This document shows, piece by piece, positions 1 through 64,000 of a DNA stretch of 64,000 nucleotides (its first letter is position 1; the number at the start of each line of letters is the position of its first letter). Position numbers and translations under genes: made by a program. The DNA lies in assembly GCA_044227555.1 (NCBI GenBank), contig JBGAWQ010000014.1, positions 12,206-76,205 on the forward strand, given 5' to 3'. This stretch comes from Saprospiraceae bacterium (GTDB taxonomy: Bacteria > Bacteroidota > Bacteroidia > Chitinophagales > Saprospiraceae). The notes below the pieces were generated by a model. That model saw only the letters and a list, made by a program, of their open reading frames with translations. It was not told the origin of the DNA and did no database searches.

Positions 1-3000
1 TGTATTGTGAACAGCTTGGTCAGGAACTGATGGTGGTGGTCACAGAGTTGCCCACAAACAACAGTTGTATGTCCACGATTTTTATTGAGGACAAACTGAA
101 ACCGGAATTGGTATGCACCAGTGATACGTTGCCATGTAACGTGGATATCGAAGATATCCCTTTTGAGGATTACATTGAATCGGTAACGGATAATTGCGAT
201 ACGGATGTCGACTTATGGCATTCGTATGTAGTTCAAAATCTGCCTTGCAACGCAGACCATTTTACCAAGCAGATATTGGTGACGTGGACCGCCACGGACA
301 ATTACGGTAACAGTTCAACGTGCCAGGATGTCATCTATCTGCGTAAGCCGGCACTTAATCAGGTCCAGTTTCCACCCAACATCACGATCAGTTGTGTCAA
401 CGCCGATACAAGTCCATCCAATACGGGTGAGCCGATGTATAATAACGAACCATTGGGCAATGCCTGCCAGATTTCTTTCACCCATACAGATCAAACCATC
501 CCGATGTGTCCGGGATCTAAGAAAATATTACGTACCTGGATCCTAAAAGATTGGTGTATAAGCGGCCAGCTCTCTCATGTGCAGGAAATATTAGTGGAAG
601 ATAAGACTCCACCTGTGATCACCTGCCCGGGCAACCTCACCCTTTCAACACCTCCAGGATCATGTAGTATAAAGTATACTTTGCCTTCGCCTCCGGTATC
701 AGATGCATGTGCTAGTGCAAATCTGATCGACATTGACATATTTGTCTATGGCATACCTGGAATATTTTCTCCAGGGCAAATGGTTACCCTGGGGTTGGGC
801 ACGACACTCATAACCATGAGAGCTACAGATCCATGCGGTAATTCAACGCAATGTTTCTATAACGTGACGGTGAAGGATGTTACACCACCGGTCTTAGTCT
901 GCCCGGGTAATGTCACCATCAGTTGCAATGCCAGCACCCTGCCTTCCAATACAGGAACAGCAACGGCTGTCGATGGATGTGATCCTGCCCCAGTAGTGAC
1001 CTATAGTGATGTCACTTCCGCGACCGGTGGATGTAATGGGTATAGTATTACCCGTACATGGAAGGCAACAGATAGTAGTGGCAATAGTATTACCTGTATG
1101 CAGATGATTTTGTTTGCTGATACCAATCCCCCGGTCATCACATGTCCTGTCAATCTGACGGTATCTTGCACGGCCAGCACATTGCCTGCCAATACAGGCA
1201 GTGCAACGGCTACGGATCAATGTGATCCAACCCCAACCATCACTTTTGCAGATAACACGGTTGGCGGTGCTTGTCCACAGGAACGAACCATTAATCGAAC
1301 GTGGAAGGCTACAGATGATTGCGGCAATTCCAGCACTTGTGTGCAGATTATTTTTGTGGATGATAATCTCGCTCCGGTGATTACGTGTCCGCCGAATATC
1401 ACCATTGAATGTTCAGAATCTACGAATCCAACCCATACGGGGTCAGCAACGGCTACGGACAATTGTGATGGAACACCCACTATCACCTTTACAGATGTGA
1501 CTGCGCCTGCGGGTCCACAAACTTATACGATCACCAGAACGTGGAAGGCCACGGATGATTGTGGCAATTCAAGCACCTGTAACCAGATTATCCTGGTGCA
1601 TGATGAAACTCCGCCAGTGATCACGTGTCCGCCGAACATTACCATTGCCTGTACAGCTAATACTTTGCCTCCGGCAACGGGTACTGCTACGGCCACAGAC
1701 AACTGTGACCCAGCGCCGGATATAACCTTTACGGATATTACTACCGGCGCATCTTGCCCACAGGAGAGAACCATTACCCGAACGTGGGTAGCCACCGATG
1801 ATTGTGGTAATTCCAGTACATGTGTACAAACCATCTTCGTCGATGATAATCTGGCTCCTGTATTGACATGCCCTGCTAACCTTACTATTCAATGTACAGC
1901 CAGTACCTTGCCTGCCAATACAGGGAACGCTACAGCGACTGACAATTGTGACGGAACACCAACGATTACATTCACAGATGCCACCGTTGCCGGCGGATGT
2001 CCGCAAGAAAGGACGATCACACGGACCTGGCGGGCCACCGATGATTGTGGTAATTTCAGTACCTGCAACCAAACTATTTTTGTGGACGATAGCGTGGCGC
2101 CGGTCATCACCTGTCCAGCCAATATCACCATATTATGTACGGCAAGTACTTTGCCCGCCAATACTGGTACAGCAACTGCAACAGATAATTGTGATGGTAC
2201 CCCGACAGTTACTTTTACCGATGTGACAGTGGCTGGCGTATGTGCGCAAGAACGGACGATCACAAGGACCTGGCGGGCTACCGATGATTGCGGTAACTCG
2301 AGCACCTGTAATCAAACTATTTTCGTAGATGACAATCAAGCCCCGGCTATTACCTGTCCGGCTAACGTAACAATAAATTGCAGTTCAGGTACACTGCCTC
2401 CTGCTACAGGGTCAGCAACAGCCACTGATAATTGTACAGCTTCTCCAACGATCACCTTTAGTGATGCAACAGTATCTGGTGCCTGTCCATTGTTGATGAC
2501 TATCACGCGTACCTGGACCGCCTCTGATGGATGCGGAAATTCTACTGCGTGCATTCAAATTGTGGTTGTCACGGACAACACGCCTCCTGTGATTTCATGC
2601 CCGGCCAATATCACTATTGAATGTACAGCCAGCACACTTCCGGCAAACACAGGCTCTGCTACGGCCACGGATGCCTGCGATAGTGCGCCGACGATTACAT
2701 CTTCAGATGTGACTGTTGGCGGAGCTTGTCCCCAGGAGAGAACCATTACCCGAACGTGGGTCGCGACAGATGATTGCGGCAATACAAGTACCTGTGTTCA
2801 GACTATTTTTGTCGATGATAGTACCGCGCCAGTCCTGACCTGTCCGGCTAACTTAACCATACAATGTAACGCAAACACCCTCCCGGCCAATACGGGTACT
2901 GCAACAGCCACGGACAATTGTGATGTTGCGCCAGCCGTAACCTTTTCTGATGTGACTTCAGGAACGGGATGCCCTGCGGGTTATACGATCAACCGAACCT

Positions 3001-6000
3001 GGACAGGTACAGATGATTGCGGCAACGCATCCACATGCCTGCAGGTCATCACTATCGCGGATAATGTGGCTCCTGTGGTCACATGTCCTGGCAATGTGAC
3101 CATACAATGTACAGCTAGCACTTTGCCTACCAATACTGGAAATGCAACCGCGACAGATGTATGTGATGCCACCCCAACGATTACCTTCTCTGATGTAACC
3201 GTTGGTGGTGCTTGTCCGCAAGAATATACCATCACGCGTACGTGGAGCGCAACAGATGATTGCGGTAATACCGGTACTTGTAATCAGACCATTATAGTGG
3301 ATGACTCGCAGGCCCCGATATGTGCTGCACAGAATATTACAGTTTCCCTCAATGGTAATGGTATGGTCACGATTCAGGCTTCACAAGTGAATAATGGTTC
3401 TAGTGATGCATGTGGTCCGGTTACCTTGGCGGTATCTCCAAGCAACTTTGATTGTACCGACTTAGGACAGAACCTGGTCACTTTAACGGTCACTGACTGT
3501 CCGGGAAATACATCAACATGTACCGCATTTGTAACCGTTGAAGATAATGGAGGATTAGAAGCCATTTGTCAGAATGTGACCATTTTCCTGGATGCCAATG
3601 GAAATGCATCAGTGGATCCAACACAAGTGGATAATGGTTCAGGTGGAGGATGTAATCCTGGGGACCTTGACTTTGATCTTTCACAAACCGATTTCAATTG
3701 TACGGACCTCGGTCAGAATATCGTGATTTTAACCGTTACAGACCAGAATGGCAATACAGCTACCTGTACAGCGTTCATCACAGTTATCGATCTGATCCCT
3801 CCGGTGATCACATGTCCCGCAAACCTCACGGTCGATTGCCATACGGTTACAGATCCTAATAATACTGGTATTTATGGTCAGGCCACGGCTACAGACAACT
3901 GTCCCGGTGTGACTATAACAGAAACGCATGTCATAAATCTCAATGATTGCGGGGTAGGGACTATTGTGAGAACCTTCAAAGCCACTGATGCATCTGGTAA
4001 CATGTCAACGTGTGTTCAGACCGTGACCGTTAATAATCCTAATCCTTTGGATCAGGGTGATATCACCTGGCCCGCTTCTCCTGTCAATGTGAACATTTGT
4101 AATTCGACGGATCCGGCGAACATTCCAAATGGTGTTCCCATAATTGATCCTTCGGCTCTTCTCTGTTCTAATCCAGTGGTTACTTATGCCGATGTGACGG
4201 TGATGAATGTGGACAACAATCCTAATACACCCTGTAAGATTATCACGCGGACCTGGACCATTACTGATAATTGTCAGGCGAACGGAGTGTTTATGTTTGT
4301 GCAGACCATTAATGTTCAGGATCCTACAGCTCCGGTATTTACCAATATCAATGATATGACCAAGGTGGCTAATGCCAATTGTGTTGCACCTTTCACCATC
4401 ATTGCTTCTGCTACGGATTGTGGTGGTGTCACGATCACTAATAATTCACCTTATGGAGCTACCACAGGAGCAAATGCAAGTGGTAATTATCCCATCGGGG
4501 TCACCGTGGTGATCTTTACAGCTACGGATGGTTGTGGAAATATCTCAACGATGGATGTCGTGATTACGGTTACGGATCCGGATCCAACCGAGTTCCAGTG
4601 TGAGAAGGCGGTTATCTTCCTTCCTCCGGAAACAGAAATTACCATCCCTGCTGACACGTTCGTGACCTTCCTTGAGGGTAATTGTACAAATGCGGATGAC
4701 TTCCTTGTGAGTTTTACAAGAACCAGCGCATTTGACACTCTGAAAACGTACGATTGCGGGGATGTTGGCGTAAGCACATTTAGTTTGTATTTCTGGAATG
4801 CTGCAGGTACGATGATTGTGGATAGTTGTAATACGGCTGACCTTGACTTACGGGATCCTTTGGATTATTGCCAGGATGGACTTGTATTGTGGGGTAATGT
4901 TGAAAATGAAGATGGTCTGGATGTCAGTGGGGTAGAAGTCAGTGTCATCAATGCACCTATGACGCCGGATACTACAGATCAGAAAGGACAATACCAGATT
5001 GAAGGGTTGAATGAAGGTATAGGATATCGGGTTGCACCCTATGATGATGAAAATCATCGTGAAGGTGTATCCACGCTGGACCTGGTGCTGATTCAAAAGC
5101 ACTTGTTGGGTAAAGCCAAGCTGAACTCACCTTACAAGATCATTGCAGCGGATGCCAACAACAGTGGACATTTGACTGCGCTAGACCTGCTTGAAATCCG
5201 GAAACTGATTCTTGGCATTATCGATCGATATTCAAGTAATACCTCCTGGAGATTCGTCGACCGGAATTATGGGTTTATTGATCCTTACAATCCGTTCACG
5301 CCGCCGTTCCCAGAGTCTGTTTGGATCGACAGTGTTAGCGGAGGTATTGATACCGCCAATTTTGTGGGCATCAAGGTTGGGGATGTAAATGGATCCTACT
5401 TCCTGCATCGATCTGCTGGAGAGAAGTTGCAGCCTAGATCTAATGCTATGTATGGTTTGAAGCTCAGTGAGAAGGCTGATCAGGAATCCGGAAAAGTGCA
5501 GAGGATGATCAAAGCTCTTCCCGGACAAAGCAAGATTGATGGTATGCAGTTTAGTCTGTTTGCCGGCGATCTTACTCCAGATCAACTCAATCAGGTTACT
5601 TCTGAAGTGTTGACGGATGATCAGTGGTATTACAATTCGAATACCCGGATGATCTATATCAGCTGGTCATCCGCGGATGAGGTAGATCTTGGGGACAAAG
5701 TCATCCTGACGCTACCTGCTTCACAGATGCCGGCAGCTGCGGTTGAAATTATACAATCTGCGGTTGTTCCGGAAGCGTACCTGGTCGAGGGGGATGATGT
5801 GCAGATCTTTAAGGTCCTCATCTCTAGCCGGGAGGGTGCTGAGCCGGTTGCAGAGGATTACCAATTGTTCCAGAATATCCCTAACCCATTCAGTGAGAAT
5901 ACCAGCATTCGGTTCTCCCTACCGAAACCTGAGGTGGCTACCCTGGTTATTCATGACCTGGCAGGACGCCAGATCTACCGTAAGCAGGTGTCCGGAGTGG

Positions 6001-6119
6001 CGGGAATCAATGAAATCCTGGTTCGTAAGCAGGATTTGGGTACTACCGGGATATACTATTACACGCTATATACAGCCAATGCAAGTTTTACACATAAAAT
6101 GAGCTTTTCTAACGACTAG
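1..6119 (+). CDS. Giant Cys-rich cell-surface protein (HYR/Ig-like tandem modules, dockerin-like EF-hand pair, cohesin-like module, T9SS type-A C-terminal sorting domain); 5' partial
   Basis: ORF 30..6119. The frame has no stop back to nt 3, so the N-terminus probably lies upstream of the window. Ten tandem ~81-aa modules have the consensus PPVITCPxNITIxCTASTLPANTGxATATDNCD..ERTITRTWxATDDCGNSSTCxQTIFVDD. The C-terminal ~86 aa (YQLFQNIPNPFSENTSIRFSLP..LVIHDLAGRQIY) look like a Por/T9SS secretion tail. Confidence 0.85.
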   Translation, partial: YCEQLGQELMVVVTELPTNNSCMSTIFIEDKLKPELVCTSDTLPCNVDIEDIPFEDYIESVTDNCDTDVDLWHSYVVQNLPCNADHFTKQILVTWTATDNYGNSSTCQDVIYLRKPALNQVQFPPNITISCVNADTSPSNTGEPMYNNEPLGNACQISFTHTDQTIPMCPGSKKILRTWILKDWCISGQLSHVQEILVEDKTPPVITCPGNLTLSTPPGSCSIKYTLPSPPVSDACASANLIDIDIFVYGIPGIFSPGQMVTLGLGTTLITMRATDPCGNSTQCFYNVTVKDVTPPVLVCPGNVTISCNASTLPSNTGTATAVDGCDPAPVVTYSDVTSATGGCNGYSITRTWKATDSSGNSITCMQMILFADTNPPVITCPVNLTVSCTASTLPANTGSATATDQCDPTPTITFADNTVGGACPQERTINRTWKATDDCGNSSTCVQIIFVDDNLAPVITCPPNITIECSESTNPTHTGSATATDNCDGTPTITFTDVTAPAGPQTYTITRTWKATDDCGNSSTCNQIILVHDETPPVITCPPNITIACTANTLPPATGTATATDNCDPAPDITFTDITTGASCPQERTITRTWVATDDCGNSSTCVQTIFVDDNLAPVLTCPANLTIQCTASTLPANTGNATATDNCDGTPTITFTDATVAGGCPQERTITRTWRATDDCGNFSTCNQTIFVDDSVAPVITCPANITILCTASTLPANTGTATATDNCDGTPTVTFTDVTVAGVCAQERTITRTWRATDDCGNSSTCNQTIFVDDNQAPAITCPANVTINCSSGTLPPATGSATATDNCTASPTITFSDATVSGACPLLMTITRTWTASDGCGNSTACIQIVVVTDNTPPVISCPANITIECTASTLPANTGSATATDACDSAPTITSSDVTVGGACPQERTITRTWVATDDCGNTSTCVQTIFVDDSTAPVLTCPANLTIQCNANTLPANTGTATATDNCDVAPAVTFSDVTSGTGCPAGYTINRTWTGTDDCGNASTCLQVITIADNVAPVVTCPGNVTIQCTASTLPTNTGNATATDVCDATPTITFSDVTVGGACPQEYTITRTWSATDDCGNTGTCNQTIIVDDSQAPICAAQNITVSLNGNGMVTIQASQVNNGSSDACGPVTLAVSPSNFDCTDLGQNLVTLTVTDCPGNTSTCTAFVTVEDNGGLEAICQNVTIFLDANGNASVDPTQVDNGSGGGCNPGDLDFDLSQTDFNCTDLGQNIVILTVTDQNGNTATCTAFITVIDLIPPVITCPANLTVDCHTVTDPNNTGIYGQATATDNCPGVTITETHVINLNDCGVGTIVRTFKATDASGNMSTCVQTVTVNNPNPLDQGDITWPASPVNVNICNSTDPANIPNGVPIIDPSALLCSNPVVTYADVTVMNVDNNPNTPCKIITRTWTITDNCQANGVFMFVQTINVQDPTAPVFTNINDMTKVANANCVAPFTIIASATDCGGVTITNNSPYGATTGANASGNYPIGVTVVIFTATDGCGNISTMDVVITVTDPDPTEFQCEKAVIFLPPETEITIPADTFVTFLEGNCTNADDFLVSFTRTSAFDTLKTYDCGDVGVSTFSLYFWNAAGTMIVDSCNTADLDLRDPLDYCQDGLVLWGNVENEDGLDVSGVEVSVINAPMTPDTTDQKGQYQIEGLNEGIGYRVAPYDDENHREGVSTLDLVLIQKHLLGKAKLNSPYKIIAADANNSGHLTALDLLEIRKLILGIIDRYSSNTSWRFVDRNYGFIDPYNPFTPPFPESVWIDSVSGGIDTANFVGIKVGDVNGSYFLHRSAGEKLQPRSNAMYGLKLSEKADQESGKVQRMIKALPGQSKIDGMQFSLFAGDLTPDQLNQVTSEVLTDDQWYYNSNTRMIYISWSSADEVDLGDKVILTLPASQMPAAAVEIIQSAVVPEAYLVEGDDVQIFKVLISSREGAEPVAEDYQLFQNIPNPFSENTSIRFSLPKPEVATLVIHDLAGRQIYRKQVSGVAGINEILVRKQDLGTTGIYYYTLYTANASFTHKMSFSND
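885..3311 (+). repeat. Ten tandem ~243-nt coding repeats (81-aa Cys-rich modules) inside the adhesin gene
   Basis: The PPV(I/L)xCP module start recurs every 240-243 nt. Exact DNA blocks are shared between units, e.g. a 29-nt block caggagagaaccattacccgaacgtgggt at about 1761 and about 2733 (offset 972 nt = 4 units). Confidence 0.9.
5043..5216 (+). other. Dockerin-like pair of EF-hand Ca-binding loops in adhesin 1
   Basis: DDENHREGVSTLDLVLIQKHLLG ... DANNSGHLTALDLLEIRKLILG. The second loop fits DxNxxGxxxxxD followed by a helix. Confidence 0.6.
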
Positions 6120-6173
6120 TTTTTGAGACGTTGGGTCTTTTAATCGACCTATCGACGTTACTTTTTGGGAAAA

Positions 6174-6198
6174 CCCCCTCATCGAGGGGGTTTTTTTT
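6174..6198 (+). terminator. Intrinsic terminator after adhesin 1
   Basis: ccccctc-atc-gaggggg hairpin followed by 8 T. Confidence 0.85.
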
Positions 6199-6336
6199 AT
6201 CTCCTGATAATAAATTTGTTATAGTTTAATGTAATATAATTATATATAATACTAATAATCAATATTATACGAATAGTATAATTCTATAATGTAAAAAATA
6301 CCTTTTCAGGGGTATATTGTCATATTATGACTAATC

Positions 6337-6344
6337 TATATTTG
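6337..6344 (+). promoter_or_regulatory. Candidate -7 promoter element TATATTTG for adhesin 2
   Basis: Matches the Bacteroidota sigma-A consensus TAnnTTTG. A TTG lies 17 nt upstream. The motif sits in a ~220-bp very AT-rich island and implies a ~260-nt 5' UTR. Confidence 0.3.
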
Positions 6345-6473
6345 TACTGGCATTAAACAATTTTCTAATCTGTTAAATGCTGATTTAGATAATAGTACAG
6401 GTTACAATTTATTTCATATTTGAACCGGAGATAAATTGCCCATCCTGGCCACCTGACCTTCCTGAACGATAAT

Positions 6474-6580
6474 AAGCCTAAGCTGGCGGTAAGCGGCGTT
6501 TCCGCGACCAGCCACCGATCACACAAATTGCTATTGCCAAAGCGGCGCAGCCTTTAGCGGTCCGCTTTCAATATAGGCTT
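6474..6580 (+). promoter_or_regulatory. GC-rich structured element in the 5' leader of adhesin 2 (three-way junction candidate)
   Basis: The closing helix is AAGCCTA/TAGGCTT (6474-6480 / 6574-6580). It encloses two hairpins, GCTGGCGG..CCGCGACCAGC (6482-6511) and AAAGCGG..CCGCTTT (6539-6568). A 9-T run lies at 6587-6595. Confidence 0.25.
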
Positions 6581-6612
6581 AACTATTTTTTTTTAACTAA
6601 AACTAAGATCTC

Positions 6613-9600
6613 ATGAAGAAAACGGACTTTTCTGTTTCTCTCAGGGATGGTGTGCGTAAACGTCTCAAACAGTATTCAAGACTTTTGTCCCAATCCCTGA
6701 CAGCGAGCTTACTCCTACTGACGCTCCTGTGGCAAAACCCTGTTCTCGGACAGAGTAACTGCTCGCTAGGTTGCCACGGCGCTCAGGTATCTTTAGGTGC
6801 AGACTGCACAGCTGAAGTTACAGTAGCCATGATTGGGGAGACCACCCAATGCCCCAATGGTCAGTTTACCGTATATGTTTATACCCTGGCCGGGGATACC
6901 ATTCCCAATGCCATTGTTACCCATGCACAGATTGGGATGACTTTGATAGCCAGTGTGTATGACAATATCTCTGGCAACAGCTGCTGGACATATATTACGG
7001 TTCAGGACAAAATGAGGCCGACGATCGAATGTGCAGACATGACCGTCTCCTGTCTTGACTTGTACAATTACAATGGCCCGGTGGCCAGCGATAACTGCGA
7101 TAATTCACCGACCATTATCCTGGTCAATGAAGAGGCAGAGTTGCTATGCGACCCATTGTATATCAAGCAGATCACACGTACGTACATCGCAAGGGATGAT
7201 TCAGGTAATGAATCCGTTCCTTGCCAAATGACTATTTCCGTAACGCGTATCAATTATGAGGATATTACATTCCCGGATTCTCTGGTTGTCATCAATGATA
7301 CAGAGTTGGAGTGTGATGGAATATGGGCTGATGCCAATAATGACGGCATTCCTGATCCTCTTCCGGATGGTCCGATTCCAGGGACAGGTGTACCCACGAT
7401 TGACGGCACCCCGATTTATCCTGATTTCATCGGTTTCTGCAATGCGCTGACCACCTATGAAGATCTGGTTTTCCCAACAATCGGTTGTGTCAAGAAAATC
7501 ATGCGCGTATGGACGGTAAGAGAATGGCACTGTACCGGTGAAACCGATACCTTATATGTACAGATCATCGAGATCGTAGATAATGAGGGACCAAGCATTG
7601 TTTGCCCTGCCAATTTCACACACACGACTACAGGACACAATTGTACTGCAGCTATCTGGTTGCCTGCTGCCAATATCGTTGATAATTGCAGCCCTACCTA
7701 TACAGCTACAGTCGCATATCCTGGTGGATTCTGCAATTCCAACGGAGGATGTTGGGCTAATCTGCCGGTAGGTAACAATGTAATTACCTATACCGCGTAT
7801 GACCAATGCTACAATTCAAGTCAGTGCACCATGACCATTACGGTTCAGGATCTGACTCCACCCGTAGCGGTCTGTGATGAACATACTGTAGTATCCCTTA
7901 CCCTGGGTGGCCACAATGGGCTGACCAAGGTAGATGCCTCTGTATTTGATGATGGCAGTTATGACGCATGCGGTCCGGTGACTTTCCGCGCCCGCAGGAT
8001 GGACTCTTGCAACGACTATGACTGGACTACTTATGGTGCTGGTGTGGATGAAACTCCTAACCAAATCATAGATGGCTATGACCGGGGTACCTACCACACT
8101 CCAAAAGTTCCTTTCTGGTGCTGTGATGCCGGTGCGGGCCCGATCATGGTTGAACTTGAAGTAACTGATGCCTCAGGCAACCATAACTACTGCATGGTGG
8201 AAGTCATCGTGCAAGACAAGATTAAGCCACACATTACCTGTCCAAGTAGTGTGACCATCAGCTGTGACTATCCACTCAATCTGGATGATCTGAGCGATTT
8301 CGGCAATGTTGTTCGCGATCAGCATGATGTTCAGACCTGGTGTGTATATGATCCGTCTAATCCATATGCCAACCAGAATGATTTCATCTGTGGAACAGAT
8401 GGTATTGCTACAGACAATTGTGATGTTGAAATCACGGTTAATGACGTACCACACATCAATAACTGCGGTGTCGGATATATTGACCGCTTCTGGAGAGCAG
8501 AAGACTCAAATGGTTATGATCAATGCGTCCAGCGCATCACCGTTGTGAATTTCTCGCCGATAACCTATCAATCTATCGATTGGCCAGATGATTATCATGG
8601 TCTCGAGTGCCGTGAAGGAACAGATCCTGAAGAACTTGAGTATCCATACAATAGTCCGGTTATCAATGAAGATGCCTGCGACCTGGTTGGTGTTACGCAT
8701 GAAGATGTTGTATTCCCGATCGTAGATGGCGCTTGCTTCAAGATCCTCCGTACCTGGAAGGTCATCGAATGGTGTCTGTATGAACAATACGGCGGAATCG
8801 TTGAAGGTGTTAATTATTGGGAGCACACTCAGGTGTTGAAAGTAGTCAATCAATATGGACCTGAATTCGAAACCGATCAGCCCACCATCGAGCGCTGCAA
8901 TGACTTCGACTGTGGAGGTATTCCTCTTGAGTTGATCCAGACGGCTGACGATGATTGCACGCCGGACAACCTGCTGCAATGGACATACGCCATTGACCTT
9001 AACAATGACCAGACTATTGATCTGGGTCCGTATACCGGGCTTGGTGCGACTATCAATGCATCCAGAACCTACCAATTGGGTACGCACAGGATCATTTATT
9101 CCTTTGAAGACCGTTGCGGTAACCGTACTGTACGTGAGCAATTGCTCATCTTGAAATCCTGTAAAGCTCCTGTTCCTGTGTGTATACACGGACTTTCTAC
9201 AGACCTGATGGCTGTGGATACCGATGGCGATGGAATCGAAGACACCGGTATGGTGACCGTATGGGCTTCGGACTTCAATGCAAGCAGCTATCATCCATGT
9301 GGCTTCCCATTTGAATTCTCCCTTTCTTCGGATGTAACCGAGAAGAGCCGCACGTTCACATGCGAAGACGTTGGCCAGGGCCAGGTACCGGTTAACCTCT
9401 ACGTTACCGATGCTCTCGGCAACCAGGCTTATTGCGAAACGTATATCATCGTGGATGATAACAATGATGTTTGTCCTGAAGGTGGTAATCTGACCGGCAC
9501 CATTACTGGTAATGTCAGCACCGAGACTTCTGACAACGTACTTGATGTGCAAGTAGGTATCCAGGGTTCTACCTTGCTGCCAATGTCTACCAATCACGCG

Positions 9601-10716
9601 GGTACATATACCTTCCCTGCTATGCCAGTCGGTGGTAATTATACCATCAATCCGGGTAAGAACAACGACTACAAGAATGGGGTATCTACCCTTGACCTCG
9701 TGGAAATCCAGAAACACCTGCTGGGCATCAAGGATCTCTCCAGTCCATACAAAATGCTGGCCGCAGATGCCAACAACAGCAAGACGATCACTGCCATCGA
9801 CCTTATCGAGCTGCGTAAGCTGATCCTGGGTATCTATGCAGAGCTGCCAAACAATACCAGCTGGCGATTTGTAGACAAGAACTATGTATTCCCTGACCCA
9901 TACAATCCATGGATGCAGGATGTTCCTGAAAATCATATCCTCAGCCCACTGGCTCTCGGGGTCAACCGTGCAGATTTCTACGGTGTAAAGGTTGGGGACG
10001 TGAACAATACCGTGAAAGCCAATGCATCCAGCATTGTACCAAGGGGTTCAGGCCAGGTGTTTGACCTCGTGATCGATGACCGTAATGTTGTAGCCGGTGA
10101 AACTTTCGAAGTACCGGTGTATGCAGCTGAAGGTAAGTCTATCGAAGGTATGCAGTTCAGCTTTGACCTTGGTCAGGGCCTTGAATTGGCTGGTGTGAAA
10201 GCCGGAACCATGGATGTCACGGAGGACAACTTCGGATGGTTGCAAAACAGTACATTGACCTCCAGCTGGAATAGTGCTGAGGGCATCAATGTAGATGCCA
10301 CACAACCGCTCTTTACGCTGGTGCTCAGAGCAGGGTATGCTGCCAAATTGAGTGAAGCTGTAAGCCTGATCTCTAATCCTACACAAGCTGAAGCCTATAC
10401 TACCCAGGATGAAATCATGGATCTGTCGTTGAATTTCCGTGGTGCTGAGGACAGGTTTGATTTTGAATTGCTTCAAAATGAGCCTAACCCTTTCACCAAC
10501 ACAACGCAGATTGGATATGTCATTCCGCAGAGTGGCGAGGTGACCCTGACTTTGTTTGATCTGACCGGCAAGCAATTGCTCAGCCAGACCCTGTCCGGTG
10601 CCAAGGGCCTCAACAAGGTAGAATTGACCAAGGATCAGATTGGCGCCCAGGGCATGATCTATTATCAGATCCAGTTCCAGGGATATACTGCTACAAAGAA
10701 GATGTTGATTCTCTAA
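6613..10716 (+). CDS. Large Cys-rich cell-surface protein (HYR-like modules, dockerin-like pair, cohesin-like module, T9SS type-A C-terminal sorting domain)
   Basis: 1367-aa ORF with an N-terminal signal-like segment LLLLTLLWQNPVLGQ. It repeats the ..DNCD..TRTY/W..D..GN...C.Q.I.V.D module signature. The cohesin-like stretch is VVAGETFEVPVYAAEGKSIEGMQFSFDL. The tail is FELLQNEPNPFTNTTQIGYVIP..TLFDLTGKQLL. Confidence 0.85.
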   Translation: MKKTDFSVSLRDGVRKRLKQYSRLLSQSLTASLLLLTLLWQNPVLGQSNCSLGCHGAQVSLGADCTAEVTVAMIGETTQCPNGQFTVYVYTLAGDTIPNAIVTHAQIGMTLIASVYDNISGNSCWTYITVQDKMRPTIECADMTVSCLDLYNYNGPVASDNCDNSPTIILVNEEAELLCDPLYIKQITRTYIARDDSGNESVPCQMTISVTRINYEDITFPDSLVVINDTELECDGIWADANNDGIPDPLPDGPIPGTGVPTIDGTPIYPDFIGFCNALTTYEDLVFPTIGCVKKIMRVWTVREWHCTGETDTLYVQIIEIVDNEGPSIVCPANFTHTTTGHNCTAAIWLPAANIVDNCSPTYTATVAYPGGFCNSNGGCWANLPVGNNVITYTAYDQCYNSSQCTMTITVQDLTPPVAVCDEHTVVSLTLGGHNGLTKVDASVFDDGSYDACGPVTFRARRMDSCNDYDWTTYGAGVDETPNQIIDGYDRGTYHTPKVPFWCCDAGAGPIMVELEVTDASGNHNYCMVEVIVQDKIKPHITCPSSVTISCDYPLNLDDLSDFGNVVRDQHDVQTWCVYDPSNPYANQNDFICGTDGIATDNCDVEITVNDVPHINNCGVGYIDRFWRAEDSNGYDQCVQRITVVNFSPITYQSIDWPDDYHGLECREGTDPEELEYPYNSPVINEDACDLVGVTHEDVVFPIVDGACFKILRTWKVIEWCLYEQYGGIVEGVNYWEHTQVLKVVNQYGPEFETDQPTIERCNDFDCGGIPLELIQTADDDCTPDNLLQWTYAIDLNNDQTIDLGPYTGLGATINASRTYQLGTHRIIYSFEDRCGNRTVREQLLILKSCKAPVPVCIHGLSTDLMAVDTDGDGIEDTGMVTVWASDFNASSYHPCGFPFEFSLSSDVTEKSRTFTCEDVGQGQVPVNLYVTDALGNQAYCETYIIVDDNNDVCPEGGNLTGTITGNVSTETSDNVLDVQVGIQGSTLLPMSTNHAGTYTFPAMPVGGNYTINPGKNNDYKNGVSTLDLVEIQKHLLGIKDLSSPYKMLAADANNSKTITAIDLIELRKLILGIYAELPNNTSWRFVDKNYVFPDPYNPWMQDVPENHILSPLALGVNRADFYGVKVGDVNNTVKANASSIVPRGSGQVFDLVIDDRNVVAGETFEVPVYAAEGKSIEGMQFSFDLGQGLELAGVKAGTMDVTEDNFGWLQNSTLTSSWNSAEGINVDATQPLFTLVLRAGYAAKLSEAVSLISNPTQAEAYTTQDEIMDLSLNFRGAEDRFDFELLQNEPNPFTNTTQIGYVIPQSGEVTLTLFDLTGKQLLSQTLSGAKGLNKVELTKDQIGAQGMIYYQIQFQGYTATKKMLIL
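9667..9831 (+). other. Dockerin-like pair of EF-hand loops in adhesin 2
   Basis: DYKNGVSTLDLVEIQKHLLG ... DANNSKTITAIDLIELRKLILG, paralogous to 5043-5216. Confidence 0.6.
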
Positions 10717-10761
10717 ACGGAATCCACATCAACAGATAAGAATTACTGTTTTTGGGATGGG

Positions 10762-10798
10762 ACCCCTCTCCGCGCAAGTGGAGGGGGTTCTTTTTTTT
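10762..10798 (+). terminator. Intrinsic terminator after adhesin 2
   Basis: acccctctcc-gcgcaagt-ggagggggt hairpin followed by tc + 8 T. Confidence 0.85.
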
Positions 10799-10846
10799 AT
10801 AGCATGCCCTGAAAAGTCCATTCACGATTATCCGGTCCTGGCCTTT

Positions 10847-10854
10847 TATCTTTG
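10847..10854 (+). promoter_or_regulatory. Candidate -7 promoter element TATCTTTG for ruvX-def
   Basis: TAnnTTTG match only 5 nt before the ruvX ATG. The same 12-mer TATCTTTGCGCC precedes rpsO. Confidence 0.35.
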
Positions 10855-10858
10855 CGCC

Positions 10859-11272
10859 ATGGGTAGAATCCTGGGAATTGATTATGGGATGAAGCGGACC
10901 GGGCTGTCCGTGACCGATCCATTGCAGATTATAGCCCAGGGGTTGGAAACTAAAGCGACGGCCTCGGTGTTAGCGTGGATAATCGATTATGTCGCGAAGG
11001 AAGGGGTCGAAGCCATTGTCGTGGGTTATCCCTTTTTGGAAGGCGCATGGGGGGATCGAAAGTTTAAAGACAAATTAGATACGTTTATAGCTGATCTTAA
11101 GAAAGCGTTGCCTACCGTGCCACTCCATCTTCACGACGAGCGATATACGTCCATTCAGGCCAGGGAGATCATGGCTCGAAGCGGCCTCAAGAAAAGCCAG
11201 CGAGAGGATAAAGCCTTGCTGGATCGGACCAGTGCGATCGTCATTTTACAGGAATATTTGGGACACATATGA
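10859..11272 (+). CDS. ruvX: Holliday junction resolvase-like / pre-16S rRNA nuclease RuvX (YqgF)
   Basis: MGRILGIDYGMKRTGLSVTD N-terminus typical of YqgF. The track ORF start at 10757 runs through the upstream terminator, so the internal ATG at 10859 is chosen. Confidence 0.85.
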   Translation: MGRILGIDYGMKRTGLSVTDPLQIIAQGLETKATASVLAWIIDYVAKEGVEAIVVGYPFLEGAWGDRKFKDKLDTFIADLKKALPTVPLHLHDERYTSIQAREIMARSGLKKSQREDKALLDRTSAIVILQEYLGHI

Positions 11273-11826
11273 TATTACCGATTTATGCCTATGGGCAATC
11301 CGTGCTGCGGAAAGTGGGACAACCTATTGGGGAGGACTATCCTAATCTCAATGGGTTGATCGACGATATGTTTGAGACCATGTACAATGCACATGGGGTT
11401 GGCCTTGCTGCGCCCCAGGTAGGGAGGGATATCCGCTTGTTTATCGTAGATACGATGCAATTGGACAAACCGGAAAATGAACCTAAAGGATTTAAGCGCG
11501 CATTTATCAATGCTGAACTTTTACAGGAAGATGGAGAGCTCTGGATGTATGAAGAAGGGTGTCTGAGTATTCCTGATCTGCATGCTGATGTGGAACGGCC
11601 CCCCGTCATTCGTATGCGTTACTTCGACACCGACTGGAAAGAGCATATTGAGACCTTTGATGGATTTAATGCAAGAGTGATTCAACACGAGTATGATCAT
11701 ATCGAAGGTATCCTGTTTATCGACCGGATGAAGCCGTTGAAACGACGGATGATCAATCGTAAATTGGAAAAGATCAAACGCGGTGAAATTGAGATCAATC
11801 ACCCGATGCGTTTTGTGAAATCATAA
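11269..11826 (+). CDS. def: Peptide deformylase
   Basis: GVGLAAPQ, EGCLSIP and HEYDHIEG motifs. ATGA overlap with the ruvX stop. Confidence 0.95.
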   Translation: MILPIYAYGQSVLRKVGQPIGEDYPNLNGLIDDMFETMYNAHGVGLAAPQVGRDIRLFIVDTMQLDKPENEPKGFKRAFINAELLQEDGELWMYEEGCLSIPDLHADVERPPVIRMRYFDTDWKEHIETFDGFNARVIQHEYDHIEGILFIDRMKPLKRRMINRKLEKIKRGEIEINHPMRFVKS

Positions 11827-11860
11827 GTGGCTTAGTGCAGATATGTATGTTTGAGGTCCC

Positions 11861-12493
11861 TTATTTCCTGCCAAAATCAGCAGGATTCTCTCCCCAGTTA
11901 TCCGTGTCCCATTTTAGTAGTGGGTTTTTCCAGGTGTGTTCTGCTAGCCATTTCTCAGCACGGCGAATCATATCAAACAACTCGGTATTTGCTTTTCCGG
12001 GAGACAACTTCGTATTGGCTTTCTTTTTTTTAATCCAACCGATCGCGATTTTTGAATCTGAATAAATGGGTGTCGAAGAATCATTTCTTTTTTCCAGCCA
12101 GGCCAGGGCATGCACGATGGCGAGAAATTCTCCGATGTTATTGGTGCCCTGTGGAGCAGGACCAAAATGAAAAATTTCTGTCTTGTCTGAGGTCCATACG
12201 CCTCGATATTCCATCAGGCCGGGATTACCGCTGCAGGCGGCGTCAACACTGAGACTGTTTTCAATGATGCCGGTTGTGACAGTGGGTTTGCGAGCGACCG
12301 CGGGGGTCCGATGGAAGGATTTTTTTTCAGGCCCCGATCGGTATGCTTCTTCCGCCTCTGTTTTAGAAGGAAAGGATTTGAAGGATGCGTTAGGAAAATT
12401 TTTAACCTGAGCCTGGCATTTTTCCCAGGTGGAATATACTCCGGGCAGATGCCCGTGCCAAACCACGTAGTATTTTTGCTTTTTCGCACTCAT
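11861..12493 (-). CDS. rnhA: Ribonuclease HI with N-terminal hybrid-binding domain
   Basis: MSAKKQKYYVVWHGHLPGVYSTWEKCQAQV (HBD), then SVDAACSGNPG..NNIGEFLAIVHAL..IYSDS. The 350-aa track ORF is an upstream read-through, so the ATG at 12493 is chosen. Confidence 0.85.
   Translation of the reverse strand: MSAKKQKYYVVWHGHLPGVYSTWEKCQAQVKNFPNASFKSFPSKTEAEEAYRSGPEKKSFHRTPAVARKPTVTTGIIENSLSVDAACSGNPGLMEYRGVWTSDKTEIFHFGPAPQGTNNIGEFLAIVHALAWLEKRNDSSTPIYSDSKIAIGWIKKKKANTKLSPGKANTELFDMIRRAEKWLAEHTWKNPLLKWDTDNWGENPADFGRK
12471..12478 (+). promoter_or_regulatory. Candidate -7 element TATTTTTG for the tatD-like gene, inside rnhA codons
   Basis: TAnnTTTG match 31 nt before the ATG at 12509. Confidence 0.25.
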
Positions 12494-12508
12494 GATGATG
12501 TAATAATA

Positions 12509-13297
12509 ATGGAAACATCCCAATTGCATTGGACAGACACCCATTGTCACCTCTATGTACAAGAGTTTGATGAGGATCGTGAAGCCATGGTCACACGGGC
12601 ACTTTCTACCGGCGTGGATCGCTTGATGCTGCCCAATATTGATGTGGAAAGTATCCCGGGAATGTGGAGCCTGGTCAACAAATATCCTGAACAGTGCTTT
12701 CCCATGATGGGCCTGCATCCTTGTTCTGTTAAAGAAAACTATGAGGATATCCTCGCGATGATGGAAGTTGAACTTAAGTCCAGGGCCTATGTAGGCGTTG
12801 GAGAGACGGGGATTGATTTGTATTGGGACACCACCTATAAAAAGGAACAAATTATGGCCTTTGAAACCCAGATTTCCTGGGCCAGGGCTATGGATTTGCC
12901 TGTCATTATTCATTCCAGGGAGTCACTTGACTTGACCATTGAAGTCATCGCGAATCAGCAGGATGGTCGTCTAAAAGGTATTTTTCATTGTTTTAGTGGT
13001 GACGTGGAGCACGTTCAAAAAATTGAACGTCTTGGGTTTAAAGTTGGGATAGGGGGAGTCGTGACGTACAAAAAGGCCGGATTGGCTGAGCTTCTTCCGC
13101 ATATACCATTGACTATGATGGTTTTAGAGACCGATGCACCCTATCTTGCTCCGGCACCTAATCGAGGCAAGCGAAATGAGCCTGCCTATATTCCTTTGGT
13201 GGCTGCCCGGATGAGTGAGGTGCTTGGCATTTCCTTGCCTGAACTGTCCAGGGTAACTTCTGAGAATGCTGCGTCTGTATTTGGAAAGAAGGATTAA
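12509..13297 (+). CDS. TatD-family metal-dependent hydrolase (YcfH-like DNase)
   Basis: METSQLHWTDTHCHLY.., GETGIDLYW, IIHSRES and ETDAPYLAP motifs. Start moved to the ATG at 12509. Confidence 0.9.
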   Translation: METSQLHWTDTHCHLYVQEFDEDREAMVTRALSTGVDRLMLPNIDVESIPGMWSLVNKYPEQCFPMMGLHPCSVKENYEDILAMMEVELKSRAYVGVGETGIDLYWDTTYKKEQIMAFETQISWARAMDLPVIIHSRESLDLTIEVIANQQDGRLKGIFHCFSGDVEHVQKIERLGFKVGIGGVVTYKKAGLAELLPHIPLTMMVLETDAPYLAPAPNRGKRNEPAYIPLVAARMSEVLGISLPELSRVTSENAASVFGKKD

Positions 13298-13302
13298 ATT
13301 TG
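13295..13302 (+). promoter_or_regulatory. Candidate -7 element TAAATTTG for tRNA-Ser
   Basis: TAnnTTTG match overlapping the tatD-like stop codon, ~70 nt before the tRNA. Confidence 0.25.
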
Positions 13303-13373
13303 CAGCCCCAAAGGGCATGCTCCTGGAAAACGAATCCAGGGTTTGGCCGGTACGATAGTGCCTGGGAAAACAT

Positions 13374-13464
13374 GGAGAGTTGGCCGAGTGGTCGAAGGCG
13401 CACGCCTGGAAAGTGTGTAGGCTCCAAAAGGGTCTCTAGGGTTCGAATCCCTAACTCTCCGCCA
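13374..13464 (+). tRNA. tRNA-Ser (anticodon GGA), CCA encoded
   Basis: Acceptor GGAGAGT/ACTCTCC, anticodon stem CACGC/GTGTG with loop CTGGAAA, long variable arm, T-loop GGTTCGAATCC, discriminator G + CCA. Confidence 0.95.
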
Positions 13465-13475
13465 TGAACTGGTGC

Positions 13476-13499
13476 AGCCTTAATCTGTGGATTAAGGCT
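13476..13499 (+). terminator. Perfect 10-bp hairpin after tRNA-Ser (no U-tract)
   Basis: agccttaatc-tgtg-gattaaggct. It could be a terminator or a processing signal. Confidence 0.35.
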
Positions 13500-13643
13500 T
13501 GCATTGGGGAATAGTACATCTGGCCAAATCCTGATTAAATCCCCTCTTCGGCCCATAGTTTGAAAAGGTTGATCCGGGAATTCTTCATATGACCACTTCT
13601 TCTCGCAAAAAGACAATTGCCTTCACCTTATTTCCATGATCGT

Positions 13644-14081
13644 ATGATCCAGCGAATACAAACGATTTATTTCATCCTGGCCGCTCTTTGCTTTGGGTCC
13701 ATGTTTTTTTTACCCATGGCTATATCCCCAGTAGCCACTCAAGGTTTTTTTACTGATCAGGCCTACACCGTCACAGATCATCCCATCTTGTTGGCCGAAA
13801 CGGTATTAGGGATGGTCCTGGCCCTGGGTTCCATTTTCTTATATACCAACAGATCCCTTCAGGTCAAAATGGGATATGCGGTGATCCTTGTGGCAATAGC
13901 CTTGCCGGTTTGTTCGTTTTTATTCCTTTCCGGCAGTGGTGCCGGTGTGGAGCAAACAGCAAGCGTTCAGCAACAAGCTGGTTTATTTATTCCGGTTGGC
14001 GCCATAGTCTTTGCTATACTTGCTATGATCCGGATCCGTAAAGACGAGCAGTTGGTCAAGTCTATGGATCGTCTTCGTTGA
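13644..14081 (+). CDS. DUF4293-like small multi-pass membrane protein
   Basis: MIQRIQTIYFILAALCFGSMFF start typical of this family. Four hydrophobic segments. ATG at 13644 preferred to the TTG at 13617. Confidence 0.6.
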   Translation: MIQRIQTIYFILAALCFGSMFFLPMAISPVATQGFFTDQAYTVTDHPILLAETVLGMVLALGSIFLYTNRSLQVKMGYAVILVAIALPVCSFLFLSGSGAGVEQTASVQQQAGLFIPVGAIVFAILAMIRIRKDEQLVKSMDRLR

Positions 14082-14157
14082 TCATGACGGACCATTTTGA
14101 TCTAACCCAATACCTATGATAACTCCATTTACCCGTGGATGTTGGCGTAAACACTCT

Positions 14158-15966
14158 ATGATCAGGGGTTTGGTTTTTTCTATGTTTGGGTTACTTCCTC
14201 TATTAGCTTTCAGTCAGGCCAAGCCTGCTTCGTCTTTGCAGGATACGGTCAAACCGCGGTTTATCCTGATAGACCATTTTGGAAAGTTGATTGAAGACAA
14301 GCAGGGAATAGAGTCCGTGAAGTGGATATCACAGGGCTTACAACTCCGGCTCGACAGCACGTATATCTATGCGGACTCCGCTGTCATCTATGGCGAAGAT
14401 CGGGTCTTTGCATATGGCGATGTGGTCATTCAGCAAGGCGATTCCGTCAATGTATTTACAGATACGCTTTATTACTTCAGGGAGTCCGACATTGCAACGT
14501 TGATTGGCGAAGTGACCCTAAGCCAGGGAAGCAAGCAATTATGGACCAAGGATTTGAGTTATCATCTCGATGAGAAATATGGCGAGTATACCCAGGGCGG
14601 GGTGATGGTCGATAAAGAATTGCAGGTATCCTCACGCCGCGGTATTTATTATGCGGATCGTGAGGAAGTTGTCTTTAAGGATAGTGTCATTGTATTGCAT
14701 CCTAAGTTTAACCTTGCCGCAGATTCGATGCGTTACCGGGGTGCAGAATCCACGGTTTTGTTTACCGGGCCTACCAACATCTATACGCCGACTTCAAAAA
14801 TCTATTGTGAATCCGGCTATTACAATCTGGCCAATGAGAGGGCGGAATTCAATAGTCATGCTCAATATGCCGGTGACCAGAAGCGCGCTACTGCGGATAC
14901 CATTCGTTATGATGCTGCCGCCGGTGAAATCAATATGCTGGGCCATGTACGCGTGGAAGAAAACGATAAGCGAATCGAAGGTGCCAGTCTGCGCTATCTG
15001 GAGCAAAGTGGTGAAACCTGGATCAAGGGTGAACCAGCGAGTTATATGGATAGTACGCGGACGGTGCGGAGTCCGGAAATATTTTACAACGAGCAGACCG
15101 ACCAGGTCTCTACACGTGGTCAGGGAGAGATCACGGATGGAGATTGGAAGATGCAATTTGAGCAATCTGATTTTGATCAGGCAACAGGCTTAGGCCAGTT
15201 TACTGGCCATGTGGTCTGGAGAGATACCGTACAGCAGGTTGGTATTCTGGCAGATACCATGGATATTGCCAAAAGCTCTGAGTATGTATTGGCGTATGGT
15301 ATTAAAAGAACATTGTTTTATACCCTCATCGAAACGGACACATTGTATATCGCCGCGGATACGCTCAATATGGAGCGCCGGCAGGATTCATTAACCCAGC
15401 AAGCCTTTCGAATGATCCGGGCCTATCATGATGTGAGGTTGTATAAATCTGACCTGCAAGGACTTGCGGATTCCCTCGTATTTAATGACCGGGACAGTTT
15501 GTTTAGTTTTTTTGGGGATCCGGTATTGTGGTCAGATACCACACAGTTTAGCGCGGACAGCATCACGATGTCCATCTCTCACCATCAAATCAAGGATATC
15601 ACGCTAACACAACGGGCGCTCATCCTCTCAGAGCTTTTTGGAACTTATTATGATCAGATTAAAGGGAAGCTTATTGTGGCCGCTTTTGACAGCAGTGCGA
15701 TACATGATATGTGGGTCACCGGAAATGCTGAGTCGATTTATTATACACGCGATGACCACTCTGCTTTTATTGGGGTTAACAAAACCATTTGCAGTAAAAT
15801 GTATTTTACGTTTTTGAACAACCAGATCAATGTGCTGAAATATTTTGGTGAAAACTCATCTACGATGACGCCTATGGGAGAGGCCAACCATGACAGTTTG
15901 CGTCTGGAAGGATTTCGCTGGCGTGTGGAGGAACGCCCAGGTAGTTTAAGTGATTTATTGAAATGA
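14158..15966 (+). CDS. OstA/LptD-N-terminal-like domain protein (periplasmic or outer-membrane, LPS-transport related)
   Basis: Signal peptide MIRGLVFSMFGLLPLLAFSQA. Repeated beta-jellyroll-like segments (YADSAVIYGEDRVFAYGDVVI..) resemble OstA-like proteins. An alternative start lies at 14116. Confidence 0.55.
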   Translation: MIRGLVFSMFGLLPLLAFSQAKPASSLQDTVKPRFILIDHFGKLIEDKQGIESVKWISQGLQLRLDSTYIYADSAVIYGEDRVFAYGDVVIQQGDSVNVFTDTLYYFRESDIATLIGEVTLSQGSKQLWTKDLSYHLDEKYGEYTQGGVMVDKELQVSSRRGIYYADREEVVFKDSVIVLHPKFNLAADSMRYRGAESTVLFTGPTNIYTPTSKIYCESGYYNLANERAEFNSHAQYAGDQKRATADTIRYDAAAGEINMLGHVRVEENDKRIEGASLRYLEQSGETWIKGEPASYMDSTRTVRSPEIFYNEQTDQVSTRGQGEITDGDWKMQFEQSDFDQATGLGQFTGHVVWRDTVQQVGILADTMDIAKSSEYVLAYGIKRTLFYTLIETDTLYIAADTLNMERRQDSLTQQAFRMIRAYHDVRLYKSDLQGLADSLVFNDRDSLFSFFGDPVLWSDTTQFSADSITMSISHHQIKDITLTQRALILSELFGTYYDQIKGKLIVAAFDSSAIHDMWVTGNAESIYYTRDDHSAFIGVNKTICSKMYFTFLNNQINVLKYFGENSSTMTPMGEANHDSLRLEGFRWRVEERPGSLSDLLK

Positions 15967-16727
15967 AATCAATGAGCCTACATAGGATATTCTGTTTTTG
16001 GACCATGTTTATCCTGTTGCCTTCCATTGGATATACTGCCTCTGATCCTGCTGAAGCCGAGAGATTATTTTTGGCCGGTCAATATGAGGAGGCCCTTCAG
16101 ATCTGGAATAAGATGGTCGTTGAGGGACATTCTTCTGCGGGATTATATTACAATATGGGTCTGGCAGAATCCCGGCTGCACCATACCGCCAGGGCTATGT
16201 TGGGCTTTGAGCGAGCTTTACGTTTACGACCCTTGGATCAAAACATCCGCAACAGTATTTCCGAAGAAAGAAAGGGCATAGCGGGGGCTACTGTACCCGT
16301 AGAACCCTTTTTTCTGTCGACTTGGTATAAAGGCCTGGTGACTTTGGTTCGTCCAGCGGTCTGGGCCATGATGGGGTTGATCGTGCTTATGATAGTTGTA
16401 TTTGCATATACAGGTCGTACTGCATTTCTCTCCAGGAAATATGTCCTTGTTTTAGCAACGGCAGGAGGGATCATTCTAGGGCTTGCGGGCTTGTCGTATC
16501 ATGAGATTTATAGAAATGATGAAGCTATTATAGGGGAGACCTGTGCTTTGCGACCTGCGCCTACCGAAGACAGTCCTGTCACCAGATCCTTATCGGCCGG
16601 TGAAAAAGTGGTCATTACTGATCAGTTGGGGGAATGGCGGAGAGTGCGACTGGTCAACCTTGATGAAGGGTGGATACCTGTCGGCTGTCAACTTCCTATA
16701 ACCGTTGGCGGACGCTCTCTAAACTGA
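15963..16727 (+). CDS. TPR + transmembrane + SH3b-domain protein (BatE-like)
   Basis: N-terminal TPR (AEAERLFLAGQYEEALQIWNKM..YYNMGLAE), two TM segments and a C-terminal SH3-like LSAGEKVVITDQLGEWRRVRL. ATGA overlap with the upstream gene. Confidence 0.6.
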   Translation: MKSMSLHRIFCFWTMFILLPSIGYTASDPAEAERLFLAGQYEEALQIWNKMVVEGHSSAGLYYNMGLAESRLHHTARAMLGFERALRLRPLDQNIRNSISEERKGIAGATVPVEPFFLSTWYKGLVTLVRPAVWAMMGLIVLMIVVFAYTGRTAFLSRKYVLVLATAGGIILGLAGLSYHEIYRNDEAIIGETCALRPAPTEDSPVTRSLSAGEKVVITDQLGEWRRVRLVNLDEGWIPVGCQLPITVGGRSLN

Positions 16728-16729
16728 AA

Positions 16730-17443
16730 TCAGTCTTCAGTGCTGATCTGGGTTTCTGTCGTTCCGATGATAGATCGGGCGAGATCCAGCGCGATTTGCA
16801 ATTGTTCTTTTGGCGTAAGGTAACTCGTGTCGATGATGGTCGCATCAGGGGCTTGGCGAAGAGGGGAGTCTTCCCGGGTGGAATCGATGTGATCCCGAAG
16901 TTGCAGGTTGGCCTTGACTTCTTCGCGATCCAGCTGAATGCCTTTGGATTGGAGTTCGAGCCAGCGACGTTCGATTCGCACCGGGAGATCTGCGGTCAGA
17001 AAGAGCTTAAGATCAGCTTCCGGAAACACTACAGTACCAATATCTCTTCCATCCATGACAATTCCTTTATCCAGTCCCATCCGGCGTTGTTGGGCCACCA
17101 TGGCTTTTCGGACGATGGACAGCGCCGAAACATTGCTTACGATTTCGTTGATATTGGGTTCCCGGATGGCTTCCTCTACATTTTCATGATTGAGGTAGGT
17201 GATCTGGGTATTGTGTTCGAAACTGAGATGAATGGATATTTTTTCAAGTGCCTCTTCCATGGCATCGGCATCGTGGATGTCGAGATGATGTCTTAAGACA
17301 TAGAGGCTTACGGCACGATACATTGCGCCGGTGTCAATATGAATATAGCCGAGGCGCTTAGCCAGGGCCCGGGCCAAGGTACTCTTGCCACAGGAGGAAT
17401 ACCCATCGATGGCAATGATGATTTTGCGTAAGCCTGCGTGCAT
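16730..17443 (-). CDS. cmk: Cytidylate kinase
   Basis: IIIAIDGYSSCGKSTLARALAKRLGYIHIDTGAMYRAV. Confidence 0.95.
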   Translation of the reverse strand: MHAGLRKIIIAIDGYSSCGKSTLARALAKRLGYIHIDTGAMYRAVSLYVLRHHLDIHDADAMEEALEKISIHLSFEHNTQITYLNHENVEEAIREPNINEIVSNVSALSIVRKAMVAQQRRMGLDKGIVMDGRDIGTVVFPEADLKLFLTADLPVRIERRWLELQSKGIQLDREEVKANLQLRDHIDSTREDSPLRQAPDATIIDTSYLTPKEQLQIALDLARSIIGTTETQISTED

Positions 17444-17490
17444 GGTGACGTTACAAACGTAAACGAAATTATGGAAAATGAAAAAGCCTT

Positions 17491-17525
17491 ACGGGGAGCG
17501 TGCCCAGTAAGGCTTTTACCTATCG
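17491..17525 (-). terminator. Intrinsic terminator after the DUF2795 gene
   Basis: Minus strand: AAGCCUUAC-14 nt-GUAAGGCUU followed by a U run. Confidence 0.7.
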
Positions 17526-17546
17526 TTGGTAAACGTTGAGCGTGGA

Positions 17547-17768
17547 TTAATATTCGTCCTCGTTAAACAGGAAGTCATCTTTTCGCGGATAGTCCGGCCA
17601 GATGTCTTCAATACTTTCAAAGAGTTCGCCTTCATCTTCCATCTCCTGGAGGTTTTCGATGACTTCCAGTGGCGCGCCGGACCGGATGGCATAATCGATC
17701 AATTCATCACGGGTCGCGGGCCATGGAGCTTCTTCCAGGTGATGGGCTAATTCAAGTGTCCAGTACAT
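17547..17768 (-). CDS. DUF2795-like small acidic protein
   Basis: LEEAPWPATRDELIDYAIRSGAPLEVIENL resembles DUF2795. Confidence 0.6.
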   Translation of the reverse strand: MYWTLELAHHLEEAPWPATRDELIDYAIRSGAPLEVIENLQEMEDEGELFESIEDIWPDYPRKDDFLFNEDEY

Positions 17769-18087
17769 GAAATCGTAGACTAAAGAGTTAAAAAAAAGTA
17801 AACCGTATGGGCTTTAACGTATGGGAGATCGGTCAGGTTCCCATGGCTAATTTTCTGCAAATGTAAAAAATCCCGATGGCCATGACACCAAATCAGCCAT
17901 TTTTTTTATATCCACAAATTATAACAAAATACAGATTATCAGTACATAACACATTAATAGTTCCTTCAATCTGAATTTGTTCCGCTGAATCCCTTAAAAG
18001 TGGGATCCAACTCTTCAGGATAAAAAAATAAGCCTATCCTGTTGGGTGGTAAAATCCGGTGGTGATGTTTGGTGCGTGGAGGATGGA

Positions 18088-19152
18088 TCAGATGATCAGC
18101 ATGGCATCGCCGTAGGTATAAAACCGGTATTTATCCTTGATGGCTTTCTTATAGGCATCCATGATCAGTTCATAGCCTCCAAATGCGCAAACCATAATCA
18201 GCAAGCTGGACTTAGGCATATGGAAGTTGGTCACCATCGCATCGGGCAGACTGAAATCATAGGGTGGGAAGATGAACTTATTGGTCCATCCTTCTGCCGG
18301 TTTGAGGAGGCCTTGTGCGGATACCGCAGATTCAATGGCGCGCATTGAGGTCGTTCCAACCACACATACCTTGTGTCCGGCTCTTTTAGAGGCATTGACT
18401 ATTTCGGAGGTTTCCTCAGTAATGCGGAAATACTCTGCGTCCATTTTGTGTTTGGACAAATCTTCGACATCGATGCTGCGGAAGGTGCCGAGGCCGACAT
18501 GCAGCGTGAGTTCAGCAAAATTCACGCCTTTGATTTCAAGGCGTTTCATCAGTTCGCGGGTGAAGTGAAGTCCTGCGGTAGGCGCGGCAACAGCGCCTTC
18601 TTCCTTGGCGTAGATGGTTTGGTATCGTTCTTTATCGGACTCTTCCGCTTTGCGGTTGATGTATTTGGGTAGTGGGGTTTGGCCCTGGGAACGAAGTAAA
18701 GCACTGAATTCTTCATCGGACCCATCAAACAGGAATCGGATCGTGCGGCCTCTCGAAGTGGTGTTATCTACCACTTCAGCGACCAGGATTTCATTGCCCT
18801 TTTTATCCATAAAGTAGAGCTTATTGCCTACCCGGATTTTACGGGCTGGGTCAACCAGGACATCCCAAAGGCGAGCCTTGGCGTTGAGTTCGCGGAGCAG
18901 AAACACTTCAATTTCAGCGTCTGTCTTTTCTTTTTTTCCATACAGGCGGGCCGGGAATACTTTGGTGTTGTTGAAGATCATGCAATCTCCATCATCAAAG
19001 TATTCGAGGATATCCTTAAAGGATTTGTTTTCCATCAATCCGGTTTTCCGGTGGATGACCATCATTCTGGATTCATCCCGTTCTTTGGCGGGATACTTAG
19101 CTACCAGTTTTTCAGGCAGATCAAAAGAAAACTGAGACAGTTTAGTGCGCAT
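18088..19152 (-). CDS. queA: S-adenosylmethionine:tRNA ribosyltransferase-isomerase
   Basis: [21 protein letters not shown].., [20 protein letters not shown] and [10 protein letters not shown] motifs. ATG at 19152 chosen. Confidence 0.95.
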
Positions 19153-19348
19153 AAGGCGATAGGATAAAAAATTGGTCGGCAAAGATACTATTTACGGGAG
19201 GCAAAATGCAAGTTGTAAATGGCTTATTTTGTGCGGGTAAGCCTCTATTTTGGACAAAAACCGGAGCTGATTCCTGCCGGTCGTGCTTTCGGAGAGCTTA
19301 ATCGAATATCCGGGGCCGGATCCCGGCTATGCTTTAATTTTGGGAGGT

Positions 19349-20596
19349 ATGGTTTTCAAACTTATCTATGAAAGTGTAGTCCAGGCTTTTCAGCAGTTGG
19401 CGGCCAACAAGCTGAGGAGTTTTCTGTCCTTTACGGGTATCAGTATAGGGATCATCTGTATTATCTCTGTCCTTTCTGCTGTAGACTCCCTGAAAGAAAA
19501 TATCAGCAGTAGTTTTGAAAAGCTAGGTAACGATGTTCTTTATATAGACCGGTTTACCTGGACCGAAGATCCGGAGGCCAATTGGTGGAAATACCAACGC
19601 AGACCTGAGCCTAGCTATGAGGATCTCGAGATCATCAAGAAAAAAACCAAATTGTCTGACAAGGCGAGTTTTTCAGTGTTTATTCCCGGCCGCACCATAA
19701 AGTTTGGTGGAAGCAGTGTTGAAGGGGCTTTCATGGCCGGTGTCACGGATGATTACCAGGATATATTCAATCTCGAATTTGCGAAGGGTCGATTTTTTAC
19801 CCCTTTTGAATCTGCGAATGGTACGAATAGGGCCGTGATTGGGTCTGTGCTTGCGGATGAACTTTTTGGTGCCATCGATCCGATTGGAAAGGAGATCAAG
19901 ATCAAAGGCATGGATTTCCAGGTGATCGGGGTGTTGAAAAAGGAAGGGAATTCACTGATCAACATTTTTCAGTTTGATGAAGCCGTCTTGATCAGTTTTA
20001 ACACCGCCAAAAAGCTTATCAATGTCAAATCAAAAAATTCCTGGGGAACTTCGCTCAATGTGAAGGCGGCACCCGGCGTAAACCTAGATGATTTGCGGGA
20101 TGAGATCACGGGTATTTTGCGAAGTGCCAGAAAAATCAAGCCTAAGGAACCCGAGAACTTTGCGATCAATCAGTTGTCGATGTTTACCAAACTCATCGAG
20201 CCCATCTTTAGTACGATGAATGTCGTTGGTATTTTTATCGGTGGCTTTTCTATCCTGGTAGGCATGTTCAGTGTGGCCAACATCATGTTTGTTTCTGTGA
20301 AGGAACGTACGAGTATCATTGGGATTAAGAAAGCGCTTGGAGCAAGGAAGTTTATTATCCTTCTTGAGTTTTTGATTGAATCTGTGGTATTGTGCCTGAT
20401 CGGTGCTTTCTTTGGATTACTGATTGTCTTTGGTGTGCTCAAGTTGGCTTCTTCTGCCTTTCACTATGACATCTACTTATCCTGGGGCAATGTATTGATT
20501 GCCTTTATCCTATCGTTGGTCATTGGGGTAGTCTCCGGATTAGTACCGGCCTGGCAGGCGGCCAGGTTGGATCCTGTTGAGGCTATGCGGAAATAG
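19349..20596 (+). CDS. ABC transporter permease (MacB periplasmic domain + FtsX fold)
   Basis: N-terminal TM, large periplasmic domain and C-terminal FtsX-like 3-TM region (ERTSIIGIKKALGARKFIIL). ATG at 19349 preceded by gggagg. Confidence 0.85.
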   Translation: MVFKLIYESVVQAFQQLAANKLRSFLSFTGISIGIICIISVLSAVDSLKENISSSFEKLGNDVLYIDRFTWTEDPEANWWKYQRRPEPSYEDLEIIKKKTKLSDKASFSVFIPGRTIKFGGSSVEGAFMAGVTDDYQDIFNLEFAKGRFFTPFESANGTNRAVIGSVLADELFGAIDPIGKEIKIKGMDFQVIGVLKKEGNSLINIFQFDEAVLISFNTAKKLINVKSKNSWGTSLNVKAAPGVNLDDLRDEITGILRSARKIKPKEPENFAINQLSMFTKLIEPIFSTMNVVGIFIGGFSILVGMFSVANIMFVSVKERTSIIGIKKALGARKFIILLEFLIESVVLCLIGAFFGLLIVFGVLKLASSAFHYDIYLSWGNVLIAFILSLVIGVVSGLVPAWQAARLDPVEAMRK

Positions 20597-20611
20597 ACCC
20601 GGGAAGCCAAT

Positions 20612-20649
20612 AAAAAACCCAATCCCGGGTGTTATCCCTGAATTGGGTT
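20612..20649 (-). terminator. Intrinsic terminator of the infC-rpmI-rplT operon
   Basis: Minus strand: AACCCAAU..AUUGGGUU followed by UUUUUU. Confidence 0.6.
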
Positions 20650-20708
20650 GTTGATTATTCCTGTTCCTAAATGGGTGAGAAACTTGCCGGAATAATAATC
20701 TTAATTAC

Positions 20709-21053
20709 TTATCCCGCAGCGTTAACTACGGCCTTGAACGCATCCGGGTGGTTGAGGGCCAGATCCGCAAGTGTTTTACGGTTGAGTTGGATATTGGCTT
20801 TGTCCAGTTTGTTGATCAGCCTGGAGTAGGTGGTGCCATTCATGCGGGCCGCAGCATTGATCCTCGCGATCCACAGTCTACGGAAAGCGCGTTTTTTCAG
20901 TTTCCGGTGGTCATAGGCATAGCCCATGGCTTTATCCAGGGCATTTTTGGCTACGGTGTAGACATTTTTACGGGCGCCCCAAAAACCTCTTGTAGCTTTT
21001 AGTACTTTCTTCCTTCTTTTCCGGGAGGCTACCGAGTTGACTGATCTTGGCAT
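20709..21053 (-). CDS. rplT: 50S ribosomal protein L20
   Basis: [30 protein letters not shown]. Confidence 0.97.
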
Positions 21054-21133
21054 TGTTTTTCATTTTGGTCGGACAGGGGGTGGTGGTACCGCTTAAATCC
21101 TGGCAGACGGTTATGGATGAAATTCGTGATTAC

Positions 21134-21328
21134 TTATTGGCAGAGCATCCGTTTTACGCGGGACTCATCGGCTACACTGACCAGGGTAGCCCCGGTGAGG
21201 CGCAGTTTGGTGTTCTTGTCCCTGTTGCGCAGACGGTGCCTTTTGTTGGCCTGGAAACGCTTAACCTTACCGGAGCCGGTAAGCTTAAAGCGCTTTTTAG
21301 CGCTGCTATGGGTCTTCATTTTTGGCAT
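21134..21328 (-). CDS. rpmI: 50S ribosomal protein L35
   Basis: [27 protein letters not shown] at 21328 chosen. Confidence 0.95.
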
Positions 21329-21358
21329 GACCGATCGGTTTTTACTTAAAAAGGACTG

Positions 21359-21366
21359 CAAAGATA
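21359..21366 (-). promoter_or_regulatory. Candidate internal -7 element TATCTTTG between infC and rpmI
   Basis: TAnnTTTG match on the minus strand, 31 nt before the rpmI ATG. Confidence 0.3.
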
Positions 21367-21403
21367 ATGGCAAATCCCTAATTTCCAAGAGATAACCCGG
21401 AGA

Positions 21404-21997
21404 TTACTTTTTCTTTTTGGGGGCGATCATAACGATCATTCGCCGGCCTTCCATCTTTGGAAGACTCTCGGCAGCCCCATATTCTTCAAGTTCTTTCAGC
21501 ATTTTCAGCAAGAGGAGCTCGCCCCGCTCCTTGAAAACGATAGTCCGGCCGCGGAAGTGGACATAGGATTTGACCTTTGAGCCTTCTTCCAGAAATTTTT
21601 GGGCGTGTTTGACCTTGAATTCGAAGTCATGCTCATCAGTATTGGGTCCAAAGCGAATCTCTTTGATGACCGTTTTGGAGGTATTAGCCTTGATTTCCTT
21701 CTCCTTCTTCCGTTTGTTGTAGAGGAACTTGTTGAATTCGATGATGCGGCAGACCGGGGGATCCGCATTAGGGGAAATCATCACCAGATCCTGCCCCAAA
21801 TCTTCAGCCCAGTTGCGGACTTGTCGGGTAGGATAGATTCCGGGTTCGATTTCTTTACCGGCTACTCTGCTGACTTCATCGAGGTTGTCCCCGACTAATC
21901 GAATATCCGGAACCCGGATATCTCCATTGATTTTGAATTGGAATTTGGCGTCGTCTTGTTTTGAAGGAGGGTAATTGCCCGAAAATCGTTTGGCCAA
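21404..21997 (-). CDS. infC: Translation initiation factor IF-3 (non-AUG start, probably TTG)
   Basis: INGDIRVPDIRLVGDN..PPVCRIIEFNKFLY..KEIRFGPNTDEHDFEFK. The only start-like codon after the in-frame TAA is the TTG at 21997. Confidence 0.9.
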   Translation of the reverse strand: MAKRFSGNYPPSKQDDAKFQFKINGDIRVPDIRLVGDNLDEVSRVAGKEIEPGIYPTRQVRNWAEDLGQDLVMISPNADPPVCRIIEFNKFLYNKRKKEKEIKANTSKTVIKEIRFGPNTDEHDFEFKVKHAQKFLEEGSKVKSYVHFRGRTIVFKERGELLLLKMLKELEEYGAAESLPKMEGRRMIVMIAPKKKK

Positions 21998-22151
21998 GGA
22001 TAATTAGTTTAGGTGATGGAAGACGGGAAGCCGGTCGTGCCGGTCCTTTTCGGTTTTGCTATATAGTTGGTAACCAAGGATATAAATAAGTCTTGTGGCC
22101 TGAACCGATTTGGTCCGGGCCACAAAACTAAGGTTATGCATTGTGATATTG

Positions 22152-24689
22152 TCAAGAATTTTCTTTTTCCATGATCGCCTGGCTGATGACAAGTTCTTTT
22201 GACTCCTTGTTGAGATCAGCTATCAGATGGCTGCCTTCAGCGGGATTCTCATTGAGGATAAATTCTGCCAAAGGATCTTCGACATATTTCTGAATAGCCC
22301 GGTGGAGAGGTCTTGCGCCAAATTGAGGATCAAAACCCTTTTCCGCCACAAAATCTTTGGCTTCTTCAGTGAGCCTCAGGACAAAACCCATATTAGCCAT
22401 TCGTTTGTAGAGGTCGGTCAGGGTGATGTCGATGATCTTGTGGATATGCTCGCGATCGAGGCTGTTGAAGATGACGACGTCATCGATTCGGTTGAGGAAT
22501 TCAGGACTAAACGTCCGTTTAAGGGCGCCTTGGATCACAGATTTTGTCAGATCTTCGGCGGCATCCTGGCGGGCTTTGGTCGCGAAACCTACACCCTGGC
22601 CAAAATCCTTGAGCTGACGTACCCCAATGTTGGAGGTCATGATGATCAAGGTGTTTTTGAAATCTACCTTTCGTCCAAGACCGTCCGTAAGCTGGCCATC
22701 ATCCAACACTTGCAGCAAGATGTTGTATACATCCGGGTGCGCCTTTTCAATTTCGTCCAGCAGTACAACACTATACGGTTTCCTTCTGACTTTTTCGGTC
22801 AGTTGTCCCCCCTCTTCATATCCGACATATCCCGGAGGCGCGCCGATGAGACGGCTGATGGAAAACTTTTCCATGTACTCGCTCATATCAATGCGGATCA
22901 GGGCATCCTCGGTATCGAAGAGATATCTGGCCAATGCTTTCGCTAGTTCCGTCTTTCCAACCCCTGTAGGCCCCAGGAAAATAAAGGAGCCTATGGGTTT
23001 AGTAGGATCTTTTAACCCTACGCGATTGCGCTGGATCGCTTTTGAAACTTTGATGATGGCTTCGTCTTGGCCGATGATCTGCTTTTTGAGGTCATCGGTC
23101 ATGCCAACCAGCTTTTTGCTTTCGCTTTGGGCTACGCGTTTGACCGGGATGCCTGTCATCATCGCGATCACTTCGGCGATATCGTCATCCGTAACCGGGT
23201 ATTTTTTGGTTTTAGCCTCTTCTTCCCAGTCTTCTTTGGCTTTTTCGAGCTTGCGAACCAACTTGGATTCATGGTCCCTCAGATCGGCAGCCTTTTCATA
23301 TTGCTGGCTTTTAACGGCCTTATTTTTTTCCTCTTTGATTTCCTCAATCTGGGCTTCGAGTTCTTCGATGTGCTTAGGCACGTGGATGTTTTTGAGATGC
23401 ACCCGGGCACCTACTTCGTCGAGTACATCGATCGCTTTATCCGGGAGGAAACGATCGCTGATGTAGCGGTCGGAAAGTTTGACGCATGCTTTAATGGCCT
23501 CATCTGAAAAGGCCACATTGTGAAAGTCCTCGTATTTAGCTTTGATATTGTGCAGGATGTGTTCTGCTTCTTCCGGAGAAGGAGGATCTACCAGTACTTT
23601 CTGGAAGCGTCGATCGAGAGCGCCGTCTTTTTCAATGTGCTGGCGGTATTCATCAAGCGTCGAAGCCCCGATGCATTGCAGTTCACCGCGGGACAGTGCC
23701 GGTTTGAAAATATTAGAGGCGTCAAGAGAGCCGGTTGCGCCACCTGCACCCACAATGGTGTGGATCTCGTCGATAAAGAGGATGACATCTCTTGATTTTT
23801 CGAGTTCGCCCATGATGGCTTTCATCCGCTCTTCGAATTGGCCACGGTATTTAGTGCCTGCTACCAGTGCGGCAAGGTCAAGCATGACGATGCGTTTGCC
23901 AAAGAGGTTGCGGCTGACTTTGCGTTGCATGATGCGGAGCGCCAGGCCCTCTACGATGGCGGTTTTTCCTACACCAGGTTCACCGATCAGGATAGGGTTG
24001 TTCTTTTTCCGGCGGCTCAGGATTTGAGATACCCGCTCGATTTCATTTTCCCGGCCGATGATCGGATCCAGTTTGTCTTCTTCGGCGAGGCGCGTGATAT
24101 CGCGACCGAAATTATCAAGCACAGGCGTCCTGGATTTGGACGTGCCGCGTTTCGAACCGAATTGTCCTTTTTCGCCTTCCTCTTCGTAGGAGCCTTCAGA
24201 ATCTGACGGGCCCTGATTCATAAACTCATTGTAATTGCCTGATTCTTCCTGAATGACATATTCCAGTTCAGACTTATAGGACTCGTAATTGATATCAAAT
24301 TCGGAGAGCACTTTGCTGGCGATATTGTCTCCATGTTTCAGAATGGACAGCATGAGATGCTCCGGGGCGATCTCATCGCTGTTGAGGTTTTTAGCTTCCA
24401 GAAAAGTGACTTTCAGTACCCGTTCTGCCTGGCGATTGAGCGGGACATTGCCACCTGACACCTGGGCAGGTTCTACCCGGCTTTCGGTGATGGTGTCTTC
24501 AATTTTGAATTTCAGTTCCGTAAAATCAACATCCATAGCATCCAAAACCCTGACGGCAAGATTATCATTGTCCTGAAGCATCCCCAGTAAGAGATGTTCG
24601 GTTCCAATGTAATCGTGTCCGAGTCTTAAAGCTTCATTTCTGCTGAGGGAAATGATCTTCTTGACCTTGGGAGAGAACTTTCTGTTCAT
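22152..24689 (-). CDS. clpC: ATP-dependent Clp protease ATP-binding subunit ClpC
   Basis: Two Clp_N repeats, two AAA+ modules ([18 protein letters not shown]) and a middle coiled-coil/UVR-like segment. Confidence 0.95.
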
Positions 24690-24904
24690 GTGTGACTTGT
24701 AGAATATATTAAATTATTGTCCAATATAAGAACATTCCATAAATGTACTATATCTATCACAACCCATCTATCCAAAATGATTCCAACAGGTAAAAAAGCC
24801 CTTCCAGCCTGCCAAAACCTGGTTTTTTGGGTGGTGTGGTGACGATTTGTCACGTTATACTGACGTTCTATTAATTTGATGGAAACCTTTAAAAGCATCA
24901 TACA

Positions 24905-24990
24905 CCCTGTTCTGCCCCTCATCTGTTTCGACTCCGCTAAGTAGATCACCTAAAGGGTGAATAAAAGGTATGCAAGGGTTTTTAAAGATT
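24905..24990 (+). repeat. Copy of the dispersed ~100-nt intergenic repeat family
   Basis: Core GTTTCGACTCCGCT (24925-24938) and hairpin CACC-TAAA-GGGTG (24947-24959). It aligns with the tandem copies at 34117-34335. Confidence 0.6.
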
Positions 24991-25117
24991 TCCTTATGCC
25001 TTAACAAACAAACATCCGTTTTGGTTACATAAGCACAAGTCGGGTACATTGTCATCAGGAAAAATGGGAGAGGGTCGGTGGCAAACCGGAGGTAGGTGGA
25101 AATTATTGAAAATAGGG

Positions 25118-25125
25118 TACTTTTG
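25118..25125 (+). promoter_or_regulatory. Candidate -7 element TACTTTTG for the STAS gene
   Basis: TAnnTTTG match 53 nt before the ATG at 25178. Confidence 0.35.
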
Positions 25126-25177
25126 CGGCAAGGCTGCACCCAAGGACAGCTCAAAGACTGTTGCCAACCCATTCAAG

Positions 25178-25573
25178 ATGAAGTTTACATTAGATAAACA
25201 GGACAAATACGCTCTTCTATCGCTGGAAGAGGAAAACCTGAATTCTCTCATTGCTCCCGACCTGAAATCGGAATTTGTATTTCTTCGCAATGAAGGTGTG
25301 CGTAATCTGATTTTTGACCTGACCCATGTCAAGTATGTGGACTCTTCGGGGCTCAGTGCCATATTGACGGCCAACCGGTTGTGGAAGGATTACGGGAGCT
25401 ATGTCATTACCGGCATTGCTCATCCCAGTGTTGAAAAGTTGATTAAAATCTCAAGGTTGGATACCATTCTGGCCATTATCCCTACCGTGACAGAAGCGAT
25501 TGATTATGTGTTTATGGAAGAGGCAGAGCGGCAGATGATGGAAGATGCCGAAGCCCCTTCAGAAGAGGAATAG
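25178..25573 (+). CDS. STAS-domain protein (anti-sigma-factor antagonist-like)
   Basis: LIFDLTHVKYVDSSGLSAILTANR (conserved Ser in DSSGL). Acidic C-terminal tail. ATG at 25178 chosen. Confidence 0.8.
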   Translation: MKFTLDKQDKYALLSLEEENLNSLIAPDLKSEFVFLRNEGVRNLIFDLTHVKYVDSSGLSAILTANRLWKDYGSYVITGIAHPSVEKLIKISRLDTILAIIPTVTEAIDYVFMEEAERQMMEDAEAPSEEE

Positions 25574-25612
25574 AGGCACGGAGGATCGCCTTAGCTTACG
25601 GCGCATTTTCAT

Positions 25613-26578
25613 ATGGAAGAATTTACACTGACGATCATCGGATCCGGTTCGGCTCTTCCGATGCACGGTCGTCACCCTTCCTCGCAGGTTCTCCAATATG
25701 GCGAATTCTTTTTTATGATTGATTGTGGGGAGGGTACCCAGGAGCGTCTTCGGTCAGCAGGCATTAAGCCGTTTAAGATTCGAACTATTTTGATCAGTCA
25801 TCTCCATGGAGATCACCTGTTTGGCTTACCGGGTTTGTTAGGCTCCTATGCCCATCTCAAACGCAGTGATCCATTGACGATCTATGGTCCACCGGGTATC
25901 CGTGGATTCCTGGACGCGGTGATGGCGTATACAGAAATGGTGATTACATTTCCGTTGCAAGTGATAGAACTTCATCCTGAGGGTTTGCAGCGTCTCGAGG
26001 TAGTGGAAGACGTTGAGATCCTCACCTTTCCGTTATATCACCGGATCGCCTGCGTTGGGTATTTATTCAGGGAAATACATTCCGAACCCAGGATGCGCAA
26101 AGAATTGGTAGAGGGATATAAGCTTACCCCCGAGCATATACGGAATATCAGGAATGGCAAAGATTTGATTTTTTCATCTAAACAGATACCTGCCTCCACG
26201 TTTTTCTACCCACCTGGTCCACGTGTGAGTTATGCTTATTGTTCAGATACCAGATATGATGATAGATTATTGTCCTCTATCAAAGGGGTATCAGTTTTAT
26301 ATTATGAGGCCACGTTTCTCGATGATTTGGCGGAGATGGCTGAAAAGACCGGGCATAGTACGGCTGCTGAGGCAGGAAAGATGGCGGCATGGGCTGAAGT
26401 ATGTTGTTTGCTGACCGGACACTATTCTTCACGGTATAAGGAGGTGTCGGTATTGGTAGATCAAGCACGTCAGTATTTCAGTCATGTGCTCGAGGCTGTG
26501 GAAGGTAAAAAGTACAATTTGCGGGCACTTGCTGAAATATCCGGAAGGGCAGAAGACATAAAAACACTTTTAAAATGA
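25613..26578 (+). CDS. rnz: Ribonuclease Z (tRNA 3' endonuclease, metallo-beta-lactamase fold)
   Basis: LTIIGSGSALP, IDCGEGTQ and ISHLHGDHLFGLPGLL motifs. Confidence 0.9.
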   Translation: MEEFTLTIIGSGSALPMHGRHPSSQVLQYGEFFFMIDCGEGTQERLRSAGIKPFKIRTILISHLHGDHLFGLPGLLGSYAHLKRSDPLTIYGPPGIRGFLDAVMAYTEMVITFPLQVIELHPEGLQRLEVVEDVEILTFPLYHRIACVGYLFREIHSEPRMRKELVEGYKLTPEHIRNIRNGKDLIFSSKQIPASTFFYPPGPRVSYAYCSDTRYDDRLLSSIKGVSVLYYEATFLDDLAEMAEKTGHSTAAEAGKMAAWAEVCCLLTGHYSSRYKEVSVLVDQARQYFSHVLEAVEGKKYNLRALAEISGRAEDIKTLLK

Positions 26579-26611
26579 TTTCCCGGCCTTAGTGTCTATA
26601 TGAAAAAGTCA

Positions 26612-26619
26612 TATATTTG
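26612..26619 (+). promoter_or_regulatory. Candidate -7 element TATATTTG for tRNA-Lys
   Basis: TAnnTTTG match 29 nt before the tRNA 5' end. Confidence 0.45.
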
Positions 26620-26647
26620 CGCTCCCGTTTAAGCGATGGGTCAATCT

Positions 26648-26720
26648 GACAGCGTAGCTCAGCCGGTAGAGCAACGGTCTTTTAAGCCGTGGGTCCTGGG
26701 TTCGAATCCCAGCGCTGTCA
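26648..26720 (+). tRNA. tRNA-Lys (anticodon TTT)
   Basis: Acceptor GACAGCG/CGCTGTC, anticodon loop CTTTTAA, T-loop GGTTCGAATCC, discriminator A. CCA is not encoded. Confidence 0.95.
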
Positions 26721-26726
26721 CTCCAG

Positions 26727-26756
26727 GCACTCCTGTATATCGGGAGTGCTTTTTTG
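26727..26756 (+). terminator. Intrinsic terminator after tRNA-Lys
   Basis: gcactcc..ggagtgc hairpin followed by tttttt. Confidence 0.8.
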
Positions 26757-26827
26757 TTTTACGGTAGCAACCTTTTCCTTGCGGGGATGTTAGGCTCCGT
26801 ATATTCAACTTTCAAAATCATACCATT

Positions 26828-27676
26828 ATGAAAAAACTGCTATTCTTTGGTCTTCTGACTTTTGGCATGACCACATTCATGCAAGCGCAATTACAAACCC
26901 CGGCACCGAGTCCAACCGGTAAAATTGAACAGAAAATAGGCCTGACCGATGTCAGTGTCGAGTATTCCAGGCCGTCTAAGAAAGGACGTGTCGTCTTTGG
27001 CGACGTGGTACCTTATGACGAAGTATGGCGTACCGGAGCCAATGCGGCTACCAAGATCACGTTTGGTGATGATGTCATGTTTGGTGGAGCAGAAGTAAAA
27101 AAGGGCAGCTATGCGCTCCTGACCAAACCAGGTAAAAAATCCTGGTCGTTTATGCTCTATCCTTACACCAATGGCAACTGGGGTGGTTATCTGGAATCCG
27201 GCGTTGAGCCTGTTACCGTGATGGCTGAATCATCTGCATTATCCGGCGATGACGACATTGAAACCTTCATGATCGGATTCGACAATTTGAACAATCATGG
27301 TGGGGACCTCTTTTTGGCATGGGAAAAGACCTATGTGGCTGTTCCGATCAAGGTCAACACCGACAAGACGGTTGAAGCCAGCATCGCTAAAGTGATGGGT
27401 GGCCCGACTGCCGGTGATTACTATGCAGCCGCCAATTATTACTATGCTGAAAAGAAGGATCTTAATAAAGCCCTGGAATGGATCAATACCTCGATTGAAA
27501 AGGGCAATGAGAAATATTGGGTACTCCGGACTAAATCCTTGATTCAGGCAGATCTTGGGGATAAGAAGGGTGCTATTGAAACCGCTACCAAGTCCCTGGA
27601 AATGGCCAAGGCAGATGAAGACAGCGCTTACATTCGAATGAATGAAGCCTCCATCGCCGAATGGAAGAAAAAATAA
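26828..27676 (+). CDS. DUF2911-domain protein with C-terminal TPR-like region, secreted
   Basis: Signal peptide, then SPTGKIEQKIGLTDVSVEYSRPSKKGRVVFGDVVPYDEVWRTGANAATKITF, typical of DUF2911. Confidence 0.7.
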   Translation: MKKLLFFGLLTFGMTTFMQAQLQTPAPSPTGKIEQKIGLTDVSVEYSRPSKKGRVVFGDVVPYDEVWRTGANAATKITFGDDVMFGGAEVKKGSYALLTKPGKKSWSFMLYPYTNGNWGGYLESGVEPVTVMAESSALSGDDDIETFMIGFDNLNNHGGDLFLAWEKTYVAVPIKVNTDKTVEASIAKVMGGPTAGDYYAAANYYYAEKKDLNKALEWINTSIEKGNEKYWVLRTKSLIQADLGDKKGAIETATKSLEMAKADEDSAYIRMNEASIAEWKKK

Positions 27677-27700
27677 TTTATTTTTCTCACCAAAAGAAAA

Positions 27701-27732
27701 GCCACGATGATCATCATCGTGGCTTTTTTTTT
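27701..27732. terminator. Bidirectional intrinsic terminator between convergent genes
   Basis: gccacgatga-tca-tcatcgtggc flanked by an A-rich run upstream and a 9-T run downstream. Confidence 0.85.
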
Positions 27733-27741
27733 CTGAAGGCG

Positions 27742-29427
27742 TTAGTCCTTTATGCTCTTTTCCAATATGCGGATTAGCATACTCATCAGAAGACCCGGTA
27801 TCATGACCAGAACACATCCAAGTACATTATACCAGAGAAAGCCAAGGTCTGTCGTCAGGTAACACAGCAGTACAATCCCTTCCGCCAGAATAGCCGAGAG
27901 AAATACAGCGTGTCTGTGCATCTTCGGGAGCAGGAAAGCTGACAGGAATATGCCCAGGATGGTTCCGTAAAACAGCGAACCCACGATATTGACAAACTGG
28001 ATAAGGTTTTCAAACAAGCTGCCCACATTGGCTAATAGAATAGCCACGATGCCCCAGCCGATGGTGAACCATCTTGCCATTTTTACATAATGGGCATCTG
28101 ATGCATCATGCCGAATCAAACGTTTATAGAAATCGACGGAAGTCGTCGAACCCAATGCGTTGAGTTCTGAAGCCGTACTGGACATGCCTGCCGCAAGGAT
28201 AGCGGTAATCAGGAGGCCTATGATACCATGCGGGAGATAATCCAGGATAAATCGGATAAAAACATAATCCTTGTCATTGACTTCGGCTTCGGGGAGGTTG
28301 GCCTGGATGATCGTCTTTGCTTCCGATCGTAAGGATCTTTCCTTCGACATGCTTTTTGATAGCAAGTCTTTATCCGGGAGATTGGTTTTGTTGTCGAGGT
28401 ATGGCTGATAAATAAGCTTTCTGTTTTCTTGTTCCTGATTCCATTCGTGTTGTAGCTGAGTATATTCGGTGCCACCCGGTGAGGCTAACACCTCTTTTTC
28501 TATATGGCTGTTGAAGAAAACCGGAGAGGGTTGAAACTGATAAAATACAAAGACCATGACCCCGGTCAGCAGGATAAAAAACTGCATCGGGATCTTGAAT
28601 ATCGCATTGAAAAGGAGGCCTAGCCTGCTCTCGCGGATATTTTGGCCGGAGATGTATCGTTGAGCCTGTGACTGATCCGTTCCGAAATAGGCGAGTGCGA
28701 GAAAGGTGCCTCCTGTGATTCCTGACCAAAAGGTGTATCGGTTGTCCCAGTCGATATTGAAATCCACCAATTTAAGTTTGTCATGCATCCCTGCCACATG
28801 CAGTGCATCCCACAATCCAAGTTGACGGGGTAGTCCGTGGAGTGTGATAAAAAAGGCTACAAACAAGCCTCCGATCATGACGGCCATCTGCAATTGGTGA
28901 GAGGCACTGACGGCTTTGGTGCCGCCGATCGCGGTGTACAAGGTGACCGCTGCGCCAATGAGCAGGATGGTCAGGCTGAGATTCCATCCCAGGATACTCG
29001 AGAAGATAATCGCGGGGGCAAAGATGGTAATGGCAGCACCAAGACCTCTTTGAATCAGAAATAGAAAAGCCGCGAAGAGGCGTGTTTTCAGGTCGAATCG
29101 TTTTTCCAAAAACTCATAGACCGTAAACACCCTCATGTTGACGTATCTCGGAATAAAAAATATACAGATGATCACCATGGCTATGGGCAGTCCGAAATAA
29201 AACTGGACAAACCGCATCCCGTCGTCATAAGCCTGGCCGGGGGTGGACAGGAAGGTAATGGCACTCGCTTGCGTAGCCATGACAGACAGACCAATGGTCC
29301 ACCATTTGGCCGCATGATCTCCCATCAGATAGGCATCTATGCTCTGATGTTTACGGGTCTTCCAAATACCGTAGACAATGATAAATGCGGTGGCGCAAAT
29401 CAATACAATCCAGTCCAGGATACTCAT
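27742..29427 (-). CDS. Sodium:solute symporter family (SSF) transporter
   Basis: About 13 hydrophobic helices with SSF-like N-terminal motifs (GDHAAKWWTIGLSVMATQASAITFLSTPG). ATG at 29427 preferred over the TTG at 29433. Confidence 0.85.
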   Translation of the reverse strand: MSILDWIVLICATAFIIVYGIWKTRKHQSIDAYLMGDHAAKWWTIGLSVMATQASAITFLSTPGQAYDDGMRFVQFYFGLPIAMVIICIFFIPRYVNMRVFTVYEFLEKRFDLKTRLFAAFLFLIQRGLGAAITIFAPAIIFSSILGWNLSLTILLIGAAVTLYTAIGGTKAVSASHQLQMAVMIGGLFVAFFITLHGLPRQLGLWDALHVAGMHDKLKLVDFNIDWDNRYTFWSGITGGTFLALAYFGTDQSQAQRYISGQNIRESRLGLLFNAIFKIPMQFFILLTGVMVFVFYQFQPSPVFFNSHIEKEVLASPGGTEYTQLQHEWNQEQENRKLIYQPYLDNKTNLPDKDLLSKSMSKERSLRSEAKTIIQANLPEAEVNDKDYVFIRFILDYLPHGIIGLLITAILAAGMSSTASELNALGSTTSVDFYKRLIRHDASDAHYVKMARWFTIGWGIVAILLANVGSLFENLIQFVNIVGSLFYGTILGIFLSAFLLPKMHRHAVFLSAILAEGIVLLCYLTTDLGFLWYNVLGCVLVMIPGLLMSMLIRILEKSIKD

Positions 29428-29429
29428 CG

Positions 29430-29552
29430 TCAATCGATATTGAAATACATCCGCATCACGTAAAATAAGATGATCAGTACTGCATTGAACAGCAGAATAA
29501 ACATGTATATTTTATACCATGGGGTCGAAGACGGTTCAGGCGCAGGGCTCAT
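29430..29552 (-). CDS. 40-aa single-TM micropeptide, translationally coupled to the symporter (candidate)
   Basis: ATG..TGA ORF MSPAPEPSSTPWYKIYMFILLFNAVLIILFYVMRMYFNID, not in the ORF track (<60 aa). Its stop lies 2 nt before the symporter ATG. Confidence 0.4.
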   Translation of the reverse strand: MSPAPEPSSTPWYKIYMFILLFNAVLIILFYVMRMYFNID

Positions 29553-29601
29553 GAGTGCGGTAGATCTTTATGAATGGATATCCGGGTTTCTGAAGAGAGC
29601 G

Positions 29602-32109
29602 TTATGATTTTCCATTTTTATAGCCCAACGAAATGAGATTACTTAGTAAGCGGTATGGACCAGGGTTGCCGGCGGGAAGATGTCTGAACCAGGAGAGACC
29701 GCTATACACATAATATCCTTTTCCGTAGGGCGCCACCAGTAAAGCACCTTTGGTTGGAGCTTCACCGGTATCATTCATTTCCAGGAGCGGAAGGAAATGT
29801 TCGTCCCATTTATTTGGGAAATAAAGGCCTCGTTCCTGTACCCAGCCTTTAAAATCTTCCTGGTTAATTTTGTTGGGAAAAAGCATGGCCGGATGATTAG
29901 GATCGAGGATGGTCACCGGGGCATTTTCTTCTGTGACGCGGTCGCGGGACAAGCTAAGCGGGAAGGGTGCTACCTCTTCCGTGACCAGCCCGCGACTGAC
30001 ATTATATTGAGTGATGAGGCTGCCACCTTCTGAAACCCAATCAAACAGTATATGATTTTTGTAAGTAAGGGCATCCACCGTATTATACGCTCTCACGCCC
30101 AATATCACCACCTGGTATCCCGCAAGTACATCTGGTGTCAACTGATCTGCTTCCATGATGTCAACCTGGTATCCGATTTGTCTCAATGAAGCAGGGACTT
30201 CATCGCCCGCTCCGGGGATATAGGCGATTTTCCTTGGCGTTATTTTGATTTCCATACTCTGCAGATGAACCGTTGCATCACGAACAACGGAGAGGTATGG
30301 AATATGATCATAATCCAGCGTGGTGATTTTGTGGTGATAGTCTGTGCCGTTGATCGTGATGACCGGAAGGAGGTCTGCGGTGGAGGTCTGATCGGGCGGT
30401 GTAATAGTACATTCGATCGTTTTTGATTCACCTGCTCTTGTAAATGTCCATGCTATATTTTCTGGGGTGACTTTCCATCCGTCTTTGGAGGTCTTCAAGT
30501 GCAGTTGTCCTTCAATGCTGTCTTGAACAGCAGTGAGACTTAGCGTCACAGTTCTTTTTATGCCCTGCTCAAAAACCAGAACTTCATTGTCTGCCACAAC
30601 GGTTACTGGTGGGACAGTGGAGATCGGACGGGTGATTTCCCCTTCGGCAGGGTCAACGGTTTTATAGATTACAGGTGTCGTTAGCGTAAGTGGGGTGCCC
30701 AAAACTGACAGATTGATTTTTGCGGTCAGTTCAGGAGGATTTGCAGGCAGGCCTCGCATCTTTTGGTCCTCTACCACATACATTCCTTCGGTGGGATGTT
30801 GATCCAGCCAATAGGGAATGCTGAGATGGTGGGGTGACATGATGGTGAGTTCTCGCTGGAAACCCTGATTGTATGCAAGAGGCATTGAAAAGGTGATGAT
30901 GGAGTCTCCTGTGGAGGGTTGCATGGAGAGGAGTTGTACATCAACATCAGATCGGTTGATAACTTCTAAAAAGACATTCAGGGGGGCGTCCGGTTCGGTT
31001 TTATAGATGTTGCAGCGAACTTCGGCGAACAGACCCAGGCAAGACCAGATGAGGTTTTCGCATTCGGTGAGTTTTATTTTTTTCCAATTGGATTCCGGGA
31101 GTGCTGAAATCGATTTATAGATATCAAGGAGTGCGGGTACACTCCTGGAGGGCGATTTAAAGTCGTAGTTGTTTTGAAGTTCACGAACCTTTTGCGCGAT
31201 GAGGGCGCCGCCTTCCAGTCGATTCCAGGTGATATCTATGCCGTCAAACAGTGTTGAGGGTATGGTTCCATTTGCGTCTTTGATGAGTTCGATGTAGTCC
31301 AGGCTTTCTCCGCGGGTTTCAGCAGAACCAAAGCCCTGGCTCTTGTGCATGCTTCTGCTTCGGCCGGCAATTTCGCTATTGGATTCGCCGGTGATGGGGT
31401 CAAAGGAACCGATGTCAATACCGAGCATTCTTGATTTATCCACCTTGGCAAAAGCTTCCTGGGAGCCATAAAACCACCAGCTTGTATTCCAGAAAATACG
31501 ACGGGGCTGCCATGGCTGAGTTAAGGATAGTTGTTCGGGGTAGGATGTTGTTTTACCTGCCAGGTCAAACGCTTCGACTGAGAGGATGGCTGATGCTGTG
31601 TGGTGGCCGTGATTTGGGCGAGAGGTGTCTGTGTTGAATCTGTTGATGATGACATCAGGTTGGGTGTTGCGGATGGCCCAAACCACATCGCTGAGTACGT
31701 CCTCTCTGTTCCATATTTGAAACGTTTCGGCGGGGGTTTTGGAATAACCGAAGTCATTTGCACGAGTGAAGCGTTGGTCACCACCGTCGATGGATCTTGC
31801 GCCCAGGAGCTCATAGGTTCGTATGAGACCCAGCATCTCACGGATTTCAGGACCGATGAGGTTTTGTCCACCATCCCCACGGGTCATCGAAAGGTAGGTG
31901 GTGTGTACCGAGAGATGATTGGACAAGTAGCTGATCAACCGGGTATTTTCATCATCGGGATGAGCGGCTACATAGAGGACATTGGCCAGAACGCCGAGTT
32001 TTTCCATGTCCCGATAGATGTCCTGAGCTCCTTTCTGGGCATACAGATTTGAACAATGGGTGGTGAATCCAAGAAGTAAAGTGATCAGGGTGGTGTAAAA
32101 TGATTTCAT
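29602..32109 (-). CDS. PIG-L/LmbE-family deacetylase fused to large C-terminal beta-rich and GATase1-like domains, secreted
   Basis: Signal peptide MKSFYTTLITLLLGF... PIG-L motifs VAAHPDDENT and TRGDGGQN. C-terminal KIAYIPGAGDEV..YQVVILGVRAYN. ATG at 32109 chosen. Confidence 0.7.
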   Translation of the reverse strand: MKSFYTTLITLLLGFTTHCSNLYAQKGAQDIYRDMEKLGVLANVLYVAAHPDDENTRLISYLSNHLSVHTTYLSMTRGDGGQNLIGPEIREMLGLIRTYELLGARSIDGGDQRFTRANDFGYSKTPAETFQIWNREDVLSDVVWAIRNTQPDVIINRFNTDTSRPNHGHHTASAILSVEAFDLAGKTTSYPEQLSLTQPWQPRRIFWNTSWWFYGSQEAFAKVDKSRMLGIDIGSFDPITGESNSEIAGRSRSMHKSQGFGSAETRGESLDYIELIKDANGTIPSTLFDGIDITWNRLEGGALIAQKVRELQNNYDFKSPSRSVPALLDIYKSISALPESNWKKIKLTECENLIWSCLGLFAEVRCNIYKTEPDAPLNVFLEVINRSDVDVQLLSMQPSTGDSIITFSMPLAYNQGFQRELTIMSPHHLSIPYWLDQHPTEGMYVVEDQKMRGLPANPPELTAKINLSVLGTPLTLTTPVIYKTVDPAEGEITRPISTVPPVTVVADNEVLVFEQGIKRTVTLSLTAVQDSIEGQLHLKTSKDGWKVTPENIAWTFTRAGESKTIECTITPPDQTSTADLLPVITINGTDYHHKITTLDYDHIPYLSVVRDATVHLQSMEIKITPRKIAYIPGAGDEVPASLRQIGYQVDIMEADQLTPDVLAGYQVVILGVRAYNTVDALTYKNHILFDWVSEGGSLITQYNVSRGLVTEEVAPFPLSLSRDRVTEENAPVTILDPNHPAMLFPNKINQEDFKGWVQERGLYFPNKWDEHFLPLLEMNDTGEAPTKGALLVAPYGKGYYVYSGLSWFRHLPAGNPGPYRLLSNLISLGYKNGKS

Positions 32110-32479
32110 ACGTGTCGTGACAATTTCGGTTAAAGCTACATATAACAAACCGGGTGAATGCTTTAGCGGTTGTCTTCCAGCTGTCAACACCAGGGAAATA
32201 AAATTTTGTAGAAAGGTTATAATAAGATATAAAAAATCCTCACCTTAGCCCAAGTTAACGAATTGATCACCCGGATTGTTTATGTTGATTTTGCTTGTCA
32301 CCCTTACTGTGTTTATTACCAGCGGATTGATCTTCCTGGTCAAGCTCGGCACCAGTCGGAAATAAACTGACCTTGACCCGGCGACCTGATATGCAGGTCA
32401 ATGGTGCAGCGGGATCTTTCTGAAAGTTCCTGACGCTAACCTGCGCCATTGTTTCAGACTAATTCTTCCCTTCTTCCTT

Positions 32480-32487
32480 TACCTTTG
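32480..32487 (+). promoter_or_regulatory. Candidate -7 element TACCTTTG for ribA
   Basis: TAnnTTTG match 26 nt before the ATG at 32513. Confidence 0.35.
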
Positions 32488-32512
32488 CCTTTCCTTTTTT
32501 GTTTATCTATCC

Positions 32513-33094
32513 ATGCAGAAGCAGGTTCATTCAAGTATTCCTACCTCCGGCGGTCTTTGGTATATCGATGCATATGCTGATAGCGATCATGAGGTCATGC
32601 CTCATCTGGCTATATATCCTCCCGGGCTGGATCCGGAGGAGCCTGTGATCGTGCGGGTGCATTCAGAGTGTTTTACTGGTGATGTCCTGGGATCCCAACG
32701 ATGTGATTGCGGGTCACAGTTGCACAAGAGCCTAGAAATCATTACCCGGGAGAAGGGGGTTTTGATTTATCTGAGGCAAGAAGGGCGTGGAATTGGCCTC
32801 ATCAATAAATTGAAAGCGTATAACCTGCAGGATGAGGGCTTTAATACGATTGATGCCAATCATCAACTGGGTTTTGAGACGGATGAGCGTGAGTATCATA
32901 TAGCGACGCTAATTCTTCGAGACCTTGGCATTCGCCGTATTCGATTGTTGACCAATAATCCCGAGAAAGTGAATTCGCTGGTCCGCGAAGGCATTGAGAT
33001 TGTGGATCGTGTACCGTTATTGGTGGTTCCCAATGAGGACAATGAGGAGTATCTGAGGGTGAAGCGTGATTTGATGGGGCACTTTTTAGAGTAG
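32513..33094 (+). CDS. ribA: GTP cyclohydrolase II
   Basis: VRVHSECFTGDVLGSQRCDCGSQL and YLRQEGRGIGLINK motifs. Confidence 0.95.
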   Translation: MQKQVHSSIPTSGGLWYIDAYADSDHEVMPHLAIYPPGLDPEEPVIVRVHSECFTGDVLGSQRCDCGSQLHKSLEIITREKGVLIYLRQEGRGIGLINKLKAYNLQDEGFNTIDANHQLGFETDEREYHIATLILRDLGIRRIRLLTNNPEKVNSLVREGIEIVDRVPLLVVPNEDNEEYLRVKRDLMGHFLE

Positions 33095-33142
33095 TGAGGG
33101 GTGAGGGGTGAGTGGTGAGGGGTGAGTGGTCAATGGTGAGTA
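33094..33142 (+). repeat. Seven tandem heptamers GTGAGGG/GTGAGTG
   Basis: gtgaggg gtgaggg gtgagtg gtgaggg gtgagtg gtcaatg gtgagta, starting at the last base of the ribA stop codon. Confidence 0.9.
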
Positions 33143-33339
33143 GGCATTGTAAGGTGGAAAACTTTACTGAGCCTCAATAAGGAATGTTTCGACTCCGCTC
33201 GGCACGAGTAGTCAAGAGGGAAGTTGAAGTAAGAAGAAATAGTTTTTAAGCGATGGATATGGCAGCATCATTGCCCCGTAGGGGCTAAAGGTTGGTAGCT
33301 GTCGGGAGGGTATGTTTTTGAGTCATATAAGCAGAAACC

Positions 33340-34104
33340 ATGGAGGATGAAAGATTGATAGCGTTTGGGCGGTTGCTCAGGATTATGGATGAATTGCGGG
33401 AGCAATGTCCGTGGGATCGCAAGCAGGATATTCATTCCTTGCGGAATCTGACGATTGAGGAGACCTATGAGTTGGCGGACGCCATTTTAAAGGAGGATTG
33501 GCCGGGGATTGGGGAAGAGTTGGGGGATTTATTGCTTCATATTGTTTTCTATGCGCGAATTGGGCGTGAGCAGGGTCGGTTTGATATCGGATCGGTGATC
33601 ACGGACATCTGTGAGAAACTGATTAGGCGGCATCCGCATATCTATGGGGAGACCAAGGTCAGCGGGGAGGAGGATGTCAAACGCAACTGGGAGTCTATCA
33701 AGATGCGTGAGGGTAAGAAATCGGTGCTATCGGGGGTGCCGGATTCCTTGCCGGCGATGATCAAGGCCTATCGGATGCAGGATAAGACCAGGCAGGTGGG
33801 ATTTGAGTGGGAGGATGAGTCACAGGTTTGGGCCAAAGTCGAAGAAGAATTGGAGGAATTCAGGGAGGAGGTTCGGAAAGGGACGGACAAGGCGGCTTTG
33901 GAAGATGAGTTTGGGGATATCTTGTTTTCCCTGATCAATTTTGCCCGTTATAAAGGTATAGATCCGGAGACCGCATTGGAGCGGGTCAATCTTAAGTTTA
34001 AGCGACGATTTGAGTATATCGAATCCAGGGCGCCAAGGCCTTTGCAGGAGATGACCCTTGGGGAGATGGATGCCCTTTGGAATGAGGCCAAGGGCTTGGA
34101 ATAA
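33340..34104 (+). CDS. mazG: Nucleoside triphosphate pyrophosphohydrolase MazG
   Basis: CPWDRKQ, EETYELADAI, EELGDLLLHIVF and EFGDILFSLINFAR motifs (tandem MazG domains). Confidence 0.93.
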   Translation: MEDERLIAFGRLLRIMDELREQCPWDRKQDIHSLRNLTIEETYELADAILKEDWPGIGEELGDLLLHIVFYARIGREQGRFDIGSVITDICEKLIRRHPHIYGETKVSGEEDVKRNWESIKMREGKKSVLSGVPDSLPAMIKAYRMQDKTRQVGFEWEDESQVWAKVEEELEEFREEVRKGTDKAALEDEFGDILFSLINFARYKGIDPETALERVNLKFKRRFEYIESRAPRPLQEMTLGEMDALWNEAKGLE

Positions 34105-34116
34105 GACGAGAACCTC

Positions 34117-34335
34117 CAGGATAAATTTTCTTTGCTCGTTCGGCCCCTGTCCTAACTTCGGCTCCGCTCAGCACATCGTTTGAAGGGCGAATTATTGATT
34201 GGAAGAGGGTTAAAAAGGTGTATAAATTACCAGGATAAAAGCTTCTTTGCTCGTTCGGCCCCTGTCCTACTTCGGCTCCGCTCAGCACATCGCCTAAAGG
34301 GCGAATTAATGATGGGAAGGAGTTTAAAAAGGTGT
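34117..34335 (+). repeat. Two tandem ~105-nt copies of the dispersed intergenic repeat
   Basis: Copies at 34117-34221 and 34230-34335 are roughly 85-90 percent identical by eye. Core CTTCGGCTCCGCTCAGCAC. Hairpins CGTT-TGAA-GGGCG and CGCC-TAAA-GGGCG. Confidence 0.9.
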
Positions 34336-34377
34336 TCTTGAATAAATAGTCAGGCAGTTGGATTCCGGATAAATCCG

Positions 34378-34385
34378 TATCTTTG
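34378..34385 (+). promoter_or_regulatory. Candidate -7 element TATCTTTG for rpsO
   Basis: TAnnTTTG match 55 nt before the ATG. The same 12-mer TATCTTTGCGCC precedes ruvX. Confidence 0.45.
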
Positions 34386-34439
34386 CGCCTCGAAAAATTG
34401 TAAAGCTATTATTTCGTCATTATTAAAGCGTCAAATGAC

Positions 34440-34715
34440 ATGCCTATTTATCTAACTGCACAGAAGAAAAACGAACTCTTCACCCAATTTGGGGGCTCGG
34501 CATCCAACACCGGGTCAACCGAATCGCAGGTAGCCTTGATGACATTGAGAATCAATGAGTTGTCTAAGCACCTGCAATCCAATTCCAAGGATAATTCCTG
34601 TAAGCGGGCTCTCCTGACCATGGTTGGACAGCGCAAGCGATTGCTGCACTACCTCATGAAAAAGGATATCAAGGGATACCGCGAAATCATCGAAAAGTTG
34701 GGTATCCGTAAGTAA
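34440..34715 (+). CDS. rpsO: 30S ribosomal protein S15
   Basis: GSTESQVALMTLRINELSKHL..RKRLLHYL. Confidence 0.97.
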   Translation: MPIYLTAQKKNELFTQFGGSASNTGSTESQVALMTLRINELSKHLQSNSKDNSCKRALLTMVGQRKRLLHYLMKKDIKGYREIIEKLGIRK

Positions 34716-34913
34716 TTCTTCCGGCGGTGTGCAGCTGATGGTGCATATGTAGTTGCCCGGAGAATTAGATACTCTCAATTTCAAGGTTGTTTTTTGCCTT
34801 AGATCCTGGTGTATTCCGGCCGATGGCCCGTACCTGAATGTCTGCGTCACTGCTCCTGACATTTAAGGCTAACGTATTATATACCACATCACAACAAATT
34901 AAAAATAAATTAT

Positions 34914-37256
34914 ATGGGTGTTCAAAATCCAATTACCCAGACCTTCCGGTTGCCTGATGGCAGGGAGGTGATCCTGGAGACCGGAAAGCTGGCTGCTCAG
35001 GCCCATGGTTCTGCTATGGTGCGCCTGGGTGACACCATGTTGCTGGCTACTGTTGTTTCCAATAAGGAGGCCAAGGAAGGCCAGCCGTTTTTCCCATTAT
35101 CTGTTGACTACCAGGAGAAATTTGCTTCGGTTGGACGTATTCCGGGAAACTTTTTCCGGAGGGAATCCAAACTGTCTGATTATGAAGTTTTGATTTCCCG
35201 CCTTGTGGACCGTGCGGTTCGTCCCTTGTTTCCCGATGGTTACATGAATGAAACACAGATCGTCATCAACCTGATCTCCGCTGATAAAGACATCATGCCG
35301 GATGCCCTGGCAGCCCTTGCGGCTTCTACGGCATTGTCGGTATCTAATATTCCCTGGGCCGGTCCAATATCTGAAGTTCGGGTAGCCCGCATCAATGGAG
35401 CATTTGTGGTCAACCCTGGCCGTGAAGCACTATTGGAAGCCGATATTGACCTCATCATTGCTGCCACCCTGGCGGACATCATGATGGTGGAAGGTGAAGC
35501 TAATGAGTGTTCAGAGCACGACTTGATTGAAGCTATCCGTATCGGTCATGAAGCCATCAAAGTACAATGTCAGGCTCAGCTTGATCTCGCCAAGAAAGTC
35601 GGAGAGAAAGCTACGGTCAAGCGTGTGCTTCCTGAAGCTCCGTCTGATGATGAATTGAAAAAGGTTGTTGACCAATTTAGCCGTCAGCGTATCCTGGATA
35701 TTGCCAAAGGGGCTCTTGATAAATCAGTTCGTAAAGAGCAGTTTGACCTCATCAAGAAAGAGCTCGTCGTCAAGTTGACGGAAGAGAAAGGAGAGGAGTA
35801 CCTCACTGAAAAGGCTCCTTTGCTCGATATGTATTATGAGAAGCTGAAAAAGGAGGTCATCCGCAATTTTGTCATTGATACCGGTATGCGGATTGATGGT
35901 CGCAAGACCAATGAGGTAAGGCCGATCTGGATAGAAGTAGATTATCTGCCTTCGACTCACGGTTCCGCCGTATTTACACGTGGAGAGACACAGTCTCTGA
36001 CCAGCTTGACGCTCGGTACCAAGAATGATGAGCAGCTCATGGACAATGCGCTGGATTATCGTTACGAGAAATTCATCCTGCATTACAACTTCCCTCCATT
36101 TTCAACAGGTGAGGTGAAGCCTATGCGTGGGCCGGGCCGTCGTGAGGTTGGACATGCCAACCTTGCGGGTCGTTCATTGCGTAAAGTATTACCGGCGGAT
36201 CAGCCTTATACTTTGCGTATTGTATCTGATATCCTCGAATCCAATGGATCCTCTTCCATGGCTACGGTTTGTGCCGGTGCCCTGGCGCTGATGGATGGTG
36301 GTATCCAGATCAAAGCCCCTGTTTCGGGTATTGCCATGGGATTGATCAGTGAAGGTGGCCGTGCCGCGGTGCTTTCTGACATCCTTGGAGATGAAGATGC
36401 ATTGGGCGATATGGATTTCAAGATTACCGGTACACGTGCCGGTATCGTAGGCTGCCAGATGGACATCAAGGTGGATGGTCTGAGCTACGAGTTGCTGGAA
36501 AAGGCGTTGTTACAGGCCCGTGAGGGAAGGTTGCATATCCTCTCCAAGATGGAAGAGGTGATTGCTGTGCCTAATGAGGATCTCAAGCCACACGCACCAC
36601 GTATCCTCGAGATCATTATCGAGAAGAGCCAGATTGGTGCTGTGATCGGCCCGGGTGGTAAAGTCATCCAGGAAATCCAGGCCTCCACCGGAACGGTGAT
36701 CAACATTGAGGAAGTAGGGGACAAAGGAATTGTCAATATTGCCAGTGCCAATAAAGATTCTCTTGAAGCTGCCCGTCAGCGCATTATAGGGATTACGTAC
36801 GTACCAAAGGTTGGTGATGTATTTGATGCCGTTGTCCGGACGATCATGCCTTATGGCGTGTTTGTAGATTTCATGGGCAAGAGTGGTTTGCTGCACGTGT
36901 CTGAAATCTCCTATTCACGGATTGACAATGTTGAGGATGTGTTTAAGGAAGGAGATCTGGTCAAAGTACAGCTGGTCGAAATCGAAGAGCGTACCGGTAA
37001 GATGAGGATGTCCCGTAAGTCCTTGCTGCCAAAACCTGAGCGTAAGAAGAATGAGGCCGGAGAATATGAGGATGGTTATGGTGAGGAAGGGCCTCCGGAG
37101 CCTGAGCGTCGTGAGCGTTCTTCGTTTGGAGACCGGGATCGTCGTGGAGGCGGTGGAGATCGTCGTGGCGGCGGTGACCGTCGCGGGGGTGGAGGAGATC
37201 GTCGTGGTGGGGGTGATCGTCGTGGAGGCGGTGACCGTGGTCCACGCCGGGATTAA
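34914..37256 (+). CDS. pnp: Polyribonucleotide nucleotidyltransferase (PNPase) with C-terminal acidic linker and RGG-repeat tail
   Basis: Two RNase PH domains, KH (IGAVIGPGGKVIQEI) and S1 (GDVFDAVVRTIMPYGVFVDF), then ..GDRDRRGGGGDRRGGGDRRGGGGDRRGGGDRRGGGDRGPRRD. Confidence 0.97.
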   Translation: MGVQNPITQTFRLPDGREVILETGKLAAQAHGSAMVRLGDTMLLATVVSNKEAKEGQPFFPLSVDYQEKFASVGRIPGNFFRRESKLSDYEVLISRLVDRAVRPLFPDGYMNETQIVINLISADKDIMPDALAALAASTALSVSNIPWAGPISEVRVARINGAFVVNPGREALLEADIDLIIAATLADIMMVEGEANECSEHDLIEAIRIGHEAIKVQCQAQLDLAKKVGEKATVKRVLPEAPSDDELKKVVDQFSRQRILDIAKGALDKSVRKEQFDLIKKELVVKLTEEKGEEYLTEKAPLLDMYYEKLKKEVIRNFVIDTGMRIDGRKTNEVRPIWIEVDYLPSTHGSAVFTRGETQSLTSLTLGTKNDEQLMDNALDYRYEKFILHYNFPPFSTGEVKPMRGPGRREVGHANLAGRSLRKVLPADQPYTLRIVSDILESNGSSSMATVCAGALALMDGGIQIKAPVSGIAMGLISEGGRAAVLSDILGDEDALGDMDFKITGTRAGIVGCQMDIKVDGLSYELLEKALLQAREGRLHILSKMEEVIAVPNEDLKPHAPRILEIIIEKSQIGAVIGPGGKVIQEIQASTGTVINIEEVGDKGIVNIASANKDSLEAARQRIIGITYVPKVGDVFDAVVRTIMPYGVFVDFMGKSGLLHVSEISYSRIDNVEDVFKEGDLVKVQLVEIEERTGKMRMSRKSLLPKPERKKNEAGEYEDGYGEEGPPEPERRERSSFGDRDRRGGGGDRRGGGDRRGGGGDRRGGGDRRGGGDRGPRRD

Positions 37257-37290
37257 CAGATTCAGATTTTTATTAGAAATAGAAAAGAAA

Positions 37291-37322
37291 AAGGCCTTCC
37301 TGACGGAGGGCCTTTTTCTTTT
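37291..37322. terminator. Intrinsic terminator after pnp (possibly bidirectional)
   Basis: aaggccttcc-tgac-ggagggcctt (10 bp including one G-U) followed by tttttctttt. An A-rich run lies upstream. Confidence 0.85.
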
Positions 37323-37367
37323 GCCAAGCTCTTTAGATACCTCAGCATGGTGGAAAGGGTAGTGAGT

Positions 37368-37802
37368 CTATTGAGAAATTTTAACGTCAAATGAATACAC
37401 CGAATCCGGAAGGTTGCCGACTGAATCCCTGATTTCAGGGTAGACTTTTTGGAGCATCACGGTAAAAGGCGTATTGTAGAGCGTGTCACTCCAGTTGCTC
37501 ACGGCATCAAACGTATCCACAGCAATGACGTCTCCTCCATAGAGGATGGTAGCTGCCATGACATAGCGACCGGCCCAAACGCATTCGATTTCGGGTACAT
37601 TGCAACGGCTGTCTTCGATCAGCGGACCAAAGGTGATCTGGTAGGCGGGCTTTTCATGGCACCAGGTTTCGCCGATTTTGGCCCTGAAGGTATGGTCGAA
37701 ATTGAAGGTCTGGCAATCACCAGGCAGTTCAGATTTTGATTCACACCCCATTTCAGCCATGCTTAAGCTGAGGATAACCGTAAACCACAAGTAATTTTTC
37801 AT
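37368..37802 (-). CDS. Hypothetical lipoprotein
   Basis: Signal + lipobox-like LSMAEMGC. No recognisable domain. Confidence 0.5.
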   Translation of the reverse strand: MKNYLWFTVILSLSMAEMGCESKSELPGDCQTFNFDHTFRAKIGETWCHEKPAYQITFGPLIEDSRCNVPEIECVWAGRYVMAATILYGGDVIAVDTFDAVSNWSDTLYNTPFTVMLQKVYPEIRDSVGNLPDSVYSFDVKISQ

Positions 37803-38021
37803 GTCATTTTGAGTTTATTAACCAAAAGACGACTAAATCGAACGTTTAGTTGGTAACAATTGGCCTGTTTCAGGACACTATGTACACGAAAGGGTGTTAT
37901 GTAGTTGGTGATGTGGCCTGTAAAAGCAGATAAATTTAATTAGGATCATTCAATCATGAACTTTTTGGCACCCTGTGTTGTACCTTTTGTGTCTGAAATG
38001 GATTAAATCCCGGCAACCGCT

Positions 38022-38888
38022 ATGCGTCAATTAAAAATTGCTAACCGTATCACCGCCCGTGAGAGCCTCGCATTGGAGAAATACCTGCAGGATATCGGGA
38101 AGATTGAGATGCTCACTCCGGAGGAGGAGTCAAGGCTGGCTGCCCTGTCCCGGAATGGAGACCAGGCTGCGTTGGAACGGTTGACGGAAGCCAACCTCCG
38201 TTTTGTGGTATCCGTAGCTAAGCAATATCAAAACCAGGGATTATCTCTGGGGGATCTCATCAATGAAGGTAATGTAGGCCTGATGAAGGCTGCTCGGCGA
38301 TTTGACGAGACCAAGGGGTTTAAGTTTATCTCCTATGCCGTATGGTGGATTCGCCAGAGTATACTCCAGGCAATCATTGAATACTCCAGGATCGTCCGGA
38401 TGCCGCACAACAAGTCCACCTCTTATAATCGGCTCAACGAGGCGTATGTTTCTTTTGTCCAGGAATTTGAAAGGGATCCGACGCACGAGGAACTGGCTGA
38501 TCTGCTCAATGTTCCGATCCGGGATGTGATCAACAATATGCCGGGAAACAACAGGCATATTTCGTTTGACGCGCCGGTCTCCAGTGAGGAAGACAGTTTT
38601 ACGCTGTTGGACATGATTGAGACAGATGAAGAGATGCAGCCTGACCTGAAGCTCATGGAGGAATCCATGCGGCTCGATATCATGTACAGTCTCAATTCAC
38701 TGGCGCCGCGGGAAGCTGAGGTGTTGGCCTTTTATTTCGGACTCAAGGGGGACAAGCCCTTGACCCTGGATGAAATCGGCGAGCAACTGGATCTCACGCG
38801 CGAACGGGTTCGACAGATCAAGGAGCGGGCGATTCGCCGGTTGCGGAAGTCTATGAAGCGCAACAATTCCATGCGATCTTATATGTAA
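38022..38888 (+). CDS. rpoD: RNA polymerase primary-like sigma-70 factor (Bacteroidota short sigma-A type)
   Basis: Region 2 (EANLRFVVSVAKQY..GLSLGDLINEGNVGLMKAARRFD..FISYAVWWIRQ) and region 4 (TLDEIGEQLDLTRERVRQIKERAIRRLR). Confidence 0.9.
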   Translation: MRQLKIANRITARESLALEKYLQDIGKIEMLTPEEESRLAALSRNGDQAALERLTEANLRFVVSVAKQYQNQGLSLGDLINEGNVGLMKAARRFDETKGFKFISYAVWWIRQSILQAIIEYSRIVRMPHNKSTSYNRLNEAYVSFVQEFERDPTHEELADLLNVPIRDVINNMPGNNRHISFDAPVSSEEDSFTLLDMIETDEEMQPDLKLMEESMRLDIMYSLNSLAPREAEVLAFYFGLKGDKPLTLDEIGEQLDLTRERVRQIKERAIRRLRKSMKRNNSMRSYM

Positions 38889-38982
38889 TCTTCTCTTTGG
38901 GATTAATCCTTTTTCATTCATTTGCGTTTATTAACCATTTCCAACGGTCTTCGGGAGGCGTAAGCCATTTCTGTTTACTAAT

Positions 38983-39627
38983 TTGAACCCGCAAATGATA
39001 GAGGATATACTCAGGGCTGTATTAGGGATGCCTCCGGGCACGTCCCGGATCAACAAGGATCTGGAGATCATGCGGCAGCTCACCAAGCCGTTGGCAGACC
39101 AGCTCATCCCCTGGGAGAAGGAGAAGGAGCTGGAGATTATGGCCCTTAAAATGGAATCAAAATTCCATAAACGGGGTATGGACCGTATCTCGGTGGGAAC
39201 ATTACAGTCCATCTATTTCGAGCCTATGGTCACCTTTGCTTATATGGATTATGTCAAGGGCGCACGTGAGGCTCTGCTGTATTGCAGAACCCGGAGCCTG
39301 GAATTGGTATACCGGATTAAGAGGAAGGATATTGATGTTTACCTCAATGGGACCCAGGTGGCTATCATTGATCAACAGAATGTCATGCACGGTCTCCGTT
39401 CAAGGAGTATTATAGGGCAGGTCAAGCCGTATTCTCCTGATTTGCTTTCCATCATCATCTGGGACCGGGAGGTCGGGCATATGTTTGATCCGCTGCGTCC
39501 GCATAGTGATGTCCAGCGTGCATTTTTTCTGATGACCCCGTTAGCGGAAGAAGAAGAGCGCATCTTTTTTGCTTTTGGATTTTATGAGTTGATCACCAGG
39601 TTGCTGACCGTCAAAAAACGTAAATAA
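38983..39627 (+). CDS. Hypothetical protein
   Basis: ORF only, with no motif I recognise. Start is either the TTG at 38983 or the ATG at 38995. Confidence 0.4.
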   Translation: MNPQMIEDILRAVLGMPPGTSRINKDLEIMRQLTKPLADQLIPWEKEKELEIMALKMESKFHKRGMDRISVGTLQSIYFEPMVTFAYMDYVKGAREALLYCRTRSLELVYRIKRKDIDVYLNGTQVAIIDQQNVMHGLRSRSIIGQVKPYSPDLLSIIIWDREVGHMFDPLRPHSDVQRAFFLMTPLAEEEERIFFAFGFYELITRLLTVKKRK

Positions 39628-39670
39628 CCAATTCTGGTTCGTACATTTACCCATTCGATAGTCTTACGAT

Positions 39671-40108
39671 ATGAATGTATTTGATTCCATACGCGTCGTT
39701 GTCTACAGGTTCCATGAAAAGGGACTGGAAATCTTTCTGGTCAATAGTGGCCTGGAAGAGGAAAACTGGCGTATCCCTTTTTCAGATATTGCCAAGTACC
39801 CCGTCAATGAGTTGACGATCGGGGATCATTTTATCTCGCTGGAGGGCGATGTCAATCCGGATGGTTCAACCAGCATCATCTGTGCTATCGAAGGCGACTG
39901 GCACGACATTCCATCTATCCGCAAGTTGATCAAGGAAGATATACGGTTGGTTTCAACCAAAATCGATAAGTACATCATGCCTGAACTGGAGAAAGGCACC
40001 TACTTTGCCATCAAGGAAGCTTTCAAGAAAGTCATGCCTAATGAATACAAGGCACTGCATGAATTGAAGGACATCCTTCTGCACCGAAACATGCTTAAAA
40101 ACATATAA
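39671..40108 (+). CDS. Hypothetical protein (weak NUDIX-fold-like N-terminus without a Nudix box)
   Basis: IRVVVYRFHEKGLEIFLVN resembles the first strands of Nudix proteins, but no GX5EX7REUXEEXGU box is present. Confidence 0.4.
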   Translation: MNVFDSIRVVVYRFHEKGLEIFLVNSGLEEENWRIPFSDIAKYPVNELTIGDHFISLEGDVNPDGSTSIICAIEGDWHDIPSIRKLIKEDIRLVSTKIDKYIMPELEKGTYFAIKEAFKKVMPNEYKALHELKDILLHRNMLKNI

Positions 40109-40113
40109 AAAAA

Positions 40114-40139
40114 GGGTGGCCATCAGCCACCCTTTTTTT
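40114..40139. terminator. Bidirectional intrinsic terminator between convergent genes
   Basis: gggtggc-catca-gccaccc flanked by an A run and a 7-T run. Confidence 0.85.
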
Positions 40140-40140
40140 A

Positions 40141-40776
40141 TTACTTGTTGGGCTGCGGAGTGATCCGCAGATAAGGCTTGATATGTTTCGCGCCTTTCGG
40201 AAACTTAGCCGGGATATCTGTGTCCGGTACAGAAGGCAGGATGACGACATCTTCTCCATCCACCCAGTTGGCCGGTGTAGCCACGCTGTGATAGGCGGTG
40301 AGTTGTAAGGAGTCAATCACGCGAAGGATCTCTGTAAAGTTTCTTCCGGTGCTGGCCGGATACGTCAGGGTCAGTTTAACCTTCTTGTCTGGGCCGATGA
40401 TGAATACGCTGCGAACCGTTGTTTTTTCGGTAGCATTCGGATGGATCATATCATACAGCACAGCCACTTTTTTGTCTTCGTCCGCGATGATCGGGAAGTC
40501 AACCGTGGTGTGCTGGGTTTCGTTGATGTCCTTGATCCATCGGCCGTGGGATTCCGCACCATCCACACTGAGGGCGAGAACCTTGACGTTGCGTTTGGCA
40601 AATTCATTTTTCAGTTTTGCGGTCATTCCAAGTTCCGTCGTGCAGACAGGAGTGAAATCCGCGGGATGGGAAAAGAGCAAGCCCCAGGCGTCGCCGAGGT
40701 ACTGATAGAAATCAATAGGGCCTTCGCTGGTATCAGCTTGAAAATTGGGGGCGATATCGCCGAGTCGGATTGACAT
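40141..40776 (-). CDS. 1-Cys peroxiredoxin (Prx6 type)
   Basis: WGLLFSHPADFTPVCTTEL peroxidatic-Cys motif, 211 aa. Confidence 0.92.
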   Translation of the reverse strand: MSIRLGDIAPNFQADTSEGPIDFYQYLGDAWGLLFSHPADFTPVCTTELGMTAKLKNEFAKRNVKVLALSVDGAESHGRWIKDINETQHTTVDFPIIADEDKKVAVLYDMIHPNATEKTTVRSVFIIGPDKKVKLTLTYPASTGRNFTEILRVIDSLQLTAYHSVATPANWVDGEDVVILPSVPDTDIPAKFPKGAKHIKPYLRITPQPNK

Positions 40777-40803
40777 AATGGTTAAGTTTATGGATTAGAG
40801 TTA

Positions 40804-40873
40804 GTCGAGAGTCGTGAGTCGAGAGTCGTGAGTCGAGAGTCGTGAGTCGTGAGTCGTGAGTCGTGAGTCGTGA
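40804..40873. repeat. Ten perfect tandem heptamers: (GTCGAGA GTCGTGA)x3 + (GTCGTGA)x4
   Basis: Read directly. It lies 28-97 nt upstream of the peroxiredoxin start codon and downstream of the E1-like gene. Confidence 0.95.
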
Positions 40874-40964
40874 GTGGGTTATGGTGCAGCAAAATACGGT
40901 TTACTTGGTTGAAGGCTATTGAAACTTTTAGTCTTAATAAACTTAATAAGCCTTATAAGCCGTT

Positions 40965-42137
40965 TCAGTATTTGGGTATGCTTGGGTCGATTTCTTTGGC
41001 CCAGGCGATGATACCGCCTTCGAGGTTGTACAGATCGGTCAATCCTGCTTCCGTGCGGAGGCGTTGGATGACATCTCTTGATCTGATGCCGGATTTACAC
41101 AGAAAGACAACGTCTTTGTTTCGTGATATGCGGTCGACCTGTTGCATGATCTCTCCTTTGGGGATCAGGGTGCCTCCGATATTGGCGATGGCATATTCAT
41201 GAGGTTCGCGGACATCGATGAGTTGGAAGTCTTTTCCGTTTCGGATCCATTCGTGCAGGGTGGAAACGCTGATCTGATCTTCATGATTTGATGCATGTTT
41301 TGCAGGCAGGCCGCAGAAAAATTCGTAATCAATGAGTGATGTTTGTGTAGGATGTGTTCCGGTCAATGGATTGTCAGGATCCTTGCTGAGTTTGAAGATT
41401 CTGGTTGAAAAGGAAGCGGCGTCAAACTGAAACAGCCGGCCTGCGAGAGGGTCTCCTACTCCGGAAATGACTTTAATCACTTCATTGGCCTGGAGACTGC
41501 CCAGGATGCCCGGGAGGACACCGATCACTCCGCCTTCGGCGCAACTTGGCACCAGACCCGGCGGAGGGGGTGTGGGAAACAAGTCCCGGTAATTGGGTCC
41601 GCGGGAGCCATCGGGATATTGGTAATTGAAAACGCTGGCTTGTCCTTCGAAGCGGAAGATAGAGGCGAATACGTTGACTTTGCCGGCCAGAACACAGGCA
41701 TCGTTGACGAGGTAGCGCGTTTGAAAATTATCAGTACCATCGGCAACGACATCAAAGCGTGAAATGATATCCAGGGCGTTGGAGCTATCTAATTTGACCG
41801 GAAAGACTTCGAAGTTGACATGGGGGTTGAGGGCTTGAAGTCTTTCACGGGCGGCATCCACTTTAGGTCTCCCCACATCCCTGGTGGTAAACAGGACCTG
41901 GCGTTGGAGGTTGCTGGTGTCCACCACGTCAAAGTCAACGATGCCGATCGTTCCGACTCCTGCGGCCGTCAGATAGAGTAATACCGGGGCACCCAGGCCA
42001 CCGGTGCCGATCACCAGTACACGGGCTTGTTTAAGTTTTTTCTGTCCTTCCAGATTGAATTCCGGCAGGATCAGGTGTCGGCTGTAGCGTTCGAGTTCTT
42101 CCTTACTCAGGATGACTTCTTCCAATGAGTTTTGCAT
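40965..42137 (-). CDS. ThiF/MoeB-type E1-like adenylyltransferase with C-terminal rhodanese domain (MoeZ/MoeBR-like)
   Basis: RYSRHLILPEF, VIGTGGLGAP and the C-terminal rhodanese loop FLCKSGIRS. ATG at 42137 chosen. Confidence 0.88.
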   Translation of the reverse strand: MQNSLEEVILSKEELERYSRHLILPEFNLEGQKKLKQARVLVIGTGGLGAPVLLYLTAAGVGTIGIVDFDVVDTSNLQRQVLFTTRDVGRPKVDAARERLQALNPHVNFEVFPVKLDSSNALDIISRFDVVADGTDNFQTRYLVNDACVLAGKVNVFASIFRFEGQASVFNYQYPDGSRGPNYRDLFPTPPPPGLVPSCAEGGVIGVLPGILGSLQANEVIKVISGVGDPLAGRLFQFDAASFSTRIFKLSKDPDNPLTGTHPTQTSLIDYEFFCGLPAKHASNHEDQISVSTLHEWIRNGKDFQLIDVREPHEYAIANIGGTLIPKGEIMQQVDRISRNKDVVFLCKSGIRSRDVIQRLRTEAGLTDLYNLEGGIIAWAKEIDPSIPKY

Positions 42138-42150
42138 TTGACCTATGAAT

Positions 42151-42429
42151 TTACAGTGAACCGCCGGCAATAGCGGGAATTATGCTCAGTTCGTCCCCGG
42201 CATGGAGTGGTGTGGCCAATCCTTCTTTTTCACGGATATCGTTTTCGCCGAGATAGATCCGAACGTGTTTTCGGAGCAGCTCTGTCTCGTCATAGATGTA
42301 CGGAACCAGCCCGGGATGGATAGTGGTCAGTGATCTGACGGCACCAGCTACATCAGCAGCCTGGACCTGAACTTTGGATTGTTCGCCGGCAAAGCGACGG
42401 AGTGGGGTCGGAATGAAAATGGTAATCAT
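42151..42429 (-). CDS. MoaD/ThiS-family ubiquitin-like sulfur-carrier protein (CysO-like), C-terminus GG followed by Ser-Leu
   Basis: 92 aa ending ..GDELSIIPAIAGGSL. Located between the JAMM and E1-like genes. Confidence 0.8.
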   Translation of the reverse strand: MITIFIPTPLRRFAGEQSKVQVQAADVAGAVRSLTTIHPGLVPYIYDETELLRKHVRIYLGENDIREKEGLATPLHAGDELSIIPAIAGGSL

Positions 42430-42489
42430 AGCGTATTGTTTTTATTAGGTTAATTTATGAAGAGCTTATTGTGTCCAATCATCAATAGC

Positions 42490-42550
42490 CCATTATGCCT
42501 CTTTAGCCTCTTTTGCCCCTTTCCCCTAAAGGGGGAATAGGTGATTTGCC
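42490..42550 (+). repeat. Partial copy of the dispersed repeat / G-A-rich word family inside the operon spacer
   Basis: tagcctcttttgcccctttCCCCtaaaGGGGgaatagg, with hairpin CCCC-TAAA-GGGG at 42524-42535. Confidence 0.55.
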
Positions 42551-42626
42551 AAGGTTATTTATGGTGCTTTTCATGTAGTGACTCATTATTCTGTTCTTTG
42601 CGTTCCATTAGTACTTAACCATCGAA

Positions 42627-43064
42627 TTAGTTGCTTATTCTTGAATCTTTAGTTACTGTAAATATCTCTTCGGCCAATTTTCCATCCAGGAGTCGGAAAC
42701 TTCGCGTTACTGTCATATGACCGCCCTGGATCGAATGGATGAAATAGGAAAAGAAAGGTTGCGCGTATTCGAGGTCATGGACCGAGGGAATGGCGGGATG
42801 GTCCGGATGCGAGTGATAGATGCCGAGGAGTTGTTTGTCGGATTGCAGGGCCAATTTTTCCGCACGCATGTAGTCCAGGGGATCGATGACAAATCGTCTC
42901 CGCAAATTTTCGGTCGAGCGGTTTTCTACTTCATAATGAGAAGTGATATGGCGATGGCCGATCGCTTGGGTGCCCAGCAGAAATCCGCAGGCTTCATGCG
43001 GGTAAGCGGATTCGAGATGTTTTTGGATCTGACGAAGGGTCTGATGATGAATGGAGGTGCTCAT
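42627..43064 (-). CDS. JAMM/MPN+ metalloprotease (Mec+/QbsD-like)
   Basis: YPHEACGFLLG and HSHPDHPAIPSVHD fit the E..HxHx7Sx2D JAMM motif. ATGA overlap with the upstream cysteine synthase stop. Confidence 0.88.
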   Translation of the reverse strand: MSTSIHHQTLRQIQKHLESAYPHEACGFLLGTQAIGHRHITSHYEVENRSTENLRRRFVIDPLDYMRAEKLALQSDKQLLGIYHSHPDHPAIPSVHDLEYAQPFFSYFIHSIQGGHMTVTRSFRLLDGKLAEEIFTVTKDSRISN

Positions 43065-43987
43065 ATGCCGAATATTTCTTTTCGTACTTCATGATATCTG
43101 TCGAGTGTGTCTGCGAGTGTAGTAACGATGTTGCCCCGGTCTAATGTTGAGGCTATGGTATGTGCACCGATCAGATTGGCAGCGCCGGAGGGTGAAATGT
43201 ATATGCCCTCATGGGCTGCTATGGCGCGGATCATATCTGGTACTTCGGCAGCGTCGATGGTCAGGTTCTGATCGGCCAGTGAGGGGTCATAGATAGCCGG
43301 AATATGATGGGCGGTCTCAAGATGTTTCCAGCCTTCGAGGGGGTGGAAGGGATGATCTGGTTGTAGCGAGATCGTGAGGACATTGCCGAGTTCCTTCAAT
43401 CGTCTTGACGTACCGGTAAACGTTCCGGTGGTGCCCAGGCCTGCAACAAAATGAGTCACTTGTCCATTCGTTTGAGACCAGATTTCTTCAGCGGTAGTGA
43501 AGTAGTGGGCTTGCCAGTTAGCTTCATTTGAATATTGGTCCGCGAAAAAATATCGGTCGGGATGGGTCTTAAATAAATCCTTAGCCACGTCCTGCGCACC
43601 ATCTGTGCCTTCGAGGGGAGAGGTGAGGATGAGTTCCGCGCCAAGGGATTTCAATAAACGTTGGCGTTCTGATGAGGCATTGGAGGGCAGACAGATGACG
43701 GGGCGCCATCCTTTGGTTTGGAGGAGGGTTGCATAGGCTATTGCTGTATTGCCGCTGGAAGCATCCAGTAGTTGATTGCCTGCATGTAGTCTTCCGGATT
43801 GGATAGCTCTGGAGATGATGGCATAAGCTGCCCTGGCTTTCACACTGCCGCCGGGTTGTTGCCATTCGGCCTTGGCCCAGATTTTTACGCGGTCTGTGCT
43901 CAGGCTCTCGATCAGCAATAATGGGGTGTTGCCTACCTCAGGAAGGGTTGCTGTCGTTTTAGGTCTGTGCAGTGTTTGTGTTGGCAT
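43061..43987 (-). CDS. PLP-dependent cysteine synthase (CysM-like, probably carrier-thiocarboxylate dependent)
   Basis: GNTPLLLIESL, PGGSVKARAAY (PLP lysine), SSGNTAIAYA and GLGTTGTFTG motifs. The ATG at 43987 is preferred to the TTG at 44029, which lies inside a terminator hairpin. Confidence 0.85.
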   Translation of the reverse strand: MPTQTLHRPKTTATLPEVGNTPLLLIESLSTDRVKIWAKAEWQQPGGSVKARAAYAIISRAIQSGRLHAGNQLLDASSGNTAIAYATLLQTKGWRPVICLPSNASSERQRLLKSLGAELILTSPLEGTDGAQDVAKDLFKTHPDRYFFADQYSNEANWQAHYFTTAEEIWSQTNGQVTHFVAGLGTTGTFTGTSRRLKELGNVLTISLQPDHPFHPLEGWKHLETAHHIPAIYDPSLADQNLTIDAAEVPDMIRAIAAHEGIYISPSGAANLIGAHTIASTLDRGNIVTTLADTLDRYHEVRKEIFGI

Positions 43988-44014
43988 TGGATTCGTGATT
44001 AGATGGATAAAATG

Positions 44015-44050
44015 AAAAAAGCCTTTCAATCCGGATGAACTGAAAGGCTT
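44015..44050 (-). terminator. Intrinsic terminator inside the operon leader (attenuator)
   Basis: Minus strand: AAGCCUUUCA-12 nt loop-UGAAAGGCUU followed by UUUUUU, ending 27 nt before the cysteine synthase ATG. No minus-strand gene ends upstream of it. Confidence 0.65.
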
Positions 44051-44089
44051 TGTCCTATATGGTTTGGTATACTATAGTACAATCTCAGG

Positions 44090-44158
44090 TCAACCCGGGG
44101 GTTGAGCACAACAACAGCAACAGCAGTTGGTATAGATTGTACAAGTCATATTTTTCAT
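44090..44158 (-). CDS. Cys-rich leader peptide, 22 aa: MKNMTCTIYTNCCCCCCAQPPG
   Basis: ATG..TGA ORF read by hand, with six consecutive Cys codons TGC TGT TGC TGT TGT TGT at 44125-44108. It sits between a promoter-like motif and the leader terminator. Confidence 0.6.
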   Translation of the reverse strand: MKNMTCTIYTNCCCCCCAQPPG

Positions 44159-44167
44159 AAATCCTGA

Positions 44168-44199
44168 CAAATATATGGGTGTTTATTCCGAAATGTCAA
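44168..44199 (-). promoter_or_regulatory. Candidate promoter of the leader and cysteine operon
   Basis: Minus strand: TTGACA-N18-TATATTTG (TAnnTTTG match), ending 9 nt before the leader ATG. Confidence 0.45.
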
Positions 44200-44258
44200 G
44201 CACAAGGTTCAAATTTGTGCCCTGACAATCTTTATAACAACCGAATCGACCAAAAGTT

Positions 44259-45188
44259 ATGCCAATCTCAGCAACCCATTTCAACTTATCGGGGCAGACC
44301 GGATTTTACCGGGGCAAGGTGAGGGATGTATATTACGTAGATGACCTGATGGTCGCTGTGGCTACAGATCGTATTTCCGCATTCGATCATATCCTGCCAC
44401 GCCCGATACCTTATAAGGGCCAGGTGCTCAATCAGCTTGCCGGATTTTTTCTGGATGCCACTAAGGATATCGTGCCTAACTGGAAGAAGTCGATGCCGCA
44501 TCCTAATGTAACGATCGGGGTGTTGTGTGAACCGATTCGTATCGAGATGGTGATTCGCGGATATCTTGCCGGTCATGCCCTCCGGGAGTATAAATCAGGT
44601 AAGCGGTTGTTGTGTGGCGAACCTATGTTGGATGGCATGGCAGACAATGAAGCTTTTCCTCAGCCCATCATTACTCCGGCGACTAAAGCCGATACCGGTC
44701 ATGATGTGGATATTTCGGGTGAAGAAATTGTGAAGCAGGGGTTATTGCCTGCAGCGGTGTATGAGGAGATGGCCAGAATCACCAGGGCTTTGTTTCAGCG
44801 AGGCACGGAGATGGCCGCGCGTCGTGGTTTGATCCTGGTGGATACCAAGTATGAGTTTGGATGGTATCGGGATGAGCTATATATCATTGATGAAGTGCAT
44901 ACCCCGGACAGCAGCCGGTACTGGTATGCCGATCGTTATGCCCAGAATCAGTTAGAGGGCAAGCCTCAGGAGCAATTATCGAAGGAGTTTGTACGCGAGT
45001 GGTTGATGTCAAAAGGATTTCAGGGGCTTGAGGGGCAGCAGATGCCGGTGATGGATGATGCCTTTGTCGAACTGGTCAGCAATCGGTACATCCATCTTTA
45101 TGAACAGATGACCGGCAAGGATTTTGAAAAAGCTCCTGATGATGAGGACACCGTGGTCCAGGCGATTGAAAAATCGTTGAGACGGTAG
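44259..45188 (+). CDS. purC: Phosphoribosylaminoimidazole-succinocarboxamide (SAICAR) synthase
   Basis: GKVRDVY, TDRISAFD and LILVDTKYEFG motifs. Confidence 0.95.
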   Translation: MPISATHFNLSGQTGFYRGKVRDVYYVDDLMVAVATDRISAFDHILPRPIPYKGQVLNQLAGFFLDATKDIVPNWKKSMPHPNVTIGVLCEPIRIEMVIRGYLAGHALREYKSGKRLLCGEPMLDGMADNEAFPQPIITPATKADTGHDVDISGEEIVKQGLLPAAVYEEMARITRALFQRGTEMAARRGLILVDTKYEFGWYRDELYIIDEVHTPDSSRYWYADRYAQNQLEGKPQEQLSKEFVREWLMSKGFQGLEGQQMPVMDDAFVELVSNRYIHLYEQMTGKDFEKAPDDEDTVVQAIEKSLRR

Positions 45189-45209
45189 GGCGTTAAATCA
45201 TAGCGTGCA

Positions 45210-46424
45210 TTAGCGCTCTAACAATTTTCCCAACGTACTGATTACGTAATCGATCTCTTCGGCGGTATTGTAAGCCGCAATGCCCATTCGGGTTACGCCT
45301 CCCTGGCCCATGAGGTCCATGACTTCTACTGCACGGATGGCATAGAAATGTCCATCCCAGGCGCAGATCCCATGTTCGGAGAGGTATTGGCAAATGGCTT
45401 CGGGTCGATGGTTTTCAACCGTGAAGGAGATCGTTGGGGCGCGTTGGGTTTCTTTCAATGGAGGGCCGTAGATATCTACGCCATCGAGGTCCCGGAGTCC
45501 GAGATATAGTTGTTGCGCCAGGCTTCGTTCGTACTTCTGGATGTGGGCCATGGCTGTGGTGATTTTGTCACGTTGGGTCTGACCTTCACCCATGGAGGCG
45601 ATAAAATCTACGGCGGCAGCTACGCCTGCCAGTGCGGCGTGGTGGAGAGTACCGCGTTCGATTTTATAAGGAGCAGTTTGGGTTTGGACCCTAAGGCGGT
45701 CGGTATCGAGGCGATCCAGTGCTCCGGGTCTTGAATACAGGATGCCTACATGAGGGCCGTAGAATTTGTACGCTGAGCACAGCAGGAAGTCGCAGTCGAT
45801 CTCGCGGACATCTGTGAGGAGGTGGGGTACGTAATGTACTCCATCCACCACGAGCAAGGCACCGACTTCATAGGCTAATTGTCGGACGCGATCGATTTCA
45901 TTGACGGTACCGAATATATTCGATGCCAGGCCGATGGCGATGACGCGGGTTTTTTCGCTGATTTTCTTTTCCAGGTCGGCGTAGTTGAGGCTGCCGTCTT
46001 CTTCGAGGAGTACTTCGCGAACGACGATGCCATGGCGACGTTGCTGGAGCCAGGGGCCGCGGTTGGCTTCGTGATCCAGTTGGGTGATGAGGATTTCATC
46101 GCCGGGTTGGAGGGAGCGGGCGATGGCGTTGGCCAGGACGAAATTGAGGCTTGTCATATTGGCTCCGAAGGAGATGGTTTCCGGGCCTTCCGCGCCCAGC
46201 AGGGCAGCGACCTGTGTGCGGGCGTGGTGGATGAGTTGATCAGTTTCCCGGGAGGTGACAAACTGGCCATGTGTATTGGCGTTGCTATGGCTGTATACAT
46301 TCACCATCGCGTCGATGACCGATTGGGGGACCTGGGTGCCAGCCGGGCCATCGAGGTGGAGGATGGGGCGGCCGTTGACGATTCTTTTCAGGGAAGGGAA
46401 CTGGCTGCGAATGGCATCATTCAT
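45210..46424 (-). CDS. Class-V aminotransferase fold, cysteine desulfurase-like PLP enzyme
   Basis: LDGPAGTQVP.., HEANRGPW and DFLLCSAYKFYGPHVG (PLP lysine in SAYK). Confidence 0.75.
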   Translation of the reverse strand: MNDAIRSQFPSLKRIVNGRPILHLDGPAGTQVPQSVIDAMVNVYSHSNANTHGQFVTSRETDQLIHHARTQVAALLGAEGPETISFGANMTSLNFVLANAIARSLQPGDEILITQLDHEANRGPWLQQRRHGIVVREVLLEEDGSLNYADLEKKISEKTRVIAIGLASNIFGTVNEIDRVRQLAYEVGALLVVDGVHYVPHLLTDVREIDCDFLLCSAYKFYGPHVGILYSRPGALDRLDTDRLRVQTQTAPYKIERGTLHHAALAGVAAAVDFIASMGEGQTQRDKITTAMAHIQKYERSLAQQLYLGLRDLDGVDIYGPPLKETQRAPTISFTVENHRPEAICQYLSEHGICAWDGHFYAIRAVEVMDLMGQGGVTRMGIAAYNTAEEIDYVISTLGKLLER

Positions 46425-46464
46425 TGAACAGGAGGGTTGGTTTGTGGGGTGAAATTAGGGAAAA

Positions 46465-46637
46465 GGGGGGAAGGGAGCAAAGGAGCAAGGGAGCAAGGGG
46501 CTAAGGGGCAAAATACGTTGGGTGGAATCCTAAAATTGTTTTTTGCCTTTTTGACCAGTGCGTCGCCGGTCTTCTACTTCTAGTTACCTACTTCCCTTCG
46601 CCTTTAGCCCCTTGCTCCTTTAGCCCCTTCGCCCCTG
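46465..46637. repeat. Imperfect inverted repeat built from G/A-rich ~8-nt words (GGAGCAAG, GGGCTAAG, GGGCAAAA)
   Basis: Left arm 46465-46513, right arm 46592-46637. The perfect 15-bp core is GGAGCAAGGGGCTAA (46490-46504) versus TTAGCCCCTTGCTCC (46604-46618). Confidence 0.85.
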
Positions 46638-46764
46638 CTTTTCATGTGGGCAGGAAACTTTACCTTTGGGTCCCTTGTTAGGAGGGATATTCGATCATTA
46701 AAACTATGGGGCTGATCCTCCTTCGCCAAGGCTTCGGCGGACTAACCCTATAAGTGTCAAAGCG

Positions 46765-46793
46765 TTGACAATGATTTTTGTTGTCAATATTTG
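46765..46793 (+). promoter_or_regulatory. Candidate ssrA promoter with embedded palindrome
   Basis: TTGACA-N17-TATTTG ends 15 nt before the tmRNA 5' end. The inverted repeat TTGACAA/TTGTCAA lies at 46765-46771 / 46781-46787. Confidence 0.35.
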
Positions 46794-46807
46794 TTCATTG
46801 AATCTAA

Positions 46808-47172
46808 GGGGCTGACAGGAATCGACAGTAAATGTATCGTGTCAGTAAGCATGCCGGGGGATGATGGTTTACCCCGTTATCAAATAGTCATCGACCAATA
46901 ATTGGCGAAACACGTTTCGCATTGGCTGCCTAATTCCAGGAATTAGTATGCCTTTATGCTTCCGGTTTGATCTCTGCTACAAAACCGTGCGGCATTCAGA
47001 AATGCAGAATAAGCTGAGGGGATGTCCTGACCCAACGCCGACAACTTCAGGGAACCGGGTGAGGCCGCGTTGTTACAGTACCTTGTCTCATCCTAAATCA
47101 GATCTGTAACTAAGCATGTAGAAAGCTGATGTGAGCTTTATCTGGACGGGGGTTCAATTCCCCCCAGCTCCA
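46808..47172 (+). ncRNA. ssrA: tmRNA (SsrA), tag reading frame GETRFALAA-stop
   Basis: 5' GGGGCTGACAGGAATCGACAG. Tag ORF ggc gaa aca cgt ttc gca ttg gct gcc taa (46904-46933). 3' end GGACGGGGGTTCAATTCCCCCCAGCTCCA with a tRNA-Ala-like acceptor and T-arm. Confidence 0.92.
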
Positions 47173-47175
47173 CAA

Positions 47176-47240
47176 TCCTGATTGGGTGTGGTATGGGGTG
47201 ATGGAATGATGGGGCGAGGGAGTGATAGGGTGAGAGTAAG
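47176..47240 (+). repeat. Degenerate GGTGA/GGGTGA-type short tandem words
   Basis: gggtgtggtatggggtgatggaatgatggggcgagggagtgatagggtgagagtaag, similar in flavour to 33094-33142. Confidence 0.6.
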
Positions 47241-47242
47241 TA

Positions 47243-47473
47243 TCATTCCCGAATCATTATCCGGCGATCCCGGAAAATCACCTCATATCCGGGTCTTAGC
47301 TTATTTCGCTTACGCAATTCTACTGCCCCATTGACGGTCACTTCGCCGTCTTCGATGCAAATGTTGGCCTCGCCGCCAGATTCCACCAGGTTCAATAGCT
47401 TGAGGAGTTTGTTGAGTTCGATGTATTCCTTCCCTTTTAGATGGAAGGTGTCGTGAGGTGCAGGATCACTCAT
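47243..47473 (-). CDS. S4-domain RNA-binding protein (YbcJ-like)
   Basis: IELNKLLKLLNLVESGGEANICIEDGEVTVNGAVELRKRNKLRPGYEV. Confidence 0.8.
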   Translation of the reverse strand: MSDPAPHDTFHLKGKEYIELNKLLKLLNLVESGGEANICIEDGEVTVNGAVELRKRNKLRPGYEVIFRDRRIMIRE

Positions 47474-47608
47474 GTTTTATGGATTGTTTGTCTTCGTCGA
47501 TTTTGGTTCGGTAAATGAGGATAACTCAATCTCGAAGATAGGGGAGAGGAAACATTTGTATGCCATGCCATTTGCCCGGAGCCAAAAGGAAAAAGTTAAC
47601 TTTACCTG

Positions 47609-49561
47609 GTGCCAAAGAAAGCCAGGAAATCCACACCAAAAGATTCTCCGCAACTGGTAAAAAAGGCAAGGGTGCCATCCACTCATACTGGAGGATGGAT
47701 CAGTGCTCTGCTGTTTGCCATTGCCGCCGGAGCATGCTCTTATGTATTGTCCCCGGTACTTGCTTATGCTGATCAGCAGGATACGTTGTCGAAAGGACTC
47801 TTGATTCTTTTGTGCGCGATAGTTGGATTCATTGGAGAAACTTCTTTTTTTAGAAGATATATCAGTTCCATTTCTGTTTGGATTCTGGCGCTGACCATCT
47901 TGCAACTCCTGGCCAATCTGAGCCTGTTGTATAGTTGGTTCGAATCAAATCCTGTTTTGCTATTCTTCACCAGAGATTTGACGATACCTATTGGAGTAGC
48001 CTGGTTTTTTATTCTTCGACACGGCACTACGGCTACAACTCTGCCCATAGCGCCCAATAGTTATAGGTTCAAAGAGGTATTCAATTCCATGGCTACAAGA
48101 GTAGTTGCCTTGATTGCGCTGGCTGTAGCAACAGGTCTTTTCTTTTACCGGCTTGGCTACTTTGATATCTGGGAAGATGAAAACCTGGTCATCAATGCGG
48201 CGGTAGGGGTGATGCAGCAAGGTCTGGCGTACTTCAAAGAAGGATATGACCGCGCTGCGCTGCATACTTTGATTTGTGCCGGTGTATTTGAGATGTTTGG
48301 TGTCTCAGAATATACCGCACGGATACCTTCGGCGATTTTCGGACTGGTGTTTGTAGCCGGCAGTTTGTATGTATTTGCAAGATGGTATGGCATCGCCTGG
48401 TTGGCCATTTTGATTCCACTGGTCTGCCTCATGAATGACCGCTTCCTGATTTTGTTCCGGTACATGCGGATGTACGCTTTGCTCATTCCTCTTTTTCTGG
48501 GCGGTGTGTACCTGATCCATCGTACACTCACTAAATGGCAAGAGGATCAATTTTCCCTTACTGCAGGATCGTCCCGAAAGCAATTGATCTATTTGTTATT
48601 GGGGTCAATGTTGTGCCTTCCATTGTTGGCGCACGTGCATAAATTGTCGATGGTCTTACTTCCGGTTTTTGCAAGCTATCTGGTGTATATGACCATTCAG
48701 CACCCGACTCGAAAACAATGGACCTTCCTTGGGATATGCGCAGCCGCAGGGGTTTTGCTTCTTCTCCTGACGTTTGTAGTTGAACTGGGGCCTTTGAAAA
48801 TGTTCAGGCAGGCGGCTAGCCGTATACTCTCTCCGCACGATCCCAAGCCAGCCTATTTTCAGTATCTGTTTGAGAATGGCTTGCCGCAATACAACACTAT
48901 CATGTTCTTGATTGCAGGCCTGGGTCTTCTGGGTTCAAAGGTGATGAGATCATTGAAGTCCTTGCTGTTGTTGCAATATCTGCTCATCATCATTCCATTG
49001 GTGCTCATGGTTTACCTCGCTGATGACCAGGGCAGGGATTACCGGTATATTGCCCATATTGTTCCTTTCGTGGTGAGTGTGTTACTGTTGACGGGGTATG
49101 CTATTGGGAAGACCTTGTGGCCCCGAAAAGGGGTTTGGGTACCGGTGTCCATATTCTTTATTTCAACGCTGCAGTTGTGGCACGATGCGGATCGGGTGTA
49201 TATCAAGCATCCCTGGGCGCCTGGTTATTCTGAAGTATATAGTACGCTCAAGGCAAATTTCCATCCTGACGATGCTTTATTTGTTCAAAACGTAAAAACA
49301 TTTTATCTGGATCCTGAGCAACTTGCCGGATCCCATTTTCATAAAGTACCCAAAAAGCGATTGTATACGCTGGATCAGTTTATAGCTGATGTCCGATCAG
49401 AAAAGCATGGATGGGTGATGTGGGAACTCCACAAATCGTATCAATGGCAGCCTGAAATCCTGGATTATATTTATGCGCGGTTTAAGCCCTATCATAGCCA
49501 GAACCTCGATGACCTTGGCGTGGAATTATTTTATTTTGACGAAACCATGCTGGGCCAATAA
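47609..49561 (+). CDS. Polytopic membrane glycosyltransferase, GT-C fold (GT39/ArnT/PMT-like)
   Basis: More than 12 hydrophobic helices. FFYRLGYFDIWEDENLVINAA resembles the first-loop DE motif of GT39/ArnT enzymes. Start uncertain: GTG at 47609 (Lys-rich tail like the next gene) or ATG at 48089. Confidence 0.6.
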   Translation: MPKKARKSTPKDSPQLVKKARVPSTHTGGWISALLFAIAAGACSYVLSPVLAYADQQDTLSKGLLILLCAIVGFIGETSFFRRYISSISVWILALTILQLLANLSLLYSWFESNPVLLFFTRDLTIPIGVAWFFILRHGTTATTLPIAPNSYRFKEVFNSMATRVVALIALAVATGLFFYRLGYFDIWEDENLVINAAVGVMQQGLAYFKEGYDRAALHTLICAGVFEMFGVSEYTARIPSAIFGLVFVAGSLYVFARWYGIAWLAILIPLVCLMNDRFLILFRYMRMYALLIPLFLGGVYLIHRTLTKWQEDQFSLTAGSSRKQLIYLLLGSMLCLPLLAHVHKLSMVLLPVFASYLVYMTIQHPTRKQWTFLGICAAAGVLLLLLTFVVELGPLKMFRQAASRILSPHDPKPAYFQYLFENGLPQYNTIMFLIAGLGLLGSKVMRSLKSLLLLQYLLIIIPLVLMVYLADDQGRDYRYIAHIVPFVVSVLLLTGYAIGKTLWPRKGVWVPVSIFFISTLQLWHDADRVYIKHPWAPGYSEVYSTLKANFHPDDALFVQNVKTFYLDPEQLAGSHFHKVPKKRLYTLDQFIADVRSEKHGWVMWELHKSYQWQPEILDYIYARFKPYHSQNLDDLGVELFYFDETMLGQ

Positions 49562-49575
49562 TCAAACCCACACCG

Positions 49576-51969
49576 ATGACTAAAGGAAAAGCAAAGCCAA
49601 CCCTTTCTAAGAAACCTGCTGTCAAACCTGCATTGCCCATGTGGCCTTTGGGTGAGCGCGCTACCTTTCTCCTCTTTGCGGGCGTTGCGTTGGTATTGAC
49701 CCTGATTCTTTTTGCAAAATATCTTTTTGGCCCCAACCTCTATATTTTCAATGATGCCGGTTCAGACACGATTACTGTTTTTTATCCCAATCTTGTGCAG
49801 GCATCGCGCTATTTCCAGGAAGAAGGATGGCCTGGCTGGTCCTTCTATATGGGTCTTGGTACCAATATCTATCCGGGATTTTTGCTCAATCCATTTCACT
49901 GGATATATCTGCATATGGATGCCGTGCATATCGCCTATGCTGTGGCCTGGGTACAAGCGGCTATCCTCTACGTCACGGGCCTTGTATTCTACCGGTTCTT
50001 AAAAGAAGCAGAGTTTGCTTTACCAGTTCGTTTTTTTGGAGCGATAGCGTATGCATTTGGTGGTTACATGGTGTTGGGAAACACATGGTATGGTCATGCG
50101 GATGATATCTTCTGGATGACGAGCGCCATACTCGGATTTGAATTGTTGCTGCGGAGGAAAATATGGTGGTTGTTTCCGATCCCCTTTGTTTTCCTGATGG
50201 GGCCAAGGGGTTATTTCCTGATATTGTTTTTAGCCGTGTACAGCCTGGTCCGAATGCTGGATGTGTATGGATCGTCCTGGAGAGCCATTTTGCACGGCTA
50301 TAAGCGGATGTTCATTGCCGGGCTGATTGGGGTGTGTTTGATCATGCCTTTTGTTGGTGGCAAATGGCACAAATTTGAAAACAGCCCTCGTGTAACAGGC
50401 GATGTATCCTATAGTGACCGATTGTCTGATCAACCTGTCTTTGGAATGTCGGTAATCAAACACAATGTCACGGCTGTGCTCAGGACATTCTCCAATGACA
50501 CCATGGGTGGGGGAACGGACTACAAAGGATGGCGCAACTATCTTGAAGCACCGTGCTTTTATTTCGGGCTCCTGATGTTACTCATGGTGTTTCAGTTTTT
50601 CGCAGTGGCGGACCGGAGGCAACGATGGATCTATGGGTTGTTTTTATTGCTGTGGTTCTGGATAATTCTGTTTCCATGGTTTAGATACGCGTTCTATGGA
50701 TTTGCGGGCAATTATTACAAAGGAGCATTATCCCTCTTTATCCCGTTCAGTTTTCTTTTTGTGGCCCTAAAGGGGATGCAGGAAATCGTTAAAGGAAAGC
50801 GGGTCAATCAGTGGGTTTTGTTTTTGTCCTCTGCGATGCTTTTAATTTTACTCTGGTATCCTTATCAAGTGGAAGGGGTGGAAGTACGTTCAGCCATTCA
50901 ATTGAAAGCCTCCGGATTTATCATCGCATACACCGCTTTGTTGTGGATGTTGGCCGCCGGTATAGGGTCAAAAGTGATGTATCCTACGCTTATCGTGCTG
51001 GCATCTGCAGAAGCATTATGGTTTGCCTGGCCGGCTATCCATGACCGGGATGCTTTGTTGAAATCAGATATTCATGACAAGAAGTTTCACTTTGATGATT
51101 CGATGGAAGCCGTTCAAAAGATTCATGAACAGGATCATGATTTGTTTTATCGAACAGATAAAGTATTTGGATCGATCAAGACCGGATATAATGATGGTAT
51201 GGTCCAGGGATTTTTTGGTACTAAGACCTATCAGTCCCACAATCACAAGCAGTATGTTGAATTTCTGGATAAGGTTGGGGTGATAGATGGTTCGAAGGAA
51301 CAAAACACGCGTTGGCTGATTGGGGTGTCGAGGACCAACCTGTTGCATGGCTTATTTTCTATCAAATACCTATTGTCCAATGCCGAAACGCAGGAGTTTG
51401 TGGACCCGGCAATTTATACCCCTGTGGATACAACCGGTACGATCACTACCTCACTCAATCAGTACTACATTCCGTTTGGGATTCCAATGGATGCTTATGT
51501 GACAAAGGCTGAATTTGAACAATATGAAGTGCCGGGTCGCAGGCGAGTGCTATATTTTGGTGTTGTAGCGGAGGATGGTGCCCCATGGACCAGCAAATTG
51601 CGACATCTGCAAATGAAGCAGGATGAGTTTTTTGGAACGGCTACGCGAGATCGTGTGCAGTCCCTTGTGGATTCAGCGATGACGATGGATTATTTCTCAC
51701 ACAATTTGATCAAAGGGCATATCACAGTATCTAACCCTTCCATGTTGTTTTTTTCCATGCCCTTTGATGTAGGTTGGAAAGCAACGGCGGATGGAGTCCC
51801 GGTAGAGTTGCAAAAGGTGGATATCGGATTTACGGGTATGATGCTTGAACCGGGGACACATCAAATTGAACTGAAGTATGAGCCTCCATTGTCCAGAGAA
51901 GGGTGGTTTGGCTGGATTGGAGCAGCTCTCGGGGTAATACTGCTGATTGTTTTTCGAAAAAAGTTTTAA
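49576..51969 (+). CDS. YfhO-family polytopic membrane protein (GT-C type glycosyltransferase)
   Basis: 797 aa with a Lys/Pro-rich N-tail, about 13 N-terminal helices, a large extracytoplasmic C-domain and a terminal TM. The layout and N-terminal motifs are YfhO-like. Confidence 0.6.
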   Translation: MTKGKAKPTLSKKPAVKPALPMWPLGERATFLLFAGVALVLTLILFAKYLFGPNLYIFNDAGSDTITVFYPNLVQASRYFQEEGWPGWSFYMGLGTNIYPGFLLNPFHWIYLHMDAVHIAYAVAWVQAAILYVTGLVFYRFLKEAEFALPVRFFGAIAYAFGGYMVLGNTWYGHADDIFWMTSAILGFELLLRRKIWWLFPIPFVFLMGPRGYFLILFLAVYSLVRMLDVYGSSWRAILHGYKRMFIAGLIGVCLIMPFVGGKWHKFENSPRVTGDVSYSDRLSDQPVFGMSVIKHNVTAVLRTFSNDTMGGGTDYKGWRNYLEAPCFYFGLLMLLMVFQFFAVADRRQRWIYGLFLLLWFWIILFPWFRYAFYGFAGNYYKGALSLFIPFSFLFVALKGMQEIVKGKRVNQWVLFLSSAMLLILLWYPYQVEGVEVRSAIQLKASGFIIAYTALLWMLAAGIGSKVMYPTLIVLASAEALWFAWPAIHDRDALLKSDIHDKKFHFDDSMEAVQKIHEQDHDLFYRTDKVFGSIKTGYNDGMVQGFFGTKTYQSHNHKQYVEFLDKVGVIDGSKEQNTRWLIGVSRTNLLHGLFSIKYLLSNAETQEFVDPAIYTPVDTTGTITTSLNQYYIPFGIPMDAYVTKAEFEQYEVPGRRRVLYFGVVAEDGAPWTSKLRHLQMKQDEFFGTATRDRVQSLVDSAMTMDYFSHNLIKGHITVSNPSMLFFSMPFDVGWKATADGVPVELQKVDIGFTGMMLEPGTHQIELKYEPPLSREGWFGWIGAALGVILLIVFRKKF

Positions 51970-51981
51970 GCTCACCCCAAG

Positions 51982-53313
51982 TTAGTGGTCCTTCGTCTTG
52001 GTGCGGGAAAGCAACCAGGTGATGTCTGACTTGCGAAGCATCATGATATCAGTCATGTGGAATCCTAGTTTACGTTGTGCCATGATAATGAGATATCCGG
52101 AGGACGTCAGATAAGCAAATGTTGTAGCTATAGATGCTCCGAGAATTCCATATCCCGGGATCAGGAGTATATCGAGTACAATAGTGATCAATACACCTGC
52201 CCATGCCGCACGAACCGGATAGCGCATTTGGTTGATGGCTTTGAAATAGCCGGTAAATACCAGTCGTTGTGAAATGAAAATTACACTTATCGCCAGGATT
52301 TGTGTTGCGGCTATGGCATCGTGGAATGCATGACCAAAGAGTACAGGCACAAAGAGCCATGAGGTCGTAAGGATGAGTACCGCAGCGATGGTTGCCAGGG
52401 AGAAATTAAGTCGTGCAGAACGTTCGACAATCTCATTATGTTCGGCTGGGGAAGCCTCAGCGACATAGGGGATGAGGACCTGATTGAACGGGGTCATAGC
52501 ATCACTGATGAAGTTGGCGATCTGCGTGGCCAGGCCATATTGACCTAATGCCGATGTGCCCCTATAAAACTGGACAAACCAGACATCGAGCCGTTTGTTG
52601 AGAAAATGACCCACTGCACTTAGGAGGCTATTATAGGATAGGTGGGCTATAGGAGGTACAAGCTTTTTGAAATCTTTGGAAAAAACGACGATGTGGTTGC
52701 GTAACACCAGGATGATGCTGAAGACAGCCAGGATCGTTTCGATGAGGAGGATGATCCTTAAACCATCTAAAACCGGCAACACCTGGTTGCCTGGTATTTG
52801 TCTCAGGAGCAATACCCCATAGACTGAGGCAGGGATCACCTGGGAGATCACGACAAATGCATTGAAGGATTTGAATTTGAATTTTCCCCGTAAGGTGGCT
52901 TGTGCCAAGGTGGTTATGCGCCGAAGGAAAAACGCGAGCAGTAGAAATATAAAGAAGAAGATGGTAGGTTGTCCTATTGGAATAATCCATTGTTCGACGC
53001 CGGGAAGTACAAATACTGCCAGGGTCAGCAGGACGCCGAAGACTACCACGGTCAATAGAGCTAATATGCCTACCGCGGAAAATACTGCCGCATTTTGATC
53101 TTTTTCTTTGGCCAGGAAGACCATGAGCGATGTATCGAGCTGAAAGCCGACGATGGTGAAGAAGAGATTCAGGACGGCAAAGGTGAATGTATATACGCCG
53201 TTACCTGCCGGGCCTAACAAGCGGGTCAGGAACACCACTGACAAAAAACTTAGCAGCATCACAGGGATACGGCTAAGCAGTGTCAGTTGAACATCCTTCT
53301 TCAGTCGGCTCAT
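51982..53313 (-). CDS. Wzx-like oligosaccharide/polysaccharide flippase (MOP superfamily)
   Basis: 443 aa, about 12-14 helices, N-terminus KKDVQLTLLSRIPVMLLSFLSVVFLTRLLGPAGNGVY typical of polysaccharide biosynthesis proteins. Confidence 0.75.
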   Translation of the reverse strand: MSRLKKDVQLTLLSRIPVMLLSFLSVVFLTRLLGPAGNGVYTFTFAVLNLFFTIVGFQLDTSLMVFLAKEKDQNAAVFSAVGILALLTVVVFGVLLTLAVFVLPGVEQWIIPIGQPTIFFFIFLLLAFFLRRITTLAQATLRGKFKFKSFNAFVVISQVIPASVYGVLLLRQIPGNQVLPVLDGLRIILLIETILAVFSIILVLRNHIVVFSKDFKKLVPPIAHLSYNSLLSAVGHFLNKRLDVWFVQFYRGTSALGQYGLATQIANFISDAMTPFNQVLIPYVAEASPAEHNEIVERSARLNFSLATIAAVLILTTSWLFVPVLFGHAFHDAIAATQILAISVIFISQRLVFTGYFKAINQMRYPVRAAWAGVLITIVLDILLIPGYGILGASIATTFAYLTSSGYLIIMAQRKLGFHMTDIMMLRKSDITWLLSRTKTKDH

Positions 53314-54431
53314 TTGGATCGGTATTGATCAATCTGAGACAGATAAGCCGTTGCGATCGATGGCCATGCGAATCGTTCGATGGCTCGTTTCCTTCCTGCG
53401 TTCCTGAGGTGATTACCGTAGTCGGCATCGGTGATCAGTTGACGGATGGCCGTTTTCAAGGCATGCACATCACCGGGTGTAATACAAATCCCGGTTTCGC
53501 CAACAGATTCAGGGCAGCCGGAGACATTGGAGGTGATGACTGCGCAGCCGGAAGCTAGTGCTTCCAGTAAAGCGATACTTGCATTTTCTCTTGCTGATAT
53601 CAGGCAGAAAATAGAGGCTTCGGCAAGTAGTGTGCGATAGGATTCACTTCGGTTGTCAAGCCATCCATGGAATATAACGGGGGTCTTGCTGTGTAGGGCC
53701 TGGTCCTGAAGGGATTTTTTCATCGGTCCATCACCGCATATATGGACTTCTAACGGCAGGGGTTCATCAGCGACGGCTTCGATCAGGTGTTGAAAGCCTT
53801 TGCGTTCGAGGAGTCTGCCAGTAGCCAGGATGATAGGTTTTTTAATACCCGGCTTAAAATATCCGGTGTCGATTCCATTGGGGATATGAACCATTTTTTC
53901 AGCAGGTATACCTTCGAGTCCTTGCATCAGTGCAATCAGATAGGTCGACGGAGAAATAATCCGATGGCTATGATTCATAATCGACCGGATGAGCGGAGGT
54001 GTAAATCGATGGGTGTGATAAAACCGGTCTGGATTGAAGCCGGGGATATCGCTTCCGTGAGCTGTAATGGTGTAGGGGATGCCGTAGGACCGTTGTAGCC
54101 ATCTCGCCAGAATGCCGGTCGGCACCAGAAAGTGGGTAAAACAAAAATCAAAGGTTTGTTTCTTCAATAGTTTTTTAAGAAACCTCCTTGCGGCTACCAC
54201 AAATGCAATATGTTCCCACAGGTACGAAATGTGTTTATGCACCCTGAAGCTGTGAATGCGGTAGATGTTGATTCCATCAATAGTTTCCTGATTGGCCGTG
54301 TGTTTGTGTGCCATGGTGATGACCGTCACCTCATGCCCCATAGCCACAAACTCCCTGTTGATCGCATGGATGACCGGGGACGCGCCGCCTCCCAATGGGG
54401 GATATTCGATGGTGAGGATAAGTAGTTTCAT
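53310..54431 (-). CDS. GT4-family (group 1) glycosyltransferase
   Basis: MKLLILTIEYPPLGGGAS N-terminus. C-terminal EASIALLEALASGCAVITSNVSG (E-x7-E region). ATGA overlap with the flippase start. Confidence 0.85.
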   Translation of the reverse strand: MKLLILTIEYPPLGGGASPVIHAINREFVAMGHEVTVITMAHKHTANQETIDGINIYRIHSFRVHKHISYLWEHIAFVVAARRFLKKLLKKQTFDFCFTHFLVPTGILARWLQRSYGIPYTITAHGSDIPGFNPDRFYHTHRFTPPLIRSIMNHSHRIISPSTYLIALMQGLEGIPAEKMVHIPNGIDTGYFKPGIKKPIILATGRLLERKGFQHLIEAVADEPLPLEVHICGDGPMKKSLQDQALHSKTPVIFHGWLDNRSESYRTLLAEASIFCLISARENASIALLEALASGCAVITSNVSGCPESVGETGICITPGDVHALKTAIRQLITDADYGNHLRNAGRKRAIERFAWPSIATAYLSQIDQYRSK

Positions 54432-54432
54432 G

Positions 54433-55284
54433 TCATGCTCCGCCAAACCAGGCCATTAGTTTTTTTTGATATGGGCGCAGTATGTTGACCCACTCTTCAT
54501 CTTTTCGGAGCCCATTGAAGTGGGTGGCGAATTCGGTGCGTGTTTTTTCATTTCCGGAGATCACATGGTGGTTGGCATGGGAGGCATAGGTTGCCGGAAT
54601 ATTTACCTGGAGGAAATCAGACAGTCGTTTTGCCTCATCAGCCCAATGTTCGTAAAATCTATCATATCGGACTTCCAGAAAGGGGATTTTGTTGGCCTTG
54701 AGAAATTTGTTGGTCATGCGGTCATTCAGCCGGATGGACATCCATGCGCTTAAAAAGGATTTGCCACGTTTGACAAAGGAGCTCACTGTGGCCTTGGTGT
54801 TGCGGCGAAGCCAGATGATCCGGATGGTGTCAGATGGAAGGATAGACAACCAGGCGTTGAGCATCCAGATGCTTTTTGAGCTGTCGATCCAGTACATTGC
54901 TTCAGGATATTGTTGATGGATTCTGTCCTGCAGTGAATCATAAAGAGAATGCATTGCGGATTGAGGAGAGGGGCTCATGGGAATTCGTTTTCTCCATAAG
55001 AATTGCAGGGGAGACGTATTCCGCATGGAAAGGGTTGCTTTTTGCTTCAGGTCATTGAACGTTTCAAAATAGCCATGATAGAATTGACATTGGTCCACGG
55101 GATGGCCACAGGTGCAATAGCGGTCTTTGAGCCAGGTCCTGGTTTTTACTTCGCCAAGGTTGATGATCTGCGGATGGGAAGACAGGAAAAAGGACAGGAG
55201 GGTAGAACCGCAATGGGAGTTGCCCAGAATAAAGATCATGGGAACGGGGGGCAAGGGGGTATGGTCCTCCGTATTTCCTGGCAT
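54433..55284 (-). CDS. PAPS-dependent sulfotransferase family protein
   Basis: 5'-PSB-like loop IFILGNSHCGSTLLS and 3'-PB-like IWLRRNTKATVSS. Its stop lies 1 nt before the GT4 ATG. ATG at 55284 chosen. Confidence 0.65.
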   Translation of the reverse strand: MPGNTEDHTPLPPVPMIFILGNSHCGSTLLSFFLSSHPQIINLGEVKTRTWLKDRYCTCGHPVDQCQFYHGYFETFNDLKQKATLSMRNTSPLQFLWRKRIPMSPSPQSAMHSLYDSLQDRIHQQYPEAMYWIDSSKSIWMLNAWLSILPSDTIRIIWLRRNTKATVSSFVKRGKSFLSAWMSIRLNDRMTNKFLKANKIPFLEVRYDRFYEHWADEAKRLSDFLQVNIPATYASHANHHVISGNEKTRTEFATHFNGLRKDEEWVNILRPYQKKLMAWFGGA

Positions 55285-55371
55285 GGATGTGGTCACTGAT
55301 GACCGAAGATACAAAAGGTCCGGATGCGCTAATGAAGTTGGCTTAAGGAGAAGGAGAACAGGCTATGGGAA

Positions 55372-56661
55372 TCAGGTTTTACGCTGTTTTTTTTCAGCGG
55401 CGGGAAAGAGTACGTTGTTGAGGATGAGCCTGTAACCCGGGCTGTTGGGATGCAGATTAAGGTCTGTGTCAGGATCCGTCACATAGTGCCTGTAATCTTC
55501 CGGGTCATGGCCGCCGTAGAATGTCCAGGTGCCAAAGCCGAATTCACCGTGTATGTAACGAACCTCATTTTCCGGTTTGTTTTCCCCCAGGATCAGTACA
55601 TCCGGTTTGACATATTCCTTATCAAAAGCGGTGGTCTGGCCCATGAAGCCTTTGACGGTGGTAGTATGGCATTGCGTCAGCATGGTTGGGATCGGATCCC
55701 ATTTGGCGGAAAAGGTGAAGAGCGTGAAGTAGTCCATCTCTGGAGCAACATTTCGATCGCGGTGGTCGATGGTCGAAAACTCATACTCCATCGGGTTGGT
55801 GACCAGCTGAAAATCACGAAATGCAAAACACTTGCTGAAATCCAGTTTGGATTGCGCATCCGGATCCTGGGGATCGCCATCGAATACTTCAGCGCAGATA
55901 TCCAGGCCTTCGGCCGCAAGGGCGATGTCATATGAGTCTGTGGCGCTGCACATGGCAAACATAAATCCACCGCCACCTACAAACTGGCGGATTTCATTGA
56001 CGACGGCGAGTTTGAGTTGTGAAACTTTCGAAAAGCCAAGGCTGGTCGCCAGTTCTTCCTGTAATCTTTGATTCTCGCGATACCAGGGCTGCATGCCGAA
56101 AGAGCGGTAAAACTTACCGTATTGTCCTGTAAAATCTTCGTGATGCAAATGGAGCCAGTCGTATTGGGCGAGTTTGCCGGAAAGCACTTCCCGATCGTAC
56201 ACTTTGTCGTAGGGGATTTCGGCATAGGTCAGGACGAGGGTCACCGCATCGTCCCAGGGTTGGATCCTTTCGCCCCTGGAATTAAAGTCAGGGGTATAGA
56301 CGGCGATTTTGGGAGCCACTTCAAGCTTGATGGTCTCCATATTGGCTTCCGGGTTGGAGATTTCCGTTCGGATTTGCCCAAACTCCCCATTGGAGATCAC
56401 CTGGTAGGTGACATCGCGGGTTTTGCATTCTTTTTCGAAGAGCTCGTTGGCTTCGAAGGCGAAAGAGCCGCCTCTGTAATTGAGGAGCCAGTAGGCTTCG
56501 ACGCCGGCATCCAGGACCCAATAGGTGATTCCGTACGCTTTGAGGTGGTTACGCTGGGTTTCATCCATGGGGATGAGGATGTACGAAGCGAACAATGATT
56601 GGGTACTCAAAAGTAGCCCCAGCATAAAAAGAATGGATTTCACTCCCGGAAACCTGCCCAT
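55372..56661 (-). CDS. Secreted hypothetical protein with GATase1-like (DJ-1/ThuA-like) core
   Basis: Signal peptide MGRFPGVKSILFMLGLLLSTQSLFA. KIAVYTP...WLHLHHEDF...GGGFMFAMCSATD resembles a class-I amidotransferase-like fold. No firm family call. Confidence 0.45.
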   Translation of the reverse strand: MGRFPGVKSILFMLGLLLSTQSLFASYILIPMDETQRNHLKAYGITYWVLDAGVEAYWLLNYRGGSFAFEANELFEKECKTRDVTYQVISNGEFGQIRTEISNPEANMETIKLEVAPKIAVYTPDFNSRGERIQPWDDAVTLVLTYAEIPYDKVYDREVLSGKLAQYDWLHLHHEDFTGQYGKFYRSFGMQPWYRENQRLQEELATSLGFSKVSQLKLAVVNEIRQFVGGGGFMFAMCSATDSYDIALAAEGLDICAEVFDGDPQDPDAQSKLDFSKCFAFRDFQLVTNPMEYEFSTIDHRDRNVAPEMDYFTLFTFSAKWDPIPTMLTQCHTTTVKGFMGQTTAFDKEYVKPDVLILGENKPENEVRYIHGEFGFGTWTFYGGHDPEDYRHYVTDPDTDLNLHPNSPGYRLILNNVLFPAAEKKQRKT

Positions 56662-56831
56662 ATATCGCTGAAATTGAACCAAAATGGCGTTAAAGATACC
56701 CTTAAAACGACCTAAAGGTTCAAAAAATTGATTCCTGATGGTGGGTTTTCGGCTTTCCCTGAGGTTGGATATTTTTTCAATCTTTGTGAGCGTTTAACTA
56801 TCGAATAGTTTTCTCAAATAAAAGCGGACCT

Positions 56832-58937
56832 GTGCAGCATCTTAACTGGCAATATCCTACCTGGTATCTAGTGTTTTGTGTCGCCGCAGGGGTATTGGCT
56901 GCGGTCTTTCTCTACAGGCGGGATACGACATTTTCGGACCAGGCTCCGTTGCTGAGGTATATCATGGCTTTCCTTCGTGGACTGGTCGTCACGGTGCTGT
57001 GCAGCCTGTTGCTTTCTCCTTTACTTAAGTTGATGGAGAGTCGTGCGGAGCCACCGGTCATTGTCATCGCCCAGGATCAATCTCTAAGTGTGAGGTCAGC
57101 ATTGGCCGGTCCGGATTCCAGTCAGTATTTCAAAAGTCTTCAGCAACTCAGTGAACGGCTTTCTGAAAAATATGTGGTGCATCGGTTGGGTTTTGGGGAA
57201 GAAGTGCAGCAAGTAGATCAATGGTTGCTCAATGATCAGGCCAGTGATCTGGGTGAATGCATGACGTATCTGCAGGAGCAATATAAGGGGCAGAATGTGG
57301 GTGCCGTCATTATTGCTTCTGATGGCGCGATCAATCGGGGAAAGAATCCGCTTTACATACCTACCGGCTTGACGGCACCATTGTCTGTGATTGCGCTCGG
57401 AGATACTGTCGTCAAAACCGATCTGCAGATCAGGGATGTGTTTCACAACAGCATAGCCTATCTCGGGGATAAGTTTACGGTCCAGGTAGATGTAGCGGCT
57501 ATGCGATTGCAAGGGATCAACTCTTCGTTGGAAGTCCGTCGTATCCATGACCAGCAAAATGAATTGCTTGAGAAAATACCTGTAGCGGTGACTTCAGATC
57601 CCTGGTTTGAGACCCGAAGTATTGTCATAGAAGCCAAGCAAAGTGGGGTGCAGCACTATCGGGTGCAGTTGACACAGGTGAGAAATGAGGTTACGTATGT
57701 CAATAATGTCCGTGACTTTTTTGTGGAGGTGATTGATGGCCGGCTGAAGGTATTGTTGTTGGCCAACAGTCCACACCCTGATCTTGCTGTTTGGAGGGCC
57801 GCATTACTGGAGCAAAAGAATTACGAGGTCGATATTCAGATGGCATCAGATATGACGGTCGCCAAACTCAAAGGGTACGATCTCGTGGTGCTTCATCAAT
57901 TGCCATCGGCTAAATTTCCGGTTCGGGATATTCAGGATGCCTTGAAGGATCAGCATATCCCTGTGATCTATGTGCTGGGATATCAGACTGATCTATTTGC
58001 CTTTAATACGGCCCAGTCTATCCTGCAAGTGGACAATGCGGGAAACCGGACTCCCAATGAAGTCACGATGTTGTTTAACACCGGGTTTAATAGTTTCAAT
58101 ACGTCGGAAGATCTACGTCAAAAGGTCGAAACGTTCAGTCCCGTGTTGTCCCCTTATGGAGATTATCGTCCTTCCCCATCGGCGCAGATATTGGCCTATC
58201 AGCGAATCGGAAAAGTGGACACCCAGTATCCGCTGATCCTCATGGGTGAAGCCAATGATCTCCGGACCGTCGTGATTGCAGGGGAAGGCATATGGAAATG
58301 GCAGTTGTACGATCAATTACAAAACGGCTCCAAGGAAGTCACCCATGAACTTCTCAGTCAGTTGTGTCAGTATGCTTCTACCAAATCCGATAAGCGGAAA
58401 TTCAGAGTGACCACACCTAAGAAGTTATTTACGGAGTTGGAGGAGATTTCCTTCCAGGCGGAATTATATAATGACAATTACGAGTTGATCAACACGCCCG
58501 AAGTTTTTCTCAAAATCCGAAATGCGGACCGACAGGAGTTTGAATATACGTTCAACACGGCTGACCAGGCGTATGCTCTGCAGGTTGGACGTTTTCCAGA
58601 AGGCAGCTATACCTATACCGCCACTACGGATTTGAATGGCGTGCGGCAGACCGCAGATGGTCAATTTGTGGTTCAGCCGGTGCAGCTTGAATCCATGACT
58701 TCCACGGCGGATCATGGATTGTTGAGACAGCTTGCAGGGCAATATGGAGGGATGGTAGTACATCCGGATCAAATGGATCAACTGGCGGATCAGATACTTG
58801 GCAATGATTCCATCAAGCCTGTGTTGTATACGACGACCCAAACCCGTCCATTGATCCACCTCAAATGGTTGTGCTTTGCGCTTTTGGCCGGGCTCAGCGT
58901 GGAGTGGTTTTTGAGAAGGTACTATGGAGGGTATTAA
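56832..58937 (+). CDS. Membrane protein with N-terminal double-TM anchor (BatA-N-like), vWA/GATase1-like middle and C-terminal TM
   Basis: QYPTWYLVFCVAAGVLAAVFLYRR..RGLVVTVLCSLLLSPLL N-terminus. LKVLLLANSPHPDLAVW..YDLVVLHQLPS. C-terminal helix LCFALLAGLSVEWFL. GTG start. Confidence 0.5.
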   Translation: MQHLNWQYPTWYLVFCVAAGVLAAVFLYRRDTTFSDQAPLLRYIMAFLRGLVVTVLCSLLLSPLLKLMESRAEPPVIVIAQDQSLSVRSALAGPDSSQYFKSLQQLSERLSEKYVVHRLGFGEEVQQVDQWLLNDQASDLGECMTYLQEQYKGQNVGAVIIASDGAINRGKNPLYIPTGLTAPLSVIALGDTVVKTDLQIRDVFHNSIAYLGDKFTVQVDVAAMRLQGINSSLEVRRIHDQQNELLEKIPVAVTSDPWFETRSIVIEAKQSGVQHYRVQLTQVRNEVTYVNNVRDFFVEVIDGRLKVLLLANSPHPDLAVWRAALLEQKNYEVDIQMASDMTVAKLKGYDLVVLHQLPSAKFPVRDIQDALKDQHIPVIYVLGYQTDLFAFNTAQSILQVDNAGNRTPNEVTMLFNTGFNSFNTSEDLRQKVETFSPVLSPYGDYRPSPSAQILAYQRIGKVDTQYPLILMGEANDLRTVVIAGEGIWKWQLYDQLQNGSKEVTHELLSQLCQYASTKSDKRKFRVTTPKKLFTELEEISFQAELYNDNYELINTPEVFLKIRNADRQEFEYTFNTADQAYALQVGRFPEGSYTYTATTDLNGVRQTADGQFVVQPVQLESMTSTADHGLLRQLAGQYGGMVVHPDQMDQLADQILGNDSIKPVLYTTTQTRPLIHLKWLCFALLAGLSVEWFLRRYYGGY

Positions 58938-58979
58938 AAAAGGAGAAAAGGCAATACATTAGAGAACAATTCAATAGCT

Positions 58980-59996
58980 ATGTCTGACAGAAACCGCATC
59001 ATCACCCTGGATGAGTTTATTCTCAAGCAGCAAAAGGAGTATACGAGTTCGACCGGAGAACTCACCAATCTCCTCCGTGATATTGGTGTAGCCGCCAAGA
59101 TCATCAACCGGGAGGTCAATAAAGCCGGGCTGGTCAACATCCTCGGCGTTGCCGGTTCGGAAAATGAATCCGGGGACATGGTCCAAAAGCTGGACCTCTA
59201 TGCCAATGATAAACTGATCGAGTGCCTAGGCAACAGTGGAGAGTGTGCGGCCATTGCTTCAGAGGAGTTGGAAAATTTTGTGGCCCTGCCTCCTGTGGCC
59301 AAGAAAAAGCCAAAGTATGTGGTGGTGTTTGACCCGCTCGATGGCTCCAGTAATATTGATGTCAATGTATCAGTAGGTACGATCTTTAGTATTTACCGGC
59401 GTAAATCTGACCCGGGTGGTCCTCCGACACTGGAGGATTTTCTGCAGCCGGGGACCTCGTTAGTAGCAGCAGGGTATGTGTTGTATGGCACGTCTACGAT
59501 TCTGGTGTATACTACCGGTCATGGGGTCAATGGATTTACCCTGGATCCAACTATTGGTGAATTTTGCATCAGTCACCGTGATATTAAAATCCCTGAAGAT
59601 GGTGCGTACTATGCGGTCAACCAAGGGTACTACCTCAAGTTTGACCTGGAGATGCGCAGGTATATTGACCATTGTTCGGATATGAACTTTGGATTGCGTT
59701 ATATCGGATCCATGGTATCAGATATTCATCGGATTATGATTCAGGGAGGGATCTTCCTTTATCCGCATACCCGTAAATATCCAAAGGGTAAATTGCGTCT
59801 GCTGTATGAATGCAATCCGATGGCGATGATCGTTGAGCAAGCCGGAGGGATTGCGATCACCTGCAACCTGGAGCGGATACTTGATCTTCCGATCAACGAT
59901 TTGCATCAGCGAGCGACGATCTCGATCGGAAGTCCGAAGATGGTCAGTGAGATGAAGGCGTTTGTCGAGAAGTATAGTGCGACGGTGAAGATTTAA
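58980..59996 (+). CDS. fbp: Fructose-1,6-bisphosphatase class 1
   Basis: VVFDPLDGSSNIDVNVSVGTIFSIY, GYVLYGTST and RYIGSMVSDIHR motifs. Confidence 0.96.
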   Translation: MSDRNRIITLDEFILKQQKEYTSSTGELTNLLRDIGVAAKIINREVNKAGLVNILGVAGSENESGDMVQKLDLYANDKLIECLGNSGECAAIASEELENFVALPPVAKKKPKYVVVFDPLDGSSNIDVNVSVGTIFSIYRRKSDPGGPPTLEDFLQPGTSLVAAGYVLYGTSTILVYTTGHGVNGFTLDPTIGEFCISHRDIKIPEDGAYYAVNQGYYLKFDLEMRRYIDHCSDMNFGLRYIGSMVSDIHRIMIQGGIFLYPHTRKYPKGKLRLLYECNPMAMIVEQAGGIAITCNLERILDLPINDLHQRATISIGSPKMVSEMKAFVEKYSATVKI

Positions 59997-60041
59997 GTTT
60001 ACAGCGGAGTCGAAACGACTACCCGATAATTTATTCTACTC

Positions 60042-60950
60042 TTAATCAAACACTACATACGGAATCAGTCGTTCGCACCACGAAGTGTCTGGTGGATAAA
60101 TCTTTCGTAGATCCGAAGGAGAAGCAAGAGCTCCATGTTGTTTCCGGTAGGCATCCAGGATGCGTAACATTTTTCTTGGGAGATAGGGATGTACGACTGA
60201 TTTTACATCGACCTGATTGATATGGATCTTATTTGCGGGTTGATGGATGGTGAGTTGAGGTAGGATGGCATCGTAAGTCTCAGGGGGTAAGCCGTAGCAT
60301 TCTTTCAATTGCGAGATGGCGATGAATCCTCCAAGGTTGTCCCGGAAGCTGATGATGCGGCCGGCCAGCACGGATCCTATGCCGGGAAGGGCTTCCAGGT
60401 CGGCTGATGTTGCTGCGTTGAGATCAATGACGACGTTGACTCTTTCCTTTTTCGGATATTTCGATCGACTTGACGTCGTGTCATGATCAGACTCCGGAAA
60501 TTTGATCCATGCCTTGGCGATGTTCCATTGCGCCGTGTCCATTCCGTATATTTTCAATATGTCCTTTTCACTGCGGATGACACCTCCTGCTCCAATATAT
60601 TTCTGGATATTACTCGCAGCTTTAAAGGAGAATCCCGCCAGGAGTAATTCATCTCTGCTGGCCGTCATAATAGCCACCGGTGAAGCAAGCGTCTGTTCGT
60701 GCCGGGATATTTCATGCTGTTGCATGCTGATTTTTTCACCTACGGTATTGCCTTCATTTTGTTGAATGGAATCCAGAGTAGAAGCAATCTCTTGTTCAAC
60801 TTTGGACCATCCGGAATCAGGAAACACTCGTGCGATAGGGATTGGCGGAAGAAGATATTTGATTAGTTCCCAACCCAGTAGTACCATCACAAACATGATG
60901 AGACATATTCGGTCAGTGCGGGTCAGGGTATAATGATACTCTTGTCTCAT
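60042..60950 (-). CDS. ComEA-like helix-hairpin-helix DNA-binding protein
   Basis: N-terminal TM and HhH motifs (IDLNAATSADLEALPGIGSVLAGRII). ATGA overlap with the comEC stop. ATG at 60950 chosen. Confidence 0.7.
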   Translation of the reverse strand: MRQEYHYTLTRTDRICLIMFVMVLLGWELIKYLLPPIPIARVFPDSGWSKVEQEIASTLDSIQQNEGNTVGEKISMQQHEISRHEQTLASPVAIMTASRDELLLAGFSFKAASNIQKYIGAGGVIRSEKDILKIYGMDTAQWNIAKAWIKFPESDHDTTSSRSKYPKKERVNVVIDLNAATSADLEALPGIGSVLAGRIISFRDNLGGFIAISQLKECYGLPPETYDAILPQLTIHQPANKIHINQVDVKSVVHPYLPRKMLRILDAYRKQHGALASPSDLRKIYPPDTSWCERLIPYVVFD

Positions 60951-63013
60951 GCCGGCAAGTGGTAAAATCCATCCTGATTGATATCCCAATATTTGATACC
61001 CGCATATTTGCAAAAGCGAATCAATGCATTTCTCAGTTGGGCCTTGAGGTGGGCTGGCAGAATCACCATGGCATCCTGGTGATTGCAGATAAAGTTTTTG
61101 ATCTCAGTGATCTCAGAACCTTGCGTAACCAATATATGAGTTAGCCTTCCTTCCGACCCATCTTGTGGCCATTGGCCATCATAAAGCCATATTCGATAGT
61201 CAGGCAGGATCAACAATCTGTCTTTATATCTGCACATACTTGAGCTAAAGGCGTCATCGCTGTATATCACCTCGGTATGGATCACATCCCGGTAGCATCT
61301 GTGGCCACGTGCTGCAAATTCAACTGATGTCGTTGATACGGACGAGTCCTGAAGAGAAATGCATTGGCCATCATTGATGATATCGACCAGTACGCCTGAG
61401 TATTGGTGATAGATGATGCATTCACTTGTTTGCCATTGGCTGGCCCGATGACATCCTAATGATCCTATCACAACGAGTCCGAGTCCAAGTGCAACCTTCC
61501 TAAGCATGGGCCAATACCAAACCAGCGCTGCCGTAAAAAGGATGGCCATGCCTAAAAGCATCAAAGCCGCAATTGGGGGTAACGAATAGTTCATATCCGG
61601 ATTCAGTCCCGCCATCCATTTCATGCTTACGATAAAATACTTGCAGGCGATATCGTACCAGGTCCACAGATGATGGAAGCCCATCGAACTTAAGACGATG
61701 TTGATCAGCGAACCGAAGATGACGATATAGCTGGCTGGGATGGCCACAAAACTGCTGGCAATGAAGGTCAGTGGAAATTGATAAAACTGACGGAGTATGA
61801 TCGGTACGATAAATACCTGTGCGGCCAGTGAGACCGCGGTGACTTCCCAGGCACGGTGCAGGATGATATTTTTAAAAGAGAAATACCTGATCATCGGCTG
61901 TGCATAAAACAAGATGCCGGCCATCGCGAGAAAGGATAATTGAAAGCCAATATTGAGCGCAACAAAGGGATTGATCCAAAGCATGACGAAAGCCGCAAAC
62001 CCAAGCAGGTTCCATATCGGGGTGTTCCAACCCATGGCTTTGCCCAGCAGGTACAGCAAAATCATCAAGGCGGATCTCACTACGGCAGGGCAGGCACCCG
62101 TCAATCCCATATATAGCAGGATGGCGCTGCTGTAGCAGACCAGCCGGATCATCCTGCGTCCGAAATTGCCTGCGCCGGGTGCTCCAAGTAACAGATGAAG
62201 CATGCTGTAGATCATCGCCATGTGCATGCCGGAAACGGACAAAACGTGCATGGCGCCGGCATCCGCAAAGGCATCCCGGATGTCCTGGTTCATCGAGGTG
62301 CGTTCGCCCCATACCAGGGCATTGGTGAGTTGGGCTACATCGGGAGCAGTATGGGCGGTGACAATTCGGCACAAGGCAGATTGCCATTTGGCGGTAAATC
62401 GCTGGATTGAAAATGACCTGGCTTTTAGCAGGACGGCATCCTCTTTTTTTACTGAAACCTGGTATCGTATGCCTATGGATTTATAATACGTTCGGGCATC
62501 AAACGCCTGTGGATTGAAGGGGCCTGAAATCGCATTGACCCAGCCGTGAATGCGCAGGAGGTCGCCGGGATAAATCGCCTCAAAGCTGTTTTCCCGCAAT
62601 TGAACTAAAATAAAACGATCCGTGCAGGCCACTGAATCACCAGATTGCAGGATATGTACACGTCCTTTAAGCGATAGTTTTTGGCCGGCGGCTTTGAGCA
62701 CTTCGGTGACTTCAATGACACCGTCCATTGTTTGGGAAGACAGGATCAAAGGGTCGGGGAACAGAGTGGTGGTGAAACATTTCAGGCGTATAGTTCCCGC
62801 AGAGAAGATCATCAGCCCAATGGCCAGCGTGGACCATGCCTGGGATCCCGGTGTATATTTCCATAGCCCTGCACCGGCTGAAATAAAAGCTAAGCCTACC
62901 AGGATGGATATTGGGAGGAGGTGGATGCCGGACCAATGGATGGATGAGAGGCCATAGGCCACCAGGAGCAGGAGGGCAAACCACAAAAACGGACTGTTTC
63001 TCAGGTTGATCAT
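60947..63013 (-). CDS. comEC: ComEC/Rec2-family DNA internalisation channel protein
   Basis: DUF4131-like N-terminus and a competence-domain core (DAFADAGAMHVLSVSGMHMAMI..GACPAVVRSALM). Confidence 0.85.
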   Translation of the reverse strand: MINLRNSPFLWFALLLLVAYGLSSIHWSGIHLLPISILVGLAFISAGAGLWKYTPGSQAWSTLAIGLMIFSAGTIRLKCFTTTLFPDPLILSSQTMDGVIEVTEVLKAAGQKLSLKGRVHILQSGDSVACTDRFILVQLRENSFEAIYPGDLLRIHGWVNAISGPFNPQAFDARTYYKSIGIRYQVSVKKEDAVLLKARSFSIQRFTAKWQSALCRIVTAHTAPDVAQLTNALVWGERTSMNQDIRDAFADAGAMHVLSVSGMHMAMIYSMLHLLLGAPGAGNFGRRMIRLVCYSSAILLYMGLTGACPAVVRSALMILLYLLGKAMGWNTPIWNLLGFAAFVMLWINPFVALNIGFQLSFLAMAGILFYAQPMIRYFSFKNIILHRAWEVTAVSLAAQVFIVPIILRQFYQFPLTFIASSFVAIPASYIVIFGSLINIVLSSMGFHHLWTWYDIACKYFIVSMKWMAGLNPDMNYSLPPIAALMLLGMAILFTAALVWYWPMLRKVALGLGLVVIGSLGCHRASQWQTSECIIYHQYSGVLVDIINDGQCISLQDSSVSTTSVEFAARGHRCYRDVIHTEVIYSDDAFSSSMCRYKDRLLILPDYRIWLYDGQWPQDGSEGRLTHILVTQGSEITEIKNFICNHQDAMVILPAHLKAQLRNALIRFCKYAGIKYWDINQDGFYHLPA

Positions 63014-63145
63014 AGCAGGTCGCGGTCATAGGATAGTGTATCTGAAGGGTCAAAATGTTACCCTCAACCTGGCCTAAATGACGCAGGTGGCCAATTTTGG
63101 CACGATTTTTTACCTTATATCAGTGGAAACGAGATTGTTACATCA

Positions 63146-63919
63146 TTGCAGTTGAGGAATCTGGCATATATCGTCCTCTTAGCCGGATGGATTTGCTTTT
63201 GCTACTGGTTGTATGCAGAACGGATAGCCCCACGATTGCACGGAACCCGGGAAACGTCCCGACCCGAATATGCAGAAGGTGTGCCTTTCCCGCTGGTATT
63301 CCGGTGGGGATCAGATATACCTTATGCCGGAGATACATTTGATGCCTTGCGATCGCAGCTGGCCGGGTTGGATTCTACTGATGAAATCGTAGTCATCCAT
63401 AGCTATTATTTCAGAGATGAAGCGGCGGACCAGCAGTTATTGGTGGAGCTTGGAAAGAGGCGTATTCGAAATGCGTTGGCTTACCTACACATCCCTGAAG
63501 ATCGCACAGTGACTGAAGTGTCAGTGCAAGAGATCAGTGCAGATGTCAAATCCAATCCTTTTGAAGCCGTTCATTTTGAGCGGATATCGATGGCAGAGGC
63601 GATACATATTTCGCCGGATACGTTTGAATTGTGTTTTCCAATCAGAGATAGCCTGATTTTACCCGGGATCTATACGCAACGGTTGGAGGAATGGTTAACA
63701 TCAGGTGTCGGCAAGGAAGCGGTGCTGATGCATATCGTGGGCATTGCGGATGGAAGTGGTGTGGCAGAGCCTGCAGACATGGCGATGGAAAGAGCAATGC
63801 GAGTTGAAAACTTAGTAAAACAAATAGGCTGGAAGGAAGATCCAATAGAATTGACTTCCGGACAGCGAAGCCACCCCCTTACCCTCCGAAACAGAAGTGT
63901 GTTGATTTATTTTGAGTAA
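63146..63919 (+). CDS. Hypothetical membrane-anchored protein
   Basis: TTG start, N-terminal TM LAYIVLLAGWICFCYWLY and two similar ~100-aa halves. No confident domain. Confidence 0.4.
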   Translation: MQLRNLAYIVLLAGWICFCYWLYAERIAPRLHGTRETSRPEYAEGVPFPLVFRWGSDIPYAGDTFDALRSQLAGLDSTDEIVVIHSYYFRDEAADQQLLVELGKRRIRNALAYLHIPEDRTVTEVSVQEISADVKSNPFEAVHFERISMAEAIHISPDTFELCFPIRDSLILPGIYTQRLEEWLTSGVGKEAVLMHIVGIADGSGVAEPADMAMERAMRVENLVKQIGWKEDPIELTSGQRSHPLTLRNRSVLIYFE

Positions 63920-64000
63920 GGCGTAAAACAGACCGATATGTTGTGGTTGAATATTATGAATAATGAATCGTTTCTGCTTTTTGCAGAGACCTTGCTTATT

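What the first reader, a model, noticed from the sequence alone, without database searches (positions are those of the whole stretch)
40965..43987. Ubiquitin-like sulfur-carrier cysteine pathway (CysM / JAMM / CysO-like / E1-rhodanese) with the carrier encoded as a GG-SL pro-form
Four co-directional minus-strand genes are seen. The first is a PLP cysteine synthase (GNTPLL, PGGSVKARAAY). Its stop overlaps (ATGA) the start of a JAMM/MPN+ protease (EACG ... HSHPDHPAIPSVHD). Next comes a 92-aa MoaD/ThiS-like beta-grasp protein ending ..PAIAGG-SL. After a 13-nt gap there is a ThiF/MoeB E1-like enzyme (GTGGLGAP) fused to a rhodanese domain (CKSGIRS). Established knowledge: this is the gene set of the Mycobacterium tuberculosis CysO-thiocarboxylate cysteine pathway (CysM, Mec+, CysO, MoeZ). 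A carrier with extra residues after GG that a JAMM protease removes is known from Pseudomonas QbsE/QbsD. Inference: here the JAMM enzyme may both mature the GG-SL pro-carrier and release Cys from a carrier-Cys adduct. The context points the same way. A 1-Cys peroxiredoxin lies directly downstream, a cysteine-desulfurase-like class-V enzyme lies 1.2 kb upstream (45210-46424), and the Cys-codon leader is reported separately. Together these suggest an oxidative-stress-robust, cysteine-regulated module. I cannot tell whether it has been studied in this phylum.
Basis: partly seen in the sequence, partly recalled or inferred. Interest (0 to 1): 0.65.

Follow-up and report, generated by a model that had tools for sequence, protein, structure and literature searches.

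The report
Sulfur-carrier cysteine synthesis gene cluster
An uncultured sludge bacterium (Saprospiraceae) carries a four-gene operon that most likely makes cysteine using sulfur carried on a small ubiquitin-like protein; the pathway has been proven only in tuberculosis bacteria, but this gene set was catalogued across phyla in 2006, so the find is sound but not new in kind.

Summary
Four co-directional minus-strand genes encode:
- a CysM-like PLP synthase (43987-43061);
- a JAMM/MPN+ protease (43064-42627, ATGA overlap with the synthase);
- a 92-aa beta-grasp carrier ending AIAGG-SL (42429-42151);
- a ThiF-rhodanese E1 of MoeZR type (42137-40965).

The order cysM-JAMM-carrier-E1 recurs in Saprospiraceae, Acidobacteriota, Chloroflexota, Rhodothermales and other groups. 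Of 40 synthase homologs at 45% identity or more with enough flanking DNA, 37 are linked to partner genes. Of 16 more distant homologs, 1 is.

The pro-form reading has strong comparative support. In 113 of the 120 best carrier homologs, residues follow an invariant IIPAIAGG, with more than 80 different tails. In nine related genomes the carrier is translated in frame with the E1. Cleavage after GG is therefore obligatory.

A conserved leader peptide (MKNMTCTIYTNCCCCCCAQPPG) with a terminator and antiterminator ties expression to cysteine supply.

Caveats:
- The synthase is nearer E. coli CysM than M. tuberculosis CysM, so O-phosphoserine use is undetermined.
- The sulfur source is unknown.
- Co-transcription is unproven.

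This operon type is row 4c of Table 1 in Iyer, Burroughs and Aravind 2006. Verdict: new member of a known kind.

The parts
44170..44199 (-). Promoter-like site upstream of the leader: TTGACA, 18 nt, TATATT. The second element reads TATATTTG, which fits the Bacteroidota -7 motif TAnnTTTG.
   Evidence: 11 of 12 consensus matches; sequence. The Bacteroidota consensus is from my own knowledge. Function was not tested.
44090..44158 (-). Leader ORF MKNMTCTIYTNCCCCCCAQPPG-stop. It has 7 Cys in 22 codons, six of them consecutive at 44125-44108.
   Evidence: It is conserved, with the ending ...CCCCAQPPG, in all 10 Saprospiraceae loci that hold the upstream DNA.
44086..44098 (-). 5' arm of the predicted antiterminator (CCGGGTTGACCTG). 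The leader stop codon lies inside it.
   Evidence: It pairs with 44042-44031. Partial-transcript folds give -16 to -21 kcal/mol in all 11 sequences. 96% of cells are paired, but there is only one compensatory change, so covariation is uninformative.
44018..44051 (-). Intrinsic terminator hairpin (15 pairs) followed by TTTTTTCATTTT, ending about 20 nt before the cysM ATG. Its 5' arm and loop (44042-44031) form the 3' arm of the antiterminator.
   Evidence: It is almost invariant in the relatives.
43061..43987 (-). CysM-like PLP-dependent cysteine synthase, 308 aa. The PLP lysine lies in GGSVKARAA. The clade motif is QPDHPFHPLEGWKH, with Lys221 where E. coli CysM has Arg210.
   Evidence: Pfam PALP 1.5e-55. 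TIGR01138 cysM is the best NCBIfam hit at 267 bits, below its 394-bit cut-off. PDB: E. coli and Salmonella CysM 6.9e-56, M. tuberculosis CysM 9e-41.
42627..43064 (-). JAMM/MPN+ zinc metalloprotease, 145 aa, translationally coupled to cysM through an ATGA overlap.
   Evidence: Prok-JAB 6.2e-21. Best PDB match is 2kcq at 8.7e-22, with the HSHPDHPA.PS..D motif aligned. The overlap is kept in 12 of 12 Saprospiraceae copies.
42430..42626 (-). Non-conserved 197-nt spacer between the JAMM and carrier genes. No terminator is predicted in it.
   Evidence: The spacer is 54-197 nt long in relatives, where it is filled with differing 7-nt tandem repeats. There is no Rfam match. A strain-variant breakpoint lies at 42539.
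42151..42429 (-). CysO-like beta-grasp sulfur carrier, 92 aa. GG is residues 89-90. The two-residue tail Ser-Leu is encoded at 42159-42154.
   Evidence: ThiS 8.3e-11. PDB 4n6e_B 8e-11 and 3dwg_C (CysO) 1.5e-10. AlphaFold2 pLDDT 91, with residues 89-92 disordered. Foldseek TM 0.87 and 0.84 to the CysO structures.
40965..42137 (-). E1-like adenylyltransferase fused to a rhodanese domain (MoeZR type), 390 aa. ThiF domain about 42086-41373; rhodanese domain about 41264-40995, with the CKSGIRS loop.
   Evidence: ThiF 2.2e-79 and Rhodanese 3.8e-11. PRK07878 MoeZ 478 bits, below its 647-bit cut-off. Uba4 and MoeB are the top PDB hits. NYRD is present and both CxxC motifs are absent (criterion from PMC3227635).
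40803..40875 (.). Heptamer tandem repeat (AGTCGTG) x10 within the 188-nt spacer between the E1 and peroxiredoxin genes.
   Evidence: No terminator is found in this spacer in the window or in 8 relatives.
40141..40776 (-). 1-Cys (Prx6-type) peroxiredoxin, 211 aa, with a single Cys in PVCTTE. It is probably the last gene of the transcription unit.
   Evidence: AhpC-TSA 5e-30 and 1-cysPrx_C 1.3e-7. It lies downstream of the E1 in 8 of 8 Saprospiraceae loci that reach that far.
40105..40141 (-). Strong bidirectional intrinsic terminator after the peroxiredoxin gene. It is the first strong terminator downstream of the attenuator.
   Evidence: 17 pairs; -29.8 kcal/mol.

Best explanation
This is a cysteine-regulated operon for cysteine synthesis in which the sulfur is delivered on a protein.

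Proposed cycle:
1. The 92-aa beta-grasp carrier is made as an inactive precursor, ...AIAGG-Ser-Leu.
2. The JAMM zinc protease cuts after Gly90 and exposes the GG carboxylate.
3. The ThiF domain of the MoeZR-type E1 adenylates that carboxylate.
4. The persulfide on the fused rhodanese domain converts it to a thiocarboxylate.
5. The CysM-like PLP enzyme forms an aminoacrylate from an activated serine, either O-phosphoserine or O-acetylserine (not decided here).
6. The carrier thiocarboxylate attacks the aminoacrylate. After an S-to-N acyl shift the product is carrier-GG-Cys.
7. The same JAMM activity, hydrolysis of the GG|X peptide bond, releases cysteine and regenerates the carrier.

Regulation: expression is set by a ribosome-mediated attenuator. 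With ample Cys-tRNA the ribosome reaches the leader stop codon. That codon sits inside the antiterminator arm, so the terminator forms. When the ribosome stalls in the six-Cys run, the antiterminator is free to form and transcription reads into cysM-JAMM-carrier-E1, and probably into the peroxiredoxin gene.

Shown here: the gene identities, motifs and fold, the conserved linkage, the unconstrained tails, the carrier-E1 fusions, and the leader, terminator and antiterminator complementarity.

Inferred: every chemical step, which enzyme removes the tail, the serine derivative used, the sulfur donor, and co-transcription.
For: Gene identities:
- Domains and motifs are confirmed.
- The carrier's best sequence and structure matches are the CysO proteins 4n6e_B and 3dwg_C. 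The model has pLDDT 91 with a disordered GGSL end.
- The JAMM motif is complete.
- The E1 is of MoeZR type: NYRD present, CxxC motifs absent (PMC3227635).

Linkage:
- The order cysM-JAMM-carrier-E1 recurs in at least seven lineages.
- 37 of 40 synthase homologs at 45% identity or more are linked to a partner gene, against 1 of 16 below 45%.
- The ATGA coupling occurs in 12 of 12 Saprospiraceae copies. The carrier-E1 gap is 9-14 nt in 11 of 12.

Tail cleavage:
- 113 of 120 homologs carry residues after an invariant IIPAIAGG. There are more than 80 different tails, 1 to about 27 residues long.
- Nine loci encode the carrier in frame with the E1. Pfam confirms ThiS+ThiF+Rhodanese in single polypeptides.
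- Such proteins cannot be adenylated at GG without cleavage.
- The first tail residue is highly variable and includes Cys. This fits a protease that also accepts GG-Cys.

Cysteine link:
- The poly-Cys leader and terminator are conserved in all Saprospiraceae loci.
- Independent poly-Cys leaders with terminators precede this cysM clade in Pyrinomonadaceae, Rhodothermales and Chloroflexota.

Precedent:
- The M. tuberculosis pathway is summarised in PMC3227635.
- Tail removal by JAMM (QbsE/QbsD, CxnE/CxnF) is described in PMC5925218.
- Cleavage of the MoaD-MoaE fusion MoaX is reported in PMC4326299 (title and abstract seen).
Against: - There is no biochemical or transcript evidence. The only run that covers the locus behaves as DNA, and the true metatranscriptomes show almost nothing here.
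- The synthase is not in the M. tuberculosis CysM clade by similarity (143 against 193 bits). It falls below every NCBIfam equivalog cut-off.
- Three loci (L038, L045, L052) have carriers with tails or a TusA fusion but no JAMM gene within 6 kb. The adjacent JAMM is therefore not the only possible processing enzyme.
- A 197-nt non-conserved spacer splits the cluster, and an internal promoter is not excluded.
- The carrier, E1 and JAMM also resemble the archaeal SAMP1, UbaA and desampylase families, which do protein conjugation as well.
- The antiterminator has only one compensatory change.
Confidence: 0.8

Rival explanations
1. The carrier, E1 and JAMM form a ubiquitin-like protein-conjugation and deconjugation system, like archaeal SAMP/UbaA/HvJAMM1 or Thermus TtuB/TtuC. 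The JAMM enzyme would process the precursor and remove conjugates. The synthase would be a neighbour or a target.
For: The best NCBIfam names are SAMP1 for the carrier (50 bits), desampylase for the JAMM (52 bits) and UbaA among the E1 hits (288 bits). SAMP1 structures match the model nearly as well as CysO does. Precursor processing is typical of ubiquitin-like modifiers.
Against: All three NCBIfam scores fall below their family cut-offs. The JAMM gene is translationally coupled to a cysteine synthase in every Saprospiraceae copy. The synthase clade co-occurs with the carrier genes. A poly-Cys attenuator controls the unit. No E2-like or other conjugation gene lies nearby. A secondary conjugation role alongside sulfur transfer is not excluded.
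Confidence: 0.06
2. The carrier system feeds sulfur into another product, such as molybdopterin, thiamin, 2-thiouridine or a thio-metabolite. The synthase only supplies cysteine as the upstream sulfur donor. This is the coupling first suggested for this operon type in 2006.
For: [quoted passage not shown] M. tuberculosis MoeZR serves both CysO and the MoaD proteins (PMC3227635). A cysteine-desulfurase-like gene is a conserved neighbour in Saprospiraceae.
Against: No MoaE, ThiG, TtuA/NcsA or tailoring-enzyme genes occur in the cluster, in the window neighbourhood or in the relatives. The carrier is closest to CysO, not to MoaD, ThiS or TtuB. A JAMM enzyme is not needed in the classical Moco and thiamin pathways (PMC1779556).
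Confidence: 0.07
3. The synthase is an ordinary sulfide- or thiosulfate-using O-acetylserine sulfhydrylase B. It works without the carrier, and the clustering reflects only shared regulation of sulfur genes.
For: Its best characterised relatives are E. coli and Salmonella CysM (6.9e-56, about 193 bits), ahead of M. tuberculosis CysM. The basic residue of the CysM entrance loop is kept as Lys221.
Against: It scores 267 bits against a 394-bit cut-off for the cysM equivalog. It forms a clade with its own motif, HGLEGxKH, and that clade's boundary coincides with carrier linkage: 37 of 40 against 1 of 16. The ATGA coupling to the JAMM gene argues for matched production of the two proteins.
Confidence: 0.07

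Closest known systems
M. tuberculosis Mec+ / CysO / CysM with MoeZR (Rv1334-Rv1336 plus Rv3206c). The pathway was reconstituted by Burns et al. 2005 and is summarised in PMC3227635.
   Same: The same four protein families are present. The carrier's best sequence and structure matches are CysO. The JAMM motif is complete. The E1 has the MoeZR hallmarks, NYRD and no CxxC. The proposed chemistry is identical.
   Different: - The E1 is encoded inside the cluster here, whereas it is unlinked in M. tuberculosis (own knowledge).
- The gene order is cysM-JAMM-carrier-E1 rather than mec-cysO-cysM.
- The carrier has a two-residue tail, whereas M. tuberculosis CysO ends at GG (alignment).
- The synthase is not the nearest relative of M. 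tuberculosis CysM, so O-phosphoserine use is open.
- Control is by a terminator-type poly-Cys attenuator.
- There are no ClpS or helical-protein genes.
Operon type 4c of Iyer, Burroughs and Aravind 2006 (PMC1779556, Table 1): ThiS/MoaD, E1-rhodanese, JAB and cysteine synthase. It is listed for P. aeruginosa, R. palustris, Solibacter, Rubrobacter, Salinibacter and Chloroflexus.
   Same: The gene content is exactly the same, including the rhodanese fusion. I file the window cluster under this class.
   Different: The class was described only by comparative genomics and labelled 'uncharacterized'. Saprospiraceae were not included. As far as I could find in that paper, it does not describe the tails after GG, the carrier-E1 in-frame fusions or the poly-Cys attenuators.
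QbsE / QbsD / QbsC (thioquinolobactin, Pseudomonas fluorescens) and CxnE / CxnF (chuangxinmycin), as described in PMC5925218.
   Same: The carrier is made with extra residues after GG: CF in QbsE and a decapeptide in CxnE. A cluster-encoded JAMM protease is proposed or shown to remove them before adenylation by an E1-rhodanese enzyme.
   Different: These are secondary-metabolite pathways. They have no PLP cysteine synthase, and the sulfur ends in a thioacid or thiol natural product.
HcyS / HcyD / HcyF / MetY methionine pathway of Wolinella succinogenes (Krishnamoorthy and Begley 2011; from my own knowledge, paper not retrievable here).
   Same: As I recall it, the carrier has one extra residue after GG, and one JAMM enzyme both trims the precursor and releases the amino acid from the carrier adduct. 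That is the dual role proposed here.
   Different: The product is homocysteine, made by an O-acetylhomoserine sulfhydrylase rather than a CysM-type enzyme. The genes sit among sulfate-assimilation genes.
Mycobacterial poly-Cys upstream ORF attenuators (bioRxiv 10.1101/834739; predicted earlier in PMC1262725).
   Same: A short upstream ORF with consecutive Cys codons senses cysteine supply and controls cysteine-metabolism operons.
   Different: In mycobacteria the ORFs are leaderless, the tested case acts by sequestering the ribosome-binding site, and no conserved terminator was found. Here a canonical hairpin plus U-tract terminator and a competing antiterminator are present.

Membership tests
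Protein-thiocarboxylate (CysO-type) cysteine biosynthesis system | Small beta-grasp ThiS/MoaD-family carrier with a C-terminal Gly-Gly | tested here: met
   ThiS 8.3e-11. AlphaFold2 gives a beta-grasp at pLDDT 91. TM is 0.87 and 0.84 to CysO structures. GG lies at residues 89-90 and aligns with the C-terminus of CysO, but two more residues follow it.
Protein-thiocarboxylate (CysO-type) cysteine biosynthesis system | JAMM/MPN+ metalloprotease with the motif E...H-S/T-H-X7-S-X2-D | tested here: met
   HEACG and HSHPDHPAIPSVHD are present. The motif definition is from PMC5925218. Direct comparison with Mec+ was not possible, because no Mec+ sequence or structure was on hand.
Protein-thiocarboxylate (CysO-type) cysteine biosynthesis system | MoeZR-type E1: ThiF domain with NYRD in place of the first CxxC and no second CxxC, fused to a rhodanese domain with an active-site Cys | tested here: met
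   GPNYRDLFP and DPDNPLTG are present, with no CxxC. The rhodanese loop is CKSGIRS. The criterion is from PMC3227635. The score to the MoeZ equivalog model is 478 bits, below its 647-bit cut-off.
Protein-thiocarboxylate (CysO-type) cysteine biosynthesis system | Synthase belongs to the clade of M. tuberculosis CysM (O-phosphoserine sulfhydrylase) | tested here: not met
   By similarity it is nearer E. coli and Salmonella CysM (about 193 bits) than M. tuberculosis CysM (143 bits), and it is equidistant from M. tuberculosis CysK1 (145 bits). A relative from Dormibacterota gives the same picture. No full phylogeny was made, because M. tuberculosis sequences could not be retrieved.
Protein-thiocarboxylate (CysO-type) cysteine biosynthesis system | O-phosphoserine as acceptor, carrier thiocarboxylate as sulfur donor, and carrier-Cys adduct hydrolysed by the JAMM enzyme | not testable with these tools
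   These are biochemical properties. The only hint is an invariant Lys-His in the entrance loop (HGLEGxKH), where E. coli CysM has Arg210-Arg211.
Operon type 4c of Iyer et al. 2006 (ThiS/MoaD + E1-rhodanese + JAB + cysteine synthase) | All four genes lie in one co-directional neighbourhood that is conserved across genomes | tested here: met
   32 of 40 informative loci carry all three partner genes next to the synthase.
Pro-form sulfur carriers matured by a JAMM protease (QbsE/QbsD type) | Residues encoded after the GG motif | tested here: met
   Ser-Leu follows GG. The same sequence occurs on independent contigs (P0001). 113 of 120 homologs have tails.
Pro-form sulfur carriers matured by a JAMM protease (QbsE/QbsD type) | The tail is dispensable and removed, that is, unconstrained in evolution and absent from the active form | tested here: inconclusive
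   Comparative support is strong: more than 80 different tails after an invariant IIPAIAGG, in-frame fusions to the E1 in nine loci, and a disordered tail in the model. Cleavage itself, and the enzyme responsible, were not shown. Three tail-bearing loci lack a nearby JAMM gene.
Leader-peptide transcription attenuator | Short ORF enriched in codons of the end-product amino acid, an intrinsic terminator before the first gene, and a mutually exclusive antiterminator overlapping the leader's end | tested here: met
   The leader has 7 Cys in 22 codons. The terminator has 15 pairs followed by a T-run. The antiterminator folds at -16 to -21 kcal/mol in 11 of 11 sequences, with the stop codon inside its 5' arm. 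Covariation is too sparse to add support. No functional test was made.

The most novel reading that the evidence does not exclude
The 1-Cys peroxiredoxin that always follows the E1 gene in Saprospiraceae may be a functional partner of the carrier rather than a bystander. No terminator lies between the two genes. As with eukaryotic Urm1 and the peroxiredoxin Ahp1, the carrier thiocarboxylate might reduce, persulfidate or become conjugated to the peroxidatic cysteine, which has no resolving partner. That would couple peroxide exposure directly to the sulfur-carrier cycle. The JAMM enzyme would then also act as a deconjugase.

A more modest but better supported novelty is this. Outside the actinobacteria, precursor processing (GG-X tails, up to whole carrier-E1 polyproteins) is the rule for this pathway, making it a bacterial counterpart of ubiquitin-precursor maturation.
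Probability: 0.07. Interest if true: 0.65.

Novelty: new member of a known kind. Interest (0 to 1): 0.3.

Why it matters
Protein-thiocarboxylate cysteine synthesis has been demonstrated only in mycobacteria. [quoted passage not shown]

This window and its relatives show a well-defined, cysteine-regulated version in abundant wastewater Saprospiraceae and in several other phyla. The synthase belongs to a different clade from M. tuberculosis CysM, and the carriers need proteolytic activation. Testing it would show three things:
- whether carrier-dependent cysteine synthesis is a widespread alternative to sulfide-dependent synthesis;
- which serine ester this clade uses;
- whether one JAMM enzyme both licenses and recycles the carrier.

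The conceptual gain is limited. The operon type, the tail-trimming role of JAMM enzymes and poly-Cys leaders all have precedents.

Tried and rejected
- **Transcript evidence for co-transcription.** The one 'RNA-Seq' run holding the locus (X11) covers both strands and the spacers evenly at about 30x, so it behaves as DNA. Two true sludge metatranscriptomes show only tmRNA and a few fragments. The test is inconclusive.
- **Residue-level comparison with M. tuberculosis CysM (Arg220).** No M. tuberculosis sequence could be obtained. PDB alignments are printed only for the top five hits, and M. tuberculosis CysM ranked far lower with both queries tried. The key papers (for example PMC2647513) are not held, and a text search for Arg220 found nothing.
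- **Rfam.** No family matches the leader or either spacer, even at E up to 1.
- **The GC-rich palindrome-like stretch in the 197-nt spacer as a repeated mobile element.** It is a single copy in the window and is not conserved in relatives. Rejected.
- **Strict co-occurrence of tails with an adjacent JAMM gene.** Not found. Six JAMM-linked carriers end at GG, and three tail-bearing carriers have no JAMM gene within 6 kb.
- **Covariation support for the antiterminator.** There is only one compensatory change, and 99 of 500 shuffles reach the observed score.
- **Other sulfur-assimilation genes (cysE, serB/serC, sulfate reduction) nearby.** None was found among the 30 neighbouring proteins scanned.
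- **Literature on heptamer repeats in Saprospiraceae.** Nothing found.
- **The HcyS/HcyD paper.** Not found.

Full report
**Observation**

- The synthase runs from the ATG at 43987 to 43061 (308 aa). A longer ORF from the TTG at 44029 is an artefact, because that codon lies inside a terminator hairpin. Conservation among relatives begins at the ATG.
- The JAMM gene (43064-42627) starts with an ATG that overlaps the synthase stop as ATGA.
- A 197-nt spacer follows.
- The 92-aa carrier gene (42429-42151) ends ...IIPAIAGG-SL-stop.
- After 13 nt comes the E1 gene (42137-40965).
- Pfam gives PALP 1.5e-55, Prok-JAB 6.2e-21, ThiS 8.3e-11, ThiF 2.2e-79 and Rhodanese 3.8e-11.

**Organism and setting**

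The closest genomes are uncultured Saprospiraceae (Bacteroidota), near Candidatus Opimibacter. The stretch is held almost intact in many activated-sludge metagenomes. The neighbours are housekeeping genes: PNPase, a sigma-70 factor, purC, tmRNA and polysaccharide genes. No other sulfur-assimilation genes are nearby.

**The parts**

- Carrier. Its best solved relatives by sequence are 4n6e_B (the CysO chain of the Amycolatopsis BexX/CysO complex, 8e-11) and M. tuberculosis CysO (3dwg_C, 1.5e-10). Both align end to end, with their C-terminal GG on residues 89-90. An AlphaFold2 model built on 46 homologs has pLDDT 91 and a beta-grasp topology, with residues 89-92 disordered. Foldseek ranks the two CysO structures first (TM 0.87 and 0.84), closely followed by SAMP1.
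- JAMM protein. It has the full E...HSH-X7-S-X2-D motif and matches the MPN protein 2kcq at 8.7e-22.
- E1. It matches Uba4, MoeB and ThiF. It reads GPNYRDLFP where MoeB has its first CxxC, and DPDNPLTG where MoeB has the second. Voss et al. use exactly this signature to separate MoeZR, the enzyme that loads CysO, from MoeBR (PMC3227635). The rhodanese loop CKSGIRS keeps the catalytic Cys.
- Synthase. It is CysM-like: TIGR01138 is the best model at 267 bits, against a 394-bit cut-off. Its nearest solved relatives are E. coli and Salmonella CysM (6.9e-56). M. tuberculosis CysM scores 9e-41, no better than M. tuberculosis CysK1.

**Conservation**

A scan of one genome per species returned 80 loci.
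- The order cysM-JAMM-carrier-E1 is found in all Saprospiraceae loci long enough to show it. It also occurs in Acidobacteriota, Chloroflexota, Rhodothermales, Balneolales, Gemmatimonadales, Woeseiaceae and others.
- Of 40 loci whose synthase is at least 45% identical to the window's and that hold 3 kb or more downstream, 37 carry at least one partner gene and 32 carry all three. Of 16 loci below 45% identity, one does.
- The linked clade shares the loop motif QPDxPxHGLEGxKH. Its Lys (Lys221 here) sits where E. coli CysM has Arg210.
- Within Saprospiraceae the ATGA overlap is kept in 12 of 12 copies. The carrier-E1 gap is 9-14 nt in 11 of 12. The JAMM-carrier spacer varies from 54 to 197 nt and is not conserved.

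**The pro-form**

Among the 120 best carrier homologs, 113 have residues after an invariant IIPAIAGG.
- The tails run from one to about 27 residues, in more than 80 different versions.
- The first tail residue is variable: S, T, N, K, I, L, A, M, F, Q, R, V, C, G and H are all seen.
- Only one of the first 92 hits ends at GG.
- In nine related loci the carrier reading frame runs without a stop into the E1 (L015, L016, L017, L019, L021, L025, L027, L028, L059). Pfam confirms ThiS+ThiF+Rhodanese in single polypeptides.
- One locus has a ThiS-TusA fusion.

Adenylation needs a free GG carboxylate, so these carriers must be cut after GG. A tail under no sequence constraint is what a discarded propeptide looks like.

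Assigning the cut to the adjacent JAMM enzyme is an inference. It rests on precedent (QbsE/QbsD and CxnE/CxnF, PMC5925218) and on linkage. The inference is weakened a little by three tail-bearing loci with no JAMM gene within 6 kb.

A protease that tolerates almost any residue after GG would also hydrolyse carrier-GG-Cys. To my knowledge this has already been shown for HcyD in the Wolinella methionine pathway. I could not retrieve that paper.

**Regulation**

Upstream of cysM lies a promoter-like site (44199-44170). It is followed by a leader ORF, MKNMTCTIYTNCCCCCCAQPPG (44158-44090). Then comes a 15-pair hairpin with a T-run (44051-44018) that ends about 20 nt before the cysM ATG.
- The leader and hairpin are nearly invariant in the 10 Saprospiraceae loci that include them.
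- The segment CCGGGTTGA(A/C)CTG contains the leader stop codon. It is complementary to the 5' arm and loop of the terminator.
- Transcripts ending before the 3' arm fold into this antiterminator at -16 to -21 kcal/mol in all 11 sequences.
- A ribosome that reaches the stop codon would cover the antiterminator arm and allow termination. A ribosome stalled in the Cys run would leave it free.
- Pairing is 96% conserved, but there is only one compensatory change, so covariation adds nothing.
- Poly-Cys leaders followed by strong terminators also precede this cysM clade in Pyrinomonadaceae, Rhodothermales and two Chloroflexota.
- Poly-Cys upstream ORFs are known in mycobacteria, where no terminator is involved.

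This is independent evidence that the product of the operon is cysteine.

**Transcription unit**

No terminator is predicted between the attenuator and the strong hairpin after the peroxiredoxin gene (40141-40105). This holds in the window and in eight relatives. The peroxiredoxin, which has a single Cys, follows the E1 in 8 of 8 informative Saprospiraceae loci, but not in other phyla. Direct RNA evidence could not be obtained.

**Mechanism and open points**

The most likely mechanism is the M. tuberculosis cycle preceded by a maturation step, as set out under the best explanation. Three points stay open.
- The serine ester. The synthase is not in the M. tuberculosis CysM clade.
- The sulfur donor to the rhodanese domain. 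This is also unknown in M. tuberculosis (PMC3227635). The neighbouring TIGR01976 cysteine-desulfurase-like gene is conserved nearby in Saprospiraceae, but it lies beyond the opposite-strand purC. Using cysteine to make cysteine would be circular.
- A possible second role for the carrier, in conjugation or in other thiolations.

**Comparison with what is known, and novelty**

The gene set is row 4c of Table 1 in Iyer, Burroughs and Aravind 2006. [quoted passage not shown] It is listed for proteobacteria, Solibacter, Rubrobacter, Salinibacter and Chloroflexus (PMC1779556).

The chemistry is that of the mycobacterial pathway, and tail trimming by JAMM enzymes has precedents. The window therefore holds a new member of a known kind.

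I did not find the following described:
- how general the tails are;
- the carrier-E1 polyproteins in the cysM-linked clade;
- the terminator-type poly-Cys attenuators in several phyla.

I rate interest at 0.3.

Noticed in passing
window 40803-40875, 33094-33130, 46474-46512, 47193-47234; L003-L012 spacers of the same cluster: Intergenic spacers in this lineage are filled with tandem arrays of 7-8-nt units. The window has (AGTCGTG)x10 between the E1 and peroxiredoxin genes. At the same two spacers, relatives carry quite different units, for example (TCAGCTA)x15 in L004 and AAATCCA or TTTTCAC runs in others. The position is kept while the unit sequence is not. The arrays lie inside a probable transcription unit. 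They resemble cyanobacterial STRR heptamers (own knowledge). I found no literature on them.
   Followed up: partly
L015:7572-9023, L016:7449-8870, L017, L019:7425-8939, L021, L025, L027, L028, L059: In nine genomes of Acidobacteriota, Balneolales, Woeseiaceae and Gemmatimonadales, the CysO-like carrier is encoded in frame with the E1-rhodanese enzyme as a single ThiS+ThiF+Rhodanese polypeptide. Each lies next to cysM and a JAMM gene. A polyprotein of this kind must be cut after GG. I did not find this architecture in the 2006 survey of such operons.
   Followed up: partly
L038:4488-5006: A carrier is fused after its GG motif to a TusA sulfurtransferase domain. It sits in a carrier-E1-cysM cluster that has no JAMM gene within 6 kb.
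   Followed up: partly
window 44158-44018; L015, L021, L023, L050, L055 upstream of cysM: Poly-Cys leader ORFs followed by strong intrinsic terminators precede this cysM clade in Saprospiraceae. Independently derived versions occur in Pyrinomonadaceae, Rhodothermales and Chloroflexota. These are classical terminator-type cysteine attenuators, unlike the mycobacterial poly-Cys ORFs, which lack terminators. No Rfam family covers them.
   Followed up: partly
window 41600-41575 (NYRD) compared with L015-L017, L021, L028: Within one operon type the E1 switches between two forms. Saprospiraceae and Balneolales have the MoeZR form (NYRD, no CxxC, so presumably no structural zinc). Acidobacteriota have the MoeBR form (CYRC ... 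CPxC).
   Followed up: no
window 46808-47175 (+): A tmRNA gene (Rfam 134 bits) lies here. It is by far the most abundant transcript of this 10-kb stretch in two sludge metatranscriptomes (depth 75-130, against 0-5 elsewhere).
   Followed up: no
window 38000-48000, run X11: A public run labelled 'METAGENOMIC RNA-Seq' covers both strands, the spacers and the opposite-strand genes evenly at about 30x. It therefore behaves as DNA and should not be read as expression data.
   Followed up: yes
window 1297-2435: About 240-nt tandem repeats (73-76% identical) lie inside a 2029-aa ORF (30-6119). This is probably a repeated-domain surface protein.
   Followed up: no
window 42539: A metagenome contig matches the window up to 42539, inside the JAMM-carrier spacer, and then diverges for more than 250 nt. 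This indicates strain-level rearrangement or an indel within that spacer.
   Followed up: no

Follow-up and report, generated by a model that had tools for sequence, protein, structure and literature searches.

Upstream of the cysteine synthase gene cysM, on the minus strand of the 64-kb stretch of Saprospiraceae DNA analysed here (the window), lies a short open reading frame (ORF) with a run of cysteine codons, followed by a hairpin and a U-tract. We conclude that this element is very probably a ribosome-mediated leader-peptide transcription attenuator, which senses charged tRNA-Cys and controls an operon of cysM, JAMM, ThiS-like carrier and E1-rhodanese genes. Most likely, it would turn the operon on when cysteine is short. 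The parts of the element are present in the window and conserved in its relatives, and three helices covary among them: the helix whose arms enclose the Cys run (P1), the hairpin at the stop codon (P2), and the terminator.

The leader and its operon in the window

The preliminary description of this DNA had claimed a promoter, a 22-codon Cys-rich ORF and its stop on the minus strand, with seven Cys codons of which six are consecutive, and a direct reading of the sequence bears this out (Table 1). The TTGACA element, an 11/12 sigma-70-like match that is almost invariant across the alignment of relatives, is separated by 18 nt on the minus strand from the -7 box TATATTTG. In Bacteroidota the -7 box occupies positions -12 to -5 (PMC9723704), and we predict from the sequence that the leader transcript starts at about 44163, some 5 nt 5' of the leader ATG. 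The gap from the -7 box to the ATG is 9 nt in 13 of the 20 members of the leader set described below. Short leaders are rare in Bacteroidota, where they are found on 3.7-5.5% of mRNAs, and with a predicted 5' UTR of about 5 nt this counts against the attenuator reading. Within the ORF, ATG 44149 is also in frame and could serve as an alternative start, and the one Cys codon outside the tandem run lies at 44143-41. The tandem run is the sole TGY run of at least five codons within the window. A second Cys-codon run, at 48963-48974 on the plus strand, was rejected as a leader: it consists of out-of-frame Leu codons within a 650-aa ORF.

Table 1. Leader elements and downstream genes, with positions counted from the first letter of the window.
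Feature	Position	Strand	Basis or remark
-33-like promoter element TTGACA	44194..44199	(-)	Read from sequence; TTGAYA in relatives
-7 box TATATTTG	44168..44175	(-)	Fits Bacteroidota sigma-A consensus TAnnTTTG
Leader ORF, MKNMTCTIYTNCCCCCCAQPPG then stop, 22 codons	44090..44158	(-)	ATG 44158; stop TGA 44092-44090
P1 5' arm GUACAAUCU, within ORF 5' of Cys run	44134..44142	(-)	MFE fold; 44142-34 paired with AGAUUGUAC 44085-77
Six consecutive Cys codons, proposed sensor of charged tRNA-Cys	44108..44125	(-)	Sequence; 3-7 in relatives
P2 hairpin UCAACC-CCCG-GGUUGA	44090..44105	(-)	MFE fold; UCAACC 44105-00 paired with GGUUGA 44095-90
Segment 2 CCGGGUUGACCUGAGAUUGUAC, proposed antiterminator 5' strand	44077..44098	(-)	P2 3' arm + linker + P1 3' arm
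Spacer with small variable hairpin CUAUA/UAUAG	44052..44076	(-)	Fold
Intrinsic terminator: stem AAAGCCUUUCAGUUC / GGAUUGAAAGGCUUU, loop AUCC, U-tract UUUUUCAUUUU	44009..44051	(-)	Fold and sequence
cysM-type cysteine synthase (PALP), first regulated gene	43061..43987	(-)	Pfam PF00291, E = 1.5e-55; ATG 43987
Prok-JAB	43064-42627	(-)	Pfam
ThiS-like carrier	42429-42151	(-)	Pfam
ThiF+rhodanese E1	42170-40965	(-)	Pfam
1-Cys peroxiredoxin	40776-40141	(-)	Pfam
Hairpin terminator at operon end	40141-40105	(-)	Sequence

The 181-nt leader folds with an MFE of -52.1 kcal/mol, as compared with -32.4 +/- 3.7 for shuffled sequences (z = -5.4). Both the perfect 9-bp helix that brackets the Cys run (P1) and the small hairpin whose 3' arm includes the leader stop codon (P2) had been proposed beforehand, and both are found in the sequence and in the MFE fold. 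The terminator stem had been put at 10 bp. It has instead 15 pairs in the fold, 44051-44037 with 44032-18, and a hairpin energy of -18.4 kcal/mol; therefore most of what had been taken for the loop of a third segment is stem. The variable hairpin in the spacer is found in most relatives and aligns poorly (68.8% of cells paired). ACAA (44052-44049), at the end of the spacer, runs into the base of the terminator 5' arm; paired with UUGU, it can lengthen the antiterminator. The terminator hairpin ends 27 nt, and the U-tract 22 nt, before the cysM ATG, and the start region of cysM is unpaired in the MFE fold of the window leader. An N-terminal extension of CysM from a TTG at 44029 was rejected: the homologues, of 305-313 aa, align from residue 1 of the protein that begins at ATG 43987, and therefore the extension is absent from the conserved part of cysteine synthases and the hairpin is non-coding, as had been supposed. 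A search of 42000-46000 against Rfam (cmscan, E up to 10) gave no family match to the leader; two chance snoRNA matches fall elsewhere in that region.

Downstream, the genes of a CysO-type module (PALP synthase, JAMM/Prok-JAB, ThiS-like carrier, and ThiF+rhodanese E1) are co-located according to Pfam, and their order is identical in loci L201-L212, L015, L019, L021 and L023. This co-located gene set is shared with the CysM-CysO-Mec-MoeZ thiocarboxylate pathway of M. tuberculosis. In sequence, the synthase itself matches E. coli/Salmonella CysM, its closest solved structures, at E = 7e-56, and Mtb CysM (3DKI/3DWG) less closely, at E = 9e-41. In databases, several CysM entries have been extended in error over the leader. 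The 1-Cys peroxiredoxin gene probably shares a transcript with the cysM module. As a separate observation, a peroxiredoxin gene also adjoins the module in L203 and L202.

The mechanism we propose is as follows. Transcription would start about 5 nt 5' of the leader ATG, and a ribosome would translate the 22-codon ORF while RNA polymerase heads for the terminator. When Cys-tRNA is plentiful, the ribosome would reach the UGA in P2 and cover segment 2 (GGGUUGACCUGAGA...); the terminator 5' arm would then be free, the 15-bp terminator would form, and transcription would end 22 nt before cysM. With no ribosome on the leader, P1 and P2 would sequester segment 2, and the outcome, termination, would be the same. 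Conversely, when Cys-tRNA is scarce, the ribosome would stall at the first Cys codons and mask the 5' arms of both P1 and P2, so that segment 2 would be released. Before the terminator 3' arm has been transcribed, segment 2 could then pair with the 5' arm, which is rich in pyrimidines (CUUUCAGUUC...CCGG), and RNA polymerase would read through into cysM. Leader-peptide attenuation has been reported in Bacteroidota for other amino acids, at trp, hisG and ilvE. We know of no demonstration that transcription and translation are coupled in this phylum, which counts against the attenuator reading.

Conservation and compensatory changes among relatives

The leader set consists of 20 distinct members: the window, Saprospiraceae/Chitinophagales species loci, and ten members from metagenome assemblies. 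All 10 of the Saprospiraceae/Chitinophagales species loci that have upstream DNA carry a homologous poly-Cys ORF with the same terminator, and in all 10 the ORF ends in CCCCAQPPG-stop about 125-130 nt 5' of cysM. Altogether, homologous leader ORFs occur in 19 further loci, with a typical end of ..CCxCCCCAQPPG-stop and Cys runs of 3-7 codons. A Cys run, an in-frame stop and a terminator, as expected of a conserved leader, are present in every relative with upstream DNA. The frame is kept in the 20 members (through an in-frame 3-nt indel and synonymous TGT/TGC variation), the leader stop codon always lies inside the P2 3' arm, and the AQPPG-stop tail is kept at the amino-acid level in 17 of the 20 despite codon changes (CAA to CAG, GGU to GGC). 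Segment 2 is near-invariant, including its linker, which has no pairing partner in the terminator state. Together with the terminator, it is much more conserved than the CysM protein, whose identity among relatives is 66-76%.

Such runs of cysteine codons do not lie upstream of cysM by chance. We scanned both strands of 80 cysM loci, 950 kb in all, for runs of at least four TGY codons, and 14 of 14 such runs sit no more than 600 nt upstream of a cysM homologue, on the sense strand. CCC runs in Desulfobacterales (L065, L070, L077) were rejected as leaders; they have no start codon. In a metagenome pattern scan with CTCARCCNYCGGGTTGA, 2 of 120 stretches, among the matches listed, are real leaders.

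P1, P2 and the terminator, which the preliminary description had read from one sequence, are each backed by compensatory changes. In the terminator-state structure as a whole, 91.2% of cells are paired, as compared with 24-56% when the partners are slid; eight pairs are altered on both sides, and the covariation score of 0.159 is reached by none of 500 shuffles (0.125 shuffled). The P1 helix slips by 1-3 nt between clades (in the window and L208), so that column covariation is only partly usable. We therefore used an alignment-free test, which compares cognate with non-cognate duplexes of the two arms. Cognate duplexes have a mean energy of -11.7 kcal/mol and non-cognate ones -8.1, and none of 20000 permutations is as low; that is, the P1 arm pair covaries, across about ten sequence classes. 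For P2, 96.7% of cells are paired, with compensatory changes from A-U to G-C at synonymous sites in L206, L209 and L212. The terminator is paired in 100% of cells (20 sequences), and it shows one compensatory pair, A-U to G-C in three sequences, along with several G-U/A-U switches.

The conserved tail of the peptide overlaps P2, and a constraint on the AQPPG peptide alone was considered. We reject it as the sole explanation: L208 retains the hairpin with another tail, a compensatory C-G to A-U change keeping P2 while the peptide tail becomes AQHLC-stop and PPG is lost. A peptide-level constraint on AQPPG may act as an additional factor.

The proposed antiterminator and alternative readings

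The antiterminator, in which segment 2 pairs with the 5' arm of the terminator, is the weakest part of the attenuator reading, and it is weakly supported. What stands of the original proposal is its pairing potential, which extends to 93.9% of cells, and its behaviour when ribosomes are placed on the RNA. There is no covariation in the antiterminator: its score is no different from that of shuffles (144/500), it has one compensatory pair, and the terminator arm is invariant. Support from shuffled sequences is patchy as well, and the window copy is weaker than those of most relatives. The window duplex, at -10.7 kcal/mol, is equalled by 51 of 500 shuffles, while the consensus reaches -16.7; in L204 the same measure is no better than chance. 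The plain duplex test of segment 2 against the terminator arm makes the antiterminator look weaker than it is, since a further helix (UUGU/ACAA or GUGU/ACAC) forms in the folds. Including this helix leaves the significance mixed. When the energy gain of the antiterminator is compared with that of shuffled spacers, the window ranks at 8/100 and L206, L208, L209 and L212 at 2-4/100, and the main clade does not beat the shuffled spacers (41-81/100).

Folds in which part of the RNA is masked by a ribosome do reproduce the three-state logic that had been proposed. With the ribosome at the stop codon, no antiterminator pairs form in any of 13 sequences; with the ribosome stalled on the Cys codons, 9-15 such pairs form in 13 of 13, segment 2 pairing with the terminator 5' arm. 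The free RNA forms none in 11 of the 13. Likewise, in 18 of 20 sequences the antiterminator gains more from a stalled ribosome than from one at the stop codon. This simple masking model does not separate the states cleanly in the independent lineages described below.

An alternative, to which the weakness of the antiterminator lends weight, is that stalling on the Cys codons works at the level of translation initiation, by Rho-dependent polarity or by way of mRNA stability, the hairpin being a structural or stability element. The only Cys leader dissected by experiment is translational (10.1101/834739), and Actinobacterial Cys leaders have no terminators (PMC1262725). We nonetheless regard such a mode of action as unlikely here, since a GC-containing 15-bp stem with a direct U-tract is invariant in the 20 members (UUUUUU in the window and at least five U in the others), and analogous units of hairpin and U-tract occur in independent lineages. 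Moreover, the hairpin stops short of the cysM ATG and leaves the start region uncovered, and Bacteroidota mostly lack Shine-Dalgarno sites that could be sequestered.

Still less probable, in our judgement, is that the ORF encodes a functional Cys-rich micropeptide (metal- or sulfur-binding, or the precursor of a modified peptide), with the hairpin as its own terminator and a separate promoter for cysM. The retention of AQPPG-stop in most members despite codon changes is what such a peptide would predict, and Canestrari et al. likewise leave an independent small-protein role open (10.1101/834739). Yet the conserved tail falls on a palindromic hairpin, which in L208 outlives the tail by compensation, and the peptides of the independent lineages have nothing in common beyond the Cys run. 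The unit also lies always directly 5' of cysM on the same strand, and the few nucleotides between the U-tract and the cysM ATG contain no -7 box. Least probable of all, and very improbable, is that the conserved RNA is a binding element for a protein or ligand (a regulatory-protein target, or riboswitch-like) and the ORF secondary: segment 2 and the terminator are indeed far more conserved than CysM, even at nucleotides unpaired in the terminator state, but the dual pairing duty of segment 2 suffices to explain this invariance, no Rfam family matches, the start, frame, synonymous Cys-codon variation and in-frame stop are all kept, and in several phyla unrelated leaders have Cys-codon runs too.

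Known cysteine leaders and wider occurrence

The classical leader-peptide attenuators are those of the enterobacterial trp, his, leu, thr, ilv and pheA operons. The window leader shares with them a short ORF in which codons for the pathway's final product stand in tandem, a stop codon sited such that a ribosome terminating there lies over the antiterminator strand, an upstream helix by which this strand is sequestered without translation, and a hairpin and U-tract shortly before the first structural gene. It differs in the amino acid sensed, cysteine; in its Bacteroidota host, where the promoter is of the TAnnTTTG kind and a Shine-Dalgarno site is missing; in its predicted 5' UTR of about 5 nt; and in its operon, which serves a sulfur-carrier pathway of CysO type. 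In sequence they are not homologous. The leader-peptide attenuators reported from Bacteroidota have the phylum, presumed mechanism and promoter type in common with ours and differ in the amino acid sensed; we found no Cys leader in the literature on Bacteroidetes.

Cys-codon attenuators as such had been thought unprecedented, which is wrong, as three earlier reports precede ours. Cys leader peptides were predicted in 2005 in Actinobacteria, at cys/cbs operons of Mycobacterium, Propionibacterium acnes and Bifidobacterium longum (Seliverstov et al., PMC1262725). These too are short ORFs with Cys runs near the stop codon, 5' of cysteine-biosynthesis genes; they were found only in Actinobacteria, and because they have no conserved terminator hairpin, the authors proposed Rho dependence. 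The polycysteine leaderless sORFs of mycobacteria (Ms5788A and others) have since been found to function in M. smegmatis (10.1101/834739; Canestrari et al., Mol Microbiol 2020). As in the window, a poly-Cys short ORF stands at the 5' extremity of the transcripts of cysteine-metabolism operons, repression is lifted, as proposed or shown, when ribosomes stall at its Cys codons, and the arrangement has arisen independently at several loci. In the dissected case, however, the output is translational, an RNA duplex sequestering the downstream ribosome-binding site with no intrinsic terminator, whereas the window has a strong conserved hairpin and U-tract; the phylum is another and there is no homology. 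The mycobacterial AUG lies at the very 5' end; the window UTR is predicted to be short but not zero. Lastly, the uORFC-8-2 motif upstream of cysS in Rhodobacterales, a predicted attenuator made of a Cys uORF and a terminator (Brewer et al. 2021, PMC8632094), similarly has tandem Cys codons within a stem, and after it an intrinsic terminator and U-run. Its Cys codons number only two, and the gene it controls is that of cysteinyl-tRNA synthetase, not one for making cysteine; it is alphaproteobacterial and unrelated in sequence.

Non-homologous units of a poly-Cys ORF with a hairpin and U-tract also precede cysM in Adhaeribacter swui, on two other Bacteroidota-like contigs, and in three Pyrinomonadaceae, one Rhodothermales and two Chloroflexota genomes. 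In A. swui (CP055156.1) the leader lies some 190-20 nt 5' of the cysM gene, which occupies 3407648-3408580. A wider reading, which we offer tentatively, is that poly-Cys leaders with intrinsic terminators are a recurrent and independently evolved switch of CysO-type pathways in at least 4-5 phyla (Bacteroidota, Rhodothermota, Balneolota, Acidobacteriota and Chloroflexota), to which the Saprospiraceae version would add near-leaderless initiation, with its fixed 9-nt gap between -7 box and ATG, and a QPPG-stop tail acting as peptide. Besides encoding P2, this Pro-Pro-Gly tail, by slow translation or slow release, might keep the ribosome in place over the antiterminator strand and thereby sharpen the decision. 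Since independent versions exist in several phyla, including the cultured A. swui, the attenuator idea is directly testable.

The Saprospiraceae leader is well conserved and would be an apparently undescribed case of a textbook mode of control. If our reading is true, this is the first leader-peptide attenuator specific to cysteine that has the complete classical architecture (ORF, anti-antiterminator, antiterminator and terminator) on a cysteine-biosynthesis operon, and the first Cys leader reported in Bacteroidota. For annotation, the independent versions supply a rule: expect an unannotated sORF and a terminator 5' of cysM. Our reading would also imply that the coupling of the leading ribosome to RNA polymerase in Bacteroidota, a phylum that lacks Shine-Dalgarno-led initiation, is tight enough for attenuation, and it would give a simple cis-acting account of how the oxygen-tolerant CysO-type pathway is induced as cysteine, and hence charged tRNA-Cys, drops.

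The leader and its genomic setting

The region between purC and the cysteine synthase gene cysM is probably a leader-peptide attenuator that senses Cys-tRNA. The preliminary description had reached this overall interpretation, which proves essentially right, and the finding is real. Direct reading of the minus strand bears out the promoter, the leader ORF, the small hairpin that holds the stop codon (P2) and the 9-bp helix that brackets the Cys run (P1). The terminator was correctly recognized as a hairpin followed by a U-tract; its stem, described as 10 bp, in fact comprises 15 pairs and is thus stronger. The cysM start codon (ATG 43987) lies 22 nt from the end of the U-tract and 27 nt from the first U-run. 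Folding of the 181-nt leader gives -52.1 kcal/mol, compared with -32.4 +/- 3.7 kcal/mol for dinucleotide shuffles (z = -5.4), and P1, P2 and the terminator are all present in this fold. No Rfam family matches the leader region.

Features of the leader and neighbouring genes (window coordinates)
Feature	Position	Strand	Remarks
Promoter TTGACA	44199-44194	minus	18 nt on to the -7 box
-7 box TATATTTG	44175-44168	minus	
Leader ORF, peptide MKNMTCTIYTNCCCCCCAQPPG	44158-44090	minus	starts nine nt past the -7 box; ATG AAA AAT ATG ACT TGT ACA ATC TAT ACC AAC TGC TGT TGC TGT TGT TGT GCT CAA CCC CCG GGT TGA
P1, perfect 9-bp helix GUACAAUCU/AGAUUGUAC	44142-44134 / 44085-44077	minus	flanks the Cys run on both sides
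P2 hairpin UCAACC/GGUUGA	44105-44100 / 44095-44090	minus	stop codon within the 3' arm
Terminator AAAGCCUUUCAGUUC / GGAUUGAAAGGCUUU	44051-44018	minus	loop AUCC, then UUUUUCAUUUU
PALP cysteine synthase (cysM)	43987-43061	minus	first gene downstream of the leader
Prok-JAB/JAMM protein	43064-42627	minus	
ThiS-like carrier	42429-42151	minus	
ThiF+rhodanese E1	42170-40965	minus	
1-Cys peroxiredoxin	40776-40141	minus	after the E1 gene
Strong hairpin terminator of the peroxiredoxin gene	40141-40105	minus	17-bp, bidirectional-looking
purC	44259-45188	plus	divergent from the leader

Because no gene ends near the leader hairpin on either strand, it is not a gene-end terminator, as had been argued from the start. 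Nor is it coding: an N-terminal extension of CysM through the hairpin, which the preliminary description named as evidence against its reading, is not conserved in the best 120 of the 7,884 CysM homologues found. Lengths were judged on these closest 120, nearly all of which are 305-313 aa long and align from residue 1 of the 308-aa protein that begins at ATG 43987. A few CysM entries (P0014, P0021, P0057, P0080 and P0085) have 349-351 aa rather than about 307, most likely as a result of start calls over-extended through the terminator and leader. If so, they represent a systematic mis-annotation caused by the leader element.

The gene set agrees with the mycobacterial CysM/CysO/Mec/MoeZ pathway (pathway background in PMC11361707), although by sequence the synthase is nearer to the CysM of E. 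coli than to that of Mtb. Peroxiredoxin also adjoins the cysM operon at two other loci (L202 and L203); this adjacency hints that the pathway is tied to oxidative stress, a connection already reported for the Mtb operon. In Pyrinomonadaceae (L015:4566-6023) and Balneolales (L019:4416-5939) the ThiS-like carrier has no separate gene and instead forms the N-terminal part of a fusion with the ThiF+rhodanese E1 (485-507 aa). Probably by coincidence, a tmRNA gene (46808-47173, plus strand) encoding the tag peptide GETRFALAA is found 2.6 kb away from the attenuator.

Conservation of the leader among relatives

Scanning one genome per species placed the window in or near Saprospiraceae (CysM identity 66-76%), and 80 loci were fetched. 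In all ten close loci with upstream DNA a poly-Cys ORF lies about 125-130 nt upstream of cysM, with the consensus peptide M K N M .. C C x C C C C A Q P P G stop. Two further members were among the matches listed in a metagenome pattern scan, and contig look-ups gave eight (L203-L206, L208, L209, with L210 and L211 identical to L209, and L212), for 20 distinct members in all. Across the 80 loci (950 kb, both strands counted) four or more Cys codons in a row occur 14 times, and every such run falls within 600 nt upstream of the cysM homologue and on its strand. The ORF shows coding constraint, in that TGT and TGC swap freely and, from the Cys run to the stop, the sole indel has a length of exactly 3 nt. 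At locus L008, a roughly 300-nt insertion between leader terminator and cysM (L008:2746-2953; a 91-93-nt unit present in 2-3 tandem copies that are 85% identical) displaces the ORF to 444 nt upstream of cysM, and therefore places the attenuator 420 nt from the gene, measured at the Cys run.

Among relatives, the TTGAYA and TATATTTG boxes hardly vary. Since the -7 box of Bacteroidota lies at -12 to -5 (PMC9723704), transcription is predicted to start near 44163, which would leave a 5' UTR of 5 nt for ATG 44158 or 14 nt for ATG 44149; few Bacteroidota mRNAs (3.7-5.5%) have such short leaders. Five members have the first ATG only, and L008 the second only. About 35 nt upstream of the -7 box stands a palindrome, CAAATTTG (44210-44217, both strands, within GCACAAATTTGAACC, 44220-44206), which is its own reverse complement, fits nAnnTTTG and is nearly invariant in Saprospiraceae intergenic regions. 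It may represent either the -7 box of the promoter of the divergent purC or a shared site for a regulator.

We aligned the 20 members with MAFFT and assessed the structure of the terminator state, made up of P1, P2, the spacer hairpin and the terminator. In it, 91.2% of cells are paired, and sliding the partners by 1-3 columns leaves 24-56%; both sides have changed in eight pairs, and the covariation score is 0.159 versus 0.125 +/- 0.009 for shuffles, none of 500 reaching the observed value. The compensatory changes that the preliminary description had proposed to look for are found in P1 (3), P2 (2) and the terminator (1, plus several G-U/A-U switches). Because P1 slips a few nt between clades, we also used an alignment-free test, pairing the stretch of ORF that precedes the Cys run with the post-stop 16-mer of its own or of other sequence classes. 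The mean duplex energy is -11.7 kcal/mol with the own 16-mer and -8.1 kcal/mol with those of other classes (0/20000 permutations as low). Arm pairs include GUACAAUCU/AGAUUGUAC in the window, CACUCUU/GGGAGUG in the main clade, UGCUUCU/GGGAGCA in L203, GCUUCU/AGAAGU in L012 and L107, and UCUUCCAG/CUGGAAGA in L209.

In P2, whose 3' arm always contains the stop codon (UGA or UAG) in the 20 members, A-U to G-C changes occur at synonymous sites (CAA to CAG paired with GGU to GGC), and in L208 a C-G to A-U change turns the peptide tail into AQHLC while the hairpin is kept. Therefore the RNA hairpin, beyond the PPG peptide alone, is under selection. The Q-P-P-G-stop tail (window 44093-44104, codons CAA CCC CCG GGT) is retained in 17 of 20 members despite synonymous codon changes, and Pro-Pro-Gly is a slow-translating motif; given QHLC in L208, a peptide-level role is possible but not required.

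A probable antiterminator

The proposed antiterminator pairs segment 2 (the P2 3' arm, linker and P1 3' arm) with segment 3, on the 5' arm side of the terminator. As the preliminary description had suggested, we compared folds with and without a masking ribosome, cutting 13 transcripts before the terminator 3' arm and forcing a 28-nt footprint to be unpaired. Free RNA forms P1 and P2, with no antiterminator pairs in 11/13 sequences (seven in the window); with a ribosome at the stop codon there are none in 13/13, and when the A site is occupied by a Cys codon there are 9-15 in 13/13. In the stalled state, segment 2 (CCGGGUUGAACUGGGAG...; window CCGGGUUGACCUGAGA) pairs with the terminator 5' arm plus loop (CUUUCAGUUC..CCGG), often lengthened by GUGU/ACAC (window UUGU/ACAA). 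Since the P1 5' arm is 8 nt upstream of the run, the first Cys codons are the effective stall positions in the window. Between the P2 and P1 3' arms lies the linker ACU, which is almost invariant although no pairing involves it in the terminator state; with it, the sequence GAACUG is complete, the perfect complement of CAGUUC.

Antiterminator pairing potential is 93.9% of cells versus 23-62% for slid partners. An invariant terminator arm leaves essentially no covariation: the single compensatory pair is in L006 (CCG to UCG, the loop going from CCGG to CCGA), and L007 has the loop change without compensation. The segment 2:segment 3 duplex reaches -16.7 kcal/mol in the consensus (L001; 6/500 shuffles as good), -10.7 in the window (51/500) and -8.9 in L204 (342/500). 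A fuller measure takes the energy gain when the terminator core is allowed to pair upstream; this gain is greater for the stalled state than for the stop state in 18/20 sequences, and it beats shuffled spacers only in the window (8/100) and in L206, L208, L209 and L212 (2-4/100). The conserved pairing and the response to masking favour the antiterminator, whereas covariation and most shuffle controls do not; we therefore take an antiterminator as likely, not proven, and the specific pairing proposed as slightly more probable than not.

Independent leaders and known systems

Non-homologous poly-Cys ORFs, each with its own hairpin and U-tract, precede cysM in several lineages: Adhaeribacter swui (L201, a cultured isolate with a complete genome; peptide MNKQFQINHAACCCCCACPWGSLDAAAC), two metagenome contigs (L202, MNISTHLHNACCCCCCCSV...; L207, MNHIFNTACCCCCCIHL...), Pyrinomonadaceae (L015, L021 and L028; ..RCCCCK.. 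and similar), Rhodothermales (L023; ..ACCCACCCCQ..) and Chloroflexota (L050 and L055). In Balneolales (L019) the ORF is present and the terminator is not obvious. JAB and ThiS/ThiF-rhodanese genes again lie downstream in L015, L019, L021 and L023. That the same parts list recurs with unrelated sequences argues most strongly for function. The A. swui leader and terminator (L201:3810-3985, CP055156.1) stand before cysM-JAB-ThiS-ThiF, and sulfate-activation genes (APS kinase, PAPS reductase, CysQ-like) adjoin the operon; as a cultured isolate, the species is practical for experiments. Further Chloroflexota and Acidobacteriaceae (L029, L032, L039 and L014) have weaker candidates upstream of cysM, short Cys-rich ORFs whose runs are interrupted, such as MHQFCMCMCCMCGKQERSILT and ...MMNHCICCWRGL.

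Cys-codon leaders have precedents. Cys leader peptides without terminators were predicted in Actinobacteria (PMC1262725); in M. smegmatis, experiments on polycysteine leaderless sORFs showed control at translation, through release of a ribosome-binding site that is otherwise sequestered (10.1101/834739); and in Rhodobacterales the uORFC-8-2 motif upstream of cysS has two Cys codons and a terminator (PMC8632094). Leader peptides of Bacteroidota are reported for trp, hisG and ilvE (PMC9723704 supplement). We found no description of a cysteine leader in Bacteroidota; literature coverage was incomplete, and its undescribed status is therefore provisional. The proposed mechanism is the same as that of the textbook leader-peptide attenuators, so the mechanism is already known in kind, and the Cys leader adds an example, not a new mechanism. 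Its value lies in a clean architecture, in a wide distribution over phyla and in opening ribosome-polymerase coupling in Bacteroidota to testing.
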